Shown piece after piece: positions 1 through 64,000 of a DNA stretch of 64,000 nt (positions are counted from its first letter, which is position 1; each line of letters begins with the position of its first letter). A model generated the notes under the pieces. The model searched no databases. It had not been told where the DNA came from and saw nothing but the letters and a program-made list of their open reading frames with translations. Source of the DNA: Flectonema sp. DT1601. Taxonomy: Eukaryota. A program made the position numbers and the translations under genes. The stretch covers positions 372,001 through 436,000 of the forward strand of contig OZ025802.1 of NCBI GenBank assembly GCA_964019425.1, written 5' to 3'.

Positions 1-2417
1 AGCATGAATTCAAGTGTCGCAAGCTGAGTCAGCTCTGATTGTATTCTTCTTTTTGTGAATGGGATCCACTCAGATGTTGGAGAAGTAGTGAGGGAAACCT
101 TTAAAGCAATAATAAACCTGTTGTATAACAGGTTGAGAGATAAGTTTGAAACTCCTCCGAGATCCTTAACACTCTTATGCGCAGTCAAAGACTGTCCCTC
201 TGCAGAACAACCAGAAGGCACTTCTAATAACTCTGAATTAGTTACAATCGTAAAATGAGAACTTGCTCTTCCTAAAGTAGAGCAAGTGCAGTGATGTTGT
301 TTGTCAGGAATACCGAGTACGTCTTTCAATGACTGTGCTATACTATTCTGTTCAGAAATATCTGTGGTGTCATTTATTTCTATCACAATAATAAAAGGTG
401 TCGGGGAGTAAGTAAACGCATTTTGCTTCACAATCGCCAACACATCTCGGAATGGTTCTCCGTTTTCACGGATGTTTTTGTAGAAAGGACCAGGATGGTC
501 TTTTCTTTTCGGACCACCTGCCCTAGCCGATTCACAATCAAATATGTTAGCAGGCTTTTTTCCCGAAGGAAACGATTTTCGATATCCCCCCGCTGATATT
601 TTCCAATTAATCTTACTCCTCTGGCCTACCTTTCCACCACGAGGAGCGAAGTGAATCGCTCTTGGATTGTACTCCTGCAAAACACGTGCAACGCTTTCCG
701 TTGGAGTCAAGACTTTAGTACATCCGTAAGGTAAGAAAGTTGTTTCTATCGTATTTGAGAGAAAGCCGTACGCGGTATTGATCGACGTAGATATGTAAAA
801 ATCTTTTAAAGTTCTATTCCAAGGCAGGGCATTCTTATTATGATCAGCCGTCGTAAAACCTGATCCCCATTCTTTCTCAGCAATACAAAAAGGGTTGAAG
901 GCACTGTTGAGAGATGAATGCATTAAAAAAGTCGTAAATTTTCCCTTCGAAACTTCCGTCTTGTGGTAGTTTAAGATCTCTTCTTGAAATAATAAAATCA
1001 TTTGACTTCGTTTTGCCTTTCCTTGTTTTCGAAGGAACTCTTTTTCTTCTTTGAGGTTTCGAAGTTGTTCTTTTAGTTGCGGGAGATCATTTGAGTACGT
1101 GGAAACCAATCTCTTCTCTTTCGCCTTTAACTTTGCTCTGGCATCACGTTCTTGATCTTGTTGGTAGACGTAGGTATCAAATGCTCCTGTGGTGCCTTCA
1201 CTTTTTAATCTCATCTTAACTCTTCCTTTAGCGAATTCAGCGAATAGTTGATTAACGATGTCGTGATTGCGGAGTTGCCACATTAGTTTTTGTAATTGTA
1301 ATCTGTTCAGTTCAACTGTACCCTCTTCGATGTGTTCTAAGATTGTGGGAACGTCGAGAGTTTTGTACTCCACCTCACTCGATAAGATATCCGCAACTAA
1401 TTTAAAAACACGTTTTTGTCTGATGTTACAAAAAGTTAAGACCGTTGAGAGTTCATCTCGAACGTTTACCTTTCCATCTCCAGACTCGTCAGCGTAGACC
1501 CAAATCTTTTCCAACCAAATAGACATTGGATTTATCTGAGAGCGTTCTGCTGCTGTTGGTAAAACTATAGTACCGTACCCCCCGTATAAGAGACATTTTA
1601 AACCGTTTTGCCATCGGCGACAAACGTGAGAAGCTCTCAACGTGTCATATGTTCCAGGAGTTGTTTCCCATTGAGCTTCTTTAAATGAAAGACGTAGATC
1701 ACTCATTCTGCCAGTAATGAAATCTCTATATTGGATGTGGATGCAGTGACGTGGATCTCTGCCATCTTCAATTGCAAGTTTCCAACAGCTGTCTGATGCG
1801 AATGCCGGATCCCATTTGCTTTGGCTTTTTGGGTTTTTTGGAAGGATGAAAACCCCGTCATCACCGTCTTCAATATCGCTAATAAATAAGGTGCATTTCT
1901 TGATCGGGTCCGGCACTGCTATTTTTCCAACGTCAATAGGCTGGGAAGCGCTCTTGTCATCTCCCCTCTTCTTTTCCTTTTCGGATAGTTTTTTCGAAAG
2001 CTTAGCAGTGTCCGCTTTCATTTTTTGTTTTGCGGAATCGACCCACTTCTTCTGTTGCACATCTCGAAAGTGTAATTTCATAAAGTCGCTGGATAACTGC
2101 AGCCATATTTCTTTTTTTGAATTCTCGCTGTACAGCCACCCCCTAGATCCTTCTATTAGGTTTCCGAGTAGCATTTCCATCTCGTCATCGCGTAGCTTTT
2201 CTTGTTTCATTGCGCGCTCTTCAGGTGTCTCGCTGACGTCTGGAAGCAGTTCAGGATTGATCATGCCCGCCATTCCAGCTAACATTGTTTCCCTAACTGG
2301 CCATTGAATATCAGCTGCTGCACTGGCAATTGATCTGCTCCCATCTTTACTCGTCGCAGTCTTGTGAGTTGTCACAGACATGTGCGACCTGGCTGTTGGA
2401 TATCCCGTTGACGGCAT
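1..2417 (-). CDS. Phosphoinositide phospholipase C-like protein, 5' part (runs off the window edge); probably catalytically impaired
   Basis: Hand translation gives an open frame from ATG 2417 to base 1 (absent from the ORF track because there is no stop). It has an EF-hand-like ADESGDGKVN, X-box motifs RTLKDFYISTSINTAY (cf. PLSHYFISSSHNTY) and PFRDVLAIVKQNAFTYSPTPFIIVIE (cf. FRDVI..IK.YAF..SPYPVILSLE), and a Y-box start IQSELTQL. Confidence 0.75.
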   Translation of the reverse strand, partial: MPSTGYPTARSHMSVTTHKTATSKDGSRSIASAAADIQWPVRETMLAGMAGMINPELLPDVSETPEERAMKQEKLRDDEMEMLLGNLIEGSRGWLYSENSKKEIWLQLSSDFMKLHFRDVQQKKWVDSAKQKMKADTAKLSKKLSEKEKKRGDDKSASQPIDVGKIAVPDPIKKCTLFISDIEDGDDGVFILPKNPKSQSKWDPAFASDSCWKLAIEDGRDPRHCIHIQYRDFITGRMSDLRLSFKEAQWETTPGTYDTLRASHVCRRWQNGLKCLLYGGYGTIVLPTAAERSQINPMSIWLEKIWVYADESGDGKVNVRDELSTVLTFCNIRQKRVFKLVADILSSEVEYKTLDVPTILEHIEEGTVELNRLQLQKLMWQLRNHDIVNQLFAEFAKGRVKMRLKSEGTTGAFDTYVYQQDQERDARAKLKAKEKRLVSTYSNDLPQLKEQLRNLKEEKEFLRKQGKAKRSQMILLFQEEILNYHKTEVSKGKFTTFLMHSSLNSAFNPFCIAEKEWGSGFTTADHNKNALPWNRTLKDFYISTSINTAYGFLSNTIETTFLPYGCTKVLTPTESVARVLQEYNPRAIHFAPRGGKVGQRSKINWKISAGGYRKSFPSGKKPANIFDCESARAGGPKRKDHPGPFYKNIRENGEPFRDVLAIVKQNAFTYSPTPFIIVIEINDTTDISEQNSIAQSLKDVLGIPDKQHHCTCSTLGRASSHFTIVTNSELLEVPSGCSAEGQSLTAHKSVKDLGGVSNLSLNLLYNRFIIALKVSLTTSPTSEWIPFTKRRIQSELTQLATLEFM

Positions 2418-3058
2418 TTGTTACTATTGTAGTGTTTTCATATGTCTTATGAAGGTGTTAAAGTTAGCAATTCCTCTGCGTGTGGTAAACGAACTGCCGC
2501 GTAAATTAATAAACACAACAACTCTCATTCTTATAAAAAGAGCAACACAACAACCATCACACTCACTGCTGTGATCATATTTTAGTGTTGCTGTCTAAAA
2601 GGAACATAAACTGAGTTACGTACTTTAAAAATTCATTCCAATCAGCTTTCTATAAACGGAGGTAACTATGAGGGTGAGGAGTCAGTCAGAATCTATATTC
2701 TATGCTACTTGGAGTACAGGTAGGCGCTTTTCTTTCTTTCTTTCCGCAGTCTAGTTTTTTTTAATTTTTTTTTTATTCATCGGCCACACGCCGGATAATT
2801 TACTACCACGGAAGTAAATGGTGTACTTTTCTTATTTTCTTTTCACAAATAAATATCTACTTTAGTATGTTAAGTTGTTCCCTAAAAAGAACAGCGGAGG
2901 GAGGGAGGAATGATTATTCCAAAGAGTCGGTTGGAGAACTGATTTATTATTTCTACGATGCTTCTTTTATGAGAAGATATTTCTATTTCTATGACCTCAC
3001 AACATGTTATTGTTTAAAGGTAAACTAATGACGCTACTTGAACAAACCGTCGACTAAA

Positions 3059-6000
3059 CTAAAAGTGAAGGAGGGAATTCTCCGTCGTAGCTGAGTCAAC
3101 ACCAATCGAGATATCAGTCGTTGGAGAGAACGAATCGTCATCAGGTTCTGACAAGAATGGAGCATGAAGCCTCCCAGCCAGGCCATTACTGACCGACGAT
3201 TCTGACGACGATGATTTCGAATGTGATTCACTGCGTCTGTCCCCCAAACTTGACAAGCTTGAAACACAGAGCGCCGAGGTATCAGCAGCACCAGAACGAT
3301 CGCAATCTCGAAGAAACTCCCGCGCTTTTTGCTCAGTTCCTTGGAAAAGCCTCCCCGACTCAACTCGTGCTTTAGATGTTCTCTCCTGATGAAGTTGAAA
3401 TTGGATGTCGGGATCAAATTTCTCATTAGCGGATTCAGATCCCGAAACGGTTGTTGTCGGTGCTGTGGTTGGCGCGTCAATGTACGAACTCAGTAACGGT
3501 TGTGATGTTTTTATAGCATTCCTAGCAGCTTGATAATTGGACTCAACTTCCCTGTCAACCAACTTGCTAAGAAGAAACACCGCTGGATCAACACTTCCCT
3601 TTGGATTGACCTGGTCTCGAGGTGGTGACTCTCCAATACTAACGGGAATGGGATTCCTTCGCGGGGAAGGCCGGGAAGGGATCTCTGCGGCATTTTCTTC
3701 TTTTGCATCACCGATGCTGTGTTCTGGAAGTACATTTTGGGTTTCAGGAGGCGATGTTTGTCTCTCTGGTGTTGGAAGAGGTGCCTTTAACTCTGGTGCT
3801 GGTGTACTGCCACACGAATCCCTCGTAGAAGTGGTAATGGTGTCTGTGAGTATGTCAGAAGTAGTTGGTATGATATTTGTCATCGTAGCCTTTTCAGCCT
3901 GCGCAATCGTCGAAGGCAGGATGCGGTCTGCGTCTTTATGAGGTTGAACTTCCGCTGTGCCTTTATCTGTGTGCCTAGAACCTTTTCTTATTATGTCCGT
4001 GTACCTATCATCAAATACTGGAAACCCATCTGTAGACATGCAACGCATTGCCAGATCGTACTGACGCTGAGCACGTTCCTCAATTTGTACTAAGAGTTCT
4101 TCTGTGGTTAGCTCATCGGTAGCTGAAGTGACAGCTTTATCAAAGTCATTTAATCCTGTTTGAAGCCTACCAATGGTTTCGCACCGACGAGTTGCTGCTG
4201 CCTCTTGCTCCGCTAAAGCAGTTTTTTGCGCCAAAGCTGCTTTTCGGAGTCTGATTTTGATGTTTTCTGCCACAATTTTCTCTTTGCTGGCTGAGATTTC
4301 TTGGTACCTTCTGGCTTCTTCATCGATCCCTTGCTTAGCGGCCTCATTTCGGTGCTGTAACTCCAGAATGCGCCGTTCGTGTCGTTTTTCCGATTCCTCG
4401 ATACTCTTTTGAACAGCGACGTTATTTTCTTGAACCTGAAGCATCCTCGCTTCCTGGTCTATGATTGCATTTCTTTCAAGTACAGCAGCATTAAGCTTTG
4501 CTTCAGGGTACTCTGTTATAATAGGATAAGGAGAATCTGTATCTAAAGGAACATAAACAGTGTAATGAAGTGCATTCACCTCTTCCGGTATCAACGTGAT
4601 ATCGACTGCCCTGTGGAAGGCATACGCACGTTGGATTACAACATTCAAATCGATTGGGTTGTTAGTAGAGAATAGCTTCTTAAAGAAATTATCACATGGG
4701 GACTTAGTTGAGTTTATAACATCTTTCACACACTCTAAGTACGCACAATGGAAAGCAAAAAGCCAAAGTGGTTGATTGCTGAAGACGTGGTCCATTAGCT
4801 GAAGCCACTCGCACTTACTGAGAAGCTCAGTGAACAAAGTAACCATTGGTCCCCAAGCATACATCTCAACACTGCAGTTGTTACTCTGAAGAGTCTCCAG
4901 GGTATCTGGTGATAATTGTTCTAATAAAGAATTCAACAACAACACTGCTTTGAATGAGTAATGAGGATAGTCTGACAGGTAGTACCTCCCCCAATTCATT
5001 AGGTACGTAAGTGTGCACTCAAAAGAAGACTTCACATTATTACAAAACGCCTTTGTGATTGGAAACACTAACTCCGGTAACCACAAAGCCATCGACAATA
5101 CTGGACAGTGATGGACGAGACACTCAATTACTTTTTCCATCGCCTGGTTAAGTTTAGCGCAACTCAACGGATACGCTTTTAGCATCTTTTTAACTACCGC
5201 ATTAGGACCTTTGTTGAGTAGAACAGTGAAGCACCTGTCTGTGGTGCGGTTGGGTGCAATATGAAGTTGGAATAGCCAAATCAAATTCCGATATTTCTCA
5301 GGATATTGACCAAACGATAATAACATCCTCTTCAACTTTGCCGTATTGAGACTGATGGCTTTGGTGTCCAAGTTTACCTGAATCTTTAGGTCTTGTTCAG
5401 CAACCTTGTCAGTGTTAGTGAGATTCTTAAATAAAACTCTTCGGTTATTCTTCTTCACGACACTCTTTGATAGTGACGCAGACTCTGCTTCTTTGCCACT
5501 CTTAGTGCCGCGTTTTGACTGCCGCAGAGCGTTATTTCTAATATTAATATCTGTCTGGTAAAGGAGACCCAGACCAGCTTCTGGATTGTGATGTCTCGCA
5601 GCTATCGGTCGAGGTCTGGAATTGACAGCTGAGGTGCGAAGATCAGATTTCATCCACTGATCCTTTGGGGGAATCGATGAAGCCAACGGGATCGGATGCA
5701 TAACTTTTAATTTTTTGCTCTTAGCTGTAGTACTTGTTGACCGATTTCCTAATTTAGGAGCGATAAACCCTGGCACTGATAAACCTCCAAAATATGATCC
5801 AACTGAAGTAGCTTCACTTGACGGAGTTAGTTCTGATGCTCTGACGGAACTAAATACTCTCGCAGTTGGTAAATGAATTATCTGTAACTGCGTACCAGAG
5901 ATCGCGGCCATGTATTGATCGTCTAACAACTTAATACTGTCGACTGGAAAGCCAGGTTTCGTAATGGTACTAACAAGTAAAGGATCACCAGTTCTTAATA

Positions 6001-6910
6001 CATCCAACAGGTATATCGATCCATCAGTACCCACCACTGCTAGTAGAGGGTCAGGTTGTTCTGCTGTTCTAATAAATTCTAATTGCACTACTCCCGGAAG
6101 ATGTGATTGACCGACTGAGTCAACAATCCTCCACAAAGACAATAATGATATTCCGTAAATAGCAATCCCAGGTGATCCACTCCCACCTGCTGCAACGTGA
6201 GATCCACAAGGAGTAACTGCCATGCATGTTAAAGTATGAACCTTAGAATTATGAACACCGTCACTAGGTACAGACATTTCTTTGATAAGGTTCGGACCCG
6301 CTAAATCCCAAACACAAACAGCTTCCGAATGACAGGTAATGAGATGTGATGTGGTCAAGTTCACTGAAATTGCTGGCAATTCAGAAGACTTTAATGAGTA
6401 ACGGACTTCAAATCGACTATTCTTAACTCCTCCTGGAGTGTAAGGAGTAGACCAGACGCTAATACAATCTGCTGATGACGATGCCAACATGGATTGGTGT
6501 GACTCTGAAAAAGCCAACTTTTGTACTCGAGATGGATGCCCTCTTAAAGTATAAAGTATATTTCCTGGTTTATCTGTTGATAGCACAACAATAGTACGAT
6601 TCGATAACGCGGCGATTATCTCACCACGTTTCGCGGTACTGAAGACGATGTCCAGCACTTCATAACCAACCCTTGCTATAAGTGAGTATCGATTTCCTTT
6701 CATATTTAACACAAAAACATTTCCTCTTCCATCTGCTACTGCTAACCTCCCCCTCTCAATGGGATCCCAAGCGCAGCATTTTATTAAAACCCTGGCCCCG
6801 TCATGTGAGAAGCCAACGATGGCACCATCGTGTTGTATCACCGGACACTTGCCCCATAAGCTTCCTCCCTGACTGTGGTTATTAACCACAACCTTTGATG
6901 CGACGGGCAT
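3059..6910 (-). CDS. TBC1D31: TBC1D31/WDR67-like WD40 + TBC domain + coiled-coil protein
   Basis: N-terminus GGSLWGKCP...DGAIVGFSH...ADGRGNVFVLNMKGNRYSL resembles TBC1D31, followed by WD40 repeats, TBC region LLSFGQYPEKYRNLIW...EWLQLMDHVFSNQP and a coiled coil. Start taken at MPVASK (6910) rather than the ORF-track start 7042. Confidence 0.85.
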   Translation of the reverse strand: MPVASKVVVNNHSQGGSLWGKCPVIQHDGAIVGFSHDGARVLIKCCAWDPIERGRLAVADGRGNVFVLNMKGNRYSLIARVGYEVLDIVFSTAKRGEIIAALSNRTIVVLSTDKPGNILYTLRGHPSRVQKLAFSESHQSMLASSSADCISVWSTPYTPGGVKNSRFEVRYSLKSSELPAISVNLTTSHLITCHSEAVCVWDLAGPNLIKEMSVPSDGVHNSKVHTLTCMAVTPCGSHVAAGGSGSPGIAIYGISLLSLWRIVDSVGQSHLPGVVQLEFIRTAEQPDPLLAVVGTDGSIYLLDVLRTGDPLLVSTITKPGFPVDSIKLLDDQYMAAISGTQLQIIHLPTARVFSSVRASELTPSSEATSVGSYFGGLSVPGFIAPKLGNRSTSTTAKSKKLKVMHPIPLASSIPPKDQWMKSDLRTSAVNSRPRPIAARHHNPEAGLGLLYQTDINIRNNALRQSKRGTKSGKEAESASLSKSVVKKNNRRVLFKNLTNTDKVAEQDLKIQVNLDTKAISLNTAKLKRMLLSFGQYPEKYRNLIWLFQLHIAPNRTTDRCFTVLLNKGPNAVVKKMLKAYPLSCAKLNQAMEKVIECLVHHCPVLSMALWLPELVFPITKAFCNNVKSSFECTLTYLMNWGRYYLSDYPHYSFKAVLLLNSLLEQLSPDTLETLQSNNCSVEMYAWGPMVTLFTELLSKCEWLQLMDHVFSNQPLWLFAFHCAYLECVKDVINSTKSPCDNFFKKLFSTNNPIDLNVVIQRAYAFHRAVDITLIPEEVNALHYTVYVPLDTDSPYPIITEYPEAKLNAAVLERNAIIDQEARMLQVQENNVAVQKSIEESEKRHERRILELQHRNEAAKQGIDEEARRYQEISASKEKIVAENIKIRLRKAALAQKTALAEQEAAATRRCETIGRLQTGLNDFDKAVTSATDELTTEELLVQIEERAQRQYDLAMRCMSTDGFPVFDDRYTDIIRKGSRHTDKGTAEVQPHKDADRILPSTIAQAEKATMTNIIPTTSDILTDTITTSTRDSCGSTPAPELKAPLPTPERQTSPPETQNVLPEHSIGDAKEENAAEIPSRPSPRRNPIPVSIGESPPRDQVNPKGSVDPAVFLLSKLVDREVESNYQAARNAIKTSQPLLSSYIDAPTTAPTTTVSGSESANEKFDPDIQFQLHQERTSKARVESGRLFQGTEQKAREFLRDCDRSGAADTSALCVSSLSSLGDRRSESHSKSSSSESSVSNGLAGRLHAPFLSEPDDDSFSPTTDISIGVDSATTENSLLHF

Positions 6911-7355
6911 ATGTGGTATCTGACGAGAAAAGTATAAATCACCGTAAGCTGATATTCCGTAAAAAGGGTCAGTCCAAACTAACCAACGAGAACTGGACTG
7001 AAACAAAGTTCTTAGAATTACTTTAAGAGAGAGGAAGAACATTTCAAGTAGTTCAGACTACGACTTGGTTAGAGTTCTGTTTCTTAGCAGTTTGGATGCT
7101 TATTTTTGAAGTATCGGACAGAGTGTGTCTTCATACCGATTCAACTTACTTAGGAGGGGGAGGTTGTGATTAAGTTTTGAAATAAATTAACTGAACAGAA
7201 AAAGTGTGTAAGTGTTACTATCAATATTCTGAATAAAGAATCTCTTCAAGCACAGCCACCGTACTCAAACTAGAAGGGTAGCTACACCAGTACTTCACCT
7301 GATGACATTACAGTCTCAGGAGACTTCATCAAGACTCCAAGTCATGTTTTTAATA

Positions 7356-8024
7356 TTACGGTGTTACAATTCGTAAGGTTTGTGGAGGGGGTACCGGACA
7401 TCTAACAGATCGCTGAGTTGACTTTGAAGGAATTGGAAGCCTCAAACTGTTAGGACGCGATACTCTCCCAGCACTGCTGCTACTTTGGAGGTTTCCATCT
7501 TCAGAAGAAAGACGAGAAAGTGCTCTCTTACTGAGAGTGGTTGTTGCGGAGAATGATGAGGCGGAGACCTTGTCATTGTTGCGCGTCTTTTGTGATTGTC
7601 GAGAACCGATATCTGACGGAAGCTGTGGGAGTGATGAGTTGATTCTGGAACTCACCGTACGGGTTGCACAACTCTCATCGTCTTTGCGGCTACGCTTTCC
7701 TCCTTCCGAGGAATTCTGTGTAACAATCACTCGCAACAGTTTCTTTAATTCTTGCAGCTCAGTCTTCACTTCAGTGCGGTTGACGCGTTCTCTCTCCAAG
7801 TAGTCTTCCAATTTTCCTATTCTGCGAGTTACTTCACCCATCCCATCTCCACTGCGAATAGTGCTGCTGCTTAACTCCGAGTTAGATATCAGTCTCTTGT
7901 ATGTGTTTGGATTGACTCGCTGCTGCTTTTTTTCACGTGCGAACCTCTCTTCTGCCCAAACCCGTTCCTTCCAGGCACCACATTGCTGGACATGCTGACC
8001 TTGACCGAATCTACAGGACGTCAT
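7356..8024 (-). CDS. Hypothetical protein with central coiled coil (222 aa)
   Basis: ATG-started ORF co-oriented with the cluster; heptad-like segment RIGKLEDYLERERVNRTEVKTELQELKKLL. Confidence 0.65.
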   Translation of the reverse strand: MTSCRFGQGQHVQQCGAWKERVWAEERFAREKKQQRVNPNTYKRLISNSELSSSTIRSGDGMGEVTRRIGKLEDYLERERVNRTEVKTELQELKKLLRVIVTQNSSEGGKRSRKDDESCATRTVSSRINSSLPQLPSDIGSRQSQKTRNNDKVSASSFSATTTLSKRALSRLSSEDGNLQSSSSAGRVSRPNSLRLPIPSKSTQRSVRCPVPPPQTLRIVTP

Positions 8025-8494
8025 TATTTAGTGAACTGGTGATAATAAATATGATTGTTACTAAACTGATTCCTTAGCTTTATTTATTGACGGCCCTCAC
8101 TATGGATTCGTAGGACTCGAATGCGGAAGTGCAACAAGTACGCAATGTGACATATGAAAACCAAACTGTTAGCCATCCGTCCACAATCTTCTTTTTTTAT
8201 TCTTCCTTTCCCCCCATTGTTCCTTTTGATACGTTCCCTTCATGAGTCCCAACACGAGATGAGAAAATCAGAAAGCGCTTGAGCACTGATGAGTAAGCAG
8301 TGGTTGGCTCATGTTCTTTCGCAATGCAATAATTATTTATATTACGTTAGTTCCATTCTGTTCTTTTCACTTATCCACAAATCCAAGTTACGGTAATGTA
8401 ACTTGGGCTTTCTTTTTAAAAAAAAATTACTTTTTTTTAGTTAAGAAGAAGTGTTTTAATTCGTTAAGTTAATAAATATGAGTAACGATGCAAA

Positions 8495-8926
8495 TATAGA
8501 GCGCGCTGTCGGTTTACTGAAACGATACTGAGTGGCTCAGTGTGGTCGCACGTTATTCTAATCTAAGACGGTACCTCTTCATTGATTGCTCACCGACAAA
8601 CAGGTTTGTGAGATTAGTAAACCGTTCAAGGGAAGGCTATCCTACCACTTGACAACAAAGAATAGTGTATTCGGGCTACGGCCCATCTTTTTGAACAGCA
8701 CAGCGTCTGCGTGAACACAAATCACGCATAAAATACGCAACAAATGGGTTAGGGACAAGTCGGACGAAACATGGTGTGGGCAAGTGCACTTATTTATTTG
8801 CTTCCGTGCACGCAAATAAAACAAGGTTCAGGAAAGGCCGTTAAATGAGCTGCAAAATAAATTTCAAAAATTACCAGTGGCAGTCAATTCGGTGCAAAAT
8901 GGACGACAAAAATAAAATTATGAAAT
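8495..8926 (-). ncRNA. Candidate structured non-coding RNA (possible telomerase RNA core; template CCCTAACCC at 8746-8754)
   Basis: GC-elevated intergenic island with many inverted repeats, no credible ORF, a telomere-complementary 9-mer, and an upstream pyrimidine tract followed by an ACAAACAG acceptor at ~8927. Strand and identity are uncertain. Confidence 0.3.
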
Positions 8927-9470
8927 CTGTTTGTACAAATCAAGTAACGAAAGAAGACCGGATAAAGGAGGAAAAAGAGAAAAGGAAAACAGCTGCAGCT
9001 CGGCTTACAAAACGAACCCTCCTCTCGAAATGTTATCAACTTCTGAGAAGACACTTTTAGTGCAACAGAACAGAACGTCTCAACTAGTGCATGCAACGCG
9101 AGGGGAATCCTAATAATCTTTTTTGAATTACTTTTTTTTGAACTTTTTTTTTTTGATTTCTTTCAATTAATAGGGAGGGGGAATAGTGAAGGGAGTGGCC
9201 TCGTTCGAAGATATTCCAATACATGGATTGCAAGCGTAAGATTTGCCTGGAGGCCACAGAAAGCTGACTTCATAGTACAGACAAACCAATACTCTTCTTG
9301 CAGCTAATCATTCCACTAACAGTCTGAGTAGATGGAGGAGGAACCTTCTCGGAAGGTTCTCCTGACTAATAATCTGGTTAGAAGTAGAGACCCTTACTCG
9401 GATGGTTACTATTGTGAAATGGTTATCCTAAAGAAAAAGGAAAGAGAAAGTGTAAAATCCGAATAGAATT

Positions 9471-11027
9471 CTACTTGTGAGTACCGTAAGTGGTTGCATT
9501 GCCGCCATTAATTGGAGCGTGACCGTGGCTCTTGACGGCTTCTTCGATCGCAAAGTAGGTATCGTCCCCGCGGAAGTCGCGAGACGCACCATTGCGCTCT
9601 GCGTCTTCCAAGTAGCAAACAACTACCGTGTCAGCAGCCACCTGAACTACGCAGCCGACCAACCAGAATGTGAAACAACAGAAAGCTACCAATACAATCA
9701 TTACTGAAGCACTAATACCACCATGTTTGTTTAAATACATCGCACATGAGAAGGCAACTAAACCAACAGCAGCACACATTCCCATATAAACAACTAAGTG
9801 AGATAACATATCAGTCATCAACATCGTACTTCCTCCTCTTGAGAATAGTGAGCTGACCTTCTTGCAAGAATCAACAAAGTCCTCACCGTGCATTGCAACG
9901 TACACGTATGCGAATCTGGTGACGAATTTGACAAAGGCTTCGATGCATCGGCAGAGACACTGCACGCAGCACAACATTATTTTGACAAAACAGTTGCTGT
10001 TCTCTCTTTGTGCAACATTCAGACACCAATTCACAAATCGAAAAACCGCCAGCAGGGCAGATCCCTTTGCAATGGAACCGAATGAGTATGAGATAGCTCT
10101 GTTAAAGTGAGTCAAGGCAGATCCGCATGGAATCTCATTCTTCACTCTGGCGAAGTACCAAGAAGCGATGCAACCGGCCACTGAGACATGACCAAGTCCA
10201 GAGAGGAACTGAGTAATCCAGAAGAACATAAAGACCATAAAGACTGCTAAGTATCTCACCTTCTTATCAATATTGTGACCTTGACAAACTCCAAGGGCAG
10301 TGTCAAAGTCGCAAAGGATATTTATATTACACTTCTGCTGATCGAGTCCATTACAAACATCATCTCCTTTTGCAGAGAAGATAAAAAACATCGTAGAAGT
10401 CCACCAGACAATCATCCCCGCTGATAGAATAGTCATTAGCGGAGTTACTATTAAAAAGATTGATGGGTTCGCTTGGATCCCCCTACACCCCTGAGCTATG
10501 ATAGCACACGTGAAGTTAATCCTCTTCCTTGCGAAGAAGATTATGATGATCATTATCAACGCCACCAACAGAACAGCACCTCCTCCTACTTGAATCGCAG
10601 TCTTCGTTGCCCCGGACTTATCATTCGCCATGGCTATAAGTTCGATTCCGGTTGCTACAACTGCGCCAACGGCTGCTAGCAGGGAAGTGTAAACAACACA
10701 TTTTGTGAATCTTTTTAGGAATTCCATCCAAATAAAAGCCAACACCATGGTGCTCAAACTTCCAATTAACAAAACGTATTTCTTGTCATACATCACTGAC
10801 CAATCTTTAGTAATGTCATCGTGGTACTTTCCGTTAGTAAGAATCGACATGTCAGCATCTCTGGAAGTTATCACAGTCACGAATCCCATACACGCCAGAC
10901 ATCCGAAGAAGAACAATCCGCAGAACTTGTCACGAAATCTCCTCTCTGATGCCGGTGCAACCCCTTCCCAGGATGCGTCGTAACGGAGAGTGTCGCCGTG
11001 TTCTGTGTAGTAGTTACTTTTAGTCAT
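9471..11027 (-). CDS. Choline transporter-like (CTL/SLC44) family membrane protein
   Basis: About 10 hydrophobic segments; family motifs ERRFRDKFC, VSVAGCIASWYF, YSFGSIAKGS, AYVYVAMHGEDF, DTVVVCYLED. Confidence 0.9.
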   Translation of the reverse strand: MTKSNYYTEHGDTLRYDASWEGVAPASERRFRDKFCGLFFFGCLACMGFVTVITSRDADMSILTNGKYHDDITKDWSVMYDKKYVLLIGSLSTMVLAFIWMEFLKRFTKCVVYTSLLAAVGAVVATGIELIAMANDKSGATKTAIQVGGGAVLLVALIMIIIIFFARKRINFTCAIIAQGCRGIQANPSIFLIVTPLMTILSAGMIVWWTSTMFFIFSAKGDDVCNGLDQQKCNINILCDFDTALGVCQGHNIDKKVRYLAVFMVFMFFWITQFLSGLGHVSVAGCIASWYFARVKNEIPCGSALTHFNRAISYSFGSIAKGSALLAVFRFVNWCLNVAQRENSNCFVKIMLCCVQCLCRCIEAFVKFVTRFAYVYVAMHGEDFVDSCKKVSSLFSRGGSTMLMTDMLSHLVVYMGMCAAVGLVAFSCAMYLNKHGGISASVMIVLVAFCCFTFWLVGCVVQVAADTVVVCYLEDAERNGASRDFRGDDTYFAIEEAVKSHGHAPINGGNATTYGTHK

Positions 11028-13193
11028 TTTTTTTACTTGTCGTCCTTTAGTAGTTAGGTAATAATATTAATAATAAGACTTCCTGTCTGCTTACATTCTC
11101 CCTGCCAAACAGAGATGTGTGTTGCTGATAACAGACTGTTGGATCCTTTGTTTGTGTAGCAGCCTGGAAGTAATAAAATAATAAACAGTCTGACCTGCAG
11201 TGACAGAGCCTCTTGACCTACATACACACGCACGTTGCCTCCAGACAGCATTTCGAAGTCAAATGCAAAGGTCCGAAGGCTGTAAAATGATATTACTGTC
11301 AACAGTTGGATTCTGTTAATGAATCCCTCGCTTAGAATTGTTGTGAAGCAGAAGTACTGCCGCAGGCTGACATCAGCCGATAGAATAATAACCAACTGGG
11401 GGTGGTTTAAGTAACCGAAAGGAATACAAATTGATGTGCGGATTGAAACTTGACCAGCTTTCCTTGTTATCGTGTTCCGTGTTGAACACTTCGAGTAACA
11501 AGACTTGAATACTCTGAGCTTAAAGCTTGGAGTCGCTTGTTAAAGAAAGGATAACAAACAAATTAGTTTAAAGTCACTTCTTCTTCTTCTTGACATCCTC
11601 CCACGGAAAAGAAGAAAAAGAAAAAAGTAAAATGGAAGAATCGAAAATTTGATGACCAACTGATAAAGAGTTCCCTTAATCTAATAGAAAATAATGGAAA
11701 GGAAGGGCAATACGAATTGATATTTGAAAAGATGGGAGGGGACACTTTGACAGGAGTCCTTCTTCTAGTTTTTCAGTGCAAAAACAACACAAGAAAGAAA
11801 CTCTTACCGCGAGATTCGAACTGGACGAGTAGTCCGCTCGACGACTTCCTACTCGCCGCTAAACTTCATTTGAATACTTCAAAGCGTCTGATGCAAAAAA
11901 AAAAAAAAAAAGAAAACTTTCTTAAATCAGTTTGTCTGTTTGAACTCAACTCGAAAATGAGAACTCACACTACTCCCTTTTGAATTCGTATTGAACAAAA
12001 ATAAGAATATTGGAAATAGCAACAAAAAAGGAATCAGTTACGTCACATTCGTATGTCGTATCCGTAAATAAAGAACGCGCTGTACTTACTTACGGACGTA
12101 AAAGAAAAGAAGAGACAAAACGAATAAATGCACTCTATGAAACAAGTCAACAGAGGCCATGGTCTCTACCAGGCGAGAGATTCCTTGGGAGAACCAGGCA
12201 GCTTCGTCAACGTCAATCACATTCGATATAAAATCATATCTGATCTAATGAAAGGAAGAGACTTGTTCATTCTCTACCTCCACACCTTCGGAATCTCCCA
12301 AAACACTTTTTTTTTTTAGAACTTTTGCCGATGCGACGCTTCAATTGATAATTGAAATTAATTTATTTGTTCATTTCTTTTGGAAACCCCTTTCACAATA
12401 TTTCATTCTGTCCCTTTCCGTTACATCATCGATACCAACAACACTGTTTATGTTTTTGTTACTACAAAAAGAATTCCTCTTTTGTGTTGTCTTCTTACGT
12501 ACTTATTGTACGAAACTAATGATTTCGGGTTACGAAAAACAAACATAAAAAAAAAAGAGTCATTTTGATAAAACAGCTAGGATGGGAAGGCAAGCACGTC
12601 AACATTAGTCGGGTGCTAAAACAAGAATTTCATATACTTTCTGAGTACATTTATAAAAAAGGGAAGAAACCTTATAACTATACGATTTCTTAAAGTTGTC
12701 ACAATGGACGACATGCCGTGGAAAGCGGCTTCTGTCTCATAACTCTCACGACGCATTCATTTAATAAAAAAACCATTCAGATGAGCATCCTTTATACCTC
12801 GTTGATCGCAGACAGTATTACTGGCGCACGGGGGAAAATAAATAACAATTCGAACATAATAAATAAAACGATTCTTTAATCTGAATAGTTTCTTCTCCGA
12901 CTTCGTCGGTGCAAAAAAAAAAAAAACTAAATTAAATTACAGTGTTCATGGTTCTCCGTTTTTTCGAGAGAAATAGTGACCCCGCATACCTTGCGGATGT
13001 ATAAAAAAAAGAACACAAATAAGAAGAAAATAAAAAAACAACACTTTGCTCGGAGTTATAAAATTACTAAAACTTCCCTTTTTTAAAACGGAAGACTAAA
13101 ATGTGAATATCGACCTGTGCGGTACGGTAGGAAATTATTTCGCATATTAACCTTGAGAACCGTACAGTCAGCAGGATGGTTGCTGTTCCTCAA

Positions 13194-13742
13194 CTACATT
13201 TGAAACTTTTGAGCAAAGAAGTTGCTGTAGTGATTGAAGGAGGGACTTTGGATTTGACGCCTCTTAAGTTGATATTCACTTCCGAAATCATCATCTCGGC
13301 CACGTTTTTGCTCAAACAACTGCTGGTGGTTGGGAGTGATGTCTTCATCTGTTATCATTCCTCCTTCGTCATCGTCGCACATCATCGGAGTTTGTCGAGC
13401 TGGTGATCCTTTGAGTACATACAACTTACTGACGTTCACTACTCGACTCTCTTCTTCAAACAGGTCGAGGGTTGTGTACAAGTCTTCTGCTTCAATAGCG
13501 TAGTGATGTCCCATTTGCTTACAAACACCAGACACCATATACGATAAATGCATCTTTAGAGGACACGCTTCAGCAAATCTTGTCAGCTCCTTAAGGGCAT
13601 CGTAGTATTCCAAGCCATAATTGTCAACGAGCCACATGAAATTAATTTGCTTTTTCTCTTCTACAACGACTGCGTATAACTCCTCCATCAGTAAGCTGCT
13701 TCCATCATATATCGATCCTCCACAGCTCGGTCCGAAGAACAT
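13194..13742 (-). CDS. Small protein with POLD3/Cdc27/Pol32-like N-terminal winged-helix domain
   Basis: EELYAVVVEEKKQINFMWLVDNYGL...ALKELTRF...MHLSYMVSG resembles the POLD3 N-terminus (FVTDQNKIVTYKWLS...LHVTYLVSG); C-terminal YSNFF is PIP-box-like. Start uncertain (13835, 13742 or later). Confidence 0.55.
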   Translation of the reverse strand: MFFGPSCGGSIYDGSSLLMEELYAVVVEEKKQINFMWLVDNYGLEYYDALKELTRFAEACPLKMHLSYMVSGVCKQMGHHYAIEAEDLYTTLDLFEEESRVVNVSKLYVLKGSPARQTPMMCDDDEGGMITDEDITPNHQQLFEQKRGRDDDFGSEYQLKRRQIQSPSFNHYSNFFAQKFQM

Positions 13743-13998
13743 TGTCAGCGGGAGGGGAGGAGAGGGGTCAACCGGATTCCTGTTAAAACAGTCGGAAGTA
13801 ATTCCGACGCGGTAAAATGAAAACACAAAATACATCCGTCGGAACTATTCATTTTACTGTTTAGAATCCTCAGCACCCATAAGTTCAGTTCCTGTACATG
13901 TACTCGGAAAAAGTATTATCAGTAGCACTGCAGAAAATAAATATGACATTCTTCCTAAATGTTAACATTCATTCATCCAAAATAACTTTTACTTTTCT

Positions 13999-15489
13999 TC
14001 AAGGAAGTACCCAGGCAACTTCGCTCCTCTTCAAACAATAGACATACGGCCACAGATCACCCATGTTTAATTTAAAAGGCTCTCTAACAGCAATGAAGTA
14101 TCCAGCCATAACTTCTTCCTTTAAAAGAGCGTCCATGAGCTTGCGTGCGACTACGAGGAAGGTGGCGTGGCCTGAGGGGCGGAGGACGCGAGCAATCTCT
14201 GATAGCACAGCTGGGTACAGTTTGGTATTTTTGCAACTGGAACCGCAGCGATTTCCAAAAGGAAAGTCCGACAATACGACGTCTACGGAACAAGGTCTCA
14301 GAGGAAGCTTCATCGCATTCCAATTACAAGTACCAAAACCTCGAGAACTGTTTGATTGTAATGAAGAGTTGCGAGGTTCAGCACAAAGTCTTTTCTTATC
14401 AGACGTAACGTTCAGTGACGGATCCATCAGTCCGAACGCAGATGCAACTTTGTGAAACGAGTCGCAGTTCACAGCTGACACCACGCACTCAGCCATAGTA
14501 AAATCCCCTCCTAAAATAGCACTGCAGTTGCTGTGCATCGCACATGTCTCGAGTAGTGTCGTCGCAGAACCAGACATCGGATCGCACACAACATCTCCAT
14601 CTTTGATATCTGACAAAGCGACTAGTGCGTGAGCTATGGAGATACTCATACTGTTTTCACTCATACAGATACGGGAATCATTCTTGTTTCTGCTGGGTTT
14701 TAAATCTGTTGCCTTGCCACTGATCTTCCCTGACTCGTCTCCATCTAAAATAGCTCTCCTCATCCCATCCAACTGGGAAGAGAGTTGTTGCTGTTTATCG
14801 AATCGCTCCCAAGAGTTCTCATAGACTTTGTTGTACTGCTGAGAATTTCTGTCGTCCCTGCTCTTGTGTTGGAAGTCGTGACCGAGACGGAGAGGGTTCG
14901 GTTTGTGTGTACAAATTCCGATTATAATCTTCTCCGAAGAATGAACAATTAAAACCTGAAGGTTGTGAAGAACCATCGAAGCTTTTGCTTCGAACTTCTC
15001 GGTGAAGACCTGTCCGATGCACCGCTCCACGTCAGGGGATTTGTATTTTGGTTTCTGAGAGCGCATTCCCCGACCAAGCCGCCTGCCAGTACACCGAAAC
15101 AGAGCGGCTGTTTTAATATCAGCTGACGGATCGATTTCATTAGACAACTTCCATGTTCGTATCGAGTCATTCCAAGACTGGTCAGCTGTTGTAGTTGAAG
15201 CCTCTTCTGCCATTTTAGTTAATTCTTCGACATCATACGACGGGTAAGTATCACCTGAACACATTACGAGAGAGCAAACATGTTCGTTACTTCTCAACTT
15301 CTGAATCCTTTCTAAGTTCTGTCGAAGCCTCTCAGGAGATGTTTCCTTCAACGAGAACAATACAATCCCCGGAGGTGATCCTTCGTCAAATCCGAGAAAT
15401 AGGTCAGCGTCGACAGTCGACTCGATTTCTCTCCGCAACACAAATTCAATTCCTTCCGGGGTGGTGCAGAACAGCCGTGTGGGAGCCAT
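13999..15489 (-). CDS. THUMP-domain RNA m2G methyltransferase (THUMPD2/3, Trm14-like)
   Basis: THUMP region FRCTGRRLG...YKSPDVERCIG; SAM motif I VCDPMSGSATTLLE; motif IV SDFPFG; EIARVLRPSG. Confidence 0.85.
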   Translation of the reverse strand: MAPTRLFCTTPEGIEFVLRREIESTVDADLFLGFDEGSPPGIVLFSLKETSPERLRQNLERIQKLRSNEHVCSLVMCSGDTYPSYDVEELTKMAEEASTTTADQSWNDSIRTWKLSNEIDPSADIKTAALFRCTGRRLGRGMRSQKPKYKSPDVERCIGQVFTEKFEAKASMVLHNLQVLIVHSSEKIIIGICTHKPNPLRLGHDFQHKSRDDRNSQQYNKVYENSWERFDKQQQLSSQLDGMRRAILDGDESGKISGKATDLKPSRNKNDSRICMSENSMSISIAHALVALSDIKDGDVVCDPMSGSATTLLETCAMHSNCSAILGGDFTMAECVVSAVNCDSFHKVASAFGLMDPSLNVTSDKKRLCAEPRNSSLQSNSSRGFGTCNWNAMKLPLRPCSVDVVLSDFPFGNRCGSSCKNTKLYPAVLSEIARVLRPSGHATFLVVARKLMDALLKEEVMAGYFIAVREPFKLNMGDLWPYVYCLKRSEVAWVLP

Positions 15490-16349
15490 CTTTAAAATAA
15501 ACACTTCTGAAAGGAAAGAATAATAACATCACAACTTAGAATTAATCATCGTATTCAAATCCATTTTGATACGAACAGATGCTGTGAATGGGAATAGAAA
15601 TAAATTTCAACAGACCCTCCTCCTCACTTAGAATCGGATCATTAACATGGTAGCACAAAACCGCTTCAGAGAAGCGCCCGGGTTTTCATATATTCCTGAA
15701 GGGGCTGGCGCCACTTACATGGCACAGCAATACTTTGATGTCAGAAGAACACTTCCTCTTTGAAGACAGCGTTCGGTAGAGACACGGGGGGGGGGGTCGT
15801 CTGGGAAGAACTTCCTTTGCAATTCGCCAACTGCAATAAAAGGACGGGGACAATACAAGAAAGAAAGAGAAAGGAAAGGAGGAGAATTTCCTTCCACGTC
15901 ACGAATGAAGGGACTGTCTTTGTGCGTAACAAAACTTCCCTTATATCATTCAGCAACATGATAGAAACAAAATACAAAAAAAAAAAAATACACTTTGCGT
16001 GTTAACTGAGAAAAAGTTACGAAAAGGGGTTGCGTGCCACTAGTGTTCCTTTAGCGGCAATCCTTACAGACGAAAGAACAAAATAAAAAAAAGGAAACGC
16101 CCAGATTCAATTAATCTATCATCCTCCGATGAAAGTAAAAGGGGGGGAAAGGTTTGGGTGATTTCTTCTGCATGGCTTCGTTGATGGTGCGTAAGCCATA
16201 AAACAAAATTAAAAAAAAGAGATAATAAAATCAAAGTAAAAGACCACCTACTGTACTACGAGACGAATCTCTTTACTTGTTGGCAGTCTTTTCTATCTAA
16301 ACAATAAAAGGATTCTTCAACAAGAAGAAGAAGAAGAAGAGACAGCTCT

Positions 16350-17257
16350 TTAGTCATCGAACATGAGTTCCCCAGTTGCCTGTTTTTGTTATTTAGTAAC
16401 TTCGTCACAAATGTCTCTCACTGTTTGTTTTTAAATTGTCAAATAACATACTGCTGTGAGAAACGCTCCCAACTTCTTCTCGGCTGCGCCTGACTTTTCT
16501 CCAAAAAATGCGATTCTTACTTCGTCTATTTGAAGTTCGCCATCACCATTACTGTCACAGGCCTGGTGCCAAAGGTTTACTAATTCGTCTTCCTTTGATC
16601 TGTACTCTTTTAGGACTGCTTCAAGTTTTGTTTGGGCTTCCTGACCGCTGATCCCGAGTCTTGACATCTGTTTGTTTTATTAAAAAATAAATTGGTTTTA
16701 ATTTAAACCATAAAGAAAATAGTAACATAAACAGGTAATAATGTTTTATTGCGTGTGCACGAAATCAACTTAAACTGATAAAGCTAAAGGAGGTTTATGT
16801 GTGCTGTCCAACATTATTTTTTGCTCTTCAATAGTTGTGTCAAATGCAAAAAAAAAGAAGGGAGGGGAAATCATACGCCAGTCTCGTAGATGAATTTGAT
16901 GAGCGCCTCGTTACATTGGAAGTAGTCGGCAATAAAACTCTTCGACTCACTGATGGAGAGCTTTTTGTCTTTTTCTTCATCATCGTAAACATTGAACGCC
17001 GCAGTCAAAAATGGATTTGCTGAACTCTTCGTCTTAACACGAATGGCAGTAAGTAATTCAGTTGGGTCAATAATGTATTTAGTCACATCATCATTAATTG
17101 CATTCTGAAGGATTTCTTCTGCTTTCTTAATACCAACTTGAACTAATGCCTTCATAGCTGCTTTCTTGCTTTCAGGTGTGGCCTTTGGTACTGCCTTCTT
17201 TGGAACCTTCTTTGCTGCCTCTACAGGCTTCTTTTCGCTACTGTTGCTGCAACCCAT
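16350..17257 (-). CDS. N-acylated EF-hand calcium-binding protein; 3 exons (17257-16877, 16667-16452, 16379-16350)
   Basis: MGCSNS myristoylation/palmitoylation-type start; EF loops DDEEKDKKLSISE and DSNGDGELQIDE. Phase-0 GTATGA...AAACAG and GTATGT...AAACAG introns join the two listed ORFs and a short terminal exon (ATGELMFDD*). Confidence 0.75.
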
Positions 17258-17598
17258 CTTGTAAGGTAACGATGGCTGGGAAGGTTTTTATTAATAACTG
17301 AAAAGGGAATACCGTCACGAGATAACTTGAGGAAGAACAATAATCACCTGTATAAGAAGTAAAGATATCACTCACAGTACTTAACTTATTAAATACTAAC
17401 GGAGTACAGTACTACTGATCAACACATTCTGAAGTTCGATAATTCTGAAGAATCACCGAATTCGTTGTCGAAGGATATGAAGAATTACAATAACAGGATA
17501 AAGTACAAAAAATAATTAATTTACTTCTCGCCCTTCATCAAGATTCTCTTTTCTCAACAAAGGGATTTCTTCAAACCATCAAAAGCTCGAATACCTGA

Positions 17599-18669
17599 TC
17601 AGTAGCGTGGTGTCGCCTGGATCTGATGCAAATCGGCCTCAGCAGCAGCCTGCGCTGCGATCATTCGAGCGCGCTGCACAGCAGCCTGCTCAGCTGCAGT
17701 TAACATTAAAGACTGCTGTGGGAGATGAGATGACGGAAGTGGCGGCACATAACACGACTGCGGAAGAATGGCAGGCGCAGACACCAAATGAGGAACTGGG
17801 AACCGACGTTTGGCGTTCATTGAAAACTGAGATTCTGTGAACTGAGTTTGATGCCTCAGAGCAACGAGAGATGATTCTTGAGCAGCAGTCGCAGCAGCTT
17901 CCTTCTCTGCTTGAAGATGGGCGAGCGTCGTCTCGACATCTGTCGCCAGAGTGTTTAAGACGTTCGATTCTATAATTGAATTATGTACGGCATCATCTGC
18001 TAGTCGCTTTCTAGTCTCAGCTGCAGCGAGCTCTCCCTTCGCACGGCGTTCAGCTTCACAGTAGGTGTCTAGAGCTATTCTCTTTTTATGAAGTTCCTGT
18101 TCTAACATTTCGATGTCGACCATCGCAAGTCTGACAGCTTCCTGTGATTCTTGATGACGTTTGTCTGCTACTCTGACTTCGAATGAAATAGTAGCGGCAG
18201 TCTCTTGCTGTGCTCGAGATATATTCTCATTGTTACCGAGATTAATACGACACGCTTCGTAGTCTGTTAGCCGCTGTTCAATTTCTTGTTCCTTCAGAAC
18301 GACATTCTCGACCGCGTCGCGTTCGCGTTGGCGGGCGATTTGAACAGCGCCCTCACTTGCGGTCATCGATTGTTTTATTTCCTCGTCTTCCATCATTCGG
18401 AGAGTACGCTGTCCATCAGAGTCATATGGTGTGAGAAATGCAAATACCTGACATCCATGGAACAGTTGTACTTCTGAGTCGAGGTGTCGCCAGCCGTCAT
18501 CAAACAGCTTCAGCTGCTCCACATACATCGTTCTGTTCGCGGGGTCGATACGACAAAATACTTCTGCTACTTCCTTTTCGAGTTCTTTTAGAGTTGGGAA
18601 GTCTTGAAACTTCAATTCAAAGTTGTGTTTCACTCCAACAACCTCCGCAGCTGCATTTACAACAAACAT
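17599..18669 (-). CDS. BILBO1 N-terminal-domain protein with coiled coil
   Basis: MFVVNAAAEVVGVKHNFELKF...PTLKEL...W..L....QL..GCQVFAF matches the trypanosome BILBO1 ubiquitin-like N-terminal domain pattern; no EF-hands seen, so a family member rather than a clear orthologue. Confidence 0.8.
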   Translation of the reverse strand: MFVVNAAAEVVGVKHNFELKFQDFPTLKELEKEVAEVFCRIDPANRTMYVEQLKLFDDGWRHLDSEVQLFHGCQVFAFLTPYDSDGQRTLRMMEDEEIKQSMTASEGAVQIARQRERDAVENVVLKEQEIEQRLTDYEACRINLGNNENISRAQQETAATISFEVRVADKRHQESQEAVRLAMVDIEMLEQELHKKRIALDTYCEAERRAKGELAAAETRKRLADDAVHNSIIESNVLNTLATDVETTLAHLQAEKEAAATAAQESSLVALRHQTQFTESQFSMNAKRRFPVPHLVSAPAILPQSCYVPPLPSSHLPQQSLMLTAAEQAAVQRARMIAAQAAAEADLHQIQATPRY

Positions 18670-19504
18670 GTGACCAGCCTCACCCCCAACTTCTGCTTTG
18701 AGAAGTAATATAAAAATAAGTTAGACTCAGTGAACTAAATATCAACTTTTGATAATGACATCTGTTAAAGGAAGTAGTGGCAGGATTCTCATCATTTCCT
18801 GATCGTTTGTTGTGTCAACAACAGAATTAAAAAAGTGACAATAATCTGATCACATTCTACTACCTTAAAAACAAACAACAGCACATATTTCAAACAGACA
18901 CCCGGGAGATTGCAGTGAGGAAGATTCTTTTCATTCAAAGTTTTCGTTCATAAACTGAGCGACGACTACACATCAACATTCACTTCTTAAAAGACACATA
19001 AATCTGTGAAGGGATCCACAGCAGTTAAGTTAACAAAAGTAGCTGATTTTTGGTTCAAACAAAAAGACAAAAAAAAAAAAAAAAAGGGCAACATCAACAC
19101 ACGCTTACTCACTGCGACCTGACTGAGCAGCTTGTATTCCTCACAAATTATTAACCAGATGCTCTTTGTTGGTTTTAATAAAGAGAGAAGGAGAAAAGGT
19201 AAAGGATAAGTGAAAAACGCAATACGTTCATTTACGATAACAACATAAAAAAAAAAAAGAAGGAATTTCCATATTGTTTGCGGTCAAGTGAATAATTCAT
19301 CAGATGCAGAAAATAAACGGTCGTTACCACACACTCTGTGGACTTATAAAAACTCATTCGAATTACAAAGAGAGTAAAAAAGAGAATAAACAACATCATT
19401 GCCGACAGTTATCAAATGTAACCCAAAAAAAAAAAAAGATAATAAAAGTACGTCGACACTAAACATCATCAGGTTTGTGTTTCTTAAAATAGATTAGTTT
19501 TTAC

Positions 19505-20761
19505 TTACAAAAGGGAAGACTTAAATCTGTTATCTGGTTTCCAACACTTCTTCTCCTTCGCCCAAATAGCTCCATTGTCAATAGTTAACTTCTCCCAGGC
19601 ATGAGAAAACTGATGCTCTAAACTCTGAATATCTGTTGCGAACTCCTGGACAATCTTTTTAAACTCTGGATCATAAGTAAGAGCAACATCTGTTGTCATC
19701 ATCATCAGGTGTGGCATCTGACGGATATGCCATTGGAACTTATCACCAGGTCCCTTGTAGTAAGTGTACTTATCACCAAATGTTGCTAATAAAGTGAAGT
19801 ATTGATTATCCCAAGAGAATGGATCAGTTGTCCAATATCCATCAATACCACTTGTGTAAGTATCAGCTCCCTTTCCAGTTCCACAAAGACCTGGCCATGG
19901 GTTGTAAGGCGCATCTTTTGGTGGGAGTCCTGCTCCCTTTGGACAAGCACCGTGAGTACGTCCGAATGCGTGCCCACCTCCAATGAGAGCGACTGTCTCG
20001 GTGTCGTTCATGTTCATCCTTGAGAAGACGTCACGGATTTGAACGGCACTCTTTTCTGGGTCAGGGATGCCCATGAACCCTTCAGGGTTAACATAGATTA
20101 AACCAACAGTTGATGTTCCAAGAGGACGTTTGCAGTCTCCCTGAAATGGGCACGCTGGCTGTTCAGGACCAGGTCCAAGAGGAGCACTAGCCTTACCATC
20201 ACTATCATCAACACGTCCAACACATACTTCCGTTACTGGACCTCCCATGTGAAGGATAGAACTGGTGCCAGCCAATATAATTAGATCTCCCCAACTAAGA
20301 GCGTCACCGTATTTCTGTTTGATAGGCCACAACAATGCACGTGCTTTGTCCAAGTTCGTGTTGTCTTCCCAGCTGTTCTCAGGTTGGAAACGTTGACGAC
20401 CACCTCCACATCCACCTCTTCCATCAGTGTCACGGTATGTTCCAGAACAGTGCCATGCAAGACGAATAAATAGTCCTCCGTATGAAGTTCCAACTTTAGA
20501 CGTCGGGATAGTATCAGCAGGCCAACATGGTTGAGAACTGGTTAGTAAATTAACAACGTCAGTGATGACTGATTGGATGTTCAGAGTCTTCAGCTTTAAA
20601 TTATATTCATCGAGAGTCGGGATTGGCGCAAAATCATAAACAGGAGTCCCGTAATGCGCACCAGGACACTGAACTCTTTTTGTCTCATTCTGTTTGTTCA
20701 TGGAAGGGAATCCCATAGCCAGCGGGTAGGCTGTGGCCGCGAGTAACAACTTCGCGATCAT
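19505..20761 (-). CDS. katG: Secreted catalase-peroxidase (KatG-type), single heme domain only
   Basis: YGGLFIRLAWHCSGTYR (distal R/W/H), GLIYVNPEG (adduct Tyr), FSRMNMNDTETVALIGGGHAFG (adduct Met, proximal His); signal-peptide-like MIAKLLLAATAYPLAMG; ends after ~418 aa. Confidence 0.9.
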   Translation of the reverse strand: MIAKLLLAATAYPLAMGFPSMNKQNETKRVQCPGAHYGTPVYDFAPIPTLDEYNLKLKTLNIQSVITDVVNLLTSSQPCWPADTIPTSKVGTSYGGLFIRLAWHCSGTYRDTDGRGGCGGGRQRFQPENSWEDNTNLDKARALLWPIKQKYGDALSWGDLIILAGTSSILHMGGPVTEVCVGRVDDSDGKASAPLGPGPEQPACPFQGDCKRPLGTSTVGLIYVNPEGFMGIPDPEKSAVQIRDVFSRMNMNDTETVALIGGGHAFGRTHGACPKGAGLPPKDAPYNPWPGLCGTGKGADTYTSGIDGYWTTDPFSWDNQYFTLLATFGDKYTYYKGPGDKFQWHIRQMPHLMMMTTDVALTYDPEFKKIVQEFATDIQSLEHQFSHAWEKLTIDNGAIWAKEKKCWKPDNRFKSSLL

Positions 20762-21474
20762 TTTATTTCCTTGAGTTTGTCTGAAGGATGAAAGGATTAT
20801 TATTACAAAACAAAGAAGGAACACACCACATTCCAAGTCATCACAAGTAATTCGTTGAGGCTTCGCGAGAGATATTTTGTTTACATTTCATTGCTGTAAA
20901 AGAACTTTCAGGGTTTCCAATTCTTCGTCATCTTTTGGTGTAGTTGAAAAGAAGTAGTTTACCGATTATGAGCAACAGTTCTAATTCGTCCTTTAAATAG
21001 CAGACCATTATCTAGACTACGAGTGAATCGATGAACTTAACGCTCCGGTAGATAAGAAGAGAAAAGGCTGAACTGACTGAAGTAGAGTTTTGTACCTTTT
21101 CCCTATTCGAGGGGTACACTTCACACAAATAACAACATTAAAAAAAAACACGAATTACCCAACAAGACTTCGAACAATCATCGAGGACACAAGATTAAAA
21201 GAGAGTTGTCATTTAGTTGTGAACCAGGTGATTAATAAGTCCGAAAAGTAAATAAAACCACGAAATACATTAGACATATTCCACACAAAGTTATCACACT
21301 TTCATGTGACTCATGAGGTAAACTCAATCTGTAGAACAGAGAAGACAACACATAATTGGGACTTTGAAAAACAATAAGTAAAACAGAGGAGGGGGAATGA
21401 AGAAATGAGGGGGAATGAAGAAATGAATCCTTTCACTGAAAGACAATTGAATACGTCAACAACTGTTAACACAT

Positions 21475-22185
21475 TTAGGCCTCAGCTGCTCCAATGAAGA
21501 CATCTCCATCGTAGTCCCATTTGAAAGAGAGTTCGTAGGTCAGAATCATAATTGTCATCACCCACTCGGCAACAGGAAGGTTTTTACCAAAGACTGCATT
21601 GCAAGCGATGAATGAGATGATAGCAAACCAACCAATCGTAGCGGAGACGATCTTCAGAAGACGAGAGTTTTTGTGTACTTGAGGAAGGCTCAAGACACGA
21701 CAAAGTGATATCGTCATAAATGAATAGTAACTCAAAAAGAATGTGACGGCACCAGTTGTGTGAATGGCGTTGTTCTCTTTTTCATTAACCGCTCCTACTG
21801 TGGCCAGTCCACAGCAGCCGATTGTAATTAGAAATGCCGTCACGTGATCAGCACCCTGTCGACCACCATTCTTAGTCAGCCCAGTCCAGAAGAAGTAAAC
21901 AGCTGCATTAATCCACATTGCCACAGCGAGTATGATAATTCCAAATCTTGAGACGTAACTTGCTGGAGCGTGTACAAAGCAGTCAGATATCATTGGCCAG
22001 TCTTTAATAGGTCCTAATGGACCAGGGACGAATCCCTCCTTCCAACTGATAGCATAGCACGTCAGAATTATTCCAAGTCCCCACGAACAACTAATCACAG
22101 CGAATAACCCTCCATTGAACTTCTCATCTCTGAGTGTTGAAGTCTTCGTAGTAGGAAGTTGATTATACGGATTAGAGGCTCCCAT
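21475..22185 (-). CDS. Frag1/DRAM/Sfk1 (TMEM150-like) 6-TM membrane protein
   Basis: Motifs WPMISD...P.S, IHTTGAVTFF, VAEW; six hydrophobic segments. Confidence 0.8.
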   Translation of the reverse strand: MGASNPYNQLPTTKTSTLRDEKFNGGLFAVISCSWGLGIILTCYAISWKEGFVPGPLGPIKDWPMISDCFVHAPASYVSRFGIIILAVAMWINAAVYFFWTGLTKNGGRQGADHVTAFLITIGCCGLATVGAVNEKENNAIHTTGAVTFFLSYYSFMTISLCRVLSLPQVHKNSRLLKIVSATIGWFAIISFIACNAVFGKNLPVAEWVMTIMILTYELSFKWDYDGDVFIGAAEA

Positions 22186-23873
22186 TTTTTAGTTTGTTGT
22201 TTGTGTGTCTAGTTGTGATAATATAATAAATTAACATTTGATACCAACATCCTTACTAACGACATCACTGCATCCATTCTGTTGGAAATGAGTAGAGTAA
22301 GAACTTTATAAGAAAGGAATTCAAGTTGTTGATATTTAAAACAAATGTCTTACATACAAACAGAAACTAAAACCGGAATAAACAACTTCTTTCTTTTCTT
22401 TACAAAGAGATAAGTCAACCAAGACAACTCTGAGTAAGTATCACAGGAAGTGGGAATGTTCGCTATTTGTTGAGCAGGCGTTGCACAGCAAGTTATTGAA
22501 ATACGACGACTAACTTCTTCCACACTACGTCTGGGGAACTCCAAGCACAACAAGAAACCTTGTGAGAGTCACAGAAATCTATTAAAAGTAAAGTTCATAA
22601 AAAGAAGTTTCGCAATCTGAAAATCAAATATAACAATTAATTTGTTATCTTTAACCACTCACTTAGTCTCAGCAGAGAACTGAACACAACGAGTATTATA
22701 TACATCTCACTTATAAGTTCTAATCTTGTGCGGCATAATAAAACCTTTTCAATCTCAAACTAATAACTTTATTCACAAGTAGAGCATCACTCACTCCTGA
22801 TTGAAGTCAGATTCTATTTTAGAGTAATACAGACTGTGGAGGTTAGTAGTTGAAATGAACTATTATCAAACAAGACAAGAGGTCGACAAGAAGATGTTGG
22901 ATCATTTGTTTCTTTAATTTATTTATTTTCGATATTTTATCTAAAAAACAGAATCCGATCATTCTGAATTAGTTACTACACCCCTCTTCTTAATCACAAC
23001 GAGAACCCTCTTATGGTTTTAACAGTTTCTTTTAGTAAGTCACAAAACACGAGACCGAAAAGTTTGCAATCACTTCCATTTCAGAAAAGGGGAGTCTGGG
23101 GAACGTGCTAAAGAGAGAATGAGAGAGAGAAATGAGATGAGAGATAACAAAAGAAGTTTCCTCAAAGGGGGGGTTCCAACAAATGATGACCAATCAATAC
23201 TCAGCCTCAACAGAGGATCTAAAGAGAGTAAATTCAGATATTTGTAATGGAAAGGAAAATTAAGTCGCCTCCTAATCTTCTTCGTATCTCTTTCGATAAT
23301 TAAGTTTTTTTAACAAAAAATTTGTTAAATTATATTTTTGTTTGCTCAAAATGACTGACCCTGACTTTCCTTTTCTTTCAGAAAATAATAATTTTGAAAA
23401 AAAAAAAAATAAATAAAAATAAATAATTTAGTTAACGCACACACAGTATCGATTATATAAACCAACTGAAGCCAATCTGTTCGTCAGTATTGTTCGAACT
23501 GATGAGTTGATTGAGGGAACCGAGACTACGTATTGCTCTGCACTGACAGTAACAAATGCCATCAAAGAATAAGACCACCGCACTAAAGAATTTGTTTATA
23601 ATACAACAACTCACCACAAGAGTCAGAGATCAGAATACCCTGAACTCGACTTCAGGTATGGGAGGGTTTGTTTCCATCTTTTCCTTTCTCTTTTTCCTTT
23701 TTGCTCGCGCGCAAAGCGAAAAATTTCGTCTGGAGGCCGCAAAAAAAAAAAAAAAATAAATAAAAACATATCGGAATTAGAAGATTTCCAACTCCATTCA
23801 TCAAAACAGGAAACCTCTCACTGCTGCCAGTGATCATCACTCTGAGTACAGAGATATCTAAACACAAAGTGTA

Positions 23874-25960
23874 TTACGATACTGGGACATCAGTTGAAGT
23901 GGTTGGGTACATTCGACTAAACCACTGCAGCCACGCAGTTCTATCAGATTCCGTGGACACAATGAAGACGAGTCGCTGATTGTTCTTCGTTTCGATTAAC
24001 AACGCGATGTTTAATTCCGGCATCGTAGTTCCGTCACCAGAGACTGAATTGATTAGCGACGCAGGAATTCTTTCTTCGCACTCTTGAGAGCCGTCAATTC
24101 TCTTCGCAGACACTTCGAGGACATGTCCCTGAGGAGGGTTTTGAGATATTTGGATGTGTCTCTTCTTATAAACATGGAATGCGTGCTTTCTTTTATGAAC
24201 ATCAGGATTTACTTGCTGTTGGTAAACCCAAAGCTGTGGCGGCAATGGAGTATCTGGTGGCGGCACAACTGGCAGTCCGAAAGCATCCAACTTCAGCGGA
24301 TTCGGAGGAACGTACGCGTCAGGCTTCGATCGGGATACGCCGTGTTGCAGTGGACTTCCTGCAGAGATCAATCCCGCACTCTGTTTTGTTTTGAATTAAA
24401 AGATAAATACTTTTTTCATTAAGAAAAATAGTGAAGGTCAGTAAACCCACCACGACTAAGGTTAAAGAAAACTCATACCGGACCAGCAGCGTTGCTAAGT
24501 AGTGGTGCGGAAATACTGTTATCGGTGGAAAACTGCGAGAAAGGCTGTGTGCCACTTGAGAATAATGACGATTTGAATCCTGTGGTACGCAAGCCCCCGA
24601 GTAAAGGGCTCGTCCCCAGGGGTTGCGACTGCAGAGGAGAGGTGATGGAATCCAACGAAGAAATGCCAACAGGGTTACTAACCAATCCTCCAACACCATT
24701 AGACGGAATCCCAGACTGACTTCGATATGCGGGGGCTGTTCCATTTGTTGGTTGGAGTGGTGGGTTAAGTTGAAGGCTGGCAATCTCAGCCTGTTTTTCC
24801 TGAATTGCTGCCTCGGCGGCGGCAGTTGCTTTCTCGCGAATGGTGTTCGACTCTGTTGCGATTTCGTGGATTTTGTTGTCGGTAGTTTGCTGAGTGTTGA
24901 CGAGGTCCGCGACTTTCATTTCCAATTCTCTGATTTCAGAAGTCAGTTCCTTAACATTATCCTCATACTGTTGTTGATTAGCCTGACTCTCATTCTGCAG
25001 CTTAGAGAGTTCGCTATTTTGTTGGTTTGCTTCAAATGATGGGTTTTTGTAGGTCTCCTGATTGTCTTTTATTGACGCTAACTTCTTGCTGAGGTCTTCT
25101 TGTTGAGCTGTTGAGTCTCTCAGGCGATCGTTTACTGACATCATTTCCTTTGAATGTTTCTTTGATGTGTACCAGTGGCGGGCGGCGAAGACGACAGCTG
25201 TCATCATTCCAAAGCAAATGACCGCAACGAACACACCGAGTACGACCCAAATACTATCATCGCCTTTGGTCTCTTGTAAGACAGGTGCTACAGGCTCCTC
25301 CATTGGAACTGGATCAGGGAAAGGTACGTCAGTCTGAACTTCAGGTTCGGGGGCTGATGTGTTTGCATCGAATGGTTCAGGTTCCAGTGTTTCTGGAACA
25401 GGTGTATCAGGAATTATTGTTTCTGTTTTCATTACTATTTCAACAGTAGCAGTAAAGTTATTATTAATCATCTGAGTTAGATCGATAAAAGTTTGATTCT
25501 CATCATCAGTTAAGACATCTGACCACAAGACAGCATCAATCACATTCAGAACTTCGATGGATGCTCCCATCAGCCAAGAGCTAGAGTTTCCCTCTCTGTT
25601 GTAGATTACTATTGAATCAATATCTGTTGTGTTCACCAGGTCAATTTCCCAAAACTCCTCAGAACCTGAAAAGTCTGACTGATAAAAAGGATCAGGATTG
25701 TCCCTCGCCATGCGAACATCATCTAGAGCCATGTCACATTTCGATACACCGCGAGAATCCATAAAATCGTAGAAACTACTCGCAGCGCAAATGCCACCCA
25801 AAGCAACGTTTATACCATTGTCGTCAAGTATCACAACCTGGGATAGTGACAAGGCTGTCGTCGCAGTGCTATTTAAAGTGATTCTCACTCGGTCTGCGAG
25901 AAGTGCATCGCTCGTTGCAATGACGAGTAGAGTTACACAGAGTCGGTGTAGCCATTTCAT
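23874..25960 (-). CDS. Type I membrane protein: signal peptide, F-type-lectin/galactose-binding-like ectodomain, TM, coiled coil, C-terminal PH-like domain; 2 exons (25960-24479, 24380-23874)
   Basis: NVALGG...FWEIDL...IDSIVIYNRE ectodomain motifs; TM IWVVLGVFVAVICFGMMTAVVFAA. Phase-0 intron 24381-24478 (GTATGA...AAAACAG) fuses the two ORFs. C-terminal LVFIVSTESDRTAWLQWF is a typical PH terminal helix. Confidence 0.7.
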
Positions 25961-26453
25961 TTGTGATGCTGCAAAGAATGAATGAGATTCACGAGTCACG
26001 AGTCACTCTTTTGATAATAAACACCTCTCTCTTGCTGTTCTTATATTATCATCTCCTGTACTAAAAACTAAAATATCATTCTCAAAGACTAAAATAATCT
26101 GTAATGTTTTTGGAGGGCCCGTGAGCTAGAAAAATGAGGGGCACACATCCAAATAGAATCAGAAACGAAGGACTTCCGTCGAAGATAATAATTTCTTTTT
26201 TTTTTTTTTTTTTGCCTTGGCGCATAATCGGGCTAGAAAGGAACAAACAGAAATAAAATTATATTTTCTGCAAAGCACCTGCTGGACGTTATTCAAAATG
26301 CCTACTCTCGGAACAAATTCACAGTAAACAGATAAATGGGAGAAAAGGAAAATAAATAATACGCAACATCGCTTTGACCAATCAATCCACAACAACAAGT
26401 TACTGACCCTCACTTTACAGGGAGCAAGTTTTGGTTGAATAACTTGGAAGTCT

Positions 26454-27896
26454 TTACTTATTACGCATCAGACTTCTGTAGTAACTTTGTTTAAAATCAA
26501 ATATTTGCTGCTGCAAGCAGAGGTTAGGAAGCATAAGACCACGAAAGCGAGCAGGAACCTCTCCACAAGGCTCTGGAGGAACTCCACCGTTCTTAGCGAG
26601 AATCATTTCTGCAGACGAGCGCTGGTAGGAATGACCGTTAGCCAGGACAACTGGATCACTCATAAGAACTCCTTTAATAGGACACTTGAAGTTCTGAGGA
26701 ATGTCTTCGGGGTCAATTGGGACATCATACGTGACACTACCTCCTCTCTGCTGTGGAGAAGAGGAGACTGATTCGGTGTATATACGAACTTCATTTTCTA
26801 GCTGTCTTTTTCTGTTTGTCGCTGCTTCAACTTCAACGTACAATTCGGCTAATATTCGCTCCAAATCTTCTGTGCTGTGGACTACCTGCCTCACAGCTAC
26901 ATTGGTAATGCTTCCCGTGTAGACTCCGAATCGTAAGCTACTCACCGTCTCACGCTTGTTGTAGGTTGAAGGAGAGCAGCAAATTAGAATTGTCGTTCTC
27001 GAATTTCCACCCACAGCATTCCTCAGAACTCTAGTTAAGATTGAATCCCTGTATGGGATGTGTGGCTCCTTCTTAAGCAGGCACATGATGACACGTCTCA
27101 GGGCTAGTAGAGAAACGTTGATGGACTTTGCTTCTTCCAGAGTTTCACCCTTGGATTCTGTCTTGGCGATGCACTCAGAGCCAGCGAGGTCGACGAGGTA
27201 AAGCTGAGCAATTTTCTCTACCGTCGAGCCGCCCTCTGTAGTTTTGCAAACAACTGTAATTAGGAACACGGCATGGCTTCGGGAAGAAGCATCGTTCATT
27301 TTAGTCTCGTGAACGATTCGATTACCATTTCCCATCTTGATAAGGCGAGTCATCTCCGGGTAGCTGTCTACTGGAACGTTGCTGACGCAGTTCAACATCA
27401 TAGAATCGACGTCTCGAGAACCTTCACTGACGTGACACTTCCGACCCTCATCTAACATGTCAAGGATCTGCTCTTTGTATATTTGAACGTATGAACAAGA
27501 GAGTAAAAATGAATCAGAAGTTGCCTGGGTTCTTCTCTGAATTGTGTAAAACAACTCTGAAGCACATCTAGGGATGAGTCCTGGTGAGTCTTCTGGTCCC
27601 ATCATTGCATATGTTTTACCAGAACCAGTCTGACCGTAGGCAATGATCGCACCATTGTAACCATTTAGAACAGAATTAATGACATCTGTTGCTGTGGATT
27701 CATAAACATCATCTTGTCCTGCACTTCCTCCTAATACTTTATCAAAATCAAATCCTAGTCTGCTGCTGTCTGATTCTAATTCGATTCTCTTACCGCTGGC
27801 ATTTATTTCCGCAAACTCTTCACCCGGTTCGTTTTTTAGCATCGGTCGGAACCGCGCGATGACTTTAATATTCTCTCCGATTTCATCACCCGGCAT
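26454..27896 (-). CDS. Kinesin motor domain fused to C-terminal U-box
   Basis: GQTGSGKT, SSRSH, LVDLAGSE, HIPYRDS motor motifs; short coiled coil; FKCPI...MSDPVVLANGHSYQR...LMLPNLCLQQQI U-box. Confidence 0.9.
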   Translation of the reverse strand: MPGDEIGENIKVIARFRPMLKNEPGEEFAEINASGKRIELESDSSRLGFDFDKVLGGSAGQDDVYESTATDVINSVLNGYNGAIIAYGQTGSGKTYAMMGPEDSPGLIPRCASELFYTIQRRTQATSDSFLLSCSYVQIYKEQILDMLDEGRKCHVSEGSRDVDSMMLNCVSNVPVDSYPEMTRLIKMGNGNRIVHETKMNDASSRSHAVFLITVVCKTTEGGSTVEKIAQLYLVDLAGSECIAKTESKGETLEEAKSINVSLLALRRVIMCLLKKEPHIPYRDSILTRVLRNAVGGNSRTTILICCSPSTYNKRETVSSLRFGVYTGSITNVAVRQVVHSTEDLERILAELYVEVEAATNRKRQLENEVRIYTESVSSSPQQRGGSVTYDVPIDPEDIPQNFKCPIKGVLMSDPVVLANGHSYQRSSAEMILAKNGGVPPEPCGEVPARFRGLMLPNLCLQQQIFDFKQSYYRSLMRNK

Positions 27897-28299
27897 GTCG
27901 TAGAGTAGTTGGGAATCTGATGGCAAAATTAAAGTAATTGAAAGAAGGCAACGAAAAGCCTACTTCTCAAATGATAATAACATTCAACATCCACGACTAC
28001 TTATGAAGAACTAAGTTATTAATGAAGAGAGTTCATAACTGCGAGTGCGAGTGTATTCTGTTTTGGGGGAACAAAGTGAAAGTAATCAATAACGAGCGGT
28101 AAAGTATTTTAAGCTAAAATCTAAAAAGTACAGAGGTTGGTAATATTTACTTGAATCTAATAAGAGTCTACTAAAAACAGAACAGAACAGGGATGAGATA
28201 CAACCTTAACAGTCATCACATTATATCACACCAGTCTACTAATTCTATTGAACTTCCTCGTAGTAGTTATAAAGGATAACTCAGAGTGTTGGAATCAAC

Positions 28300-31200
28300 T
28301 TATCTGTTCAGCCCTTCTAACTTCTCCATCACTGTATTCAAATCCGGAGAATTGACACCAGTGTTGGGAACCCTTGCTCCAATATGACTAACAACTGATT
28401 GCATACAATCCAATATAATTGAAGTCGGTAACGTAGATGGAAGTGAATCAGATTGTGTTGCTACATCTGATGATGAAGAGGAACATTGAATACTAATCGA
28501 TTCTCTAGTTGGAGTGGAGATCATGTGATCGCCTTCTATCGATGTACCAGTTGAAACAACTTCAACAAACTCTCCGACACCAACAGATGTTCTTAAAATA
28601 GGTTCCGATCCCTGACATGCGTCTACCAAATACTTTGACTCTCTGAGGTAACTGCTCATGTCTGCAGTCTCAACACCTTCAGAGATGCCAATCGGCTTCA
28701 CGTTGACCCCGGCATCGTAACATACGGGAGTAGCCTGTACCTGAACAGTATTATAACAAACATCTACCTGACTGCAACTATCAACTGTCAAGTATGAGTC
28801 ATCATTTCCAATTGAAATAGATTTCAAAACTGGTTTTAGAATGACCATAACTTCAGTCGAGTTACTTAGAGTAGAATATTTTGGTGGCTCAGTTGATGTC
28901 GACTGATGTCGCATTGGCGCCACCGCAATCGTTGCCGTCGAACTATCGCAGCAGACAGGTCGTCGAAGTGTAGAAGAACCTATCGATGCTGACAAGGTCA
29001 CCTTTGGAGTCACTGAAGTCCACGAACTCAACAGTTCGTGTAAAACTGGTACGGCCTTTTTGACAACCATTACTGAGGTTGTTGAATACAAGTGTTTCTT
29101 ATTACTATTGCCGGGTGTGAAACCGACACCTTTAAATGAAGGCACTACACCAGCAGCTAACTGACACGCTGTTTGAGTTTCAGCAGTCGACAACAACACA
29201 CGTTTAGGAAGTAATGACAGTACCGAGTGTGTTTCTTTTAGAGTCTTGCTGCTCTCACCAGGTTGATTACACCAAAGCGAGGGGGTCTTAAGGCAGCGAT
29301 CCCCCGAACCGTTTGATTGGTTGGTTTTTATATCTGAGACATCATAGACAGCACTAGACACTGAAAAGATTCCTTCACTAGGAACTTCACTACCTGAACA
29401 AGTCATAACACCAGCATTACAACTGTTCTCTCTCAATAATGTATTGTGTCTGCACCGCTCATTAAGTTGATGACTTCTTCGAGCAACTAAAGACTCTTCA
29501 GGGTGATAACAGCTCCGCAAAGCAGGCTGTCTTCGACTGATATGAATACTGTCCTTCACATTGAGAGGTGTGGGATATTGTAAAAGATTATTTAAATTGT
29601 GGTCGTAATCAGCCTCACTCAATACGTTGTTAGTCTTACTGATGTAGTCACTATAAAGTATGGAAGGAGTTCTTGACTGACGTCTGTAATCATGAGAGGA
29701 ATCACTACAAGAGAGAGAAGAAGTACACTCTTCTGTCCAACTTTGTAAAGATATCAATTCCGCAGCATTGGAAGGACTTCCAGAATTCCGTCTGGAACCA
29801 TAAAAAGTGTCACCAGCCACAACCTCATTTGCTTGAGGTACTCGTGGTGTAGAAATATCACCATAATAATTTCTCCTGACAAATATGTCTTCTGAACCAG
29901 TTCGAAGCCCATCTTTCCGATTTAGATTTGCAACCGAGTCGTGACTTGAGTGAGAACTATCAGGATTCTCAATGGTGGCACTAAATAATCTGTTTCTAAT
30001 TCCTAAAAGCCTTTGACAGTGAGTCATTTGATTACTATTCTCAACCTTCCCTCGACGGCTGGAGTCATCTACTGCATCAGTGCCAATACTCCGAAACTGA
30101 ATATGAGCACTGTTGGTACCTCCAGAAGCAGTATTTCTTAGGGTTGGATTACACTGTAACGCAACCGACTTTATTGAAGTTACTATTGAGTTAGTTTGCG
30201 AATAAACACTTTTACTTGAGAGCGTTTTAGGAGGCTGAATCTCTATCTTCATTATCGCGTCCTGAAGTGCAATCTCTGCATCGACTAACTGATCCCTAAT
30301 AAGAGAGGTGCTTTTTTGATTATCATGCAGCTCACGTTCCAAACAAGAGACTCTTACAGCGGTTGCGACGTCGGGATAGGCATCTGTCCCTGAATCAGTT
30401 TTGTCAACTTCAAAGCGGTGGAGCCTTTCTTCCAACATAAGGACGTCTGTAATTGATGTTGATAGTTGGTGCTCAAGGGATTTGATGACTTCTTTATCAT
30501 CACATTGAGTTTGAACTCCAACACAACTTAATTCAGGTCCGAGAGAACACTGCAATGCTATGTTGTGTGACAAGGGAGAAATAGAATCTTTCTCAAGCGT
30601 GCATATGTGCTCGCGTAGCTTTCTTATCTCTTTTGAAAACCCAGCTACTTTCATATCCTTACCAGTTTGCGATCCAATACTCTGACTGGTGACTTCTGTT
30701 GTTTGTGTTGTTACTTGAGAATAATTACTACGGCTAGCCTTCTTTTCCCTAACTATGATTTTAATTTTCTTTTTCTTCCTGAGCGTTAGTGTGTGTCGCA
30801 CATGTATCTTAATTATTCCCCCACATTGAGGAACATTACTTGCGAACTTGTATTCAACAGGAGCAGATATTGGAGCAGAAGACGCAACCACGAAGGACCT
30901 ACTTCGAGATTCAGAAAGTGCCTTTCTTGGTTCCTGTTCAACTCCTACTGTTACGGTATCGAGATTGTTAAGTGTTTCGCTCTTATCTGATTGGTCAGGT
31001 TTCTGTATCCAATTATTGTTTACTTCGGAAACTTTATAATCAAATTTGTCTTCATAAGTGTCCTTTATATTTTCCAGTATGTTATTATTATTTTGATTGG
31101 TTTCCATCAACTGATCATCAGCGTGGTTTGGTTGATTACCATCTTCCAGATGCTTATCATTTGTCTCATTGAGCGGCTCTATTTCAATCATTCGATAATC

Positions 31201-32856
31201 ACGATGGCTTTCCCGCTTAGAAGAAACTACTGATGAGTGACCCTCGTTTGTTTGGCATTCACTCATTTGATTTCCTCGGCATTCGTCAAGTGGTACAACT
31301 TCTACCTGGCAATCATCCTGACTTCTAAGCTCTGACGAGCTCTTGTTTAGATTCACATTGTAATCGGACTCGCAGGGATCAGGTTTCGGTGACAGTGAAG
31401 AGGGTATACGTCGGGCAGCCCCTATCTCTCTCGAAAGACTATTCTCGTTGTAGTGTCGCCGAACTGGTTTTAATAAATTTGTTTCAGCTCCGTTGCTTGC
31501 AGGAAACTTTTCAACTACGAAGGCTGATGCACTAGTTGTGCTTCCCGGCAGCAATGAAGGATCGGCATTCCCTTGGTAGTAATCATCAGTCTCTGAGTTG
31601 GCATTTCTCTGTTCAAGCTTCGTAACTAACTCATGAGATGAAATTTTACTACTCCAGTCAGTACCGTTATTATGATCAACAATCCCCAAGTTGGTATTGT
31701 TTATATCGCTTTTCCATTCCGAGGTGCCAAACTCAGCTGCACATGCCGTAGAGTGGCTTTTTTCAGAAATCGAATTGTTGTCATCAAGAGATCCCTCCCG
31801 TAGATAAGTACTTGCTTTGTGGCTCAGATTCCACTCAGATTTCGCACGCAAATCTGTCGTGGCACTACTCCAGTTAGCGTTGTCACCAATACCACTTGGA
31901 GCTGTTTGCTGATCAACAGTAGGATAGCAAACAGAGACTTCTTTCTCAGGATTAGAAAACTGTTGATTAAAATTGTTAAGAACTGCACCCCGCAAAGGTT
32001 CTCCTGTTGAGCTTGGTTCACTATTGGGTTGAGGTACACCAGTCTCATTGCTTAGAACTAATCGTTGAGAACTCACTTCTCTATGAGTCCTATTATTGCT
32101 ATTGACGATACGGCGGTTCGATTCAAGACTGCCTAACCATGATGGTTCTGAGGTAGAATTAAGCCAGCAGTTACCATCTACAGATCTGCTATAAAGAAGA
32201 TCGGTATCACTCTTCACTAAGGTGTTCGCTGTTTCAAATAATTGACGAGTAGGACTTTTTCCAGTAGTACGACGTTCAGGCAGCTCATCATCTAAATCAT
32301 GTAAACATGAGGGAGGTGGTGTTGTTGGAGTGGTAGTGCCGTCCAGGGATTTCTTTTTGAACGAAGTTACCCAGGATGGGGTTTTCGAGTATTTTAGCAT
32401 CGCGTCATCATCAACCCCGTTGACCCATTCTTGGATCGAGTTTTCAAGACCGACTGGGGAAAGACACTCAGGCGTGCCTCTTTTTAATGGTGGTTGTGTT
32501 CTTAGAGAACAATCACTAACTGAAGTGGTATCAGTATTATCACCGTGTGACTGTAACAACAGGTTTCGAATACTTCCTTTTGGTACATTTATTGCTCTTC
32601 CACTCAGTTGTCTCGTCACTGATATCGGGACTGGGTGTGCAAACCTCTCTTGCACTACATCAGCTAACCTCGCTGACAAGGTCTTTTGTGTCACGTCTGT
32701 CGCAATTTGAGATCCATTCTTCAACGGTGACGGTGCAGTTCTTGGGCCTCTTTCAGATAATTTAGAGGGAAGTTGTGTCTTTGCATCGCACGGGCTCCAC
32801 GGCATATTGACGGCATATGTGGAGAATAACGTTTCCTGATAAATTAAATTATACAT
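28300..32856 (-). CDS. Large S/T-rich, largely disordered hypothetical protein with coiled coil and repeated (S/G)x(V/T)QT-type motifs
   Basis: 1518-aa uninterrupted ORF co-oriented with the cluster; no catalytic motif recognised. Confidence 0.7.
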   Translation of the reverse strand: MYNLIYQETLFSTYAVNMPWSPCDAKTQLPSKLSERGPRTAPSPLKNGSQIATDVTQKTLSARLADVVQERFAHPVPISVTRQLSGRAINVPKGSIRNLLLQSHGDNTDTTSVSDCSLRTQPPLKRGTPECLSPVGLENSIQEWVNGVDDDAMLKYSKTPSWVTSFKKKSLDGTTTPTTPPPSCLHDLDDELPERRTTGKSPTRQLFETANTLVKSDTDLLYSRSVDGNCWLNSTSEPSWLGSLESNRRIVNSNNRTHREVSSQRLVLSNETGVPQPNSEPSSTGEPLRGAVLNNFNQQFSNPEKEVSVCYPTVDQQTAPSGIGDNANWSSATTDLRAKSEWNLSHKASTYLREGSLDDNNSISEKSHSTACAAEFGTSEWKSDINNTNLGIVDHNNGTDWSSKISSHELVTKLEQRNANSETDDYYQGNADPSLLPGSTTSASAFVVEKFPASNGAETNLLKPVRRHYNENSLSREIGAARRIPSSLSPKPDPCESDYNVNLNKSSSELRSQDDCQVEVVPLDECRGNQMSECQTNEGHSSVVSSKRESHRDYRMIEIEPLNETNDKHLEDGNQPNHADDQLMETNQNNNNILENIKDTYEDKFDYKVSEVNNNWIQKPDQSDKSETLNNLDTVTVGVEQEPRKALSESRSRSFVVASSAPISAPVEYKFASNVPQCGGIIKIHVRHTLTLRKKKKIKIIVREKKASRSNYSQVTTQTTEVTSQSIGSQTGKDMKVAGFSKEIRKLREHICTLEKDSISPLSHNIALQCSLGPELSCVGVQTQCDDKEVIKSLEHQLSTSITDVLMLEERLHRFEVDKTDSGTDAYPDVATAVRVSCLERELHDNQKSTSLIRDQLVDAEIALQDAIMKIEIQPPKTLSSKSVYSQTNSIVTSIKSVALQCNPTLRNTASGGTNSAHIQFRSIGTDAVDDSSRRGKVENSNQMTHCQRLLGIRNRLFSATIENPDSSHSSHDSVANLNRKDGLRTGSEDIFVRRNYYGDISTPRVPQANEVVAGDTFYGSRRNSGSPSNAAELISLQSWTEECTSSLSCSDSSHDYRRQSRTPSILYSDYISKTNNVLSEADYDHNLNNLLQYPTPLNVKDSIHISRRQPALRSCYHPEESLVARRSHQLNERCRHNTLLRENSCNAGVMTCSGSEVPSEGIFSVSSAVYDVSDIKTNQSNGSGDRCLKTPSLWCNQPGESSKTLKETHSVLSLLPKRVLLSTAETQTACQLAAGVVPSFKGVGFTPGNSNKKHLYSTTSVMVVKKAVPVLHELLSSWTSVTPKVTLSASIGSSTLRRPVCCDSSTATIAVAPMRHQSTSTEPPKYSTLSNSTEVMVILKPVLKSISIGNDDSYLTVDSCSQVDVCYNTVQVQATPVCYDAGVNVKPIGISEGVETADMSSYLRESKYLVDACQGSEPILRTSVGVGEFVEVVSTGTSIEGDHMISTPTRESISIQCSSSSSDVATQSDSLPSTLPTSIILDCMQSVVSHIGARVPNTGVNSPDLNTVMEKLEGLNR

Positions 32857-32978
32857 AAAGGAATATCATTGTTAATTTAAGATACTCTTAAGATATATAT
32901 TGTAACAAATATGGGTAAATGACTTACGACGCCTCAACCTTTGTCAAACGAACAGGAGTAGACGACCGAACACTTGGC

Positions 32979-34187
32979 CTACCAATTCCTACTGGGGAGG
33001 GCCAGGGTCTTCTCCTTTGGAGTCAATCCCGATCTCTTTCTTGCACAAGCGAAAGTCCGTGCCACTAAACCCACTAACAAGATCGTTGCAGAGAACCAGA
33101 TAAGAACATTTGCAACTTCGTATTCCTCAGAAAGATCCGACGAACCTGATATTAGTAGTGCCCCTCGAAGAGGTACTTCCTGCAATTGGTTTGTATCCAC
33201 TGATGAGAATAACTGCCTTTTCAAGTCGTACAGTTCATCTGATATGTCGTAACCAGTAACAGAAGCGAACCTTTGCTTAAAAGCGCCTGAGGGAATCCAT
33301 GAAACATTGAAGGTCATCCGACACCAGATCTTCTTTGCGTGGACACTGGCGCGACGTCCAACAAAGGACAGGTCTCTGGATCGAGTTTTGTAACAACAAA
33401 TTGAAGTTAAGAATTCACCAGCATCAAGAATGCCCAGTTGAATAGTAGGGAATTGAACATCATCGACTAAAACAATATGATCCTTATTTGCTCGAATTTG
33501 CATAAATGTGAGATCACTGAAAACCCCCTCTCTTGTGTGGCTTCCATCTACGTGAATTAAATCACAGAGTTTTTCCTTGTGTGTTTCAAAATACCTGGGA
33601 ATCTCCTCTCCAGATTTACCTTTTATAAGTTGCCATCGTTTTCCCAGCTGGCTGTCAGCTGTAATGTATTCTGCGCCTATGTTTTTTCGAACCATGAGTA
33701 AGTCGTCCTTATTCCCCTGTCTGGCTTCAATGTCGCTCCAGTAGTCGAATGTGAGAACGGATGCATTTGTGTTTCCTTGCAGGAAACCAACAGTGGATAT
33801 CCCAGATCCAAACCCTACTTCACAAACTTGTCCTCCAGCGGGGAGCGATCGTAGCTGTTTACTTAATTACTAACGACACTTCAAAACCTAAGCAACTATC
33901 TACCTAAAGGTACATACCTCGTTGTGATAATACCAAGCTTGTCCAGGAAACATCCAGACGTGACCAGTAACCTCTACCGTTTGGTTAATAGAGAGCACTC
34001 TGTGGAAGAGTTCCTGAGCTTTGCGCTTTGCGTTGCGAAACTCATTGTCACCCATCCTGTAGTTAGACAGCTTTACAGGTACTCCCTTCAGCATCCATAT
34101 AGATCCAGTCCCCCTCTTCACTCTTTTGGCCCGCATCAACCCAATTGCTGAAAGAATGGATCCAACACGAAGTAATAGAAGTTGCAT
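32979..34187 (-). CDS. Class I SAM-dependent methyltransferase (Methyltransf_24-like), membrane-anchored; 2 exons (34187-33918, 33854-32979)
   Basis: 63-nt phase-0 intron 33855-33917 (GTATGT...AAACAG) restores QVCEVGFGSGIST (motif I) in frame with CDLIHVDGSH and IVLVDD; C-terminal TM segment. Confidence 0.8.
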
Positions 34188-34371
34188 ATTTAGCCCAACT
34201 GAAGAACTGAATAAAAACTTACTTACAATTACAACTGAGGAAGCTGCTCATGGAGCTCCAGGTCAACCCATTAGGTTGGCAATCCCACAAGAGGGAAAGA
34301 GAATTGCTAAGCTTACGGCAGGCCGGGAACACGATAATTTTTTTATGACTTACTCAAGAGAAGAGACTTTT

Positions 34372-34428
34372 AAAAAAAGCAAAATGAAAGAGAGACAAGA
34401 AAGATGTGACAAAATAAATAAATAAATA
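34372..34428 (+). mobile_element. Extremely 5'-truncated LINE 3' tail
   Basis: AAAAAAAGCAAAATGAAAGAGAGACAAGAAAGATGTGACAAAA is identical to the 3' end of the element at ~37434-37475; flanked by duplicated AGACTTTTAA. Confidence 0.7.
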
Positions 34429-34437
34429 AGACTTTTA

Positions 34438-36803
34438 AGAACTGGGACGAAAGGTGTTCCGCAAGGGTCGATTGTTGGGCCTCTCCTTTATCTGATATAT
34501 GTCGACGACCTGGCTAAGACACTTGAGAAGACGGGATGTGTTTCAGCACTCTACGCTGACGACACAGCTTGTGTGGTATCGAATAAGGATTTTAAAGTAA
34601 CTTACCGGATGGCGCAATTGGTCCTTGGGTTAGTAGATTGTTGGTGCAAAGATAATGACATGGCACTGTCGGTTTCGAAGACCTGCGGGATGCCGGTGGA
34701 CTGTCCTAGGAATATGTATTGGAGGCTGGGATTCCCCAGAACGTCAGGAGAGAACTTCTTTCGGATCAGTAGGGAGGAACTGGCTGGGATGATTCGGTCA
34801 AATGAAGAAGGTAGGCCATTACTTGGAAATGGGGCGATGATCCTCAAGCTGGGTGATACTGAGGTTACGAAGGCAAGTGAACTTCTTGAACTGATGCCAG
34901 TGGGACCGGATCCGACCTGGGTGAAGTTGCTGACTGCCGTACTCATGCCGATAGTGGATAGTGTTAAGTACTTGGGTGTCCATATTGACGATGACCTTAC
35001 ATATGGTACACAAGTGGATAAACTACTGGATGAGACGAGGAAGGGACTTGTTCTGCTTCGAAAGTTGGAGCTATTCAACTTTGATTTCAAAACGCTGAAC
35101 ATGATCAAGAACTTATACATCCTCTCAAGGATTCTGTATGGGCTTGAAAGCTATGAACCTTTCCTGACAGATGAACAACTTAAACCTATTGACCTGAATC
35201 TGAGGAAGATAGCTAGAAAGATCACCGGCTGCGGCTTCAACACAAGGTCCCTTCCGTTACTGTGGGAGGCGAACATACTCCCGATGAGACTGCAGATTGA
35301 GAAGCAAGCCAGGATTGCTTTATTCAGGTATCGGTCACTGGATTGGGTTCCTTCTACGAAGGGAATCGCTAGTGGAACTTGGAGTTCAACTTTACCGGCC
35401 GAGGACTGTAATATGGAGATCCAAGGGATTGTCATGCCTGACAGCATCGAGCCATGGATAGATGTTCCGAACCTGGAGATATCTTGCGGATATGGACATT
35501 CGAAGACCGGTGTTGCTGAAGTGGACAAGGCTAAGTTCGAGGAGTACTGCAGCGAACTTAGGCCTTGTACCTCGTCCATTTTTGTTGACGGATCCCACGA
35601 CCCTGTCAACTACACGGCAGGCGCAGCGGCAGTGCAGATCACGCCGTGTGAACGGACCATGGCATCGAGACTTGTTGCAACGGAAAGTAGTTATAAAGCT
35701 GAACAGGTAACTCTGAAGCTGTTAATAAGTGAATTTGGAAAAGCAACCTCTGTCTTGGGTCCCAGATCCGGAATCACGAGAGTCTTCAGTGATTCTAAAT
35801 CCAATCTGGATGAGCTGCGTGGTGGAATTGCGGCTCAGAGGAAGCTGAACTCTCTCTCAATACTAGAAGGGATAAGAAAATTAAACTCATTCGTTCACCT
35901 TCAATTCATCCCAGCTCACGTGGGAATTGAACCGCATGACAAGGCAGATGAACTGGTGAAAAAGATCTCAAAAGATGTTAAGAGCAAGCCGGTGTCAACG
36001 ACTATGGACTTCTTCGCACATAAGTCAAGGATAGTGAGGGAAGCTAACAGAAAGCTGTTTGGTAAGATTATGGAGGGTTCAACAAGGGCGAAACCACCGA
36101 TCAAACGGGTGATGCTTAGGCAATATCTTGATGCTACCGGAGGCCTGAGAGCGGCTCGATACCCCAAGGACATGCTGAGAGAATCAGAGATAAGGATAGC
36201 CAGGTTCAGAACGGGCTCTCACCCCCTGCTCAGGGTAAATGAACTACCGATAAAGTGCCCCTTCTGCAAAAGAACAGACTCTTCTGCCCGACATCTAATA
36301 TTTGATTGCGAGGATGGTGACGTGGTCCGCATTAGAGAAGGAACAATTAGATCAAACATTCAGGAAGCGAGAATCTCCGAGACCAAACTAAATCTTTCAA
36401 TAATGTTTGCGACGAGAAATCTTCACGCCCTAGCCGGATACTTATGGCATTTGGAACAACGAACAGGCTTATCAAACTGTTAACTGATTGGTAGTTGCTA
36501 ATTCATTAGTATCATTCTCCCTTATCACACTCCTTAATCATCTCCTAATTTCTCTGAGGACATCCGCAGAGCTTCATGGCTCGTAGGTAACCCAGTGGTC
36601 TTTGGCCACCGTCCCTGTACTGATCCTTCGCTTTATATTAACTGTGTCTTGAGATTCCTATCCGGGGAAGTCCTCCAACGGACTCAGGACAGTTGCGCTT
36701 GTTTTTACTTGTTTACTTTATCAATAAATAAGAAGGGCAAGAATGCTCAGAATGAAGAAAAATAAAGTGGAAAGACAGGGGGGATGTGACTAAATAAATA
36801 AAA
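34438..36803 (+). mobile_element. 5'-truncated Ingi/I-group non-LTR retrotransposon (RT C-half, RNase H, CCHC; ORF remnant 34441-36483; structured 3'UTR, A-rich tail)
   Basis: GVPQGSIVGP, YADD, VKYLG; RNase H FVDGS/YKAE/FSDS/FIPAH/KADEL; CPFC...HLIFDC; ends GATGTGAC + (TAAA)n. Confidence 0.9.
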
Positions 36804-36809
36804 CTTTTT

Positions 36810-37489
36810 CCCACTGGGGGTTGCAAGGCTGCTCGTTACCCCCCCAACATGCTGAGGTCATCAGAAATTAGAATAGCTAGATTCAAGACTGGATCTCATC
36901 ACTTACTTAGAATTAAAGAAGTTCCTCGGATGTGTCTCTTTTGTCAAAGAACGGAGTCTTCACCACGTCATCTGATACTGGAATGCACTGCTGCGGCGCT
37001 GATGTACATTCGAAAAGGAACTATTGGTGAAATTATTGAGGAAGCAAGAATCTCGAAGACTGCCTTGAGTCTTCCGTTCATGTTTGCTACACGTAACTTG
37101 CATGCCCTTGCCGGATTCATATGGAACATGGAGCAATGGGTTCAAACCTGACAGCACTCAGCTGTAGTTAAACAAGTCAATACTATTATCTTTTAGTATA
37201 CATCTTCTCCATTCTTTCTCCTTATCTCCTAGTTCTATGAGGACAACCGTAGGGCCCTTTCGGCTCGCAGGTGACCCAGTGGTCTTTGGCCACCGTCTTT
37301 ACGTTGATCTCTCGCTTTGCAAGCACAGTGTCAGGAGCTGCCGATCCGTGGAGGTCCTCTAACGGACTCCTGACAGTTGCACGCGTATCTTTGTCTTGTT
37401 AAAAAATAAGAAGAACGTTGGTGCTCAGAATATAAAAAAAGCAAAATGAAAGAGAGACAAGAAAGATGTGACAAAAAAAAAGAAAAAAG
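36810..37489 (+). mobile_element. 5'-truncated relative of the same LINE family (C-terminal CCHC region + 3'UTR)
   Basis: AARYPPNMLRSSEIRIARFKTGSH...CLFC...HLILEC is homologous to the end of the preceding ORF; homologous 3'UTR ending GATGTGAC-poly(A). Confidence 0.85.
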
Positions 37490-37543
37490 CTTTAATAATA
37501 ATAATAATTTTTTATTTATTTATTTATTATAAATAAAAAATAA

Positions 37544-39768
37544 CTGGAAGTACGTTCGTTAGATATTGACTATTTTGATCTAGACAGCGTGATCAACACG
37601 ACGACGACAAGGCCCACTTTACTGAGTGGTGAAACGATCCTCGAAGTAGAGGGGAAACCCATCAGGACTCAACAAGAATTAGAAGATTTACTGATGTTGA
37701 ACATCCACGACGAGATGAATGTCAAAGCGAAAATTAAAATTGCCTTCCTACTGCCGATCACGGACTCAGTGAAATATCTGGGTGTTTACATTGATAACAG
37801 GCTCAGGTTTGATAAACAGTTGGAGAAAATACACGACGAACTGAAGAAAGGGATCTCCCTTCTGCAGTGCCTCCAGCCATATGAATTGGACTACAAGACC
37901 CTAAAGATGGTTAAAAACTTGTACGTGACAGCGAGGATTTCCTATGCACTGGACAGCTTTGGTTGGTTGCTCAACCAGCATAAAACGGACGCTATCGACT
38001 TCGAGATGAGAAAAATAGCGAGACTCGTAACAGGATGCAGCAGATGTACTCCTAGGGAGTTGCTCCTTTGGGAAGCCGACATCTTACCGTTTAAAAGACA
38101 AATCGAAAAGCAGACTAAAATTGCCTATTTCAGGTACAAAGCCATGACCTGGGTGCCGGACACCAACTCACTCGCATCGCCTCGAAGCTTCTGGGGTGGC
38201 CTCATTCCCCGTTCTGAAGGTCAACTAGAAAGTGTGGGGATCGTTCAACCTGACTCTATCAAACCTTGGATTGCTTCGGACAATGTTCAAATCAGCAACA
38301 GCTGCGGTTTTACAAAATCCCCTGATCCCGCAGTGGACAGGGAGAAATTCCTTACCTACAACGCGACACTTCCTCCGGTGGACATGGTGATCAACTGTGA
38401 CGGTTCATACTCTTCGAATGCGTCAGGCGCGGCTCTCATTGCTAAGTCACGAGACGGAAAGAAACGTGCTCATGCGACCAGATTAGTGCGTGCGGATTGC
38501 AGCTACAGAACAGAGCAACATGCCTTGAAAAATGCGGCAAACTACTTAAACTGGAAGGTACAGAAAGACGGGTTAACTAAGTCAGTCAGAATCTATACCG
38601 ACTCAAAATCATTGTTGGACGAGTTGAAGGGTGGCAGGTGTAAACAGAGAAACACCAGATCCCTCGGCATCCTCGAGAACCTACGGAACTGCGGTATGAA
38701 AGTACATCTTCAATTCATCCCTTCTCACATGGGGATAGAAGCACACGACGAAGTTGATGAACTTGCTAAGAAATCGGCTCACAACAGATACCTCCCTCAA
38801 ATCCCAATCCGAGGATCCTTCTTCTATCACAAATCCCGAGTGAGGAGGGGGATCACGAAGGACATTTGGAACAGAATTGGCTACACTTGCTATAAAAACA
38901 CCGTCAAAGGTGCCGCGATAAAATATCCTCCCGACATGAAAAGGAGCGATGAAATCAGAATTGCGAATTTCAGAACGGGGTGTCATCCACTGATGCAAAA
39001 CTGGCGGAAAGCCATCAAATGTCCATTCTGCCATAGCGCTCCATCCAACCAACTCCACCTACTCGTAGGCTGTCCATCACAGAAACTCGATGCAGCCAGA
39101 TATGAAATCCTTGGCTTTTCTACATTGACAGGCAAATGGGACCGATCAAGTGATCTAATCCTCATCAACGGCATTCCTGCCAGTCTTGGCTCAATCTTTG
39201 CCACCAGCTGGCTTCCTTCAGTAGCGATGTTGATCAGGTGGATGGAACAAGCATCCAACCTGAGACTTTGGAATTGTGTAGGTGACACGTAGTCGCCATT
39301 TAAGTGTTTTATCAATATTTAGTATTTTCATCATTATCAATCATCTCCTGGTTGGGTAACTGCACATCACCTTCGGTGTTGTCTCGGTGTCCCTTCCAAT
39401 ACTCCTTTCTCCTTCTTCTCCTATTCTCCTTATAAATTTCTCTTGAGGGCAGGCCTTCGGGCTGTTCAAGTGGTCTTTGACCACCGCTCTAGTTATATGC
39501 TCGACTCTTTGTTTTCCTTATCGATGGTAGGAATGGTAACCGAATTAGCTTCATGTGTCCAATTTCAAGGACGCGTGACCATTTATTTTCTTCCGTTGCC
39601 GCTCTTCTTACGTCCTCAGGCGGAGCCTACCTACGTTTCCCGTGTTTTCCAATTTGTCAGACTTAAATCAAAAGAAAGTATAAAAGAAAGACAAAACAAA
39701 GAAGTGAAAAGAACAAAAACAAAGAGTCTGGAAGCACAGACGAGTGTAACCAAAAAAACTTTTCTTTT
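37544..39768 (+). mobile_element. 5'-truncated divergent LINE of the same family (RT thumb, RNase H, CCHC; ORF remnant 37544-39292)
   Basis: VKYLG, NCDGS, YRTE, YTDS, FIPSH, EVDEL, RTGCH, CPFC..HLLVGC; 3'UTR ends GTGTAACC-oligo(A). Confidence 0.9.
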
Positions 39769-39770
39769 TT

Positions 39771-41940
39771 GCGGGGATGAATAGAGCATACTTGCTGGAG
39801 AGCGGAGGTGGTGCGATGCTGAAACAATGGAGTTTCAACCGCTTGGAGGGAGCGGGGGACCCAGCGATGCTCGTCCTCATGAGGGCAGTGCGTGATATCT
39901 TGTCGAGCTGTGGAGTCCTCGGCAAGCTGGGCGACGTCCAGGCGTACGGGCCTTTGGGGGGCTGGGAAGAGGGGGAATGGACACAGGTGAGGGGCATGGT
40001 CCAGAAGGCGAGTGGGGCGGGGATCTCCCTGAAGATCGCCGATCTACCGAGAGAGGTGAGGCATAGCGCGTACGAGTGGTGCTACGGAGTCCCCGAAGGA
40101 ATCCCAGAGAGGAAGCCAATGGTGTCTTTCCCCATGGTAGAGATGATCCCACGACCCGCGTTAGGCGACCGGCGAGGCCGGGTAGCGGAGGCGGTAAGGA
40201 CACGCCCACTGGCGATAACACAGGGGCCGACCAAGCGGAGATTGGGAGGACGCTCGCCATCAGACCTGAAGAAGACAAAGTCGAGTGACCCGCGGAGGGA
40301 CTCGATGGACGGCCCAGCTGGAGCTCCTTCATCGCACATTGCATCAGATGGGCCACCCCTAGCGGAGGCCAAGGAAACCAGGCAACAAGGGTCGGACAAT
40401 GCCCAACAGCAAAACAGACTGCAGGAGGACCCCAAGCCGGGTAGCGGACGTGTGACACCGGACTGCGAACATCGCACAGGGCCCGAACAGGCAGAGACAC
40501 CAACAGGGGCTGACTCGCAACCGGGACGGGACAAACCGCCGACGGAGTCGAACGCGGAGGAGACAGCGTCGGCCGGTGGGATCGAGCAACAAGAATCAGA
40601 GAGCACACAACAGGAAATCAAAGTGCACGAAGATTCGAAGCAAGAGACCGTGACCCGACTCGCTGACGGAGAGGCGATACCTGTGCTGCCTGACTATGAG
40701 CTCCTGCAGGCAGAATTTGAGAAGGGAACAGCGACGGCGGAGGCACGTGCTGAGAGGGGGCGGCAGGAGGAGGAGGTTAATGTAGTAAAGAAGCCAGCCG
40801 AAGGAACCGAGCCACAAGAGTCAGAAAGCGCCCAACAGGAAAACAATCTGCTGGAAGACTCGAAGCTTGCAACCAAGACTGGGAGCGATGATGCAACACC
40901 GGTGCTGCTGGAGGAAGGGAGTTCCCCTCGAACCGTGTTGGATGAACAGACGGCGAAGGATCACGCAGGGGACGGCATGCGGCTGCAGCGAGCTGTGTCG
41001 TCGGAGACATCAGACTCCGAAATGACATGCATGGACACAGATGTGACGAATTCGGGCGATGATGACACCTCAACATGCTCGGCACCGTCGGAAGATCCAC
41101 CTGAGCTGGGAAAGTGTCTGTGTGGAGACAGATGGCTCCCGAGGAACTTTAGGAGGAGACCCTTGGCTAGTAATGGGTGGTGCAACAGATGCCGCAGGAA
41201 GAGACTGAAGGGTACGTTGATGGTAAACTGTAGCAAATGCGACTTCGACCAATGCTGTGATCTGGCCGCGCTGAAAGCCAAACTCGCCAAGGAGGCGAAA
41301 AAGACGAAGACGAAGAGAAGGAGAGCCCATGACAAGGCGCGGAAGGGACCGGCTGGAGCTGACCGGGACCTTCTGTATCTGAGTAGTACAGACGCGTCGT
41401 CGTCGGGTTCGAAGACATTAGGGAACTTTGCGAGAGAGCTGGTGAGACGGCGGAGTAATAGAGGTAGGCTGCGGAAGCAAGTGTTTGGAAACAAGAGGAG
41501 AGTAGGAACAGGGAGCCTAACACGGTCATGCTCAGGTAACGAAGAAGACGACGACTAGGAAGAAGGAACATGTGAAAAAAAGTGAAAGGGAAAAAAAAAA
41601 AAAAAAAAAAAAAAAAAGGGTGAGCAAAAGAAAAGAACCAATGCGTGCCCAGGGAACACTGCGAACGAGCTTACTATACTACTCAGGGGTTAAAAAGAAA
41701 TGGGGAAAAAAAAAAAAAAAAAAAAAAAAAAGCAAAACAAAACGTGACCTTGTGAGCCATCATGAGTTATAATTTACTTATCTTTTCTTCGCCATGGCGA
41801 CGGGTAATCGTGGGACCTGTAAAACCAGCTTAAGACTGTTGATGTGGTTTATATTTTTAGCACGCATTCATACATCATAAGGATCGCTGGTTCCGAGGGT
41901 TTGCTCTCCCACTTACCTGCCTCTCTATCCCTCAAAAAAA
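39771..41940 (+). mobile_element. 3' fragment of a divergent relative of the CRE-like element (ORF remnant 39777-41558, 3'UTR, oligo(A))
   Basis: First ~105 aa align by eye with the second RNase H-like fold of the 2840-aa ORF (MLKQWSF~VLGTWSA, SSCGVL~KACGGL, GPLGGW~GSTTHW, IADLPREVRHSA~LVEMPERMRTHA). Same G/A-rich composition, acidic tail and a Cys-rich finger; ends in oligo(A) at the SL. Confidence 0.7.
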
Positions 41941-41979
41941 AACCAACGATTCTAAAGCTACAGTTTCTGTACTTTATTG
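41941..41979 (+). other. Spliced-leader (mini-exon) sequence, diplonemid type, retroposed copy 1
   Basis: AACCAACGATTCTAAAGCTACAGTTTCTGTACTTTATTG, 39 nt, with the euglenozoan CAGTTTCTGTACTTTATTG 3' part; followed by TTTTTTCCC rather than a GT SL intron. Confidence 0.93.
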
Positions 41980-42631
41980 TTTTTTCCCTCCCTCGCCCCA
42001 TCCCCGTCAGCGAGTAGGAAAGCGCAGCTAGGAATTTTTCCACGCAAGCGGATCCCACAACCCGACCACCCTTCCCCACGCTCACCCCATCCACCCTCCC
42101 CCACCCCAACAAAAGAAGAAATCGGCGGCAGCCACGTGACACACTCGTGTTCGTGTAGCGAAGCGTTTCGGCGACTTCGAAGACGACGACGACGACGACG
42201 TAGAAGAGACGGTGTATGTGACTGACCTTCTTCTTCCTTATTTATTTGTTTACTTTTGTTAATTACTTCCTCTTAATTTCATTCCTCTCTTAGATTGTTG
42301 TTTATTTGCTTATTTATTTGTTTGTTTATCTGTCTGTTTATCTGTCTGTATATTCTGTTACTATCTGTTATTTTGTTACATTTATTTATCTGTCTACATT
42401 AGAGTACATTTTTGTTATTGTTAAATTTAAACATCTTCTTCACAGTTTTTTCCCTCCCTCGCCCCATCCCCGTCAGCGAGTAGGAAAGCGCAGCTAGGAA
42501 TTTTTCCACGCAAGCGGATCCCACAACCCGACCACCCTTCCCCACGCTCACCCCATCCACCCTCCCCCACCCCAACAAAAGAAGAAATCGGCGGCAGCCA
42601 CGTGACACACTCGTGTTCGTGTAGCGAAGCG
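41980..42631 (+). repeat. 186-bp direct repeat X (41980-42165 and 42446-42631) separated by a T-rich spacer ending CTTCACAG
   Basis: The two copies read as identical; the first follows the SL, the second follows an AG acceptor. Confidence 0.92.
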
Positions 42632-42693
42632 CTTAGCGCTTTAAAGTCTTTTAAGTCTTTTAAGTCGCCCCCGTCGCCCCCCGACCCCCACAG

Positions 42694-42747
42694 GGTATTG
42701 AACCCAGGTGGACCAGAAGACAGACGGTGACAAAAACCACTGCGCCA
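42694..42747 (-). promoter_or_regulatory. Antisense Pol III A box (TGGCGCAGTGG, 42737-42747) and B box (GGTTCAATACC, 42694-42704)
   Basis: Both fit the tRNA-type consensus with tRNA-like spacing (32 nt between boxes); present in both element copies. Confidence 0.6.
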
Positions 42748-42881
42748 AAGTATATTGTTGAAAAAAAAAATTTTTTTTTTTTTATTGTTTATTATATATA
42801 TTAATTAGGTCATATTTATTTAGAAGAATTTGGTATTACTTGTCGTTGTTTATTTAGAAAATACTAAGGAAGAAAGAGGAG

Positions 42882-42914
<33 letters not shown>

Positions 42915-42997
42915 AATTAGATTTTGCATAGGCATACTTGCAGAGGAGGAGATAAACGCGGGTCCTTCAGTGAGCTCTAGTACATCGGCGGGGTAGG

Positions 42998-43031
<34 letters not shown>

Positions 43032-43278
43032 CATCTATCTTCGGTCTACGAACGCTTTGAGTCGGCCAGCAGTCACAAACGGACATTGAAGGCGCGGATA
43101 ATTGTTGTTGCTGTGGAAACCTTGCTCTGCTGAAGAGGGAGTTGAAATTTTCCCCACCTGCATTCTGATTCGAGTTGTCTTCGAGAGTACTTTGCTTTTG
43201 TCAAAAGTTAATTATTCCTCCAGCTCATACGTCCTTCTCATCTTTTCTGGAGACTGGACCGCTGGTGAACGCGCAAAC

Positions 43279-43552
43279 AGAACAAATATTTTCTTTTGTT
43301 CTTCGTTAAGACTACACTGAGACACGGTCTTCCGCAAAACATCGCACGAACAGAACATATCTTTTCTTGTTCTCGTTTAAACACCGCTTAAGACAGCGAA
43401 AAGAACAAATCCTTTTTTTTTGTTCTTGTTTAAACTCTGCTTTGATACACGGTCTTCCGCTAGTCAGCGCGCGAGAAGAACATATCTTTTCTTGTTCTCG
43501 TTTAAACTTTGCTTTTAAGACCTGCAAACAGAGCATATCCTTTTTTTGTTCT
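43279..43552 (+). repeat. Five imperfect hairpin repeats AGARCA-N(11-15)-TGTTCT in the element 5' region
   Basis: Units start near 43279, 43352, 43402, 43477 and 43530, most followed by GTT(T)AAAC; also present at ~55243-55517. Confidence 0.7.
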
Positions 43553-43870
43553 TGTTAAAACTCTCTTTTAAGACAAAACTTTACGAATCAGCCTGCGGGA
43601 GAGGAGAAGGAAGAACTCTCTCACTAGCTTTGTTTGGTGCCTGTGGTGGTGACTACCATTCTGCGTCGGAACTGTACGGGGGTGACCGCATAGACAGAAG
43701 AGTTCGGAAAGCGGAGGATACGCGAGCCGGAAAAAAAAAAAAAAAAAAAAAAAAAACCTACTCCACACACACGTACAGGGCTAACAAGGAGAAGAGCAGG
43801 TAAGTCGATTGTCTTTTTTCGGGTTCCATACACAAATCATCCACAGCGAAGGGAACGGAAAAGGAAGAGT

Positions 43871-43916
<46 letters not shown>

Positions 43917-43919
43917 AGA

Positions 43920-46900
43920 ATGGAGAAAACAATGTTACTGTGTGGGTACGTGCTGCTGTGGGCACTACTAAGTGGAACGAGGGCGCAACAGACGTCCGGA
44001 GTGGGTAAGCAGAGGTTAGCCCCAGTGCCAGGCGGATGGCACACCCCTCTATTCACAACGCTGGACAAAGGCCCACTGTTTTCATCGCGCATCAGCCGAC
44101 GCGTAACACGCCCGATCCCCCCGCACCCATTTGTAACCCCCAACAGCTCAAACAGCCCCAACAATACGGCAAGCGGACGCGCTTTCCAACATGGACGAGA
44201 GGGGGTGTGGGTCCCGTGGAGGGGAACGGAAACGGCCGGGAACCGGGTGAGGCGAGACCACCCAAAGCCACCTCCAGACAAGGGAGGAAGGGAGCTCCTG
44301 AAGAGGGCGTCCCCGAAAGTGGCGTCCAAGGCGGCAAGGCGGCTGGAAAGGAGGAGGAGGAAGCTGCTGAAGGAACGGCAGGAGAGGTGGGAGCGGTGGG
44401 TGGGAGAGTTGGAGAAGTTCCACGCCAGGCGAGAGAGATTCCGCGCGGAGACAGAGAGGCCAAGGAAGAACAAGGCGGAGACACCGAAGAAGCGACGGGC
44501 AGGGCCCGAAAGGGACTGGACAAAGCCAGGAGGGCACAAGGCGGAGCCCAGACCATGGTATGCGAGGCCGTCAGACCTGGCAGGAGGAGGGCAAAGCAAG
44601 GAGAGGACGAAGTGCCCGGTGGTGGGGTGCAGCGTCTGGGTGAGGGGTGACCTAGAGTACCACTTCAAACAACACCTGAAGGGAGTGGTACCGGGGGAGG
44701 TAACGGCCCAGATGGCTTCCGACAGACTCGGAAAGCAGATCTGCAAGGCCTGCGGGGAGCTGAGTACCGGATTGGTGCACCAGACAGTGAGGTGTCGGGA
44801 GATGTTGGACCTCAAGGGACGGCTGGGGGTAGCGACGGGACCCGCGCCGGAACTGGCAAGCCTGAAGTGCGAGGGAGCAAAAGTATTTCGGGTGATTGGG
44901 GATGGGAATTGCCTGTTCAGGAGTGTGTGCCAACTCCTAGAGACGCCAGAGGGGTGGAAGGGCAGACATGGAGAGCTCCGCAGGAGAACGGCAGGGTGCC
45001 TGACCAAGAACAGGGAAAGGTTCGAGGTCTTCTTCCAGGACGCGGACGCATTCGGAGTATATGCGAGGGCGTTAGAAGAGGATGGATGCTGGGGCGATGC
45101 GTTGGCCCTACAGGTCATGGCAGAGGACCTACAGTGCCGCTTCGTCGTCGTGGTGAGGACGGAAACGCTGGTGGTGGAAGGGCCATCGGACCCGAAGCAG
45201 ACGCTGGTCTTGACCCTGCAGAACGGGTGTCACTACGACCCAGTGGAGGCATCCGAGGACTGCGTCGCGCGGCTGCTACAGAGCGCCCGGAGGTTGGAGT
45301 TAGTGTCGCCAGGCCCGCTGTCGCAAGCAGCAGGAGGCGAGCCGGCAGTGCTGCAGACAGCCTCCCGACAGGCCCAGCTGCACGAGTGCCCCCAAGCGGA
45401 GTGCCCGAAACACAAGGGAGGCTTCGAGGAGTGGGCGGAGCTCCTAAGACACGTGGACGAGCACGCATTCAGTGGCAACCCGCTGACGCATGGACAGTTG
45501 GCGAGGCTAGGCCTCCGGGAATGTCCGGTGTGCTGTGGGATCATCGGGCAGGACCAGCCGATGCATCCGGGGTGCAGTGAGAAACTGCAGAAGGTCCAAC
45601 TGGGGGACGTGTACACGGCGTTCCGGAAGCGGGTGCTGGAGAGCCAGAGCTTCCCCTCATTGGAGGAAATAGCCAGCAGGAGGAGGCCGATAGCGAAGAA
45701 GCTGCCGGTGCCCCTGTTGCACCATTTGGGGCGAGCACTCAAGCTGGCGCTTGACCTAGTCGTGGAGCGGAACGATGAGTGGGCATGGAAGCTGCTCTTG
45801 ATGCTCCCGACTTGTACACTGCGGAGGATACGGAGGGGGGGTAGGAGGTTGTCGACCAGCAATCTGACAGGGGCTGTCGACGACCTGCAAGCATGGATTC
45901 GGGGGGATTTTGAGGGACTGTGGAAAGCGGCGGCCCCCCGCAAGGCGACGGGAAGGCCAGCAGTGAAAGAGGCGGGGCAAAAAGGAAGGAACGACAGGGC
46001 CACGTCGCTAGCGAGGGAGGGTTGCCTGTCACAGGCGATCTCGGCCCTAGACGCGCCGCCGCCAGCAGAACGAACCGAGAAGGTGCTGGAGCAGATGCGC
46101 ACCCTACACCCGAGGGCGAGCGGACCCCCATCGGCCACGGCAGGGCAGGAGGTGCAGATAGCAGAGGTGGAGCTGCTAGCATGCCTACGCTCCTTCCACA
46201 GGGGGTCGAGTGGAGGGCCTTCGGGCCTCGCGCCGCAACACCTGAAGGACGTGGTGGAGCGGGGTGAGGTGCCGGGGCTGGTAGCCTCGATCACGGAGGT
46301 GGTGAGGATTCTGGCGAACGGGAGGGCGCCGCGGGAAGTAGCGCCGCTGCTGGCGGGGGCGAACCTGACGGCGCTGGAGAAAGAAGGGAAGCCGGGGGAG
46401 CACCGGCCAGTCGCGGTGGGGGAAACATGGAGGCGGCTGGTGGCGAAGATCCTGTGCGGGGCATACAGGTCCCAGGCGAGGAGCTCGTTGCTAGAAGTGA
46501 GACAGCTGGGAGTAGCGGTGTCGGGGGGAGTGGAGGCGGCGGTGCACACCCGGCATGAGTTCCGCGCGGAGCACGCGCTCTCGTCACAGAAAGTGTTCGT
46601 GAAGATAGACTTCTCGAACGCCTTCAACTGCGTGAAGAGGGGGGCGTTCCTGGATTCGACGAGGGATACCCTGCTGGAGAGCTGGGTCAGCTGGTGTTAC
46701 GGAGCGCCGACGTGGTTGCTGTTTGGGGACGAGAGGCTGAGCTCGGAGGAGGGCGCTCAGCAGGGGGATCCGTTGGGTCCCTTGCTGTTCTCGTTGGCAA
46801 TCAAGCCGGCGCTGCAGAAGGTGTTGGAGGCGAAGCCGGAGTTGGCGTGCTTCTACCTGGACGATGGGCTGGTGGCGGGCACCCTGGAACAGGTAGACAA

Positions 46901-49900
46901 GGCCCTCCAAATCCTGCAGAAGGAGACGGCGGAGCTGGGGCTGACGCTGAGGCCGGACAAGTGCCAGACGCACGTGCTCGACTCAGCCCAGAACACCCTG
47001 CCCTTGGGGTGGGGGTTGGAAGGGATGAGACCCCCACTGTACAACGGGGACTTCCTGGGGGCACCGTTCGGGACGGAGGAACACTGCCAGGAGTTCGTCG
47101 ACAGGAAGGTGGCGCAGCTGGAGAAGAAAGCGGAGCTGCTAGCAGACCTGCAGGACCGGCAGGTGGCCATGGTGCTCCTAAGGCAATGCATGGGCTTCTG
47201 CAAGGTGACCCACCTGATGCGATGCTGCACGCATGGGAAAATGGACACCTCGATGCGGAAGGTGGACGAGCTGATGAGGTCCACGGCGAGCCGAGTGTTG
47301 GGCCTGACACTGGAGGGGCCAAAGTGGATGCAAGCACAACTGCCGACCCGGATGGGGGGATTGGGGCTGCGGTCATGTGCAGAGCACAGGGGAGCAGCAC
47401 TATTGGGATCCCTGGAATTAGTCCAAGGGGTGAGCAAGTCACTGTGGGAGGGGTTCAAGGGGGTGCTGATGCCAGCACTGAAGAAGGGGTTGAACCTCGC
47501 CCTCCCGGAGGAGCTAAGGATAGAAGAAGACGGGCCGGGGCCGAACCCCCAGAGGCTGTCCTCGGCGAAACTGGACCAGGTCAAGAGAGACTGCCTGCTG
47601 GCGGGGGCGAATGACCCGCGCGATAAAGGGAGGCTGCTCTCCCTGCGCATGGATAAGGCGAGCGCATGGCTGCAACAAGCAGATGAAGAGTGCGCGATGG
47701 ACCCAGAGACGTTCAGGATCGCATGTGGGATGCGATTGGGCGCAGCGCTGTTCGCGGAAGGGGCAGTATGCAGGATATGCTCAGGCCCACAGGATAGGCA
47801 GGGATACCATGCCTCAATCTGTATCAAAAACGGCCACGTGCACCAGCGACACGAGAGGGTGAAGGAGGAGTTCATCTCCATCTTTAAGCAGGCGGGATTG
47901 CCGCTGCTGAGAGAACCCAGCCACCTACTGGGACCCAACAAGCAGAGACCGGGGGACTGGTACTGCCAAGAGGGGCTGAGGGAGGGGAGAGGCAGAGCCT
48001 TCGACATCACAGTGGTAAACCCGGGGAAAATTAAATTGTATAAAACCCCGGGGCAAGCCGCGAGAGAAGCAGAGTCCCTGAAAGGGAACAAGTACGCGGA
48101 GCAGTGCACGAAACACGGGATTAATTTCTCGACAATTGCGCTGGAAGCGTACGGAGGGATGGGACGGGAAGCAGTGGGGACCCTGAAGAAGTTGGTGCAG
48201 ATCTGCGCAACGAACTCGACGGTGCCACACCGGGAGATCGCGGGGGAGATGGCGAGGAGGATCTCGACATCGGTGGTAGTGGCGACGGCGGAAGCACTGA
48301 GAGCGAGGGAGGCGTCGGTGGCGATGGACTCAGTGAACCCATTGCCAAGGACGAAACCGCCGCCCGAGATGACGGAGAAGCCGACATCACAAGAGAGAGA
48401 ACCAAGACCGAGAGCGGAAACGGAAGAGATCCAGCAGCCGGAAGTAATGCGACAGTCGGCAGGACCGCCCCCGACGATGAGAGGTTTGCCGAACATCGGG
48501 AACTCCTGCTACCTCGACGCGTCCGTACAGTGCCTGCTGAAGGGCACGGCACTGACACAAGTGCTGACGGGGAAGGAGGAAGTGGGGATGTCGGGCCTCC
48601 TGAGTGGAGTGGTCAAAGGGAGTGGGGAGTGCCTGGAGAAGCTGTCCGAGATGTTCGACCCGCTACAAGACAGGCGGCAGGGGGAGGTAGTAGGAACCCT
48701 GACGTCCATAGTAGACGCCCTGTTGGAGGAGAAGAAAGAGGTGTGCGAACCGTTGTTCTCGGCAGTACAGCTGAAACAGCTGGTCTGCACGGGTTGTGCG
48801 GACGCCTCCGGATCGACGGATGAGTTGACGCTGATCCCACTGAGTGGCCGTACACCACAAGTGAGGCTTCAGCCGACGAAGGAGAGAGTCGAGCGGTCCT
48901 GCGAGAAGCTGTGCGGCAGCAATGAGGCCACGCTGGAAGAGAGTTTCGCCTCGCTCCCAAGCTCCTTGATCTTCCAGAGAGACAAGCAGGACACGCAAGG
49001 GTCCTTGGGATGGGAAGAGCGCTTCCAGGTGCAGGTCGGGGAGAGGGTGATGACGTACCAGCAAACGGGAGCGATCGCGCACCTCGGGAGTGACAACGCG
49101 GGGCATTACGTGTCATACACGTGGGACGGAGTAGGCTGGCAGAAGCAAGACGACAAGGCAATAAGCCAAGTGTCGACAGAGGAGATCCACGGGACGAAAC
49201 CAGTAGTAGTGGTCTACTCGAGGGTGGAGGGATCGACCCAAGAGGACGTCGGGGTGCCGGTGAGATGGATTCCGGTGGCGAACAAGGACCGGATGGAGGT
49301 ACGCGAGGCACCGCCGTCGGAGGAGGACACCGCGGGGTACACGTCCAGGGAAGAGGCGGAGTGTGTCCTCCGGACGCGAGTAGTAGGGGGGCAGACGCAG
49401 CGCAAGCTGCTCTTACTGGTATCGAGCGTCTGGAACGCGGAGATGGAGAAGCTGGGGGCGGCAGCATGCCTGATACACATGGGAACGCTCGACAGGAGGT
49501 TCACGTGGTCGGGCTGCCTACCGACATGGGACGAAGCGACTGCGGAGTACGTGGCAGCGCTGCTAGGGCTCAACGCGATCAGGGAGAGATCGCAACTGCT
49601 GGGGGGTGAGACACAGATCGAGGTGGTCATACCGCAGCAGGGGTGGGGAGCCGAGCAGCAGGAGGCGCTGAAGTTGGTAGCGCTCCCGTCGGTGATAGAA
49701 CACCAGGTGACGGAAAGCTCACGAGGGGTGGAGAACCTGGCCCTCTGGGAAGCGGAATCGGCGGCATGGGACGAGCCGGTGGAACTCTCGGAGGACGGGC
49801 TCGACTACTTGGTGATCGAGCTGGAGATGAATCTGGGGCTGTCCCAATTGAGGGGAAAGGCGGCGGAACCGGATGAATCCCAGTCGCTCCCAGGAGGGTC

Positions 49901-52442
49901 GACGGCATCAGGCGAAGACAGACCACGAGCCGAAGCGCCAGCCCAGGTGGAAGCGCAGACGACGGAAGCACAAGGAGCGGAAGCAGTAGGGCTGAGAGAC
50001 GAGCCAGCACAGGAAGTGGGACAACCCGAGGAAAAAGAGCCCCCATCCCCCGACCCCCCGTCGAAGGAGGAGAAGCTGTATGCGGTGGCGGTGGGATGGA
50101 AACCGGGAGTGTATGCATCGTGGGAGGAGGCGAAGGCACAGACGGAAGGGTGCCCGAATGCGACACACCAGAGTTTCTCCTCCAGGAAGGAGGCGGACAG
50201 GTTCGTAGAGAGGTGGCAGCCGGAGACCAGGGAACCGACCCGGGCCACGGAGGGAGTCAGCCCACGTAAGTGGTACGCAGTGGCGAGGGGCAGGGCGGTA
50301 GGCCTGTTCCAATGCTGGAACGAGGCGAACTCGATGGTGTCAGGCTACGCGGCGGCGAGACACAAGAGTTTCGCAAGCAAGGGGGAGGCGGAGGGATACC
50401 TCCGAACCCACCTGCTGGGGGAGGTGGTTGGCGAAGTAGGGACGAGGTACACCTTGGTGTACGCATGCGAGGAAGACCCGGTAACGGGCCGTCTGGGGGC
50501 GGCGGCGAGCTGGTTGGACACACACCGTTTCGAGGTGTTGGGCACATGGTCAGCTGGCCTGCCAGCGGGAGACACACACTGGGGGCGATACTTCGCAGCC
50601 CTGGTGGGGCTGGTAGCGGCCAAGGCGTGTGGAGGCCTCGTCCCAGCGGAGGCATCCCTGCTGCTGCGAGGAAGCACGACACACTGGTCGACGGACCAGA
50701 GAGAGGTGCTGGAGGAGGCGGAGTTGATGGGGAGGCGTACGACGCTGGTGGAGATGCCAGAGAGGATGAGAACACACGCGACGGAGGAGGCGGAAAAAGC
50801 GGCGAAGGAGGGCTCGACCTCAGTGACGGAAGCCGTGATGAAGGTTTTCACAGAGGGGGCAAAGAACTGCCTGGGACACGGGACACAGACGGGTCCCTTC
50901 ACGGTGCGGTGGGAGGGAAGACAACTGCGTCTGGAACCCCAGTACACAGAAGAGGGGACGGGATCGTCAGGCGGCCGAGAGTCGGTGGAAGGAGAAGACG
51001 CGAGGGTAGAGGGCCGAGACGAGCAGAGCCCGGTCCCAACCCCGAAGGGGGCCGTGCAAAGGGTAGAGGCGGGAGTCCTGGAGTTGAGCTCGGAAGGGTC
51101 GGAGGGAGATGACGATAGATCATCCTCCCCAGCGACAGGGCAGGACGAAGGGAACGGTTCCATGTCGGGAGGCTCCTTGGGGAGTCCAGGGACGTCGGAC
51201 ATGGAAGCGGAAGAACAGACGGACGAAAGGGACCAGTCAGTAGACCCGTCGGCAGCAGAGACCTCAGGCGAAAACCATCACCTGGCCGAGGACCTGCAAG
51301 CCGAGAAGGGGGACGAGCTGGACGAGACGTCCCACCACTCAGGAGAGCCACCGTCGTCAGACGGCATGGACGGAGTGGAGGGGTTGGAGGACCTGGAAGA
51401 CTCACAGTCGGAGATGGAAGTCGACGGAGATAATGTGACGGAAGGGTCAGTAGTCCAGTACGTCGAGGAGACGTCAGAGGACGTGGTCCAGGTGGCAGAG
51501 TCGGACACAGAGGAGGAGGGATCGTCAGACTCCCAAATGACCATGACGGTCGATGAACAGGAATGGGAAGAGGGAGCGGCGCCCGAGGGGAACACAGGTC
51601 AGATGGCCTGGATGCTGGGACTACACCCAGAAGGGGGGAACGCGGAAACACGACGGGAGGGCCAATCGGAGCCCCTTTCAAAGCTGGTGAACTCAGGCGA
51701 AACAAAACCAATGGCCGAGAGATCCAGTTTGGGGGCGAAGATGGGACCACGCGCAGTGGGTAGTGACGGGAGCGGGGAAGATGCAGAGAGATCGCCGGGC
51801 ACGGTGTCGACACCGAGCACGAGAGGGAGGACGAAGTACAGAAAGGGAATGGAGGAGGAGAGGGAGGAGTGTGTGTCGCCGAAGACAAATACGGGAAGGG
51901 GACGCACGAGAGGCCGGAAGGCAAAGACGGGGGCAAAGGGGGCCGGAAAGGAGGACCCAAGTCCGCAGGTGTTGCAGGCGGAAATGGGAGAGTCCACCCC
52001 GAGCTCAGGTGAACGGCAGGCGAGGAGGAGGTACAGGAAGGGAGAAGAGAGGGAGAGGATAGAGGTTCTCTCCCCAGACCCGAGCAGGAAAGCGAAGAGG
52101 AAGAGACGCAAGCAGAAGGAACCGGAGCCAGTGGAGGGCACCACGAGGGAACAGGCGCCGCGGAGTTACAACAGGAAACCCACACTGCGTCGGGTAGGTA
52201 AGGGAGACTCACCCGACACAATGGGGTACGCACACGGGCCCCCGGGCTCCCTGACCTCGTTCACGGACGCGGGCGTACGCCCGGAGCCGGCGGAACGAGA
52301 CGGACAAGGTGTGGCAGGAGCAGAGTTGGTCACAAGGTCGTCGTCACAGAGTGAGAAAAGCACCCAAGGAGAGATGAGGGAGAGAGAAGGGGATCCAACG
52401 CGAAGGGTCCTGGACTTCTCGTCGAAAGGGGGAAGGCGCTAG
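43920..52442 (+). CDS. Retrotransposon polyprotein (2840 aa): signal-like N-terminus, zinc fingers, OTU, zinc fingers, RT, CCHC-RLE, USP (C19), RNase H-like, 2x RNase H1 hybrid-binding domain, RNase H-like, acidic/basic tail
   Basis: OTU GDGNCLFRS/WGD/HY (~44885-45240); RT DFSNAFN, QQGDPLGP, YLDD, QLPTRMGGLGL (~46000-47400); CRIC..H...C, RHE, RPGD, FDITV, KGNKY (~47770-48150); USP GLPNIGNSCYL, AHLG..GHY, QDD (~48480-49220); YAVAVGWKPGVYASW and WYAVARGRAVGLFQCW (~50075-50410). First ATG at 43920. Confidence 0.92.
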   Translation: MEKTMLLCGYVLLWALLSGTRAQQTSGVGKQRLAPVPGGWHTPLFTTLDKGPLFSSRISRRVTRPIPPHPFVTPNSSNSPNNTASGRAFQHGREGVWVPWRGTETAGNRVRRDHPKPPPDKGGRELLKRASPKVASKAARRLERRRRKLLKERQERWERWVGELEKFHARRERFRAETERPRKNKAETPKKRRAGPERDWTKPGGHKAEPRPWYARPSDLAGGGQSKERTKCPVVGCSVWVRGDLEYHFKQHLKGVVPGEVTAQMASDRLGKQICKACGELSTGLVHQTVRCREMLDLKGRLGVATGPAPELASLKCEGAKVFRVIGDGNCLFRSVCQLLETPEGWKGRHGELRRRTAGCLTKNRERFEVFFQDADAFGVYARALEEDGCWGDALALQVMAEDLQCRFVVVVRTETLVVEGPSDPKQTLVLTLQNGCHYDPVEASEDCVARLLQSARRLELVSPGPLSQAAGGEPAVLQTASRQAQLHECPQAECPKHKGGFEEWAELLRHVDEHAFSGNPLTHGQLARLGLRECPVCCGIIGQDQPMHPGCSEKLQKVQLGDVYTAFRKRVLESQSFPSLEEIASRRRPIAKKLPVPLLHHLGRALKLALDLVVERNDEWAWKLLLMLPTCTLRRIRRGGRRLSTSNLTGAVDDLQAWIRGDFEGLWKAAAPRKATGRPAVKEAGQKGRNDRATSLAREGCLSQAISALDAPPPAERTEKVLEQMRTLHPRASGPPSATAGQEVQIAEVELLACLRSFHRGSSGGPSGLAPQHLKDVVERGEVPGLVASITEVVRILANGRAPREVAPLLAGANLTALEKEGKPGEHRPVAVGETWRRLVAKILCGAYRSQARSSLLEVRQLGVAVSGGVEAAVHTRHEFRAEHALSSQKVFVKIDFSNAFNCVKRGAFLDSTRDTLLESWVSWCYGAPTWLLFGDERLSSEEGAQQGDPLGPLLFSLAIKPALQKVLEAKPELACFYLDDGLVAGTLEQVDKALQILQKETAELGLTLRPDKCQTHVLDSAQNTLPLGWGLEGMRPPLYNGDFLGAPFGTEEHCQEFVDRKVAQLEKKAELLADLQDRQVAMVLLRQCMGFCKVTHLMRCCTHGKMDTSMRKVDELMRSTASRVLGLTLEGPKWMQAQLPTRMGGLGLRSCAEHRGAALLGSLELVQGVSKSLWEGFKGVLMPALKKGLNLALPEELRIEEDGPGPNPQRLSSAKLDQVKRDCLLAGANDPRDKGRLLSLRMDKASAWLQQADEECAMDPETFRIACGMRLGAALFAEGAVCRICSGPQDRQGYHASICIKNGHVHQRHERVKEEFISIFKQAGLPLLREPSHLLGPNKQRPGDWYCQEGLREGRGRAFDITVVNPGKIKLYKTPGQAAREAESLKGNKYAEQCTKHGINFSTIALEAYGGMGREAVGTLKKLVQICATNSTVPHREIAGEMARRISTSVVVATAEALRAREASVAMDSVNPLPRTKPPPEMTEKPTSQEREPRPRAETEEIQQPEVMRQSAGPPPTMRGLPNIGNSCYLDASVQCLLKGTALTQVLTGKEEVGMSGLLSGVVKGSGECLEKLSEMFDPLQDRRQGEVVGTLTSIVDALLEEKKEVCEPLFSAVQLKQLVCTGCADASGSTDELTLIPLSGRTPQVRLQPTKERVERSCEKLCGSNEATLEESFASLPSSLIFQRDKQDTQGSLGWEERFQVQVGERVMTYQQTGAIAHLGSDNAGHYVSYTWDGVGWQKQDDKAISQVSTEEIHGTKPVVVVYSRVEGSTQEDVGVPVRWIPVANKDRMEVREAPPSEEDTAGYTSREEAECVLRTRVVGGQTQRKLLLLVSSVWNAEMEKLGAAACLIHMGTLDRRFTWSGCLPTWDEATAEYVAALLGLNAIRERSQLLGGETQIEVVIPQQGWGAEQQEALKLVALPSVIEHQVTESSRGVENLALWEAESAAWDEPVELSEDGLDYLVIELEMNLGLSQLRGKAAEPDESQSLPGGSTASGEDRPRAEAPAQVEAQTTEAQGAEAVGLRDEPAQEVGQPEEKEPPSPDPPSKEEKLYAVAVGWKPGVYASWEEAKAQTEGCPNATHQSFSSRKEADRFVERWQPETREPTRATEGVSPRKWYAVARGRAVGLFQCWNEANSMVSGYAAARHKSFASKGEAEGYLRTHLLGEVVGEVGTRYTLVYACEEDPVTGRLGAAASWLDTHRFEVLGTWSAGLPAGDTHWGRYFAALVGLVAAKACGGLVPAEASLLLRGSTTHWSTDQREVLEEAELMGRRTTLVEMPERMRTHATEEAEKAAKEGSTSVTEAVMKVFTEGAKNCLGHGTQTGPFTVRWEGRQLRLEPQYTEEGTGSSGGRESVEGEDARVEGRDEQSPVPTPKGAVQRVEAGVLELSSEGSEGDDDRSSSPATGQDEGNGSMSGGSLGSPGTSDMEAEEQTDERDQSVDPSAAETSGENHHLAEDLQAEKGDELDETSHHSGEPPSSDGMDGVEGLEDLEDSQSEMEVDGDNVTEGSVVQYVEETSEDVVQVAESDTEEEGSSDSQMTMTVDEQEWEEGAAPEGNTGQMAWMLGLHPEGGNAETRREGQSEPLSKLVNSGETKPMAERSSLGAKMGPRAVGSDGSGEDAERSPGTVSTPSTRGRTKYRKGMEEEREECVSPKTNTGRGRTRGRKAKTGAKGAGKEDPSPQVLQAEMGESTPSSGERQARRRYRKGEERERIEVLSPDPSRKAKRKRRKQKEPEPVEGTTREQAPRSYNRKPTLRRVGKGDSPDTMGYAHGPPGSLTSFTDAGVRPEPAERDGQGVAGAELVTRSSSQSEKSTQGEMREREGDPTRRVLDFSSKGGRR

Positions 52443-53183
52443 GGACTCCACGAAGGAGGTCTCAAGAGTCGAGGAAAAGACAGAGCCAAGACCCCAGAGC
52501 CAACCCAAAACACATGGTAGAGGACGAGGGAGAACAAGAGCGGGAGCGAGGTTAGAAACGTGACCAAAGCCCCCGCGAAGCAGGAGACACAACCTGCAAC
52601 CAGACCCCCCCAAAAGAAAAAAAACCCCGGTCAACGAGGCAAACTCGGACCAAAACATGCTTTTCACCCCCCCCAGGAAACACCGACCAGTGGAGCCAAA
52701 GGCCGCACACATATTATAAAAATCAAAGGCCGCCCCCCAACCCAAGAAAAGGATGAAAAACTTTCAAGCGAAAAAACTTGACGTCCGTACGCCCCAGAGA
52801 TCAAAGGACGGACGACTCACACCCCCTTCTTTCGCCCCATTTTATTTACTGGTACAGCGACAAATGTAAAGCTGGGTAGACGACGAATTATCTTTTGTGC
52901 ACAGAGACAAGGGATCCATGAGAACAAAGGATCAAGAGAAGAAGGGCACATTCCCCATCCCAAAACCAGAAACATGAGAACTCATTAAATTGAAGGGTCA
53001 TGTCTTTTCAAGTCGAAAAATGCTTAAATGCTAAAGAAGACTGTCGTCCCCAGCTCGCGGGTTTTCCCTGTCGCTGTATGTCGAGACAACGATCAGAGTC
53101 AGAAGAAGGATTGTACTAATTAACAGTATAATGAAAAAGGACAAAGAGAGTAGTTTCCATTTTATCTTCCCGAATATAAAAAA

Positions 53184-53222
53184 AACCAACGATTCTAAAG
53201 CTACAGTTTCTGTACTTTATTG
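53184..53222 (+). other. Spliced-leader sequence, retroposed copy 2
   Basis: Identical 39-mer, preceded by the oligo(A) tail of copy A and followed by repeat X. Confidence 0.93.
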
Positions 53223-53870
53223 TTTTTTCCCTCCCTCGCCCCATCCCCGTCAGCGAGTAGGAAAGCGCAGCTAGGAATTTTTCCACGCAAGCGGATCCCA
53301 CAACCCGACCACCCTTCCCCACGCTCACCCCATCCACCCTCCCCCACCCCAACAAAAGAAGAAAACGGCGGCAGCCACGTGACACACTCGTGTTCGTGTA
53401 GCGAAGCGTTTCGGCGACTTCGAAGACGACGACGACGACGACGTAGAAGAGACGGTGTATGTGACTGACCTTCTTCTTCCTTATTTATTTGTTTACTTTT
53501 GTTAATTACTTCCTCTTAATTTCATTCCTCTCTTAGATTGTTGTTTATTTGCTTATTTATTTGTTTGTTTATTTGTCTGTTTATCTGTCTGTATATTCTG
53601 TTACTATCTGTTATTTTGTTACATTTATCTGTCTACATTAGAGTACATTTTTGTTATTGTTAAATTAAAACATCTTCTTCACAGTTTTTTCCCTCCCTCG
53701 CCCCATCCCCGTCAGCGAGTAGGAAAGCGCAGCTAGGAATTTTTCCACGCAAGCGGATCCCACAACCCGACCACCCTTCCCCACGCTCACCCCATCCACC
53801 CTCCCCCACCCCAACAAAAGAAGAAAACGGCGGCAGCCACGTGACACACTCGTGTTCGTGTAGCGAAGCG
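53223..53870 (+). repeat. 186-bp direct repeat X in copy B (53223-53408 and 53685-53870)
   Basis: Same arrangement as in copy A; second unit preceded by CTTCACAG. Confidence 0.92.
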
Positions 53871-53932
53871 CTTAGCGCTTTAAAGTCTTTTAAGTCGCAG
53901 AAGTCGCCCCCGTCGCCCCCCGACCCCCACAG

Positions 53933-53986
53933 GGTATTGAACCCAGGTGGACCAGAAGACAGACGGTGACAAAAACCACTGCACCA
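53933..53986 (-). promoter_or_regulatory. Antisense Pol III A box (TGGTGCAGTGG) and B box (GGTTCAATACC) in copy B
   Basis: Homologous to 42694-42747; the one substitution still fits the A-box consensus. Confidence 0.6.
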
Positions 53987-54009
53987 AAGTATATTGTTGA
54001 AAAAAAAAA

Positions 54010-54740
54010 TTTTTTTTTTTTTTTTTGGTTACACTCGTCTGTGCTTCCAGACTCTTTGTTTTTGTTCTTTTCACTTCTTTGTTTTGTCTTTCTTTTATAC
54101 TTTCTTTTGGTTTAAGTCTGACAAATTGGAAAACACGGGAAACATAGGTAGGCTCCGCCTGAGGACGTAAGAAGAGCGGCAACGGGAAAAAATAAATGGT
54201 CACGCGTCCTTGAAATTGGACACACGAAGCTAATTCGGTTACCATTCCTACCATCGATAAGGAAAAACAAAGAATCGAGCATATAACTAGAGCGGTGGTC
54301 AAAGACCACTTGAACAGCCCGAAGGCCTGCCCTCAAGAGAAATTTATAAGGAGAATAGGAGAAAAAGGAGACAGGAGTGTTGGAAGAGACACTGCGACAA
54401 CACCGAAGGTGATGTGCAGTTACCCAACCAGGAGATGATTGATAATGATGAAAATACTAAATATTGATAAAACACTTAAATGGCGACTACGTGTCACCTA
54501 CACAATTCCAAAGTCTCAGGTTGGATGCTTGTTCCATCCACCTGATCAACATCGCTACTGAAGGAAGCCAGCTGGTGGCAAAGATTGAGCCAAGACTGGC
54601 AGGAATGCCGTTGATGAGGATTAGATCACTTGATCGGTCCCATTTGCCTGTCAATGTAGAAAAGCCAAGGATTTCATATCTGGCTGCATCGAGTTTCTGT
54701 GATGGACAGCCTACGAGTAGGTGGAGTTGGTTGGATGGAG
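54010..54740 (-). mobile_element. Nested, inverted, 5'-truncated copy of the LINE at 37544-39768
   Basis: Reverse complement of ~39039-39768 with a poly(A) tail (T-run 54010-54026); absent from copy A; flanked by duplicated AAAAAATTTTT. Confidence 0.92.
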
Positions 54741-55694
54741 AAAAAATTTTTATTGTTTATTATATATATTAATTGGTCATATTTATTTAGAAGAATTTGG
54801 TATTACTTGTCGTTGTTTATTTAGAAAATACTAAGGAAGAAAGAGGAAGAAAAAAAAAAAAAAAAAAAAAAAAAAAAGAAATTAGATTTTGCATAGGCAT
54901 ACTTGCAGAGGAGGAGATAAACGCGGGTCCTTCAGTAAGCTCTAGTACATCGGCGGGGTAGGAAAAAAAAAAAAAAAAAAAAAAAAAAGCTCATCTATCT
55001 TCGGTCTACGAACGCTTTGAGTCGGCCAGCAGTCACAAACGGACATTGAAGGCGCGGATAATTGTTGTTGCTGTGGAAACCTTGCTCTGCTGAAGAAGGA
55101 GTTGAAATTTTCCCCACCTGCATTCTGATTCGAGTTGTCTTCGAGAGTACTTTGCTTTGGTCAAAAAAAAGTTACTTATTCATCCAGCACATACGTCCTT
55201 CTCAGCTTTTCTGGAGACTGGACCGCTGGTGAACGCGCAAACAGAACAAATTTTTTCTTTTGTTCTTCATTAAAACTACACTGAGACACGGTCTTCCGCA
55301 ATACATCGCACGAACAGAACATATCCTTTCTTGTTCTCGTTTAAACACCGCTTTAAGACAGCGAAAAGAGCATATCCTTTTTTTTGTTCTTGTTTAAACT
55401 CTGCTTTGATACACGGTCTTCCGCTAGTCAGCGCGCGAGAAGAACATATCTTTTCTTGTTCTCGTTTAAACTTTGCTTTTAAGACCTGCAAACAGAGCAT
55501 ATCTTTTTTTTGTTCCTGTTAAAACTCTTTTTTAAGACAAAGCGTTACGAATCAGCCTGCGGGAGAGGAGAAGGAAGAACTCTCTCACTAGCTTTGTTTG
55601 GTGCCCGTGGTGGTGACTACCATTCTGCGTCGGAACTGTACGGGGGTGACCGCATAGACAGAAGAGTTCGGAAAGCGGAGGATACGCGAGCCAG

Positions 55695-55754
<60 letters not shown>

Positions 55755-55875
55755 ACTCCACACACACGTACAGGGCTAACAAGGAGAAGAGCAGGTAAGT
55801 CGATTGTCTTTTTTCGGGTTCCATACACAAATCATCCACAGCGAAGAGAACGGAAAAGGAAGAGTAGCAAAAAAA

Positions 55876-55907
<32 letters not shown>

Positions 55908-55923
55908 AAAAAAAAAAGAGAGA

Positions 55924-58900
55924 ATGGAGAAAACAATGTTACTGTGTGGGTACGTGCTGCTGTGGGCACTACTAAGTGGAACGAGGGCGCAACAGACGTC
56001 CGGAGTGGGTAAGCAGAGGTTAGCCCCAGTGCCAGGCGGATGGCACACCCCTCTTTTCACAACGCTGGACAAAGGCCCACTGTTTTCATCGCGCATCAGC
56101 CGACGCGTAACACGCCCGATCCCCCCGCACCCATTTATAACCCCCAACAGCTCAAACAGCCCCAACAATACGGCAAGCGGACGCGCTTTCCAACATGGAC
56201 GAGAGGGGGTGTGGGTCCCGCGGAGGGGAACGGAAACGGCCGGGAACCGGGTGAGGCGAGACCACCCAAAGCCACCTCCAGACAAGGGAGGAAGGGAGCT
56301 CCTGAAGAGGGCGTCCCCGAAAGTGGCGTCCAAGGCGGCAAGGCGGCTGGAAAGGAGGAGGAGGAAGCTGCTGAAGGAACGGCAGGAGAGGTGGGAGCGG
56401 TGGGCGGGAGAGTTGGAGAAGTTCCACGCCAGGCGAGAGAGGTTCCGCGCGGAGACAGAGAGGCCAAGGAAGAACAAGGCGGAGACACCGAAGAAGCGAC
56501 GGGCAGGGCCCGAAAGGGACTGGACAAAGCCAGGAGGGTACAAGGCGGAGCCCAGACCATGGTATGCGAGGCCGTCAGACCTGGCAGGAGGAGGGCAAAG
56601 CAAGGAGAGGACGAAGTGCCCGGTGGTGGGGTGCAGCGTCTGGGTGAGGGGTGACCTAGAGTACCACTTCAAACAACACCTGAAGGGAGTGGTACCGGGG
56701 GAGGTAACGGCCCAGATGGCATCCGACAGACTCGGAAAGCAGATCTGCAAGGCCTGCGGGGAGCTGAGTACCGGATTGGTGCACCAGACAGTGAGGTGTC
56801 GGGAGATGTTGGACCTCAAGGGACGGCTGGGGGTAGCGACGGGACCCACGCCGGAACTGGCAAGCCTGAAGTGCGAGGGAGCAAAAGTATTCCGGGTGAT
56901 TGGGGATGGGAATTGCCTGTTCAGGAGTGTGTGCCAACTCCTAGAGACGCCAGAGGGGTGGAAGGGCAGACATGGAGAGCTCCGCAGGAGAACGGCAGGA
57001 TACCTGACCAAGAACAGGGAAAGGTTCGAGGTCTTCTTCCAGGACGCGGACGCATTCGGAGTATATGCGAGGGCGTTGGAAGAGGATGGATGCTGGGGCG
57101 ATGCATTGGCCCTACAGGTCATGGCAGAGGACCTACAGTGCCGCTTCGTCGTCGTGGTGAGGACGGAAACGCTGGTGGTGGAAGGGCCATCGGACCCGAA
57201 GCGGACGCTGGTCTTGACCCTGCAAAACGGGTGCCACTACGACCCAGTGGAGGCATCCGAGGACTGCGTCGCGCGGCTGCTACAGAGCGCCCGGAGGTTG
57301 GAGTTAGTGTCGCCAGGCCCGCTGTCGCAAGCAGCAGGAGGCGAGCCGGCAGTGCTGCAGACAGCCTCCCGACAGGCCCAGCTGCACGAGTGCCCCCAAG
57401 CGGAGTGCCCGAAACACAAGGGAGGCTTCGAGGAGTGGGCGGAGCTCCTAAGACACGTGGACGAGCACGCATTCAGTGGCAACCCGCTGACGCATGGACA
57501 GTTGGCGAGGCTAGGCCTCCGGGAATGTCCGGTGTGCTGTGGGATCATCGGGCAGGACCAGCCGATGCATCCGGGGTGCAGTGAGAAACTGCAGAAGGTC
57601 CAACTGGGGGACGTGTACACGGCGTTCCGGAAGCGGGTGCTGGAGAGCCAGAGCTTCCCCTCTTTGGAGGAAATAGCCAGCAGGAGGAGGCCGATAGCGA
57701 AGAAGCTGCCGGTGTCCCTGTTGCATCATCTGGGGCGAGCACTCAAGCTGTCGCTCGACCTAGTCGTGGAGCGGAACGATGAGTGGGCATGGAAGCTGCT
57801 CTTGATGCTCCCGACATGTACACTGCGGAGGATACGGAGGGGGGGTAGGAGGTTGTCGACCAGCGATCTGACAGGGGCGGTCGACGACCTGCAAGCATGG
57901 ATTCGGGGGGAATTTGAGGGACTGTGGAAAGCGGCGGCCCCCCGCAAGGCGACGGGAAGGCCAGCAGTGAAAGAGGCGGGGCAAAAAGGAAGGAACGACA
58001 GGGCCACGTCGCTAGCGAGGGAGGGTTGCCTGTCACAGGCGATCTCGGCCCTAGACGCGCCGCCGCCAGCAGAACGAACCGAGAAGGTGCTGGAGCAGAT
58101 GCGCACCCTACACCCGAGGGCGAGCGGACCCCCATCGGCCACGGCAGGGCAGGAGGTGCAGATAGCAGAGGTGGAGCTGCTAGCATGCCTACGCTCCTTC
58201 CACAGGGGGTCGAGTGGAGGGCCTTCGGGCCTCGCGCCGCAACACCTGAAGGACGTGGTGGAGCGGGGTGAGGTGCCGGGGCTGGTAGCCTCGATCACGG
58301 AGGTGGTGAGGATTCTGGCGAACGGGAGGGCGCCGCGGGAAGTAGCGCCGCTGCTGGCGGGGGCGAACCTGACGGCGCTGGAGAAAGAAGGGAAGCCGGG
58401 GGAGCACCGGCCAGTCGCGGTGGGGGAAACATGGAGGCGGCTGGTGGCGAAGATCCTGTGCGGGGCATACAGGTCCCAGGCGAGGAGCTCGTTGCTAGAA
58501 GTGAGACAACTGGGAGTAGCGGTGTCGGGGGGAGTGGAGGCGGCGGTGCACACCCTGCATGAGTTCCGCGCGGAGCACGCGCTCTCGTCACAGAAAGTGT
58601 TCGTGAAGATAGACTTCTCGAACGCCTTCAACTGCGTGAAGAGGGGGGCGTTCCTGGATTCGACGAGGGATACCCTGCTGGAGAGCTGGGTCAGCTGGTG
58701 TTACGGAGCGCCGACGTGGTTGCTATTTGGGGACGAGAGGCTGAGCTCGGAGGAGGGTGCTCAGCAGGGGGATCCGTTGGGTCCCTTGCTGTTCTCGTTG
58801 GCAATCAAGCCGGCGCTGCAGAAGGTGTTAGAGGCGAAGCCGGAGTTGGCGTGCTTCTACCTGGACGATGGGCTGGTGGCGGGCACCCTGGAACAGGTGG

Positions 58901-61900
58901 ACAAGGCCCTCCAAATCCTGCAGAAGGAGACGGCGGAGCTGGGGCTGACGCTGAGGCCGGACAAGTGCCAGACGCACGTGCTCGACTCAGCCCAGAACAC
59001 CCTGCCCTTGGGGTGGGGGTTGGAGGGGATGAGACCCCCACTGTACAACGGGGACTTCCTGGGGGCACCGTTCGGGACGGAGGAACACTGCCAGGAGTTC
59101 GTCGACAGGAAGGTGGCGCAGCTGGAGAAGAAAGCGGAGCTGCTAGCTGACCTGCAGGACCGGCAGGTGGCCATGGTGCTCCTAAGGCAATGCATGGGCT
59201 TCTGCAAGGTGACCCACCTGATGCGATGCTGCACGCATGGGAAAATGGACACCTCGATGCGGAAGGTGGACGAGCTGATGAGGTCCACGGCGAGCCGAGT
59301 GTTGGGCCTGACACTGGAGGGGCCAAAGTGGATGCAAGCACAACTGCCGACCCGGATGGGGGGATTGGGGCTGCGGTCATGTGCAGAGCACAGGGGAGCA
59401 GCACTACTGGGATCCCTGGAGTTAGTCCAAGGGGTGAGCAAGTCACTATGGGAGGGGTTCAAGGGTGTGCTGATGCCAGCGCTGAAGAAGGGGTTGAACC
59501 TCGCCCTCCCGGAGGAGCTAAGGATAGAAGAAGACGGGCCCGGGCCGAACCCCCAGAGACTGTCCTCGGCGAAACTGGACCAGGTCAAGAGAGACTGCCT
59601 GCTGGCGGGGGCGGATGACCCGCGCGATAAAGGGAGGCTGCTCTCTCTGCGCATGGATAAGGCGAGCGCATGGCTGCAACAAGCAGATGAAGAGTGCGCG
59701 ATGGACCCAGAGACGTTCAGGATCGCATGTGGGATGCGATTGGGCGCAGCGCTGTTCGCAGAAGGGGCAGTATGCAGGATATGCTCAGGCCCGCAGGATA
59801 GGCAGGGATACCATGCCTCGATCTGCATCAAGAACGGGCACGTGCACCAGCGACACGAGAGGGTGAAGGAGGAGTTCATCTCCATCTTTAAGCAGGCGGG
59901 ATTGCCGCTGCTGAGAGAACCCAGCCACCTACTGGGACCCAACAAGCAGAGACCGGGGGACTGGTACTGCCAAGAGGGGCTGAGGGAGGGGAGAGGCAGA
60001 GCCTTCGACATCACGGTGGTAAACCCGGGGAAAATTAAAGTATATAAAACCCCGGGGCAAGCCGCGAGAGAAGCAGAGTCCCTGAAAGGGAACAAGTACG
60101 CGGAGCAGTGCACGAAACACGGGATTAATTTCTCGACAATCGCGCTGGAAGCGTACGGAGGGATGGGACGGGAAGCAGTGGGGACCCTGAAGAAGTTGGT
60201 GCAGATCTGCGCAACGAACTCGACGGTGCCACACCGGGAGATCGCGGGGGAGATGGCGAGGAGGATCTCGACATCGGTGGTAGTGGCGACGGCGGAAGCA
60301 CTGAGAGCGAGGGAGGCGTCGGTGGCGATGGACTCGGTGAACCCATTGCCAAGGACGAAACCGCCGCCCGAGATGACGGAGAAGCCGACACCACAAGAGA
60401 GAGAACCAAGACCGAGAGCGGAAACGGAAGAGATCCAGCAGCCGGAAGCAATGTTGCAGTCGGCAGGACCGAACCCGACGATGAGTGGTTTGCCGAACAT
60501 CGGGAACTCCTGCTACCTCAACGCGTCCGTACAGTGCCTGCTGAAGGGCACGGCACTGACACAAGTGCTGACGGGGAAGGAGGAAGTGGGGATGTCGGGC
60601 CTCCTGAGTGGAGTGGTCAAAGGGAGTGGGGAGTGCCTGGAGAAGCTGTCCAAGATGTTCGACCCGCTACAAGACAGGCGGCAGGGGGAGGTAGTAGGAA
60701 CCCTGACGTCCATAGTAGACGCCCTGTTGGAGGAGAAGAAAGAGGAGTGCGAACCGTTGTTCTCGGCAGTACAGCTGAAACAGCTGGTCTGCACGGGATG
60801 TGCGGACGCCTCCGGATCGACGGATGAGTTGACGCTGATCCCACTGTGTGGCCGTACACCACAAGTGAGGCTTCAGCCGACGAAGGAGAGAGTCGAGCGG
60901 TCCTGCGAGAAGCTGTGCGGCAGCAATGAGGCCACGTTGGAAGAGAGTTTCGCCTCGCTCCCAAGCTCCTTGATCTTCCAGAGAGACAAGCAGGACACGC
61001 AAGGGTCCTTGGGATGGGAAGAGCGCTTCCAGGTGCAGGTCGGGGAGAGGGTGATGACGTACCAGCAAACGGGAGCGATCGCACACCTCGGGAGTGACAA
61101 CGCGGGGCACTACGTGTCATACACGTGGGACGGAGTAGGCTGGCAGAAGCAAGACGACAAGGCAATAAGCCAAGTGTCGACAGAGGAGATCCACGGTACG
61201 AAACCAGTAGTAGTGGTCTACTCGAGGGTAGAGGGATCGACCCAAGAGGACGTCGGGGTGCCGGTGAGATGGATTCCGGTGGCGAACAAGGACCGGATGG
61301 AGGTACGCGAGGCACCGCCGTCGGAGGAGGACACCGCGGGGTACACGTCCAGGGAAGAGGCGGAGTGTGTCCTCCGGACGCGAGTAGTAGGGGGGCAGAC
61401 GCAGCGCAAGCTGCTCCTACTGGTATCGAGCGTCTGGAACGCGGAGATGGAGAAGCTGGGGGCGGCGGCATGCCTGATACACATGGGAACGCTCGACAGG
61501 AGGTTCACGTGGTCGGGCTGCCTACCGACATGGGACGAAGCGACGGCGGAGTACGTGGCAGCGCTGCTAGGGCTCAACGCGATCAGGGAGAGATCGCAAC
61601 TGCTGGGGGGTGAGACACAGATCGAGGTGGTCACACCGCAGCAGGGGTGGGGAGTCGAGCAGCAGGAGGCGCTGAAGTTGGTAGCGCTCCCGTCGGTGAT
61701 AGAACACCAGGTGACGGAAAGCCCCCGAGGGGTGGAGAACCTGGCCCTCTGGGAAGCGGAGTCGGCGGCGTGGGACGAGCCGGTGGAGCTCTCGGAGGAC
61801 GGGCTCGACTACCTGGTGATCGAGCTGGAGATGAATCTGGGGCTGTCCCATTTGAGGGGAAAGACGGCGGAACCGGTTGAATCCCAGTCGCTCCCGGGAG

Positions 61901-64000
61901 GGCCGACGGCGTCAGGCGAAGACAGACCACGAGCCGAAGCGCCGGCCCAGGAGGAAGCGCGGACGACGGACGCACAAGGAGCGGAAGCAGTAGGGCTGAG
62001 AGACGAGCCAGCACAGGAAGTGGGACAACCCGAGGAAAAAGAGCACCCACCCCCCGACCCCCCGTCGAAGGAGGAGAAGCTGTATGCGGTGGCGGTGGGA
62101 TGGAAACCGGGAGTGTATGCATCGTGGGAGGAGGCGAAGGCACAGACGGAAGGGTGCCCGAATGCGACACACCAGAGTTTCTCCTCCAGGAAGGAGGCGG
62201 ACAGGTTTGTAGAGAGGTGGCAGCCGGAGACCAGGGAACCGACCCGGGCCACGGAGGGAGTCAGCCCACGTAAGTGGTACGCAGTGGCGAGGGGCAGGGC
62301 GGTAGGCCTGTTCCAATGCTGGAACGAGGCGAACTCGATGGTGTCAGGCTACGCGGCGGCGAGACACAAGAGTTTCGCAAGCAAGGGGGAGGCGGAGGGA
62401 TACCTCCGAACCCACCTGCTGGGGGAGGTGGTGGGGGAAGTAGGGACGAGGTACACCTTGGTGTACGCGTGCGAGGTAGACCCGGTAACGGGCCGTCTGG
62501 GGGCGGCGGCGAGCTGGCTGGACACACACCGGTTCGAGGTGTTGGGCACATGGTCAGCTGGCCTGCCAGCGGGAGACACACACGGGGGGCGATACTTCGC
62601 AGCCCTGGTGGGGCTGGTAGCGGCCAAGGCGTGTGGAGGCCTCGTCCCAGCGGAGGCATCCCTGCTGCTGCGAGGAAGCACGACACACTGGTCGACGGAC
62701 CAGAGAGAGGTGCTGGAGGAGGCGGATTTGATGGGGAGGCGTACGACGCTGGTGGAGATGCCAGAGGGGATGAGAACACACGCGACGGAGGAGGCGGAAA
62801 AAGCGGCGAAAGAGGGCTCGACCTCAGTGACGGAAGCCGTGATGAAGGTTTTCACAGAGGGGGCAACGAACTGCCTGGGACACGGGACACGGACGGGGAG
62901 TCCCTTCACGGTGCGGTGGGAGGGAAGACAACTGCGTCTGGAACCCCGGTACACGGAAGGGGGGACGGGATCGTCAGGCGGCCGAGAGTCGGTGGAAGGA
63001 GAAGACGCGAGGGTGGAGGGCCGAGACGAGCAGAGCCCGGTCCCAACCCCGAAGGGGGCCGTACAAAGGGTAGAGGCGGGAGTCCTGGAGTTGAGCTCGG
63101 AAGGGTCGGAGGGAGATGACGATAGATCATCCTCCCCAGCGACAGGGCAGGACGAAGGGAACGGTTCCATGTCGGGAGGCTCCTTGGGGAGTCCAGGGAC
63201 GTCGGACATGGAAGCGGAAGAACAGACGGACGAAAGGGACCAGTCCGTAGACCCGTCGGCAGCAGAAACCTCAGGCGAAAACCATCACCTGGCCGAGGAC
63301 CTGCAAGCCGAGAATGGGGACGAGCTGGACGAGACGTCCCATCACTCAGGAGAGCCACCGTCGTCAGACGGCATGGACGGAGTGGAGGGGTTGAAGGACC
63401 TGGAAGACTCACAGTCGGAGATGGAAGTCGACGGAGAAAATGTGACGGAAGGGTCAGTAGTCCAGTACGTCGAGGAGACGTCAGAGGACGTGGTCCAGGT
63501 GGCAGAGTCGGACACAGAGGAGGAGGGATCGTCAGACTCCCAAATGACCATGACGGTCGATGAACAGGAATGGGAAGAGGGAGCGGCGCCTGAGGGGAAC
63601 GCAGGTCAGATGGCCTGGATGCTGGGACTACACCCAGAAGGGGGGAACGCGGAAACACGACGGGAGGGCCAGTCGGAGCCCCTTTCAAAGCTGGTGAACT
63701 CAGGCGAAACAAAACCAATGGCCGAGAGATCCAGTTTGGGGGCGAAGATGGGACCACGCGCAGTGGGTAGTGACGGGAGCGGGGAAGACGCAGAGAGATC
63801 GCCGGGCACGGTGTCAACACCGAGCACGAGAGGGAGGACGAAGTACAGAAAGGGAATGGAGGAGGAGAGGGAGGAGTGTGTGTCGCCGAAGACAAATACG
63901 GGAAGGGGACGCACGAGAGGCCGGAAGGCAAAGACGGGGGCAAAGGGGGCCGGAAAGGAGGACCCAAGTCCGCAGGTGTTGCAGGCGGAAATGGGAGAGT
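55924..64000 (+). CDS. Retrotransposon polyprotein of copy B (partial, open at window end)
   Basis: ATG at 55924, collinear with 43920-52442. I saw no stop and only an in-frame 3-nt insertion near 62897; OTU, RT, RLE and USP (CYLNASVQCL) motifs are retained. Confidence 0.88.
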   Translation, partial: MEKTMLLCGYVLLWALLSGTRAQQTSGVGKQRLAPVPGGWHTPLFTTLDKGPLFSSRISRRVTRPIPPHPFITPNSSNSPNNTASGRAFQHGREGVWVPRRGTETAGNRVRRDHPKPPPDKGGRELLKRASPKVASKAARRLERRRRKLLKERQERWERWAGELEKFHARRERFRAETERPRKNKAETPKKRRAGPERDWTKPGGYKAEPRPWYARPSDLAGGGQSKERTKCPVVGCSVWVRGDLEYHFKQHLKGVVPGEVTAQMASDRLGKQICKACGELSTGLVHQTVRCREMLDLKGRLGVATGPTPELASLKCEGAKVFRVIGDGNCLFRSVCQLLETPEGWKGRHGELRRRTAGYLTKNRERFEVFFQDADAFGVYARALEEDGCWGDALALQVMAEDLQCRFVVVVRTETLVVEGPSDPKRTLVLTLQNGCHYDPVEASEDCVARLLQSARRLELVSPGPLSQAAGGEPAVLQTASRQAQLHECPQAECPKHKGGFEEWAELLRHVDEHAFSGNPLTHGQLARLGLRECPVCCGIIGQDQPMHPGCSEKLQKVQLGDVYTAFRKRVLESQSFPSLEEIASRRRPIAKKLPVSLLHHLGRALKLSLDLVVERNDEWAWKLLLMLPTCTLRRIRRGGRRLSTSDLTGAVDDLQAWIRGEFEGLWKAAAPRKATGRPAVKEAGQKGRNDRATSLAREGCLSQAISALDAPPPAERTEKVLEQMRTLHPRASGPPSATAGQEVQIAEVELLACLRSFHRGSSGGPSGLAPQHLKDVVERGEVPGLVASITEVVRILANGRAPREVAPLLAGANLTALEKEGKPGEHRPVAVGETWRRLVAKILCGAYRSQARSSLLEVRQLGVAVSGGVEAAVHTLHEFRAEHALSSQKVFVKIDFSNAFNCVKRGAFLDSTRDTLLESWVSWCYGAPTWLLFGDERLSSEEGAQQGDPLGPLLFSLAIKPALQKVLEAKPELACFYLDDGLVAGTLEQVDKALQILQKETAELGLTLRPDKCQTHVLDSAQNTLPLGWGLEGMRPPLYNGDFLGAPFGTEEHCQEFVDRKVAQLEKKAELLADLQDRQVAMVLLRQCMGFCKVTHLMRCCTHGKMDTSMRKVDELMRSTASRVLGLTLEGPKWMQAQLPTRMGGLGLRSCAEHRGAALLGSLELVQGVSKSLWEGFKGVLMPALKKGLNLALPEELRIEEDGPGPNPQRLSSAKLDQVKRDCLLAGADDPRDKGRLLSLRMDKASAWLQQADEECAMDPETFRIACGMRLGAALFAEGAVCRICSGPQDRQGYHASICIKNGHVHQRHERVKEEFISIFKQAGLPLLREPSHLLGPNKQRPGDWYCQEGLREGRGRAFDITVVNPGKIKVYKTPGQAAREAESLKGNKYAEQCTKHGINFSTIALEAYGGMGREAVGTLKKLVQICATNSTVPHREIAGEMARRISTSVVVATAEALRAREASVAMDSVNPLPRTKPPPEMTEKPTPQEREPRPRAETEEIQQPEAMLQSAGPNPTMSGLPNIGNSCYLNASVQCLLKGTALTQVLTGKEEVGMSGLLSGVVKGSGECLEKLSKMFDPLQDRRQGEVVGTLTSIVDALLEEKKEECEPLFSAVQLKQLVCTGCADASGSTDELTLIPLCGRTPQVRLQPTKERVERSCEKLCGSNEATLEESFASLPSSLIFQRDKQDTQGSLGWEERFQVQVGERVMTYQQTGAIAHLGSDNAGHYVSYTWDGVGWQKQDDKAISQVSTEEIHGTKPVVVVYSRVEGSTQEDVGVPVRWIPVANKDRMEVREAPPSEEDTAGYTSREEAECVLRTRVVGGQTQRKLLLLVSSVWNAEMEKLGAAACLIHMGTLDRRFTWSGCLPTWDEATAEYVAALLGLNAIRERSQLLGGETQIEVVTPQQGWGVEQQEALKLVALPSVIEHQVTESPRGVENLALWEAESAAWDEPVELSEDGLDYLVIELEMNLGLSHLRGKTAEPVESQSLPGGPTASGEDRPRAEAPAQEEARTTDAQGAEAVGLRDEPAQEVGQPEEKEHPPPDPPSKEEKLYAVAVGWKPGVYASWEEAKAQTEGCPNATHQSFSSRKEADRFVERWQPETREPTRATEGVSPRKWYAVARGRAVGLFQCWNEANSMVSGYAAARHKSFASKGEAEGYLRTHLLGEVVGEVGTRYTLVYACEVDPVTGRLGAAASWLDTHRFEVLGTWSAGLPAGDTHGGRYFAALVGLVAAKACGGLVPAEASLLLRGSTTHWSTDQREVLEEADLMGRRTTLVEMPEGMRTHATEEAEKAAKEGSTSVTEAVMKVFTEGATNCLGHGTRTGSPFTVRWEGRQLRLEPRYTEGGTGSSGGRESVEGEDARVEGRDEQSPVPTPKGAVQRVEAGVLELSSEGSEGDDDRSSSPATGQDEGNGSMSGGSLGSPGTSDMEAEEQTDERDQSVDPSAAETSGENHHLAEDLQAENGDELDETSHHSGEPPSSDGMDGVEGLKDLEDSQSEMEVDGENVTEGSVVQYVEETSEDVVQVAESDTEEEGSSDSQMTMTVDEQEWEEGAAPEGNAGQMAWMLGLHPEGGNAETRREGQSEPLSKLVNSGETKPMAERSSLGAKMGPRAVGSDGSGEDAERSPGTVSTPSTRGRTKYRKGMEEEREECVSPKTNTGRGRTRGRKAKTGAKGAGKEDPSPQVLQAEMGE

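What the first reader, a model, noticed from the sequence alone, without database searches (positions are those of the whole stretch)
41930..53225. Both SL copies are immediately preceded by the oligo(A) tail of a CRE-like element: a possible self-supplied target site
Seen: ...CCCTC-oligo(A)|AACCAACGAT at 41940/41941 (tail of a divergent relative) and ...AATAT-oligo(A)|AACCAACGAT at 53183/53184 (tail of copy A). Two different 3' ends land at the same position, the SL 5' end. Established: kinetoplastid CRE/SLACS/CZAR elements insert site-specifically into SL RNA genes. Inference: this family recognises the SL, and because each copy carries an SL at its head, each insertion creates a new landing pad. 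That would build head-to-tail arrays away from the true SL RNA array.
Basis: partly seen in the sequence, partly recalled or inferred. Interest (0 to 1): 0.87.

Follow-up and report, generated by a model that had tools for sequence, protein, structure and literature searches.

The report
Retrotransposons queue at their spliced-leader heads
Two distantly related jumping-gene families in this protist genome sit tail-to-head, each tail ending at the first base of a copy of the cell's 39-base mRNA leader, likely because they insert at that leader and each full-length copy likely brings a fresh leader with it, leaving a new landing site.

Summary
An identical 39-nt spliced-leader (SL) exon starts at 41941 and 53184, after A7 and A6 tails. 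The 39-mer is this organism's SL: two public runs hold it in an SL gene context, followed by GT. The upstream piece is the truncated 3' end of a second OTU-RT-RLE-USP family, 29% identical to copy A. Copies A and B are not a decayed duplicate (dN/dS 0.21). In the window the SL has no intron and joins the base that follows a CAG in an internal repeat, like a trans-spliced product. Elsewhere, three more intact SL heads follow oligo(A): one on an A-family tail with a different poly(A) site, one fitting the U tail, one unknown. A diverged U-like tail also meets SL +1. One head is cut inside the SL. The two families lie on at least 22 contigs. SL-directed insertion with an RNA-borne SL head is the best reading (0.55), but it is inferred: no cleavage data, no unbiased 3'-flank census, and B's far end is outside the window. 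SL targeting by CRE elements and self-renewing tandem targets (R1) are known. New variant of a known kind.

The parts
41941..41979 (+). SL exon copy heading element A (39 nt, no intron)
   Evidence: same exon followed by GT in runs X1, X2
53184..53222 (+). SL exon copy heading element B, identical to the first
41934..41940 (+). A7 tail of family-U fragment, abutting SL +1
53178..53183 (+). A6 tail of element A, abutting SL +1
39762..41940 (+). 5'-truncated 3' end of family U (last ~595 codons, stop at 41558, then 3' UTR); no SL at its 5' junction
   Evidence: 99.5% to P0108 residues 3070-3662
41941..53183 (+). Element A, full length, 11.2 kb, SL head to oligo(A)
41980..42165 (+). Repeat X1 of A (186 nt), joined directly to the SL
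42166..42445 (+). Spacer Y: T-rich tract ending in TCTTCTTCACAG, a predicted trans-splice acceptor (AG at 42444-42445)
   Evidence: sequence; pyrimidine fraction 0.63, rank 31 of 121 AGs in the 5' UTR, so not an outstanding tract by itself
42446..42631 (+). Repeat X2 of A, identical to X1 and starting right after the AG
43920..52442 (+). ORF of A, 2840 aa: zinc-finger-like motifs (232, 490), OTU (327-414), RT (821-1019, YLDD 979), CCHC and RLE (1284-1390), USP/UCH (1521-1766), two RNase H1 N-terminal domains (from 2052), acidic tail
53184..64000 (+). Element B, 97.8% identical to A; X1 53223-53408, X2 53685-53870, ORF from 55924, open at the window end
54020..54740 (-). 3' 720 nt of an ingi-like element inserted antisense in B's 5' UTR at an A10/T13 site; the site is empty in A
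34371..39758 (+). Head-to-tail 3' fragments of ingi-like (RT, RNase H) elements left of U, each tail followed by a T-rich stretch
   Evidence: 'ingi-like' is my label from domain order, not a tested assignment
1..33866 (-). Host gene cluster, long uninterrupted ORFs all on the minus strand; the retroelement pile begins where it ends

Best explanation
Families A and U are CRE-like retrotransposons whose tails abut the first base of an SL exon copy, likely because their endonuclease nicks at SL +1 (plus or minus 2) and primes reverse transcription there, and whose SL head was likely carried in on the element RNA, so that each full-length copy would offer a new target. Shown: the junctions, the SL identity, the two families, the SL joined to the base that follows an internal CAG, dispersal over many contigs. 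Inferred: the SL head began as a trans-splicing event at that AG and was fixed in the element as SL-X1-Y-AG-X2; the unspliced RNA beginning at SL +1 is the template and the internal AG yields the translated mRNA; the array grew leftwards (B, then A at B's head, then U at A's head); U arrived 5'-truncated without an SL and ended the chain, after which ingi-like pieces piled up at T-rich sites. How the template gets its 5' end at SL +1 is open: master copies behind a real SL promoter, as reported for SLACS, or a template switch from X1 onto the spliced SL-X2 mRNA. First insertions at dispersed sites would need off-target insertion or transduction.
For: Two unrelated tails at the same SL base. 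Third, diverged U-like tail (13 substitutions and 3 gaps in 121 nt) plus oligo(A) plus SL nt 1-27 in run X2. Antisense junction peptides from other contigs: 3 of 4 carry an intact SL and all 3 have oligo(A) before it; P0129 is an A-family tail with about A8 directly after CCCGAA, where the window has TAT-A6; P0130 fits the U tail with A6. P0131 keeps only the last 11-17 nt of the SL on a non-A flank, as a cDNA stopping short would. SL|X1 equals CAG|X2 to the base. U, truncated, has no SL at its 5' junction, and no SL-gene flank is in the window. RLE motif close to the SLACS/CRE consensus. dN/dS 0.21, p 3e-17. A family 35 cluster members, U family 10, on at least 22 contigs. CRE elements insert in SL genes (PMC12278014); SLACS RNA starts at SL +1 (PMC3447711).
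Against: P0128 has SL plus oligo(A) on a flank matching neither the window nor U's ORF: a third family's tail or a plain host A tract, the latter favouring A-directed joining. The extra junctions are read from peptides, not DNA, and were found through the SL head, so they do not measure 3' flanks. Only one 3' flank outside the window came from laying on a tail. No element was seen inside a real SL gene (0 of 55 metagenome SL matches follow oligo(A), mostly other species). A nick at +1 leaves no conserved upstream sequence, unlike the mid-exon site recalled for trypanosomatid elements. The ingi-like neighbours are also head-to-tail without any SL. P0131 could be a later insertion into the SL. 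All known CRE elements are said to make target duplications (PMC3636483).
Confidence: 0.55

Rival explanations
1. SL-directed insertion, but the head is target-derived: bottom-strand nick at +1 and top-strand nick at +39 duplicate the whole exon. Arrays start in real SL genes, as R1 tandems do in rDNA; this locus is the edge of an SL array or a moved piece of one.
For: A is flanked by two perfect SL copies. CRE elements make target duplications (PMC3636483). R1 tandems form by insertion into the duplication at the 5' end of an earlier copy (PMC2718515). B's far end is unseen.
Against: The element's first base would match the base after an internal CAG by accident. Truncated U has no SL in front. 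P0131 lacks the 5' part of the SL, not the 3' part. No SL-gene flank in the window; copies on at least 22 contigs.
Confidence: 0.17
2. End-to-end template jumping: the RT finishes one RNA at its SL cap and jumps to the poly(A) end of another, so tail|SL +1 reflects the RNA 5' end and no SL recognition.
For: Explains the exact +1 position with no nuclease specificity; template jumping is described for R2 (PMC2718515); the cDNA ends in TT, which pairs with A. P0128's unknown flank could be a host mRNA end.
Against: Acceptor RNAs should mostly be host mRNAs, yet at least 3 and probably 4 of 5 intact heads follow CRE-family tails. Tails are about 6-8 A, not full poly(A). U-A-B would need over 25 kb of continuous cDNA across two families and two subfamilies that differ at 120 of 2691 codons.
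Confidence: 0.13
3. The downstream element is the newer one: SL-headed copies insert into or are joined behind oligo(A) tails of older elements, so the junction is a 5' junction at the RNA's natural start.
For: All intact heads follow oligo(A), including one on an unknown flank (P0128). The ingi-like pieces are also head-to-tail.
Against: The window has 57 A6+ tracts in 64 kb, so generic A-tract targeting would almost never pick element ends; 7 internal tracts in A are unused. The A and U tails share no sequence, so tail-specific recognition is not parsimonious.
Confidence: 0.1
4. Assembly artefact or segmental duplication.
For: A and B are tandem and 97.8% identical; the whole genome was not available.
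Against: dN/dS 0.21; B has its own insertion; the U junction is outside the repeat; like junctions occur on other contigs and in an independent run.
Confidence: 0.03

Closest known systems
CRE clade of trypanosomatids (SLACS, CZAR, CRE1, CRE2)
   Same: Single ORF with zinc fingers, RT and C-terminal RLE, poly(A) end, SL association (PMC12278014 passages); RLE motif near the SLACS/CRE consensus (PMC12857005 passages); SLACS RNA starts at SL +1 (PMC3447711 passages).
   Different: 3' junction at SL +1, leaving the exon whole, against a mid-exon site near nt 11 (recalled; primary papers not held). Here the SL copy has no promoter or intron and copies lie on many contigs. Proteins are 2840 and 3667 aa with OTU, USP and RNase H1 N-terminal domains.
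R1 tandem arrays in Drosophila; tandem Utopia in U2 genes
   Same: New copies insert at the target regenerated at the 5' end of an earlier copy (PMC2718515 passages); Utopia-1_NVit occasionally tandem in U2 genes (PMC4640811 passages).
   Different: There the target is a duplication of the host gene and many, perhaps all, R1 arrays stay in rDNA. Here the target is likely imported through RNA processing and shared by two families 29% identical.
NeSL of nematodes
   Same: RLE element targeting SL exons and bearing a protease domain (PMC4640811 passages).
   Different: Other clade; described with target deletions (PMC3636483); its protease is Ulp1-type (recalled), not OTU or USP.
SL-tagged retrocopies (dinoflagellate retrogenes; SL fragments near retrotransposons in Perkinsela; SL on Hydra TE transcripts)
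   Same: Trans-spliced leaders reach TE RNAs or get written into DNA (PMC12014239 search listing; PMC5601477 passages and supplement table 6; PMC12220107 passages).
   Different: In what I read none is described as using the retroposed leader as an insertion target.

Membership tests
CRE clade non-LTR retrotransposons | Single ORF with RT followed by CCHC and restriction-like endonuclease | tested here: met
   RVT_1 hit; CxxC..H..C..RHE/RHN, RPGD/KPAD, FD in A and P0108; spacings differ by 1-2 residues or more from the consensus in PMC12857005
CRE clade non-LTR retrotransposons | N-terminal zinc-finger-like motifs | tested here: met
   C2H2-like patterns at 232 and 490 in A, 345 in P0108; pattern match only
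CRE clade non-LTR retrotransposons | RT groups with SLACS/CRE1/CZAR in a tree | not tested
   No named reference proteins came back; 102 homologues at up to 38% over long stretches, mostly unnamed, one called '132 kDa protein'; best solved structure is R2 at E 1.6e-5
CRE clade non-LTR retrotransposons | Oligo/poly(A) 3' end | tested here: met
   A7 and A6 in the window, about A8 in P0129
Trypanosomatid SL-specific elements (SLACS/CZAR/CRE1) | Inserted inside SL RNA genes at the shared mid-exon position | tested here: not met
   Junctions are at exon +1, with no SL promoter or intron in the window; the mid-exon position is recalled
Trypanosomatid SL-specific elements (SLACS/CZAR/CRE1) | Target-site duplication | tested here: inconclusive
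   A lies between two full SL copies, which reads as a 39-bp duplication or as an RNA-borne head; U and P0131 favour the latter
Site-specific RLE element | Endonuclease cleaves the target sequence | not testable with these tools
   Needs a biochemical assay
Euglenozoan SL exon | 39-nt exon followed by a GT donor in the SL RNA gene | tested here: met
   Runs X1, X2; 34 of 55 metagenome matches are followed by GT, many in tRNA/snRNA/5S clusters (20 of 53 loci scanned)

The most novel reading that the evidence does not exclude
A pair of giant, deubiquitinase-bearing CRE retrotransposons have turned the host's trans-splicing into a target factory: the leader written onto their RNA becomes, after insertion, the site both families cut, with all specificity downstream of the nick, so SL-specific elements escape the SL array and seed shared chains across the genome, and the X repeat acts as an LTR-like strand-transfer region that renews the SL head each cycle.
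Probability: 0.3. Interest if true: 0.78.

Novelty: new variant of a known kind. Interest (0 to 1): 0.58.

Why it matters
It would show a site-specific retrotransposon carrying its own target through an RNA-processing step, which links strict SL targeting to genome-wide dispersal and may explain SL fragments beside retrotransposons in other euglenozoans. An RLE that needs only sequence downstream of the nick would be a useful contrast to R2 and is directly testable on a 39-bp substrate. The OTU plus USP cargo, with catalytic motifs intact, suggests these elements act on host ubiquitin signalling.

Tried and rejected
No whole genome is held, so no flank census. Direct U-versus-A comparison found nothing significant; relatedness came from homologues. 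Rfam over 39000-56500 at E up to 1 gave 0 matches, so no ribozyme or SL family was detected; SL-X1 folds no better than shuffles (z -1.42). No RNA holder listed among runs. The oligo(A)+SL pattern found 0 in metagenome contigs; no RT relative in viral contigs or beside SL matches in loci L001-L062. Five exact look-ups of window junction ORFs were not in the collection. P0133 is the internal X2 repeat, not a junction, and P0132 is an unrelated bacterial protein in that cluster; both were dropped. The high depth near the SL in run X2 was not the SL: it is absent over 41745-42165 and coincides with loose ends at the GAC repeat. The X-Y contigs in X1 and X2 are circular paths through the repeat and say nothing on heads. 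The oligo(A)-length scan was faulty and printed nothing; the P0130 reading is by hand from the codons printed there. Atlas search gave only generic RT clusters. A host peroxidase search did not place the organism. Earlier-findings look-ups returned nothing. Paper searches listed no report of an SL-headed element using its head as target, and search 15 for the SL start gave unrelated papers among the 20 of 45 listed; the original CRE1 and SLACS papers were not held and the Perkinsela Supplementary Note S1.3 was not among the supplement passages seen, so prior description is not excluded.
Full report
Observation. The window holds two identical 39-mers at 41941-41979 and 53184-53222 and no other copy within 14 mismatches. 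The first follows CCCTC-A7, the second GAATAT-A6. Only 0.7-1.2% of positions follow six A, and none of the 7 internal A6+ tracts of copy A carries the 39-mer. The 39-mer is the organism's spliced leader: both public runs that hold this DNA contain it with an upstream flank ending TTTTTAAGGTT and a GTACAG donor. The same exon, allowing two free positions, is followed by GT in 34 of 55 metagenome matches, often in tRNA, snRNA or 5S clusters. The long one-strand run of uninterrupted host ORFs at 1-33866 fits a euglenozoan; I did not place it more finely.

Anatomy. Element A spans 41941-53183 and encodes 2840 aa: zinc-finger-like motifs, OTU, RT, CCHC-RLE, USP, two RNase H1 N-terminal domains and an acidic tail. 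B starts at 53184 and runs off the window. A and B differ at 120 of 2691 aligned codons, 73 silent and 47 replacing, dN/dS 0.21, p 3e-17, so they are copies of lineages under selection and not a decayed duplicate. B carries an antisense 720-nt insert absent from A. The piece upstream of A (U, 39762-41940) has no detectable likeness to A, but it is 99.5% identical to the C-terminus of P0108, 3667 aa, with the same domain order and 29% identity to A across OTU-RT-RLE. Left of U lie head-to-tail 3' fragments of RT-RNase H elements.

The head. In the window the SL is not followed by its intron, and neither SL-gene flank is present. It is followed by a 186-nt repeat X1; a second copy X2 lies 466 nt on and starts right after TCTTCTTCACAG. 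SL|X1 and CAG|X2 agree to the base, which is what trans-splicing at that AG would give. That AG is not an outstanding acceptor by pyrimidine content (rank 31 of 121), so the argument rests on the exact register. X1 and X2 share one element-specific variant (T in both A copies, A in both B copies), so they are homogenised or regenerated within an element; one site is thin evidence.

Other copies. A's protein cluster has 35 members (15 listed, on 15 contigs of different length) and U's has 10 on 10 contigs; 3 lengths are shared, giving at least 22 contigs of 40-832 kb. They are labelled ENA only, so one assembly is likely but not shown. Spurious antisense gene calls cross X1 and the SL, and a search with one of them returned 4 proteins. 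Three carry the intact SL, each followed in antisense by phenylalanines, that is oligo(A) upstream. P0129 continues into the A-family 3' UTR (24 of 25 residues match the window) with about A8 directly after CCCGAA, where the window has TAT-A6: an independent 3' end at the same SL base. P0130 stops just as the U tail would with A6 (by hand); other flanks could give the same. P0128 continues into sequence found neither in the window nor in U's ORF. P0131 keeps only the last 11-17 nt of the SL and has no A run. In run X2, one 151-nt contig at depth 2.8 shows a U-like 3' end with 13 substitutions and 3 gaps in 121 nt, then oligo(A), then SL nt 1-27; no loose end showed a U tail on another flank. 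In sum 5 of 5 intact heads follow oligo(A), and all CRE-type tails seen meet SL +1, but the peptide cases are conditional on the SL and are not DNA.

Mechanism. In target-primed reverse transcription the 3' junction marks the first nick and is the rigid one (PMC2718515 passages). Read that way, A's target was B's SL head and U's target was A's SL head, with the nick at +1 give or take the SL's own AA. The RNA-borne origin of the head is favoured over a 39-bp target duplication by the acceptor register, by truncated U lacking an SL and by P0131 lacking the 5' part. The template must start at SL +1 and skip splicing at the internal AG; SLACS transcription starts at +1 of the interrupted SL gene (PMC3447711 passages), which would supply this if master copies sit behind SL promoters, but none was seen. 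A template switch from X1 to the spliced SL-X2 mRNA is an alternative. All of this paragraph is inference. I give it 0.55, target duplication 0.17, template jumping 0.13, insertion behind A tails 0.10, artefact 0.03.

Against. No cleavage data; no unbiased 3'-flank census; B's far end unseen, so the array may end in an SL gene; P0128 may be a host A tract; the SL-less neighbours are head-to-tail too; and a self-supplied pad does not explain the first insertion at each dispersed site. None of 55 metagenome SL matches follows oligo(A), so the arrangement was not seen in relatives, though those contigs are mostly short.

Comparison. CRE elements insert at one relative position in SL RNA genes (PMC12278014 passages) and make target duplications (PMC3636483 passages). 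The mid-exon position near nt 11 is recalled; the primary papers were not held. R1 builds tandems on the duplication at an earlier copy's 5' end, so self-renewing targets are known. Perkinsela has SL fragments near retrotransposons and about 30% of Hydra TE reads bear an SL. Searches listed nothing on an SL head used as target or on OTU in such elements, within an open-access library. Structure and motifs meet the CRE definition; the tree was not tested; the trypanosomatid insertion site is not met. PMC8061765, PMC10161547, PMC11771631, PMC2696322 and PMC1635306 were seen as passages and add only background.

Verdict. Observation confirmed, interpretation partly supported and now the leading one. 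New variant of a known kind; interest 0.58. A side result, giant viruses encoding this same SL behind their early promoter, may deserve more attention than the finding itself and is listed under noticed in passing.

Noticed in passing
L001-L009 (IMG/VR contigs IMGVR_UViG_3300046534_001516 and GVMAG-M-3300027833-19); about 19 of L010-L062, e.g. L015, L016, L021, L030, L052: Giant-virus-like DNA (A32 ATPase, YqaJ, topoisomerase II) carries this same 39-nt SL exon without intron, upstream of ATG codons. In 28 of 30 distinct non-GT copies an AAAA(A/T)TGA-type motif ends 18 or 19 nt before SL +1, against 0 of 29 GT copies. A looser scan gave 11 of 126 loci with near-complete SL. These viruses likely hard-code the host leader at early transcription starts, which would also point to their host. 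The Bodo saltans virus passages do not report this (PMC5871332); searches listed no such report.
   Followed up: partly
window 43920-52442; P0108: Both families carry deubiquitinase domains with catalytic motifs present: OTU and USP in A; OTU, a USP and a second USP-like Cys box in P0108, plus two RNase H1 N-terminal hybrid-binding domains. A's ORF begins with a signal-peptide-like hydrophobic stretch.
   Followed up: partly
window 41980-42631 and 53223-53870: X1 and X2 share an element-specific variant at position 143 (T in A, A in B), suggesting conversion or regeneration of the head from the internal copy.
   Followed up: partly
window 34371-39758 and 54020-54740: Ingi-like 3' fragments stacked head-to-tail at the end of the host gene cluster; each tail is followed by a T-rich stretch, and one family also inserted antisense into B at an A10/T13 site.
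   Followed up: partly
window 42882-43913 and 54850-55917: Long genomic A tracts (22-57 nt) and about 120-nt imperfect repeats in the 5' UTRs of A and B, with lengths differing between the copies.
   Followed up: no
window 19505-20887: Host gene resembling the N-terminal half of bacterial catalase-peroxidase KatG (E 1e-89), possibly horizontally acquired.
   Followed up: no
L011, L017, L023, L025, L034, L048, L059: SL RNA genes with this exon sit in dense clusters of tRNA, U snRNA, SRP or 5S genes; in L019 and L041 they lie next to LSU rRNA.
   Followed up: no
L017 near 1232: A second, altered SL copy followed by an inverted SL piece close to an SL gene.
   Followed up: no

What the first reader, a model, noticed from the sequence alone, without database searches (positions are those of the whole stretch)
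41941..42631. Element starts with an SL exon fused to repeat X, while a second X keeps the splice acceptor: the trans-spliced and unspliced junctions sit side by side
Seen: SL(39 nt)|TTTTTTCCCTCC... at 41979/41980 and T-rich tract-CTTCACAG|TTTTTTCCCTCC... at 42445/42446. The SL is joined at exactly the base that follows the AG; the same holds in copy B. Established: trans-splicing replaces everything upstream of the AG with the SL, so a simple retrocopy would lose its acceptor. Inference: SL-X-Y-AG-X lets every new copy keep a working acceptor. One route is RT copying an unspliced RNA to its 5' end within X, then template-switching onto the trans-spliced SL-X RNA.
Basis: partly seen in the sequence, partly recalled or inferred. 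Interest (0 to 1): 0.92.

Follow-up and report, generated by a model that had tools for sequence, protein, structure and literature searches.

The report
Retrotransposon that keeps its trans-splice signal
A young retrotransposon of a diplonemid protist begins with the host's 39-base spliced-leader exon fused to a 186-base repeat, while an identical second copy of that repeat sits behind a likely splice-acceptor site, an arrangement that would let each new copy keep the signal that trans-splicing normally cuts away.

Summary
Observation confirmed in both copies. The 39-mer is a real spliced-leader (SL) exon: in two sequencing runs and one unrelated contig it is followed by a GT intron. Here it joins repeat X exactly where the second X follows a T-rich tract and CAG. 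The element is an intact SLACS-like RT/RLE retrotransposon of a diplonemid (2840 aa, 35-member family). New evidence: (1) no ATG in the 1474 nt from the AG to the ORF (9.7 expected); (2) copies A and B diverged under purifying selection (dN/dS 0.20, pS 3.9%), so the head is not a recent local duplicate; (3) X1 equals X2 within each copy, while the only A/B difference sits in both arms, so the arms are homogenised; (4) each SL follows a short A-run behind a related element's 3' part. SL|X as a retrocopied trans-splice junction with a kept acceptor is likely (about 0.85-0.9). How X1 is renewed is open: RT template switch (0.42), DNA-level cycling of tandem acceptor units (0.30), whole inheritance plus gene conversion (0.20). 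No RNA data and no other copy's DNA could be read.

The parts
39777..41558 (+). Fragment C: C-terminal 593 codons of a related retroelement family, 5'-truncated
   Evidence: Two segments 33-41% identical to the C-terminus of family P0025/P0061 (OTU-RT-UCH-Cauli_VI), E 2e-15 and 8e-15
41559..41933 (+). Probable 3' UTR of C; holds two internal A-tracts, so C's true end is not mapped
   Evidence: Sequence; inference
41934..41940 (+). A7 run directly before SL nt 1 (likely tail of the upstream element)
   Evidence: role inferred
41941..41979 (+). Complete 39-nt spliced-leader exon, copy A, without intron
   Evidence: Same 39-mer followed by GT in SL genes
41980..42165 (+). X1 (186 nt), identical to X2 of copy A
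42166..42445 (+). Y (280 nt): start-stop ATG-TGA at 42216, T-rich tract, CAG acceptor at 42443-42445
   Evidence: acceptor use inferred
42446..42631 (+). X2 (186 nt), first exon segment after the acceptor
42632..43919 (+). Rest of the 5' leader, free of ATG, with four long A-tracts and 50-75-nt repeats
43920..52442 (+). ORF A, 2840 aa: zinc-finger-like motifs (232, 275, 490), OTU 327-414, RT 821-1019 (YLDD), CCHC/RLE-type motifs (1284-1392), UCH 1521-1766, two RNase H1 N-terminal domains
52443..53177 (+). Probable 3' UTR of A
   Evidence: Present with 2-6 differences per piece in run X1 up to 53116; end inferred
53178..53183 (+). A6 run directly before SL nt 1 of copy B (likely tail of A)
   Evidence: role inferred
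53184..53222 (+). Complete SL exon, copy B
53223..53408 (+). X1 of copy B, identical to X2 of B; differs from both A arms at position 143
53409..53684 (+). Y of copy B (276 nt; 2 substitutions, one 4-nt indel against A), CAG acceptor kept
53685..53870 (+). X2 of copy B
54020..54740 (-). Inverted 721-nt insert in B's leader, 98% identical to the 3' end of the RNase H-bearing LINE at 39039-39758; it adds 12 ATGs to the sense strand
55924..64000 (+). ORF B, open for 2692 codons to the window's end; 124 substitutions and one codon indel against A

Best explanation
This is the 5' head of an intact SLACS-like non-LTR retrotransposon of a diplonemid, in which SL|X1 is likely a reverse-transcribed trans-splice junction, the AG before X2 is a likely working acceptor, and X1 is likely re-copied from X2 when the reverse transcriptase switches from the unspliced RNA to the spliced one. 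Steps. (1) Shown: SL-X1-Y-AG-X2-leader-ORF in two intact copies. (2) Inferred: host read-through transcription crosses the element; trans-splicing at the AG gives SL-X2-leader-ORF, a capped mRNA whose first ATG is the ORF start, and discards X1-Y with its start-stop ATG. (3) Inferred: a plain cDNA of that mRNA would be SL-X-leader-ORF, with no acceptor, a dead end. (4) Inferred: productive copies come from RNA that still holds Y-AG; on reaching X1 the RT moves by homology to X2 of a spliced molecule and finishes at SL nt 1. This restores the acceptor, sets the 5' end exactly at the SL and overwrites X1 with X2, as strand transfer does for retroviral LTRs. (5) Inferred, weaker: the SL at the head is then where the poly(A) end of the next element joins (priming on the two T's opposite SL nt 1-2, or an end-to-end RT jump), which builds head-to-tail arrays C-A-B away from SL RNA genes.
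For: SL identity and GT donor right after nt 39. Junction at the exact exon end and at the base after CAG in both copies. 0 ATG in 42446-43919 against 9.67 expected, 0 of 2000 shuffles, 19 on the antisense strand; the only ATG between SL and ORF lies in Y in A and, leaving out the insert, in B. X1A=X2A, X1B=X2B, one A/B difference (T/A at position 143) present in both arms; the B-type base is also read in both runs. A and B: pS 0.039, pN 0.008, dN/dS 0.20 (0.07 in the RT-RLE core, P 3.5e-13), so they parted through active lineages. Both copies have exactly one Y-AG-X unit and begin at SL nt 1. Family of 35 proteins; of 15 listed, 13 reach the C-terminus and 2 the N-terminus, as 5' truncation would give. 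A template jump between direct repeats has been proposed for TART (PMC1636488, passage); end-to-end jumping by R2 RT is in print (titles only).
Against: Homogenisation rests on one substitution in two copies; X is constrained (1 difference where about 7 would be neutral), and at Y's rate the absence of arm-private changes has P 0.069. Gene conversion or unequal crossing-over between repeats 466 nt apart explains it as well. The switch must fall 3' of X position 143 to copy that base. In both runs the contigs run X-Y-AG-X, in one as a closed 492-nt cycle, which fits tandem units at least as well, though repeat collapse in assembly gives the same picture. Other pyrimidine-rich AGs lie further down the leader (42692, 43251, 43518, 43571) and could be the main acceptors. 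The 3' ends of A and C are not mapped. B's leader is interrupted by an insert with 12 ATGs.
Confidence: 0.42

Rival explanations
1. Consumable acceptor array. The unit is Y-AG-X in tandem. Unequal recombination or slippage between X1 and X2 makes SL-X-(Y-AG-X)n with n of 2 or more; trans-splicing at an upstream AG while the last is skipped, then plain retrocopying, gives SL-X-Y-AG-X. One unit is spent per round and DNA-level expansion refills it; no template switch is needed.
For: Direct repeats flanking Y are a ready substrate. It explains the homogenised arms. Contigs of 2 of 2 runs join X's end to Y's start and cross AG-X unbroken; one closes into a cycle. CRE elements of some species carry internal repeat regions (PMC12278014, passage); 5' monomer arrays of mouse L1 and 185-bp repeats of SLACS/CZAR are recalled, and a search for the latter found nothing.
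Against: Both copies here have n=1 although their lineages differ by 3.9% at silent sites. With X longer than the assembly word, contigs cannot show AG-X-Y in one molecule. The model predicts many n=0 copies; none is seen among 2.
Confidence: 0.3
2. The head arose once and is inherited whole: the unspliced RNA SL-X1-Y-AG-X2-ORF is the template (its 5' end set by 3'-end processing of the upstream element), the spliced RNA is only the mRNA, and occasional gene conversion keeps X1 and X2 alike.
For: Fewest steps per cycle; constant n=1 and the kept acceptor follow directly. SL addition and poly(A) addition are coupled in trypanosomes (start of abstract), and the A-run lies about 505 nt upstream of the AG in both copies. 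C-A-B could be one 5'-truncated cDNA of a read-through RNA.
Against: Needs conversion to have erased every arm-private change and spread the position-143 base within a lineage only 1.5% diverged overall; needs a separate reason for the 5' end at SL nt 1.
Confidence: 0.2
3. The SL is only an insertion target or target-site duplication of an SL-specific CRE/SLACS element, or the head is an assembly artefact; the AG before X2 is coincidence.
For: Relatives insert in SL RNA genes and make target duplications (PMC12278014, PMC3636483). A is flanked by A6-SL on both sides. SL|X was not seen in the two runs.
Against: No SL intron or SL-gene flank is in the window; the join falls on both the exon end and the base after CAG; X-Y-AG-X is present in two other runs; the leader is free of ATG from that AG on; both ORFs are intact.
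Confidence: 0.08

Closest known systems
CRE clade, SL-gene-specific elements SLACS, CZAR, CRE1, CRE2 (PMC12278014, PMC3447711: passages)
   Same: Single ORF with zinc fingers, RT and RLE-type motifs; tied to the SL sequence; nearest named protein is D. papillatum 'Retrotransposable element SLACS 132 kDa protein' (38% identity, E 7.7e-109).
   Different: Those interrupt the SL RNA gene and are thought to be transcribed from its +1; here the whole exon is intact, no SL gene is present, the SL is joined as a spliced exon, and the element carries its own acceptor behind a repeated first exon. ORF 2840 aa with OTU, UCH and RNase H1-N domains.
Diplonema papillatum SLACS-like proteins (KAJ9439003.1 = P0282)
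   Same: 36% identity over 940 aa of the RT-RLE core, and OTU-RT-UCH in the same order.
   Different: Only auto-annotated; the genome paper defers TE analysis. Their 5' DNA could not be read here.
Drosophila TART perfect non-terminal repeats (PMC5537684 legend, PMC1636488 passage)
   Same: Non-LTR element with a direct repeat for which an RT template jump is proposed to rebuild 5' sequence; head-to-tail arrays.
   Different: TART's repeats lie in the 5' and 3' UTRs and serve telomeres; here both lie at the 5' end around a trans-splice acceptor.
SL-tagged retrogenes of dinoflagellates (PMC12014239, start of abstract only)
   Same: An SL copied into DNA marks an RNA intermediate.
   Different: Those are passive gene copies with SL remnants; here an autonomous element keeps an exact SL plus the original acceptor and first exon twice.

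Membership tests
CRE/SLACS SL-gene-specific retrotransposons | Single ORF with non-LTR reverse transcriptase | tested here: met
   RVT_1 E 6.7e-17 at 821-1019, YLDD at 979
CRE/SLACS SL-gene-specific retrotransposons | Restriction-like endonuclease motif after a CCHC knuckle | tested here: met
   CCHC at 1284, RPGD at 1343, K..KY at 1388 (motif pattern recalled), aligned with the D. papillatum SLACS-like protein; activity not tested
CRE/SLACS SL-gene-specific retrotransposons | N-terminal zinc-finger-like motifs | tested here: met
   Motifs at 232, 275, 490
CRE/SLACS SL-gene-specific retrotransposons | 3' poly(A) tail | tested here: inconclusive
   A6 at 53178-53183 after 735 nt of probable 3' UTR; the end is not mapped by a second copy
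CRE/SLACS SL-gene-specific retrotransposons | Insertion inside an SL RNA gene at the conserved position, with target-site duplication | tested here: not met
   No GT intron or SL-gene flank around either SL; exon whole; only A6 plus the SL head is shared at the two ends of A. Other copies could not be read.
CRE/SLACS SL-gene-specific retrotransposons | RT phylogeny grouping with CRE1/SLACS/CZAR | not tested
   No named kinetoplastid reference was returned; placement rests on the annotation of the nearest named hit. Only solved-structure hit: R2 protein, E 1.6e-05
Trans-spliced diplonemid transcript (SL added at an AG after a pyrimidine tract) | The 39-mer is an SL exon with a GT donor after it in its gene | tested here: met
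Trans-spliced diplonemid transcript (SL added at an AG after a pyrimidine tract) | SL is added at 42446/53685 in RNA | not testable with these tools
   Both runs are contigs of unknown kind
LTR-like repeat renewed at each transposition (TART PNTR, retroviral R) | Repeat arms identical within a copy, different between copies | tested here: met
   2 of 2 copies, one informative site
LTR-like repeat renewed at each transposition (TART PNTR, retroviral R) | Renewal is by RT strand transfer, not DNA recombination | not testable with these tools
   Needs a copy survey or a transposition assay

The most novel reading that the evidence does not exclude
A non-LTR retrotransposon has built an LTR-like device out of trans-splicing: it makes a spliced mRNA and an unspliced template, rebuilds SL-X-Y-AG-X by strand transfer in each round, and its reverse-transcribed SL heads then serve as new SL landing sites, which frees an SL-targeting lineage from the SL gene array and lets several families stack head to tail at many loci.
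Probability: 0.3. Interest if true: 0.9.

Novelty: new variant of a known kind. Interest (0 to 1): 0.72.

Why it matters
In organisms that trans-splice every mRNA, a retroelement loses its splice acceptor each time its mRNA is copied, just as other LINEs would lose an upstream promoter. Known answers are to sit in the SL gene (SLACS/CRE) or to carry a 5' promoter or ribozyme (ingi/L1Tc, recalled). This element shows a third answer written in its DNA: a duplicated first exon around a kept acceptor, with arms that evolve together. It makes the question directly testable, since counting Y-AG-X units and arm variants over some 35 copies of one genome separates the mechanisms. I found no description of such a head in five searches; the library lacks most subscription papers and the older SLACS/CZAR/CRE papers, so this is not proof of absence.

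Tried and rejected
No whole genome is held, so other copies' heads could not be tabulated. No RNA holder listed; this says nothing on expression. Metagenome scans: X 36-mer 0 hits; RT protein 167 pattern matches, 0 confirmed. Viral collection: SL|X junction 0 hits; RT-RLE protein 2 matches, 0 confirmed. Runs X1 and X2 gave no cover on 42646-42760 and no listed SL|X or X2|leader join; a hole in such contigs proves nothing. Contig depth (X-Y 9.4 against 2-4.2 for ORF pieces in X2; 2.2 against 2-3.1 in X1) points both ways and is no copy number, so I did not use it. Rfam: 0 matches in the window at gathering score and 0 at E up to 5 in 41500-44000, so no known ribozyme at the X/Y or X/leader border; folding z-scores were -0.3 (X), -1.2 (SL-X), 0.4 (X/Y), -2.5 (X/leader, a short hairpin across the border), -1.2 (leader start), too weak to build on. 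X, Y and the leader have no match in either 3' UTR apart from A-runs, so a Penelope- or TART-type 5'/3' repeat is rejected. No target duplication other than A6 plus the SL head. X starts with T6-CCC, like the T-tract behind the SL gene in L001; I considered an SL gene with its intron deleted, but the likeness is about 10 nt and does not explain Y-AG-X2. C shows no significant match to ORF A itself, only to family P0025. The Atlas gave only unnamed eukaryotic clusters for the RLE part. Earlier-finding look-ups by place, sequence and words for the element were empty. My recollection of SL motifs in a virophage paper was not borne out (PMC6905037, 0 hits). The viral contig could not be searched for a capsid gene. 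Supplements: only those of PMC10161547 were searched; its main supplementary text gave no hit for the SL terms and may not be among the files held.

Full report
Setting. Bases 1-33,700 hold long, closely spaced ORFs on the minus strand. A THUMP/methyltransferase gene is 74% identical to a Flectonema neradi protein and 39-42% to Diplonema and Lacrimia proteins, so the host is a diplonemid. From about 34,400 the window is a cluster of retroelements on the plus strand: RNase H-bearing LINE fragments (34,400-39,758), fragment C (39,777-41,933), element A (41,941-53,183) and element B (53,184 to the window's end).

The observation. A starts with a 39-mer, then X1 (186 nt), Y (280 nt, ending in a T-rich tract and CTTCACAG), then X2, identical to X1. 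B has the same plan. The 39-mer is an SL exon. It differs at 2 of 39 positions from a published euglenozoan SL (PMC3795323, one table passage). In both sequencing runs that hold the element, contigs carry it between a different upstream flank and a downstream flank starting GT. L001, a stray contig in a bacterial MAG, has the identical 39-mer followed by a GT intron within a repeat of 5S rRNA and tRNA genes. The window has neither flank. So the SL ends at its donor site and X begins at the base after CAG, which is what trans-splicing makes. An arbitrary repeat start would follow CAG with probability 0.014, and 95 of 8510 AGs have as pyrimidine-rich a 150-nt tract.

The element. ORF A is 2840 aa with OTU, RT, UCH and two RNase H1 N-terminal domains, zinc-finger-like motifs and RLE-type motifs. 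ORF B is open to the window's end. The nearest named relative is the D. papillatum 'SLACS 132 kDa protein' (38%, E 7.7e-109); one such protein has OTU-RT-UCH in the same order and 36% identity over 940 aa. The family has 35 members at 90% identity; the 15 listed lie on 15 contigs of different length, are 94-99.5% identical to A, and 13 of 15 reach the C-terminus while 2 of 15 reach the N-terminus. Whether all come from one assembly is not known.

Is the acceptor used? Indirectly, yes. From 42446 to the ORF start, 1474 nt hold no ATG; dinucleotide shuffles give 9.67 on average and 0 of 2000 give none; the antisense strand has 19 and host between-ORF DNA 14.8 per kb. The one ATG between SL and ORF is a start-stop in Y, which splicing would remove; Y's own shortage is not significant (1 against 3.7, P 0.08). 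Against: four other pyrimidine-rich AGs lie in the leader, and B's leader now carries an inverted LINE piece with 12 ATGs.

Is the head a one-off? No. A and B differ at 3.9% of silent and 0.8% of replacement sites (dN/dS 0.20; 0.07 in the RT-RLE core), so they parted through active lineages and both kept the head. X1 equals X2 in A and in B, and the single A/B difference in X (position 143, T in A, A in B) is in both arms; both runs read the B-type base. Independent arms would need the same change twice. The arms are therefore homogenised. The caveat is real: one site, two copies, and X is constrained, so the lack of private changes alone has P between 0.069 (Y's rate) and 0.003 (ORF rate). 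Contigs in 2 of 2 other runs join the end of X to the start of Y and cross AG-X, with their own indels in Y; in X1 the 492-nt contig closes on itself (43 pieces not shown). This confirms X-Y-AG-X outside this assembly but cannot count units.

What precedes the SL. Both SLs follow a short A-run (7 and 6 nt). Upstream of A lies C, the C-terminal part of a related family (33-41% identity in two segments to P0025/P0061). Upstream of B lies A's probable 3' UTR, seen in run X1 up to 53,116. So twice a related element's 3' part meets SL nt 1 through A's. This fits priming at SL nt 1, an end-to-end RT jump (R2 precedent, titles only), or one long cDNA of a read-through RNA. The ends of A and C are not mapped, so this step is the weakest.

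Mechanism. The shared core is likely (0.85-0.9): read-through transcription, trans-splicing at the AG, a spliced mRNA, and a retrocopied SL|X junction. For renewal of X1 I favour an RT switch from unspliced to spliced RNA inside X (0.42), because it gives at once one unit per head, a 5' end at SL nt 1 and identical arms. DNA-level expansion of Y-AG-X with splicing at an upstream acceptor (0.30) and whole inheritance with gene conversion (0.20) remain open. Pure target duplication or artefact is unlikely (0.08).

Comparison with what is known. CRE-clade elements have one ORF, RT, RLE, zinc fingers, poly(A), and insert at one position of SL RNA genes with target duplications (PMC12278014, passages; PMC3636483, passages and section 9 part 1); SLACS is thought to be transcribed from +1 of the interrupted gene (PMC3447711, passages). 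This element meets the protein features but not the insertion feature at this locus, so I call it SLACS-like and do not file it as an SL-gene-specific SLACS. A jump between direct repeats is proposed for TART (PMC1636488, one passage; PMC5537684, passages). A protease domain (Ulp1) is known in NeSL/Utopia (PMC4640811, passages). PMC2881922 (passages) covers promoter solutions of non-LTR elements. The D. papillatum genome paper lists SLACS-type ORFs but defers their analysis (PMC10161547, passages and supplement hits). Searches (listings only) showed no element with a retrocopied SL plus a kept acceptor.

Verdict. Real, well supported as anatomy, mechanism partly open. New variant of a known kind; interest 0.72.

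Noticed in passing
L003-L010 (IMGVR_UViG_3300046534_001516, 237,777 bp) and L002 (contig in a Deltaproteobacteria MAG): The same diplonemid SL exon (exact, or one change at nt 39) is written into the DNA at 8 distinct places of an AT-rich contig filed as viral, plus a 2-mismatch copy, each 18-19 nt behind an AAAA(T/A)TGA motif (mimivirus-type early promoter; label recalled) and mostly 40-70 nt before the first ATG, with no intron; neighbours include Bro-N and ankyrin genes. L002 shows the same pattern. Likely a giant virus of a diplonemid that hard-codes or has captured the host leader; earlier notes report this for dinoflagellate and kinetoplastid leaders, none listed for diplonemids. Capsid gene not checked.
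   Followed up: partly
window 43920-43990, and N-terminus of P0059/P0061: Both element families begin with a short hydrophobic stretch that looks like a signal peptide, odd for a retrotransposon protein; no predictor was run.
   Followed up: no
window 43920-52442; P0061 (4730 aa), P0282 (3379 aa): Giant SLACS-like ORFs of diplonemids carry two deubiquitinase-type domains (OTU before RT, UCH after RLE) and, in this host, two RNase H1 N-terminal domains; even the non-core parts are under purifying selection (dN/dS 0.23-0.33).
   Followed up: partly
window 54020-54740 and 39039-39758: A 5'-truncated copy of an RNase H-bearing LINE has inserted in reverse into the A10-T13 run of B's leader, with a partly duplicated A/T run at its ends; a second LINE family is thus also recently active.
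   Followed up: partly
window 42881-43912 and 41591-41731: Four A-tracts of about 20-40 nt at conserved places in the 5' leader (lengths vary between A and B) and two behind ORF C; purpose unknown.
   Followed up: no
window 3059-33695: Host genes here appear as long uninterrupted ORFs, closely packed on one strand, more compact than described for D. papillatum.
   Followed up: no
L001 1-2578: A contig in a Cognatishimia MAG is eukaryotic: SL gene, 5S rRNA, U5, U6, SRP RNA and many tRNAs in one cluster, a diplonemid contaminant.
   Followed up: partly

Follow-up and report, generated by a model that had tools for sequence, protein, structure and literature searches.

Organization of the Locus

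The analyzed window comprises 64,000 nucleotides of contig OZ025802.1 of Flectonema sp. DT1601. Long host ORFs are found at 1-33.9 kb, all on the minus strand, and mobile elements lie on the plus strand from 34.4 kb onward. A similar layout, with repeat regions between gene clusters, was described for D. papillatum (PMC10161547). Two units of one element were found in the mobile part, each organized as SL-A-B-acceptor-A'-...-ORF-3' UTR-A run, where SL is a spliced leader exon. The ORF of copy 1 (43920..52442, plus strand) is a single, stop-free frame of 2,840 aa, and the ORF of copy 2 (55924..64000, plus strand) is open to the window end, with 2,692 codons within the window. In the window comparison, the copies are 97.8% identical at the DNA level. 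The encoded polyprotein has the order zinc finger-OTU-zinc finger-RT-RLE-USP, accompanied by two hybrid-binding domains and two RNase H-like repeats. It belongs to a CRE-type non-LTR element outside the strict SL-gene-specific SLACS/CZAR group. An Rfam search of the window gave 0 matches.

Domains of the Polyprotein

The N-terminal leader (aa 1-223; 43920..44588, plus strand) has a short hydrophobic start and a basic stretch. Because the protein lacks Met from aa 5 to 265, the leader has to be translated for zinc finger 1 to be made. The last residues of the leader, P-S-D-L-A-G-G (aa 217-223; 44568..44588, plus strand), form a ubiquitin-mimic cleavage site predicted by motif comparison; a C2H2 zinc finger, zinc finger 1, was found by motif scan at aa 232-252 (44613..44675, plus strand). 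The OTU domain (aa 315-447; 44862..45260, plus strand) was delimited by Pfam and alignments and has D328, C331, H438, and D440. Its Pfam OTU match (aa 327-414) scored 44.7 bits against a cut-off of 23.3. The best alignment was to human OTUD3 (E 1.1e-7), with Asp, Cys, and His in register, and the domain also aligns with the OTU1 and OTUD1 structures. The profile score above the cut-off and the Asp-x-x-Cys ... His-x-Asp pattern place it in the OTU family (C85-like). A second zinc-finger region, recognized in the sequence and matched in relatives, is located at aa 492-550 (45393..45569, plus strand).

The reverse transcriptase (aa 761-1100; 46200..47219, plus strand), with YLDDG at 979, was identified by Pfam (RVT_1 at aa 821-1019), motifs, and alignment. 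Motif comparison revealed a CCHC knuckle and a restriction-like endonuclease (47769..48314, plus strand) with RHE, E1332, RPGD 1343, D1362, and KxxKY. The CCHC-RLE part reads C-X2-C-X9-H-X3-C-X8-RHE-X19-E-X10-RPGD-X15-D, which is of the SLACS/CRE/MoTeR type. Compared with the motif in PMC12857005, the spacings are 1-2 residues off, RHE replaces RHD/N, and RPGD replaces RPD.

The compact USP/C19 domain (aa 1519-1772; 48474..49235, plus strand), assigned by Pfam, model, and fold search, has N1525, C1530, H1729, and D1744 as well as a four-Cys zinc ribbon (C1623/1626/1661/1665). The Pfam UCH match (aa 1521-1766) scored 41.6 bits against a cut-off of 23.9. An AlphaFold2 model built from an 8-row alignment had a pLDDT of 71 and a pTM of 0.72; in a Foldseek search, its best match was USP36 (E 2e-18, TMq 0.78), and all listed rows were USPs. 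The Cys box, the His box, the Asp, and the palm-thumb-fingers fold of the model indicate membership in the USP family (C19). The middle box reads RQGEVVG, with QHD in relatives, and Asp replaces Asn at 1533 in the USP of copy 1; because of these two features, ubiquitin binding by the USP may be altered.

A sequence-only reading of this DNA had described a CRE-like element with two different deubiquitinase domains around RT and RLE. Both protease domains proved real, with Pfam scores above the cut-offs for both and a USP model matching solved USPs, and the motifs then named, GDGNCLFRS (327), HYD (438), GNSCYL (1527), AHLG..GHY (1720-1729), and QDD (1743), are present in both window copies. The long extension after the RLE was likewise borne out: it measures about 1,375 aa, whereas the median among 211 RLE-matching relatives is 13 aa.

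This extension contains two RNase H1 N-terminal hybrid-binding domains (aa 2052-2095 and 2117-2162; 50073..50405, plus strand), which were absent from that first account. Pfam matched them as two Cauli_VI domains (95 bits), and they match the hybrid-binding domain of RNase H1 in the PDB (E 1.6e-7). They are flanked by RNase H-like repeats a (49368..49844, plus strand) and b (50406..50909, plus strand), 28% identical to each other, which are leads only. A language-model search of the ESM Atlas called both repeats RNase H-like at 0.90; for repeat b, 10/10 best matches belong to one clan. By eye, the catalytic acidic set is mostly missing in repeat a and missing in repeat b. The structure model of repeat a is of low confidence (pLDDT 40), and its best fold match (Z 5.9) was to an unrelated protein. 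No Pfam or hhalign match was found for the repeats, the hhalign probability to the RNase H of a neighboring LINE being 0.1. The C-terminal tail (50910..52442, plus strand) is of low complexity in sequence, acidic and then basic, and matched no Pfam family.

Element Family and Selection

The protein cluster of this element has 35 members. The 15 examined members are 85-99% identical and are located on contigs of 15 different lengths; copy number and flanks were drawn from these 15 of 35 members and from two public runs. The C-terminus is reached by 13/15 of the examined members and the N-terminus by 2/15, as would be expected if non-LTR copies were truncated at the 5' end; frameshifted pieces could contribute to this pattern. 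Beyond the pair in the window, two more full-length members of the cluster were found on other contigs. An assembly or gene-calling chimera, which might be suspected given that the public runs cover the ORF in pieces only, has a close to negligible probability in view of these four copies, and is effectively refuted by the same domain order in an independently assembled species (P0307, see below).

Among the cluster members covering the respective sites, the OTU catalytic residues are unchanged in 2/2, the USP Cys in 6/6, the USP His/Asp in 5/5, the RT catalytic residues in 4/4, and the RLE Asp in 4/5. Thus, the decay of catalytic residues in most copies, named in the sequence-only reading as evidence against it, was not observed: the protease residues are intact in all covering members. 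Between the window copies, pN/pS is 0.19 for the whole ORF (78 synonymous and 47 non-synonymous changes). The per-domain values, which are uncorrected and based on small change counts, are 0.05 for the RT, 0.10 for the OTU (6 synonymous/2 non-synonymous), 0.26 for the USP (6/5), and 0.67 for the N-terminal leader (2/4). The element family is under purifying selection.

Relatives of the Element

Relatives were collected as the best 150 of 15,035 matches of an exhaustive search with aa 600-1780 and as 120 of 150 matches of a word-based search; word-limited searches gave 3 proteins for the whole ORF and one family fragment for the USP alone. Pfam was run on 60 of 263 non-family proteins, chosen as the longest or by prior hints, and on 13 cluster members. 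Our own OTU and USP profiles were run on 292 proteins, in which the training members match by construction; the reversed-sequence control gave 0 matches for both profiles.

The D. papillatum protein KAJ9439003.1 (P0307, 3,379 aa) has OTU, RT, RLE, and USP in the same order as the window protein. Its OTU (Pfam E 9e-4, 20.2 bits) is below the cut-off of 23.3, its USP (32.2 bits) is above the Pfam cut-off, and its Cys and His boxes are intact. In GenBank, this protein is named 'Retrotransposable element SLACS 132 kDa protein', with no protease annotated. D. papillatum, the host of this relative, is genetically tractable. An orthogroup of 745 SLACS-named D. papillatum proteins is given in supplement file 5 of PMC10161547; the accessible text of that genome paper does not mention proteases of P0307-type proteins. 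The sequence-only reading knew of no OTU+USP pair of this kind. In the literature searched, with Repbase, Dfam, and most subscription papers outside its scope, no such pair in non-LTR or CRE elements was found among the matches listed, yet the same order was already present in GenBank, in D. papillatum.

In a 242-row RT tree, from which 8 same-family rows were dropped and partial RTs excluded, the window element falls within an 8-row clade at 0.957. In a hand-picked 53-row RT-RLE tree, it falls within a 13-row clade (SH-aLRT 99). Both trees lack an outgroup and contain no named trypanosomatid SLACS, CZAR, or CRE1 and no R2, NeSL, or R4 sequences; the nearest named relatives among the matches listed are proteins of D. 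papillatum that carry an automatic SLACS label, which suggests that the host is a diplonemid. An OTU- or USP-type domain was found in 12/13 clade rows, the exception being a 742-aa fragment without flanks. The four near-complete clade members comprise two OTU...USP, one OTU...OTU, and one OTU only; thus, a protease is present on both sides in 3/4.

In five Logan proteins from a separate clade, a longer USP follows the RLE. The hypothesis that all nine rows with a post-RLE USP share one origin was rejected (p-AU 2.3e-5), in a test for which the group was named after the first tree was seen and a quick LG+G4 tree was used. Either the post-RLE USP was gained two or more times, or it was lost on many occasions. 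Sequence does not show common descent of the window and D. papillatum USPs: the score between these two (38 bits) is no better than that between the window USP and the USP of an unrelated element (40 bits). The post-RLE slot has thus been filled repeatedly, and the OTU-RT-RLE-USP architecture, present also in D. papillatum, is a lineage trait rather than an accident of one genome. Among 79 JGI loci with related RTs, all short (1-5 kb), no OTU, USP, or SL core was found, a result that is uninformative.

CRE-like elements carry many kinds of extra domains, including MLLE, Prim-Pol, PDZ, and RNase H, and two C-terminal OTUs of the clade have lost their Cys (P0057, P0139). Together with a USP pN/pS exceeding that of the RT, on few changes, this could suggest that the proteases are recently captured host-gene passengers, useless to the element. 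Such a reading is disfavored and seems highly improbable, because the domains from two diplonemid-type hosts are about 22% identical and retain their catalytic residues, pN/pS is well below 1, a single frame spans 8.5 kb in both copies, and the GC3 of the element is 0.75 versus 0.34-0.42 in three host ORFs.

Ubiquitin-Like Motif Before the First Folded Domain

The C-terminus of ubiquitin is LRGG. An [LM]xGG sequence was found in the 45 aa that precede the first folded domain in 5/6 clade families with an N-terminal OTU and at that site in 0/47 OTU-less relatives; the background rate is 2.7% per 45-aa segment. The five sequences are LAGG in the window protein (220), LAGG in P0307, LRGG in P0288, MQGG in P0085, and MRGG in P0018, where it sits at the gene-caller start Met; P0129 has none at this site. 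The LAGG of P0307 is the sole [LM]xGG in its 3,379 aa and precedes the first zinc finger. The window protein has other [LM]xGG sequences at 1893, 1990, and 2415, without comparable support, and none between the RLE and the USP.

The longer form P-x-x-[LM]-x-G-G has 14 matches in 294,140 residues, and 10 of them, from four families, are at the site before the first domain. It is present in 4/5 clade families having upstream sequence, and the leaders of the four motif-bearing families are otherwise unalignable. The computed p of 9e-8 is too strong, since the definition of the motif followed its discovery by eye and the families are related to one another. The distance from the motif to the OTU Cys is about 35-130 aa across families and 108 residues in the window protein. 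A membrane-anchored leader was considered as a general trait and rejected: hydrophobic 19-mers occur in 4/5 leaders, but not in that of the window protein (best 1.33).

Viral OTU and USP-type PRO/DUBs cleave their own polyproteins at RLIGG/LXGG (PMC5695851), and the motif is a strong lead as a predicted OTU cleavage site. Self-cleavage had been offered in the sequence-only reading as one alternative; the conserved P-x-x-[LM]-x-G-G now gives it specific support.

Both proteases might instead be pure deubiquitinases, acting in proteasome protection or in the editing of chromatin/repair marks, with the polyprotein uncut and the L-x-G-G incidental. Both folds are nearest to cellular deubiquitinases, a role of this type was proposed for the OTU/Ulp1 of Ginger (PMC2836005), and USP, OTU, and Ulp1 were captured repeatedly and independently by CRE-like elements. 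We nevertheless consider this reading rather improbable, as it leaves unexplained why P-x-x-[LM]-x-G-G holds its position in four families and is absent from the 47 OTU-less relatives. It is still less probable, and in our judgment unlikely, that the L-x-G-G is cut by a host deubiquitinase or by the element USP, with the OTU serving only as a deubiquitinase or ubiquitin-binding module. Host deubiquitinases recognize the same L-x-G-G end, which speaks for such cutting, and the USP-type PRO/DUBs of coronaviruses cleave LXGG (PMC5695851). However, the motif lies near the OTU Cys, and it tracks the N-terminal OTU also where the C-terminal protease is an OTU or is absent (P0288, P0018, P0085).

Unit Ends and Spliced Leader

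Unit 1 starts with a complete 39-nt SL exon (41941..41979, plus strand) joined to segment A, not to an SL intron, and the sequence of another complete SL exon forms the 5' end of unit 2 (53184..53222, plus strand). This exon is identical in 37/39 positions to the 'Euglenozoa 14' SL tabulated in PMC3795323. The same 39-mer with a GT donor directly after it, the gene form, was found in 2/2 public runs holding parts of the element. The SL of unit 1 is followed by the 5' repeat A-B-[pyrimidine tract+CAG]-A' (41980..42636, plus strand), in which the acceptor AG ends at 42445; the SL-to-A junction falls at the same base as the acceptor-to-A' junction. We infer that trans-spliced RNA served as the template for reverse transcription of the copies and that the spare acceptor was retained. 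At one site, a unit-specific base is common to A and A' within each unit, and in a 492-nt contig of run X1 the acceptor precedes A, which may be just a graph cycle; both observations hint at a homogenized repeat. A sequence repeat of 125 bp occurs in tandem (x2.4) farther into the 5' region (43273..43568, plus strand).

The 741-nt 3' UTR of unit 1 (52443..53183, plus strand) ends in a 6-nt A run and adjoins SL nt 1 of unit 2. Unit 1 is itself adjoined at its SL nt 1 by a 3' remnant of another GC-rich element (39777..41940, plus strand), which consists of a 593-aa ORF, a 3' UTR, and a 7-nt A run and has no significant similarity to the main ORF; a diverged copy of the remnant end also adjoins SL nt 1 in run X2. 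By eye, this remnant at 39.8 kb seemed to contain the RNase H-like repeat as well, but the comparison gave no support for this (E 0.13). Inserted in the 5' region of unit 2 is a 3' fragment of another LINE, one with an RNase H (54020..54740, minus strand), 98.2% identical to 39039-39758, and unit 1 keeps the empty site.

SL junctions are thus at nt 1 in 2/2 window cases and in one case in run X2 (nt 1-3 allowing for the A run), and at the window junctions the SL is followed by element sequence rather than a GT intron. In SL genes, the insertion point of CZAR and SLACS lies between SL nt 11 and 12 (PMC5814959), and strict targeting of this type was therefore rejected for the window element. Unit 1 is flanked by two identical SL exons, which could represent a duplication or the own trans-spliced 5' end of each unit; the latter is favored over a target-site duplication because of the internal acceptor. 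Head-to-tail copies could result either from the RLE cutting the SL of existing retrocopies or from the RT jumping from the RNA cap to the poly(A) of the next RNA. Template jumping is known for R2. Among the matches listed, no paper describing SL-joined head-to-tail arrays of such elements was found.

Proposed Life Cycle

Together, these features suggest a multi-copy CRE-type retrotransposon polyprotein that both processes itself and removes ubiquitin, like viral PRO/DUBs; we regard the chances for and against this reading as evenly balanced. By analogy with known non-LTR biology, the element would be transcribed by read-through and trans-spliced to the SL at its own acceptor. The RNA would be translated as one polyprotein, and the protein would bind its own RNA in cis. 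The OTU would then cut off the leader after L-A-G-G, a step that we hold to be about equally likely to occur or not. Both proteases may remove ubiquitin from the mature protein or from its neighbors, allowing escape from degradation. The OTU probably acts as a deubiquitinase; for the USP, the same activity is somewhat likely, a lower estimate made because of its altered middle box. The element protein itself or chromatin/repair factors are plausible substrates. Finally, an RLE nick would start target-primed reverse transcription, which would extend as far as the SL cap, while the hybrid-binding domains would hold the RNA/cDNA hybrid.

A broader model can be proposed tentatively, with somewhat less than even confidence: in a diplonemid-centered clade, polyprotein maturation of a viral type would have evolved, in which a captured OTU would cut a disposable leader at a ubiquitin mimic, an exchangeable USP/OTU located after the endonuclease would shield the particle from host defense based on ubiquitin, and host SL trans-splicing would set the 5' end and the head-to-tail arrays, with the SL cap as the joint.

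Implications

Non-LTR ORF proteins are generally regarded as working without cleavage, and self-processing, if true, would be a new step in the life cycle of non-LTR retrotransposons. Ubiquitin/SUMO proteases of transposons have been noted since at least 2010, with their role a guess (PMC2836005); this role is now testable because a candidate substrate sits in the same protein as the OTU. That CRE-like elements have captured OTU, USP, and Ulp1 again and again suggests that hosts control retrotransposon proteins through ubiquitin. Head-to-tail copies capped by an SL illustrate how an element can persist in a genome with polycistronic transcription and trans-splicing while sparing SL genes as insertion sites. 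Transposons with a single ubiquitin/SUMO protease are already known; what is new here is the ubiquitin-like P-x-x-[LM]-x-G-G, and the architecture is less singular than the sequence-only reading supposed.

Comparison With Known Systems

In viral PRO/DUBs, including those of TYMV, arteriviruses (OTU), and coronaviruses (PLpro), one protease mediates both polyprotein cleavage and deubiquitination (PMC5695851), as proposed here. In contrast to the window element, these belong to RNA viruses, and the window OTU is nearest to the cellular OTUD3 type. Transposon enzymes fused to ubiquitin/SUMO proteases, as here, are found in Ginger1, Helentron, and Mutator elements with OTU or Ulp1 (PMC2836005, PMC6431247). 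Ginger1 carries 'either OTU or Ulp1, but not both' (PMC2836005), OTU was found in Helitrons, and peptidase C19 in a Trichomonas transposase (PMC2836005, PMC6431247). A role in repair signaling was proposed for such proteases (PMC2836005). Unlike the window element, these are DNA transposons, and the accessible texts describe no processing site for them.

NeSL and Utopia-1_TSP are RLE elements in which, as here, the RT is preceded by a cysteine protease of the ubiquitin family, and NeSL also targets spliced-leader genes (PMC4640811). They differ from the window element in having a single SUMO-type Ulp1 and none after the RLE, and in belonging to a different clade. Josephin in Dualen, cited as a precedent in the sequence-only reading, has 0 occurrences in the accessible text of PMC4640811.

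The CRE clade (SLACS, CZAR, CRE1/CRE2; PMC12278014, PMC5814959) shares with the window element a single ORF, N-terminal zinc fingers, RT, and CCHC+RLE, as well as an A-rich 3' end (here, A runs of 6-7 nt), an internal repeat, and SL exon association. The window element is distinguished from it by the 1,375-aa post-RLE extension and by SL nt 1 junctions on retro-copied trans-spliced leaders. The accessible text of the 2025 survey of trypanosomatid CRE elements (PMC12278014) makes no mention of protease, OTU, or ubiquitin. In comparison with the window element, P0307 has a low-complexity linker of about 900 aa before the USP, and no hybrid-binding or RNase H-like domains were found in it; however, the two share the RT clade, the OTU-ZnF-RT-RLE-USP order, and LAGG before the first zinc finger.

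Host genes and neighboring mobile elements

Two host genes on the reverse strand were considered in the window. The first (26454-27959) combines a kinesin motor and a U-box domain in one fusion, as detected with Pfam. The ORF at 28300-32865 (1,521 aa) matched no family in the Pfam search. A LINE encoding RT and RNase H (34426-39758) is present in two pieces, 67% alike across 670 nt. Its final 720 bp were also found inserted, in reversed orientation, into the 5' region of unit 2, the second copy of the CRE-type element; this insertion lies at an A/T tract and is accompanied by an imperfect duplication. A GC-rich ORF of 593 aa (39777-41558) encodes a Cys-rich finger close to its end. The make-up of this ORF resembles that of the tails of the clade members, but it showed no significant match. 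A spliced-leader exon adjoins the 3' end of this GC-rich element.

The 5' region of the element

The 5' UTR of unit 1 contains what looks like a perfect short cis-intron (43800-43846; CAG/GTAAGT, pyrimidines, CAG), with a matching one in unit 2 at about 55795-55841; it is kept in both window copies. Such retention is odd, being unexpected if the RNA was retro-copied. The shared 5' region (42882-43913) also includes four long A tracts of 26-40 nt each, and part of it may represent older retro-copied pieces carried along.

Linkers and added domains in related proteins

In the sister family (P0144, aa 290-720; P0178), the linker between the RLE and USP domains contains repeated x-A-G-G units, and a single PLAGG lies directly C-terminal of the RLE. 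These motifs are possibly additional cut sites, or possibly low complexity.

Outside the element's clade, a full cellular-type USP is fused to CRE-like RT-RLE in five Logan proteins (P0247, P0266, P0239, P0223, and P0249), which share a clade with tardigrade and moth proteins. In these fusions, either the USP was captured independently or host USP genes were reached by read-through. Further extra domains were found by Pfam scan in ten CRE-like proteins (P0270, P0173, P0160, P0165, P0175, P0151, P0157, P0253, P0130, and P0233), including Ulp1, MLLE, Prim-Pol, a Dam-like methylase, and RNase H upstream of the RT, as well as an independent N-terminal OTU.
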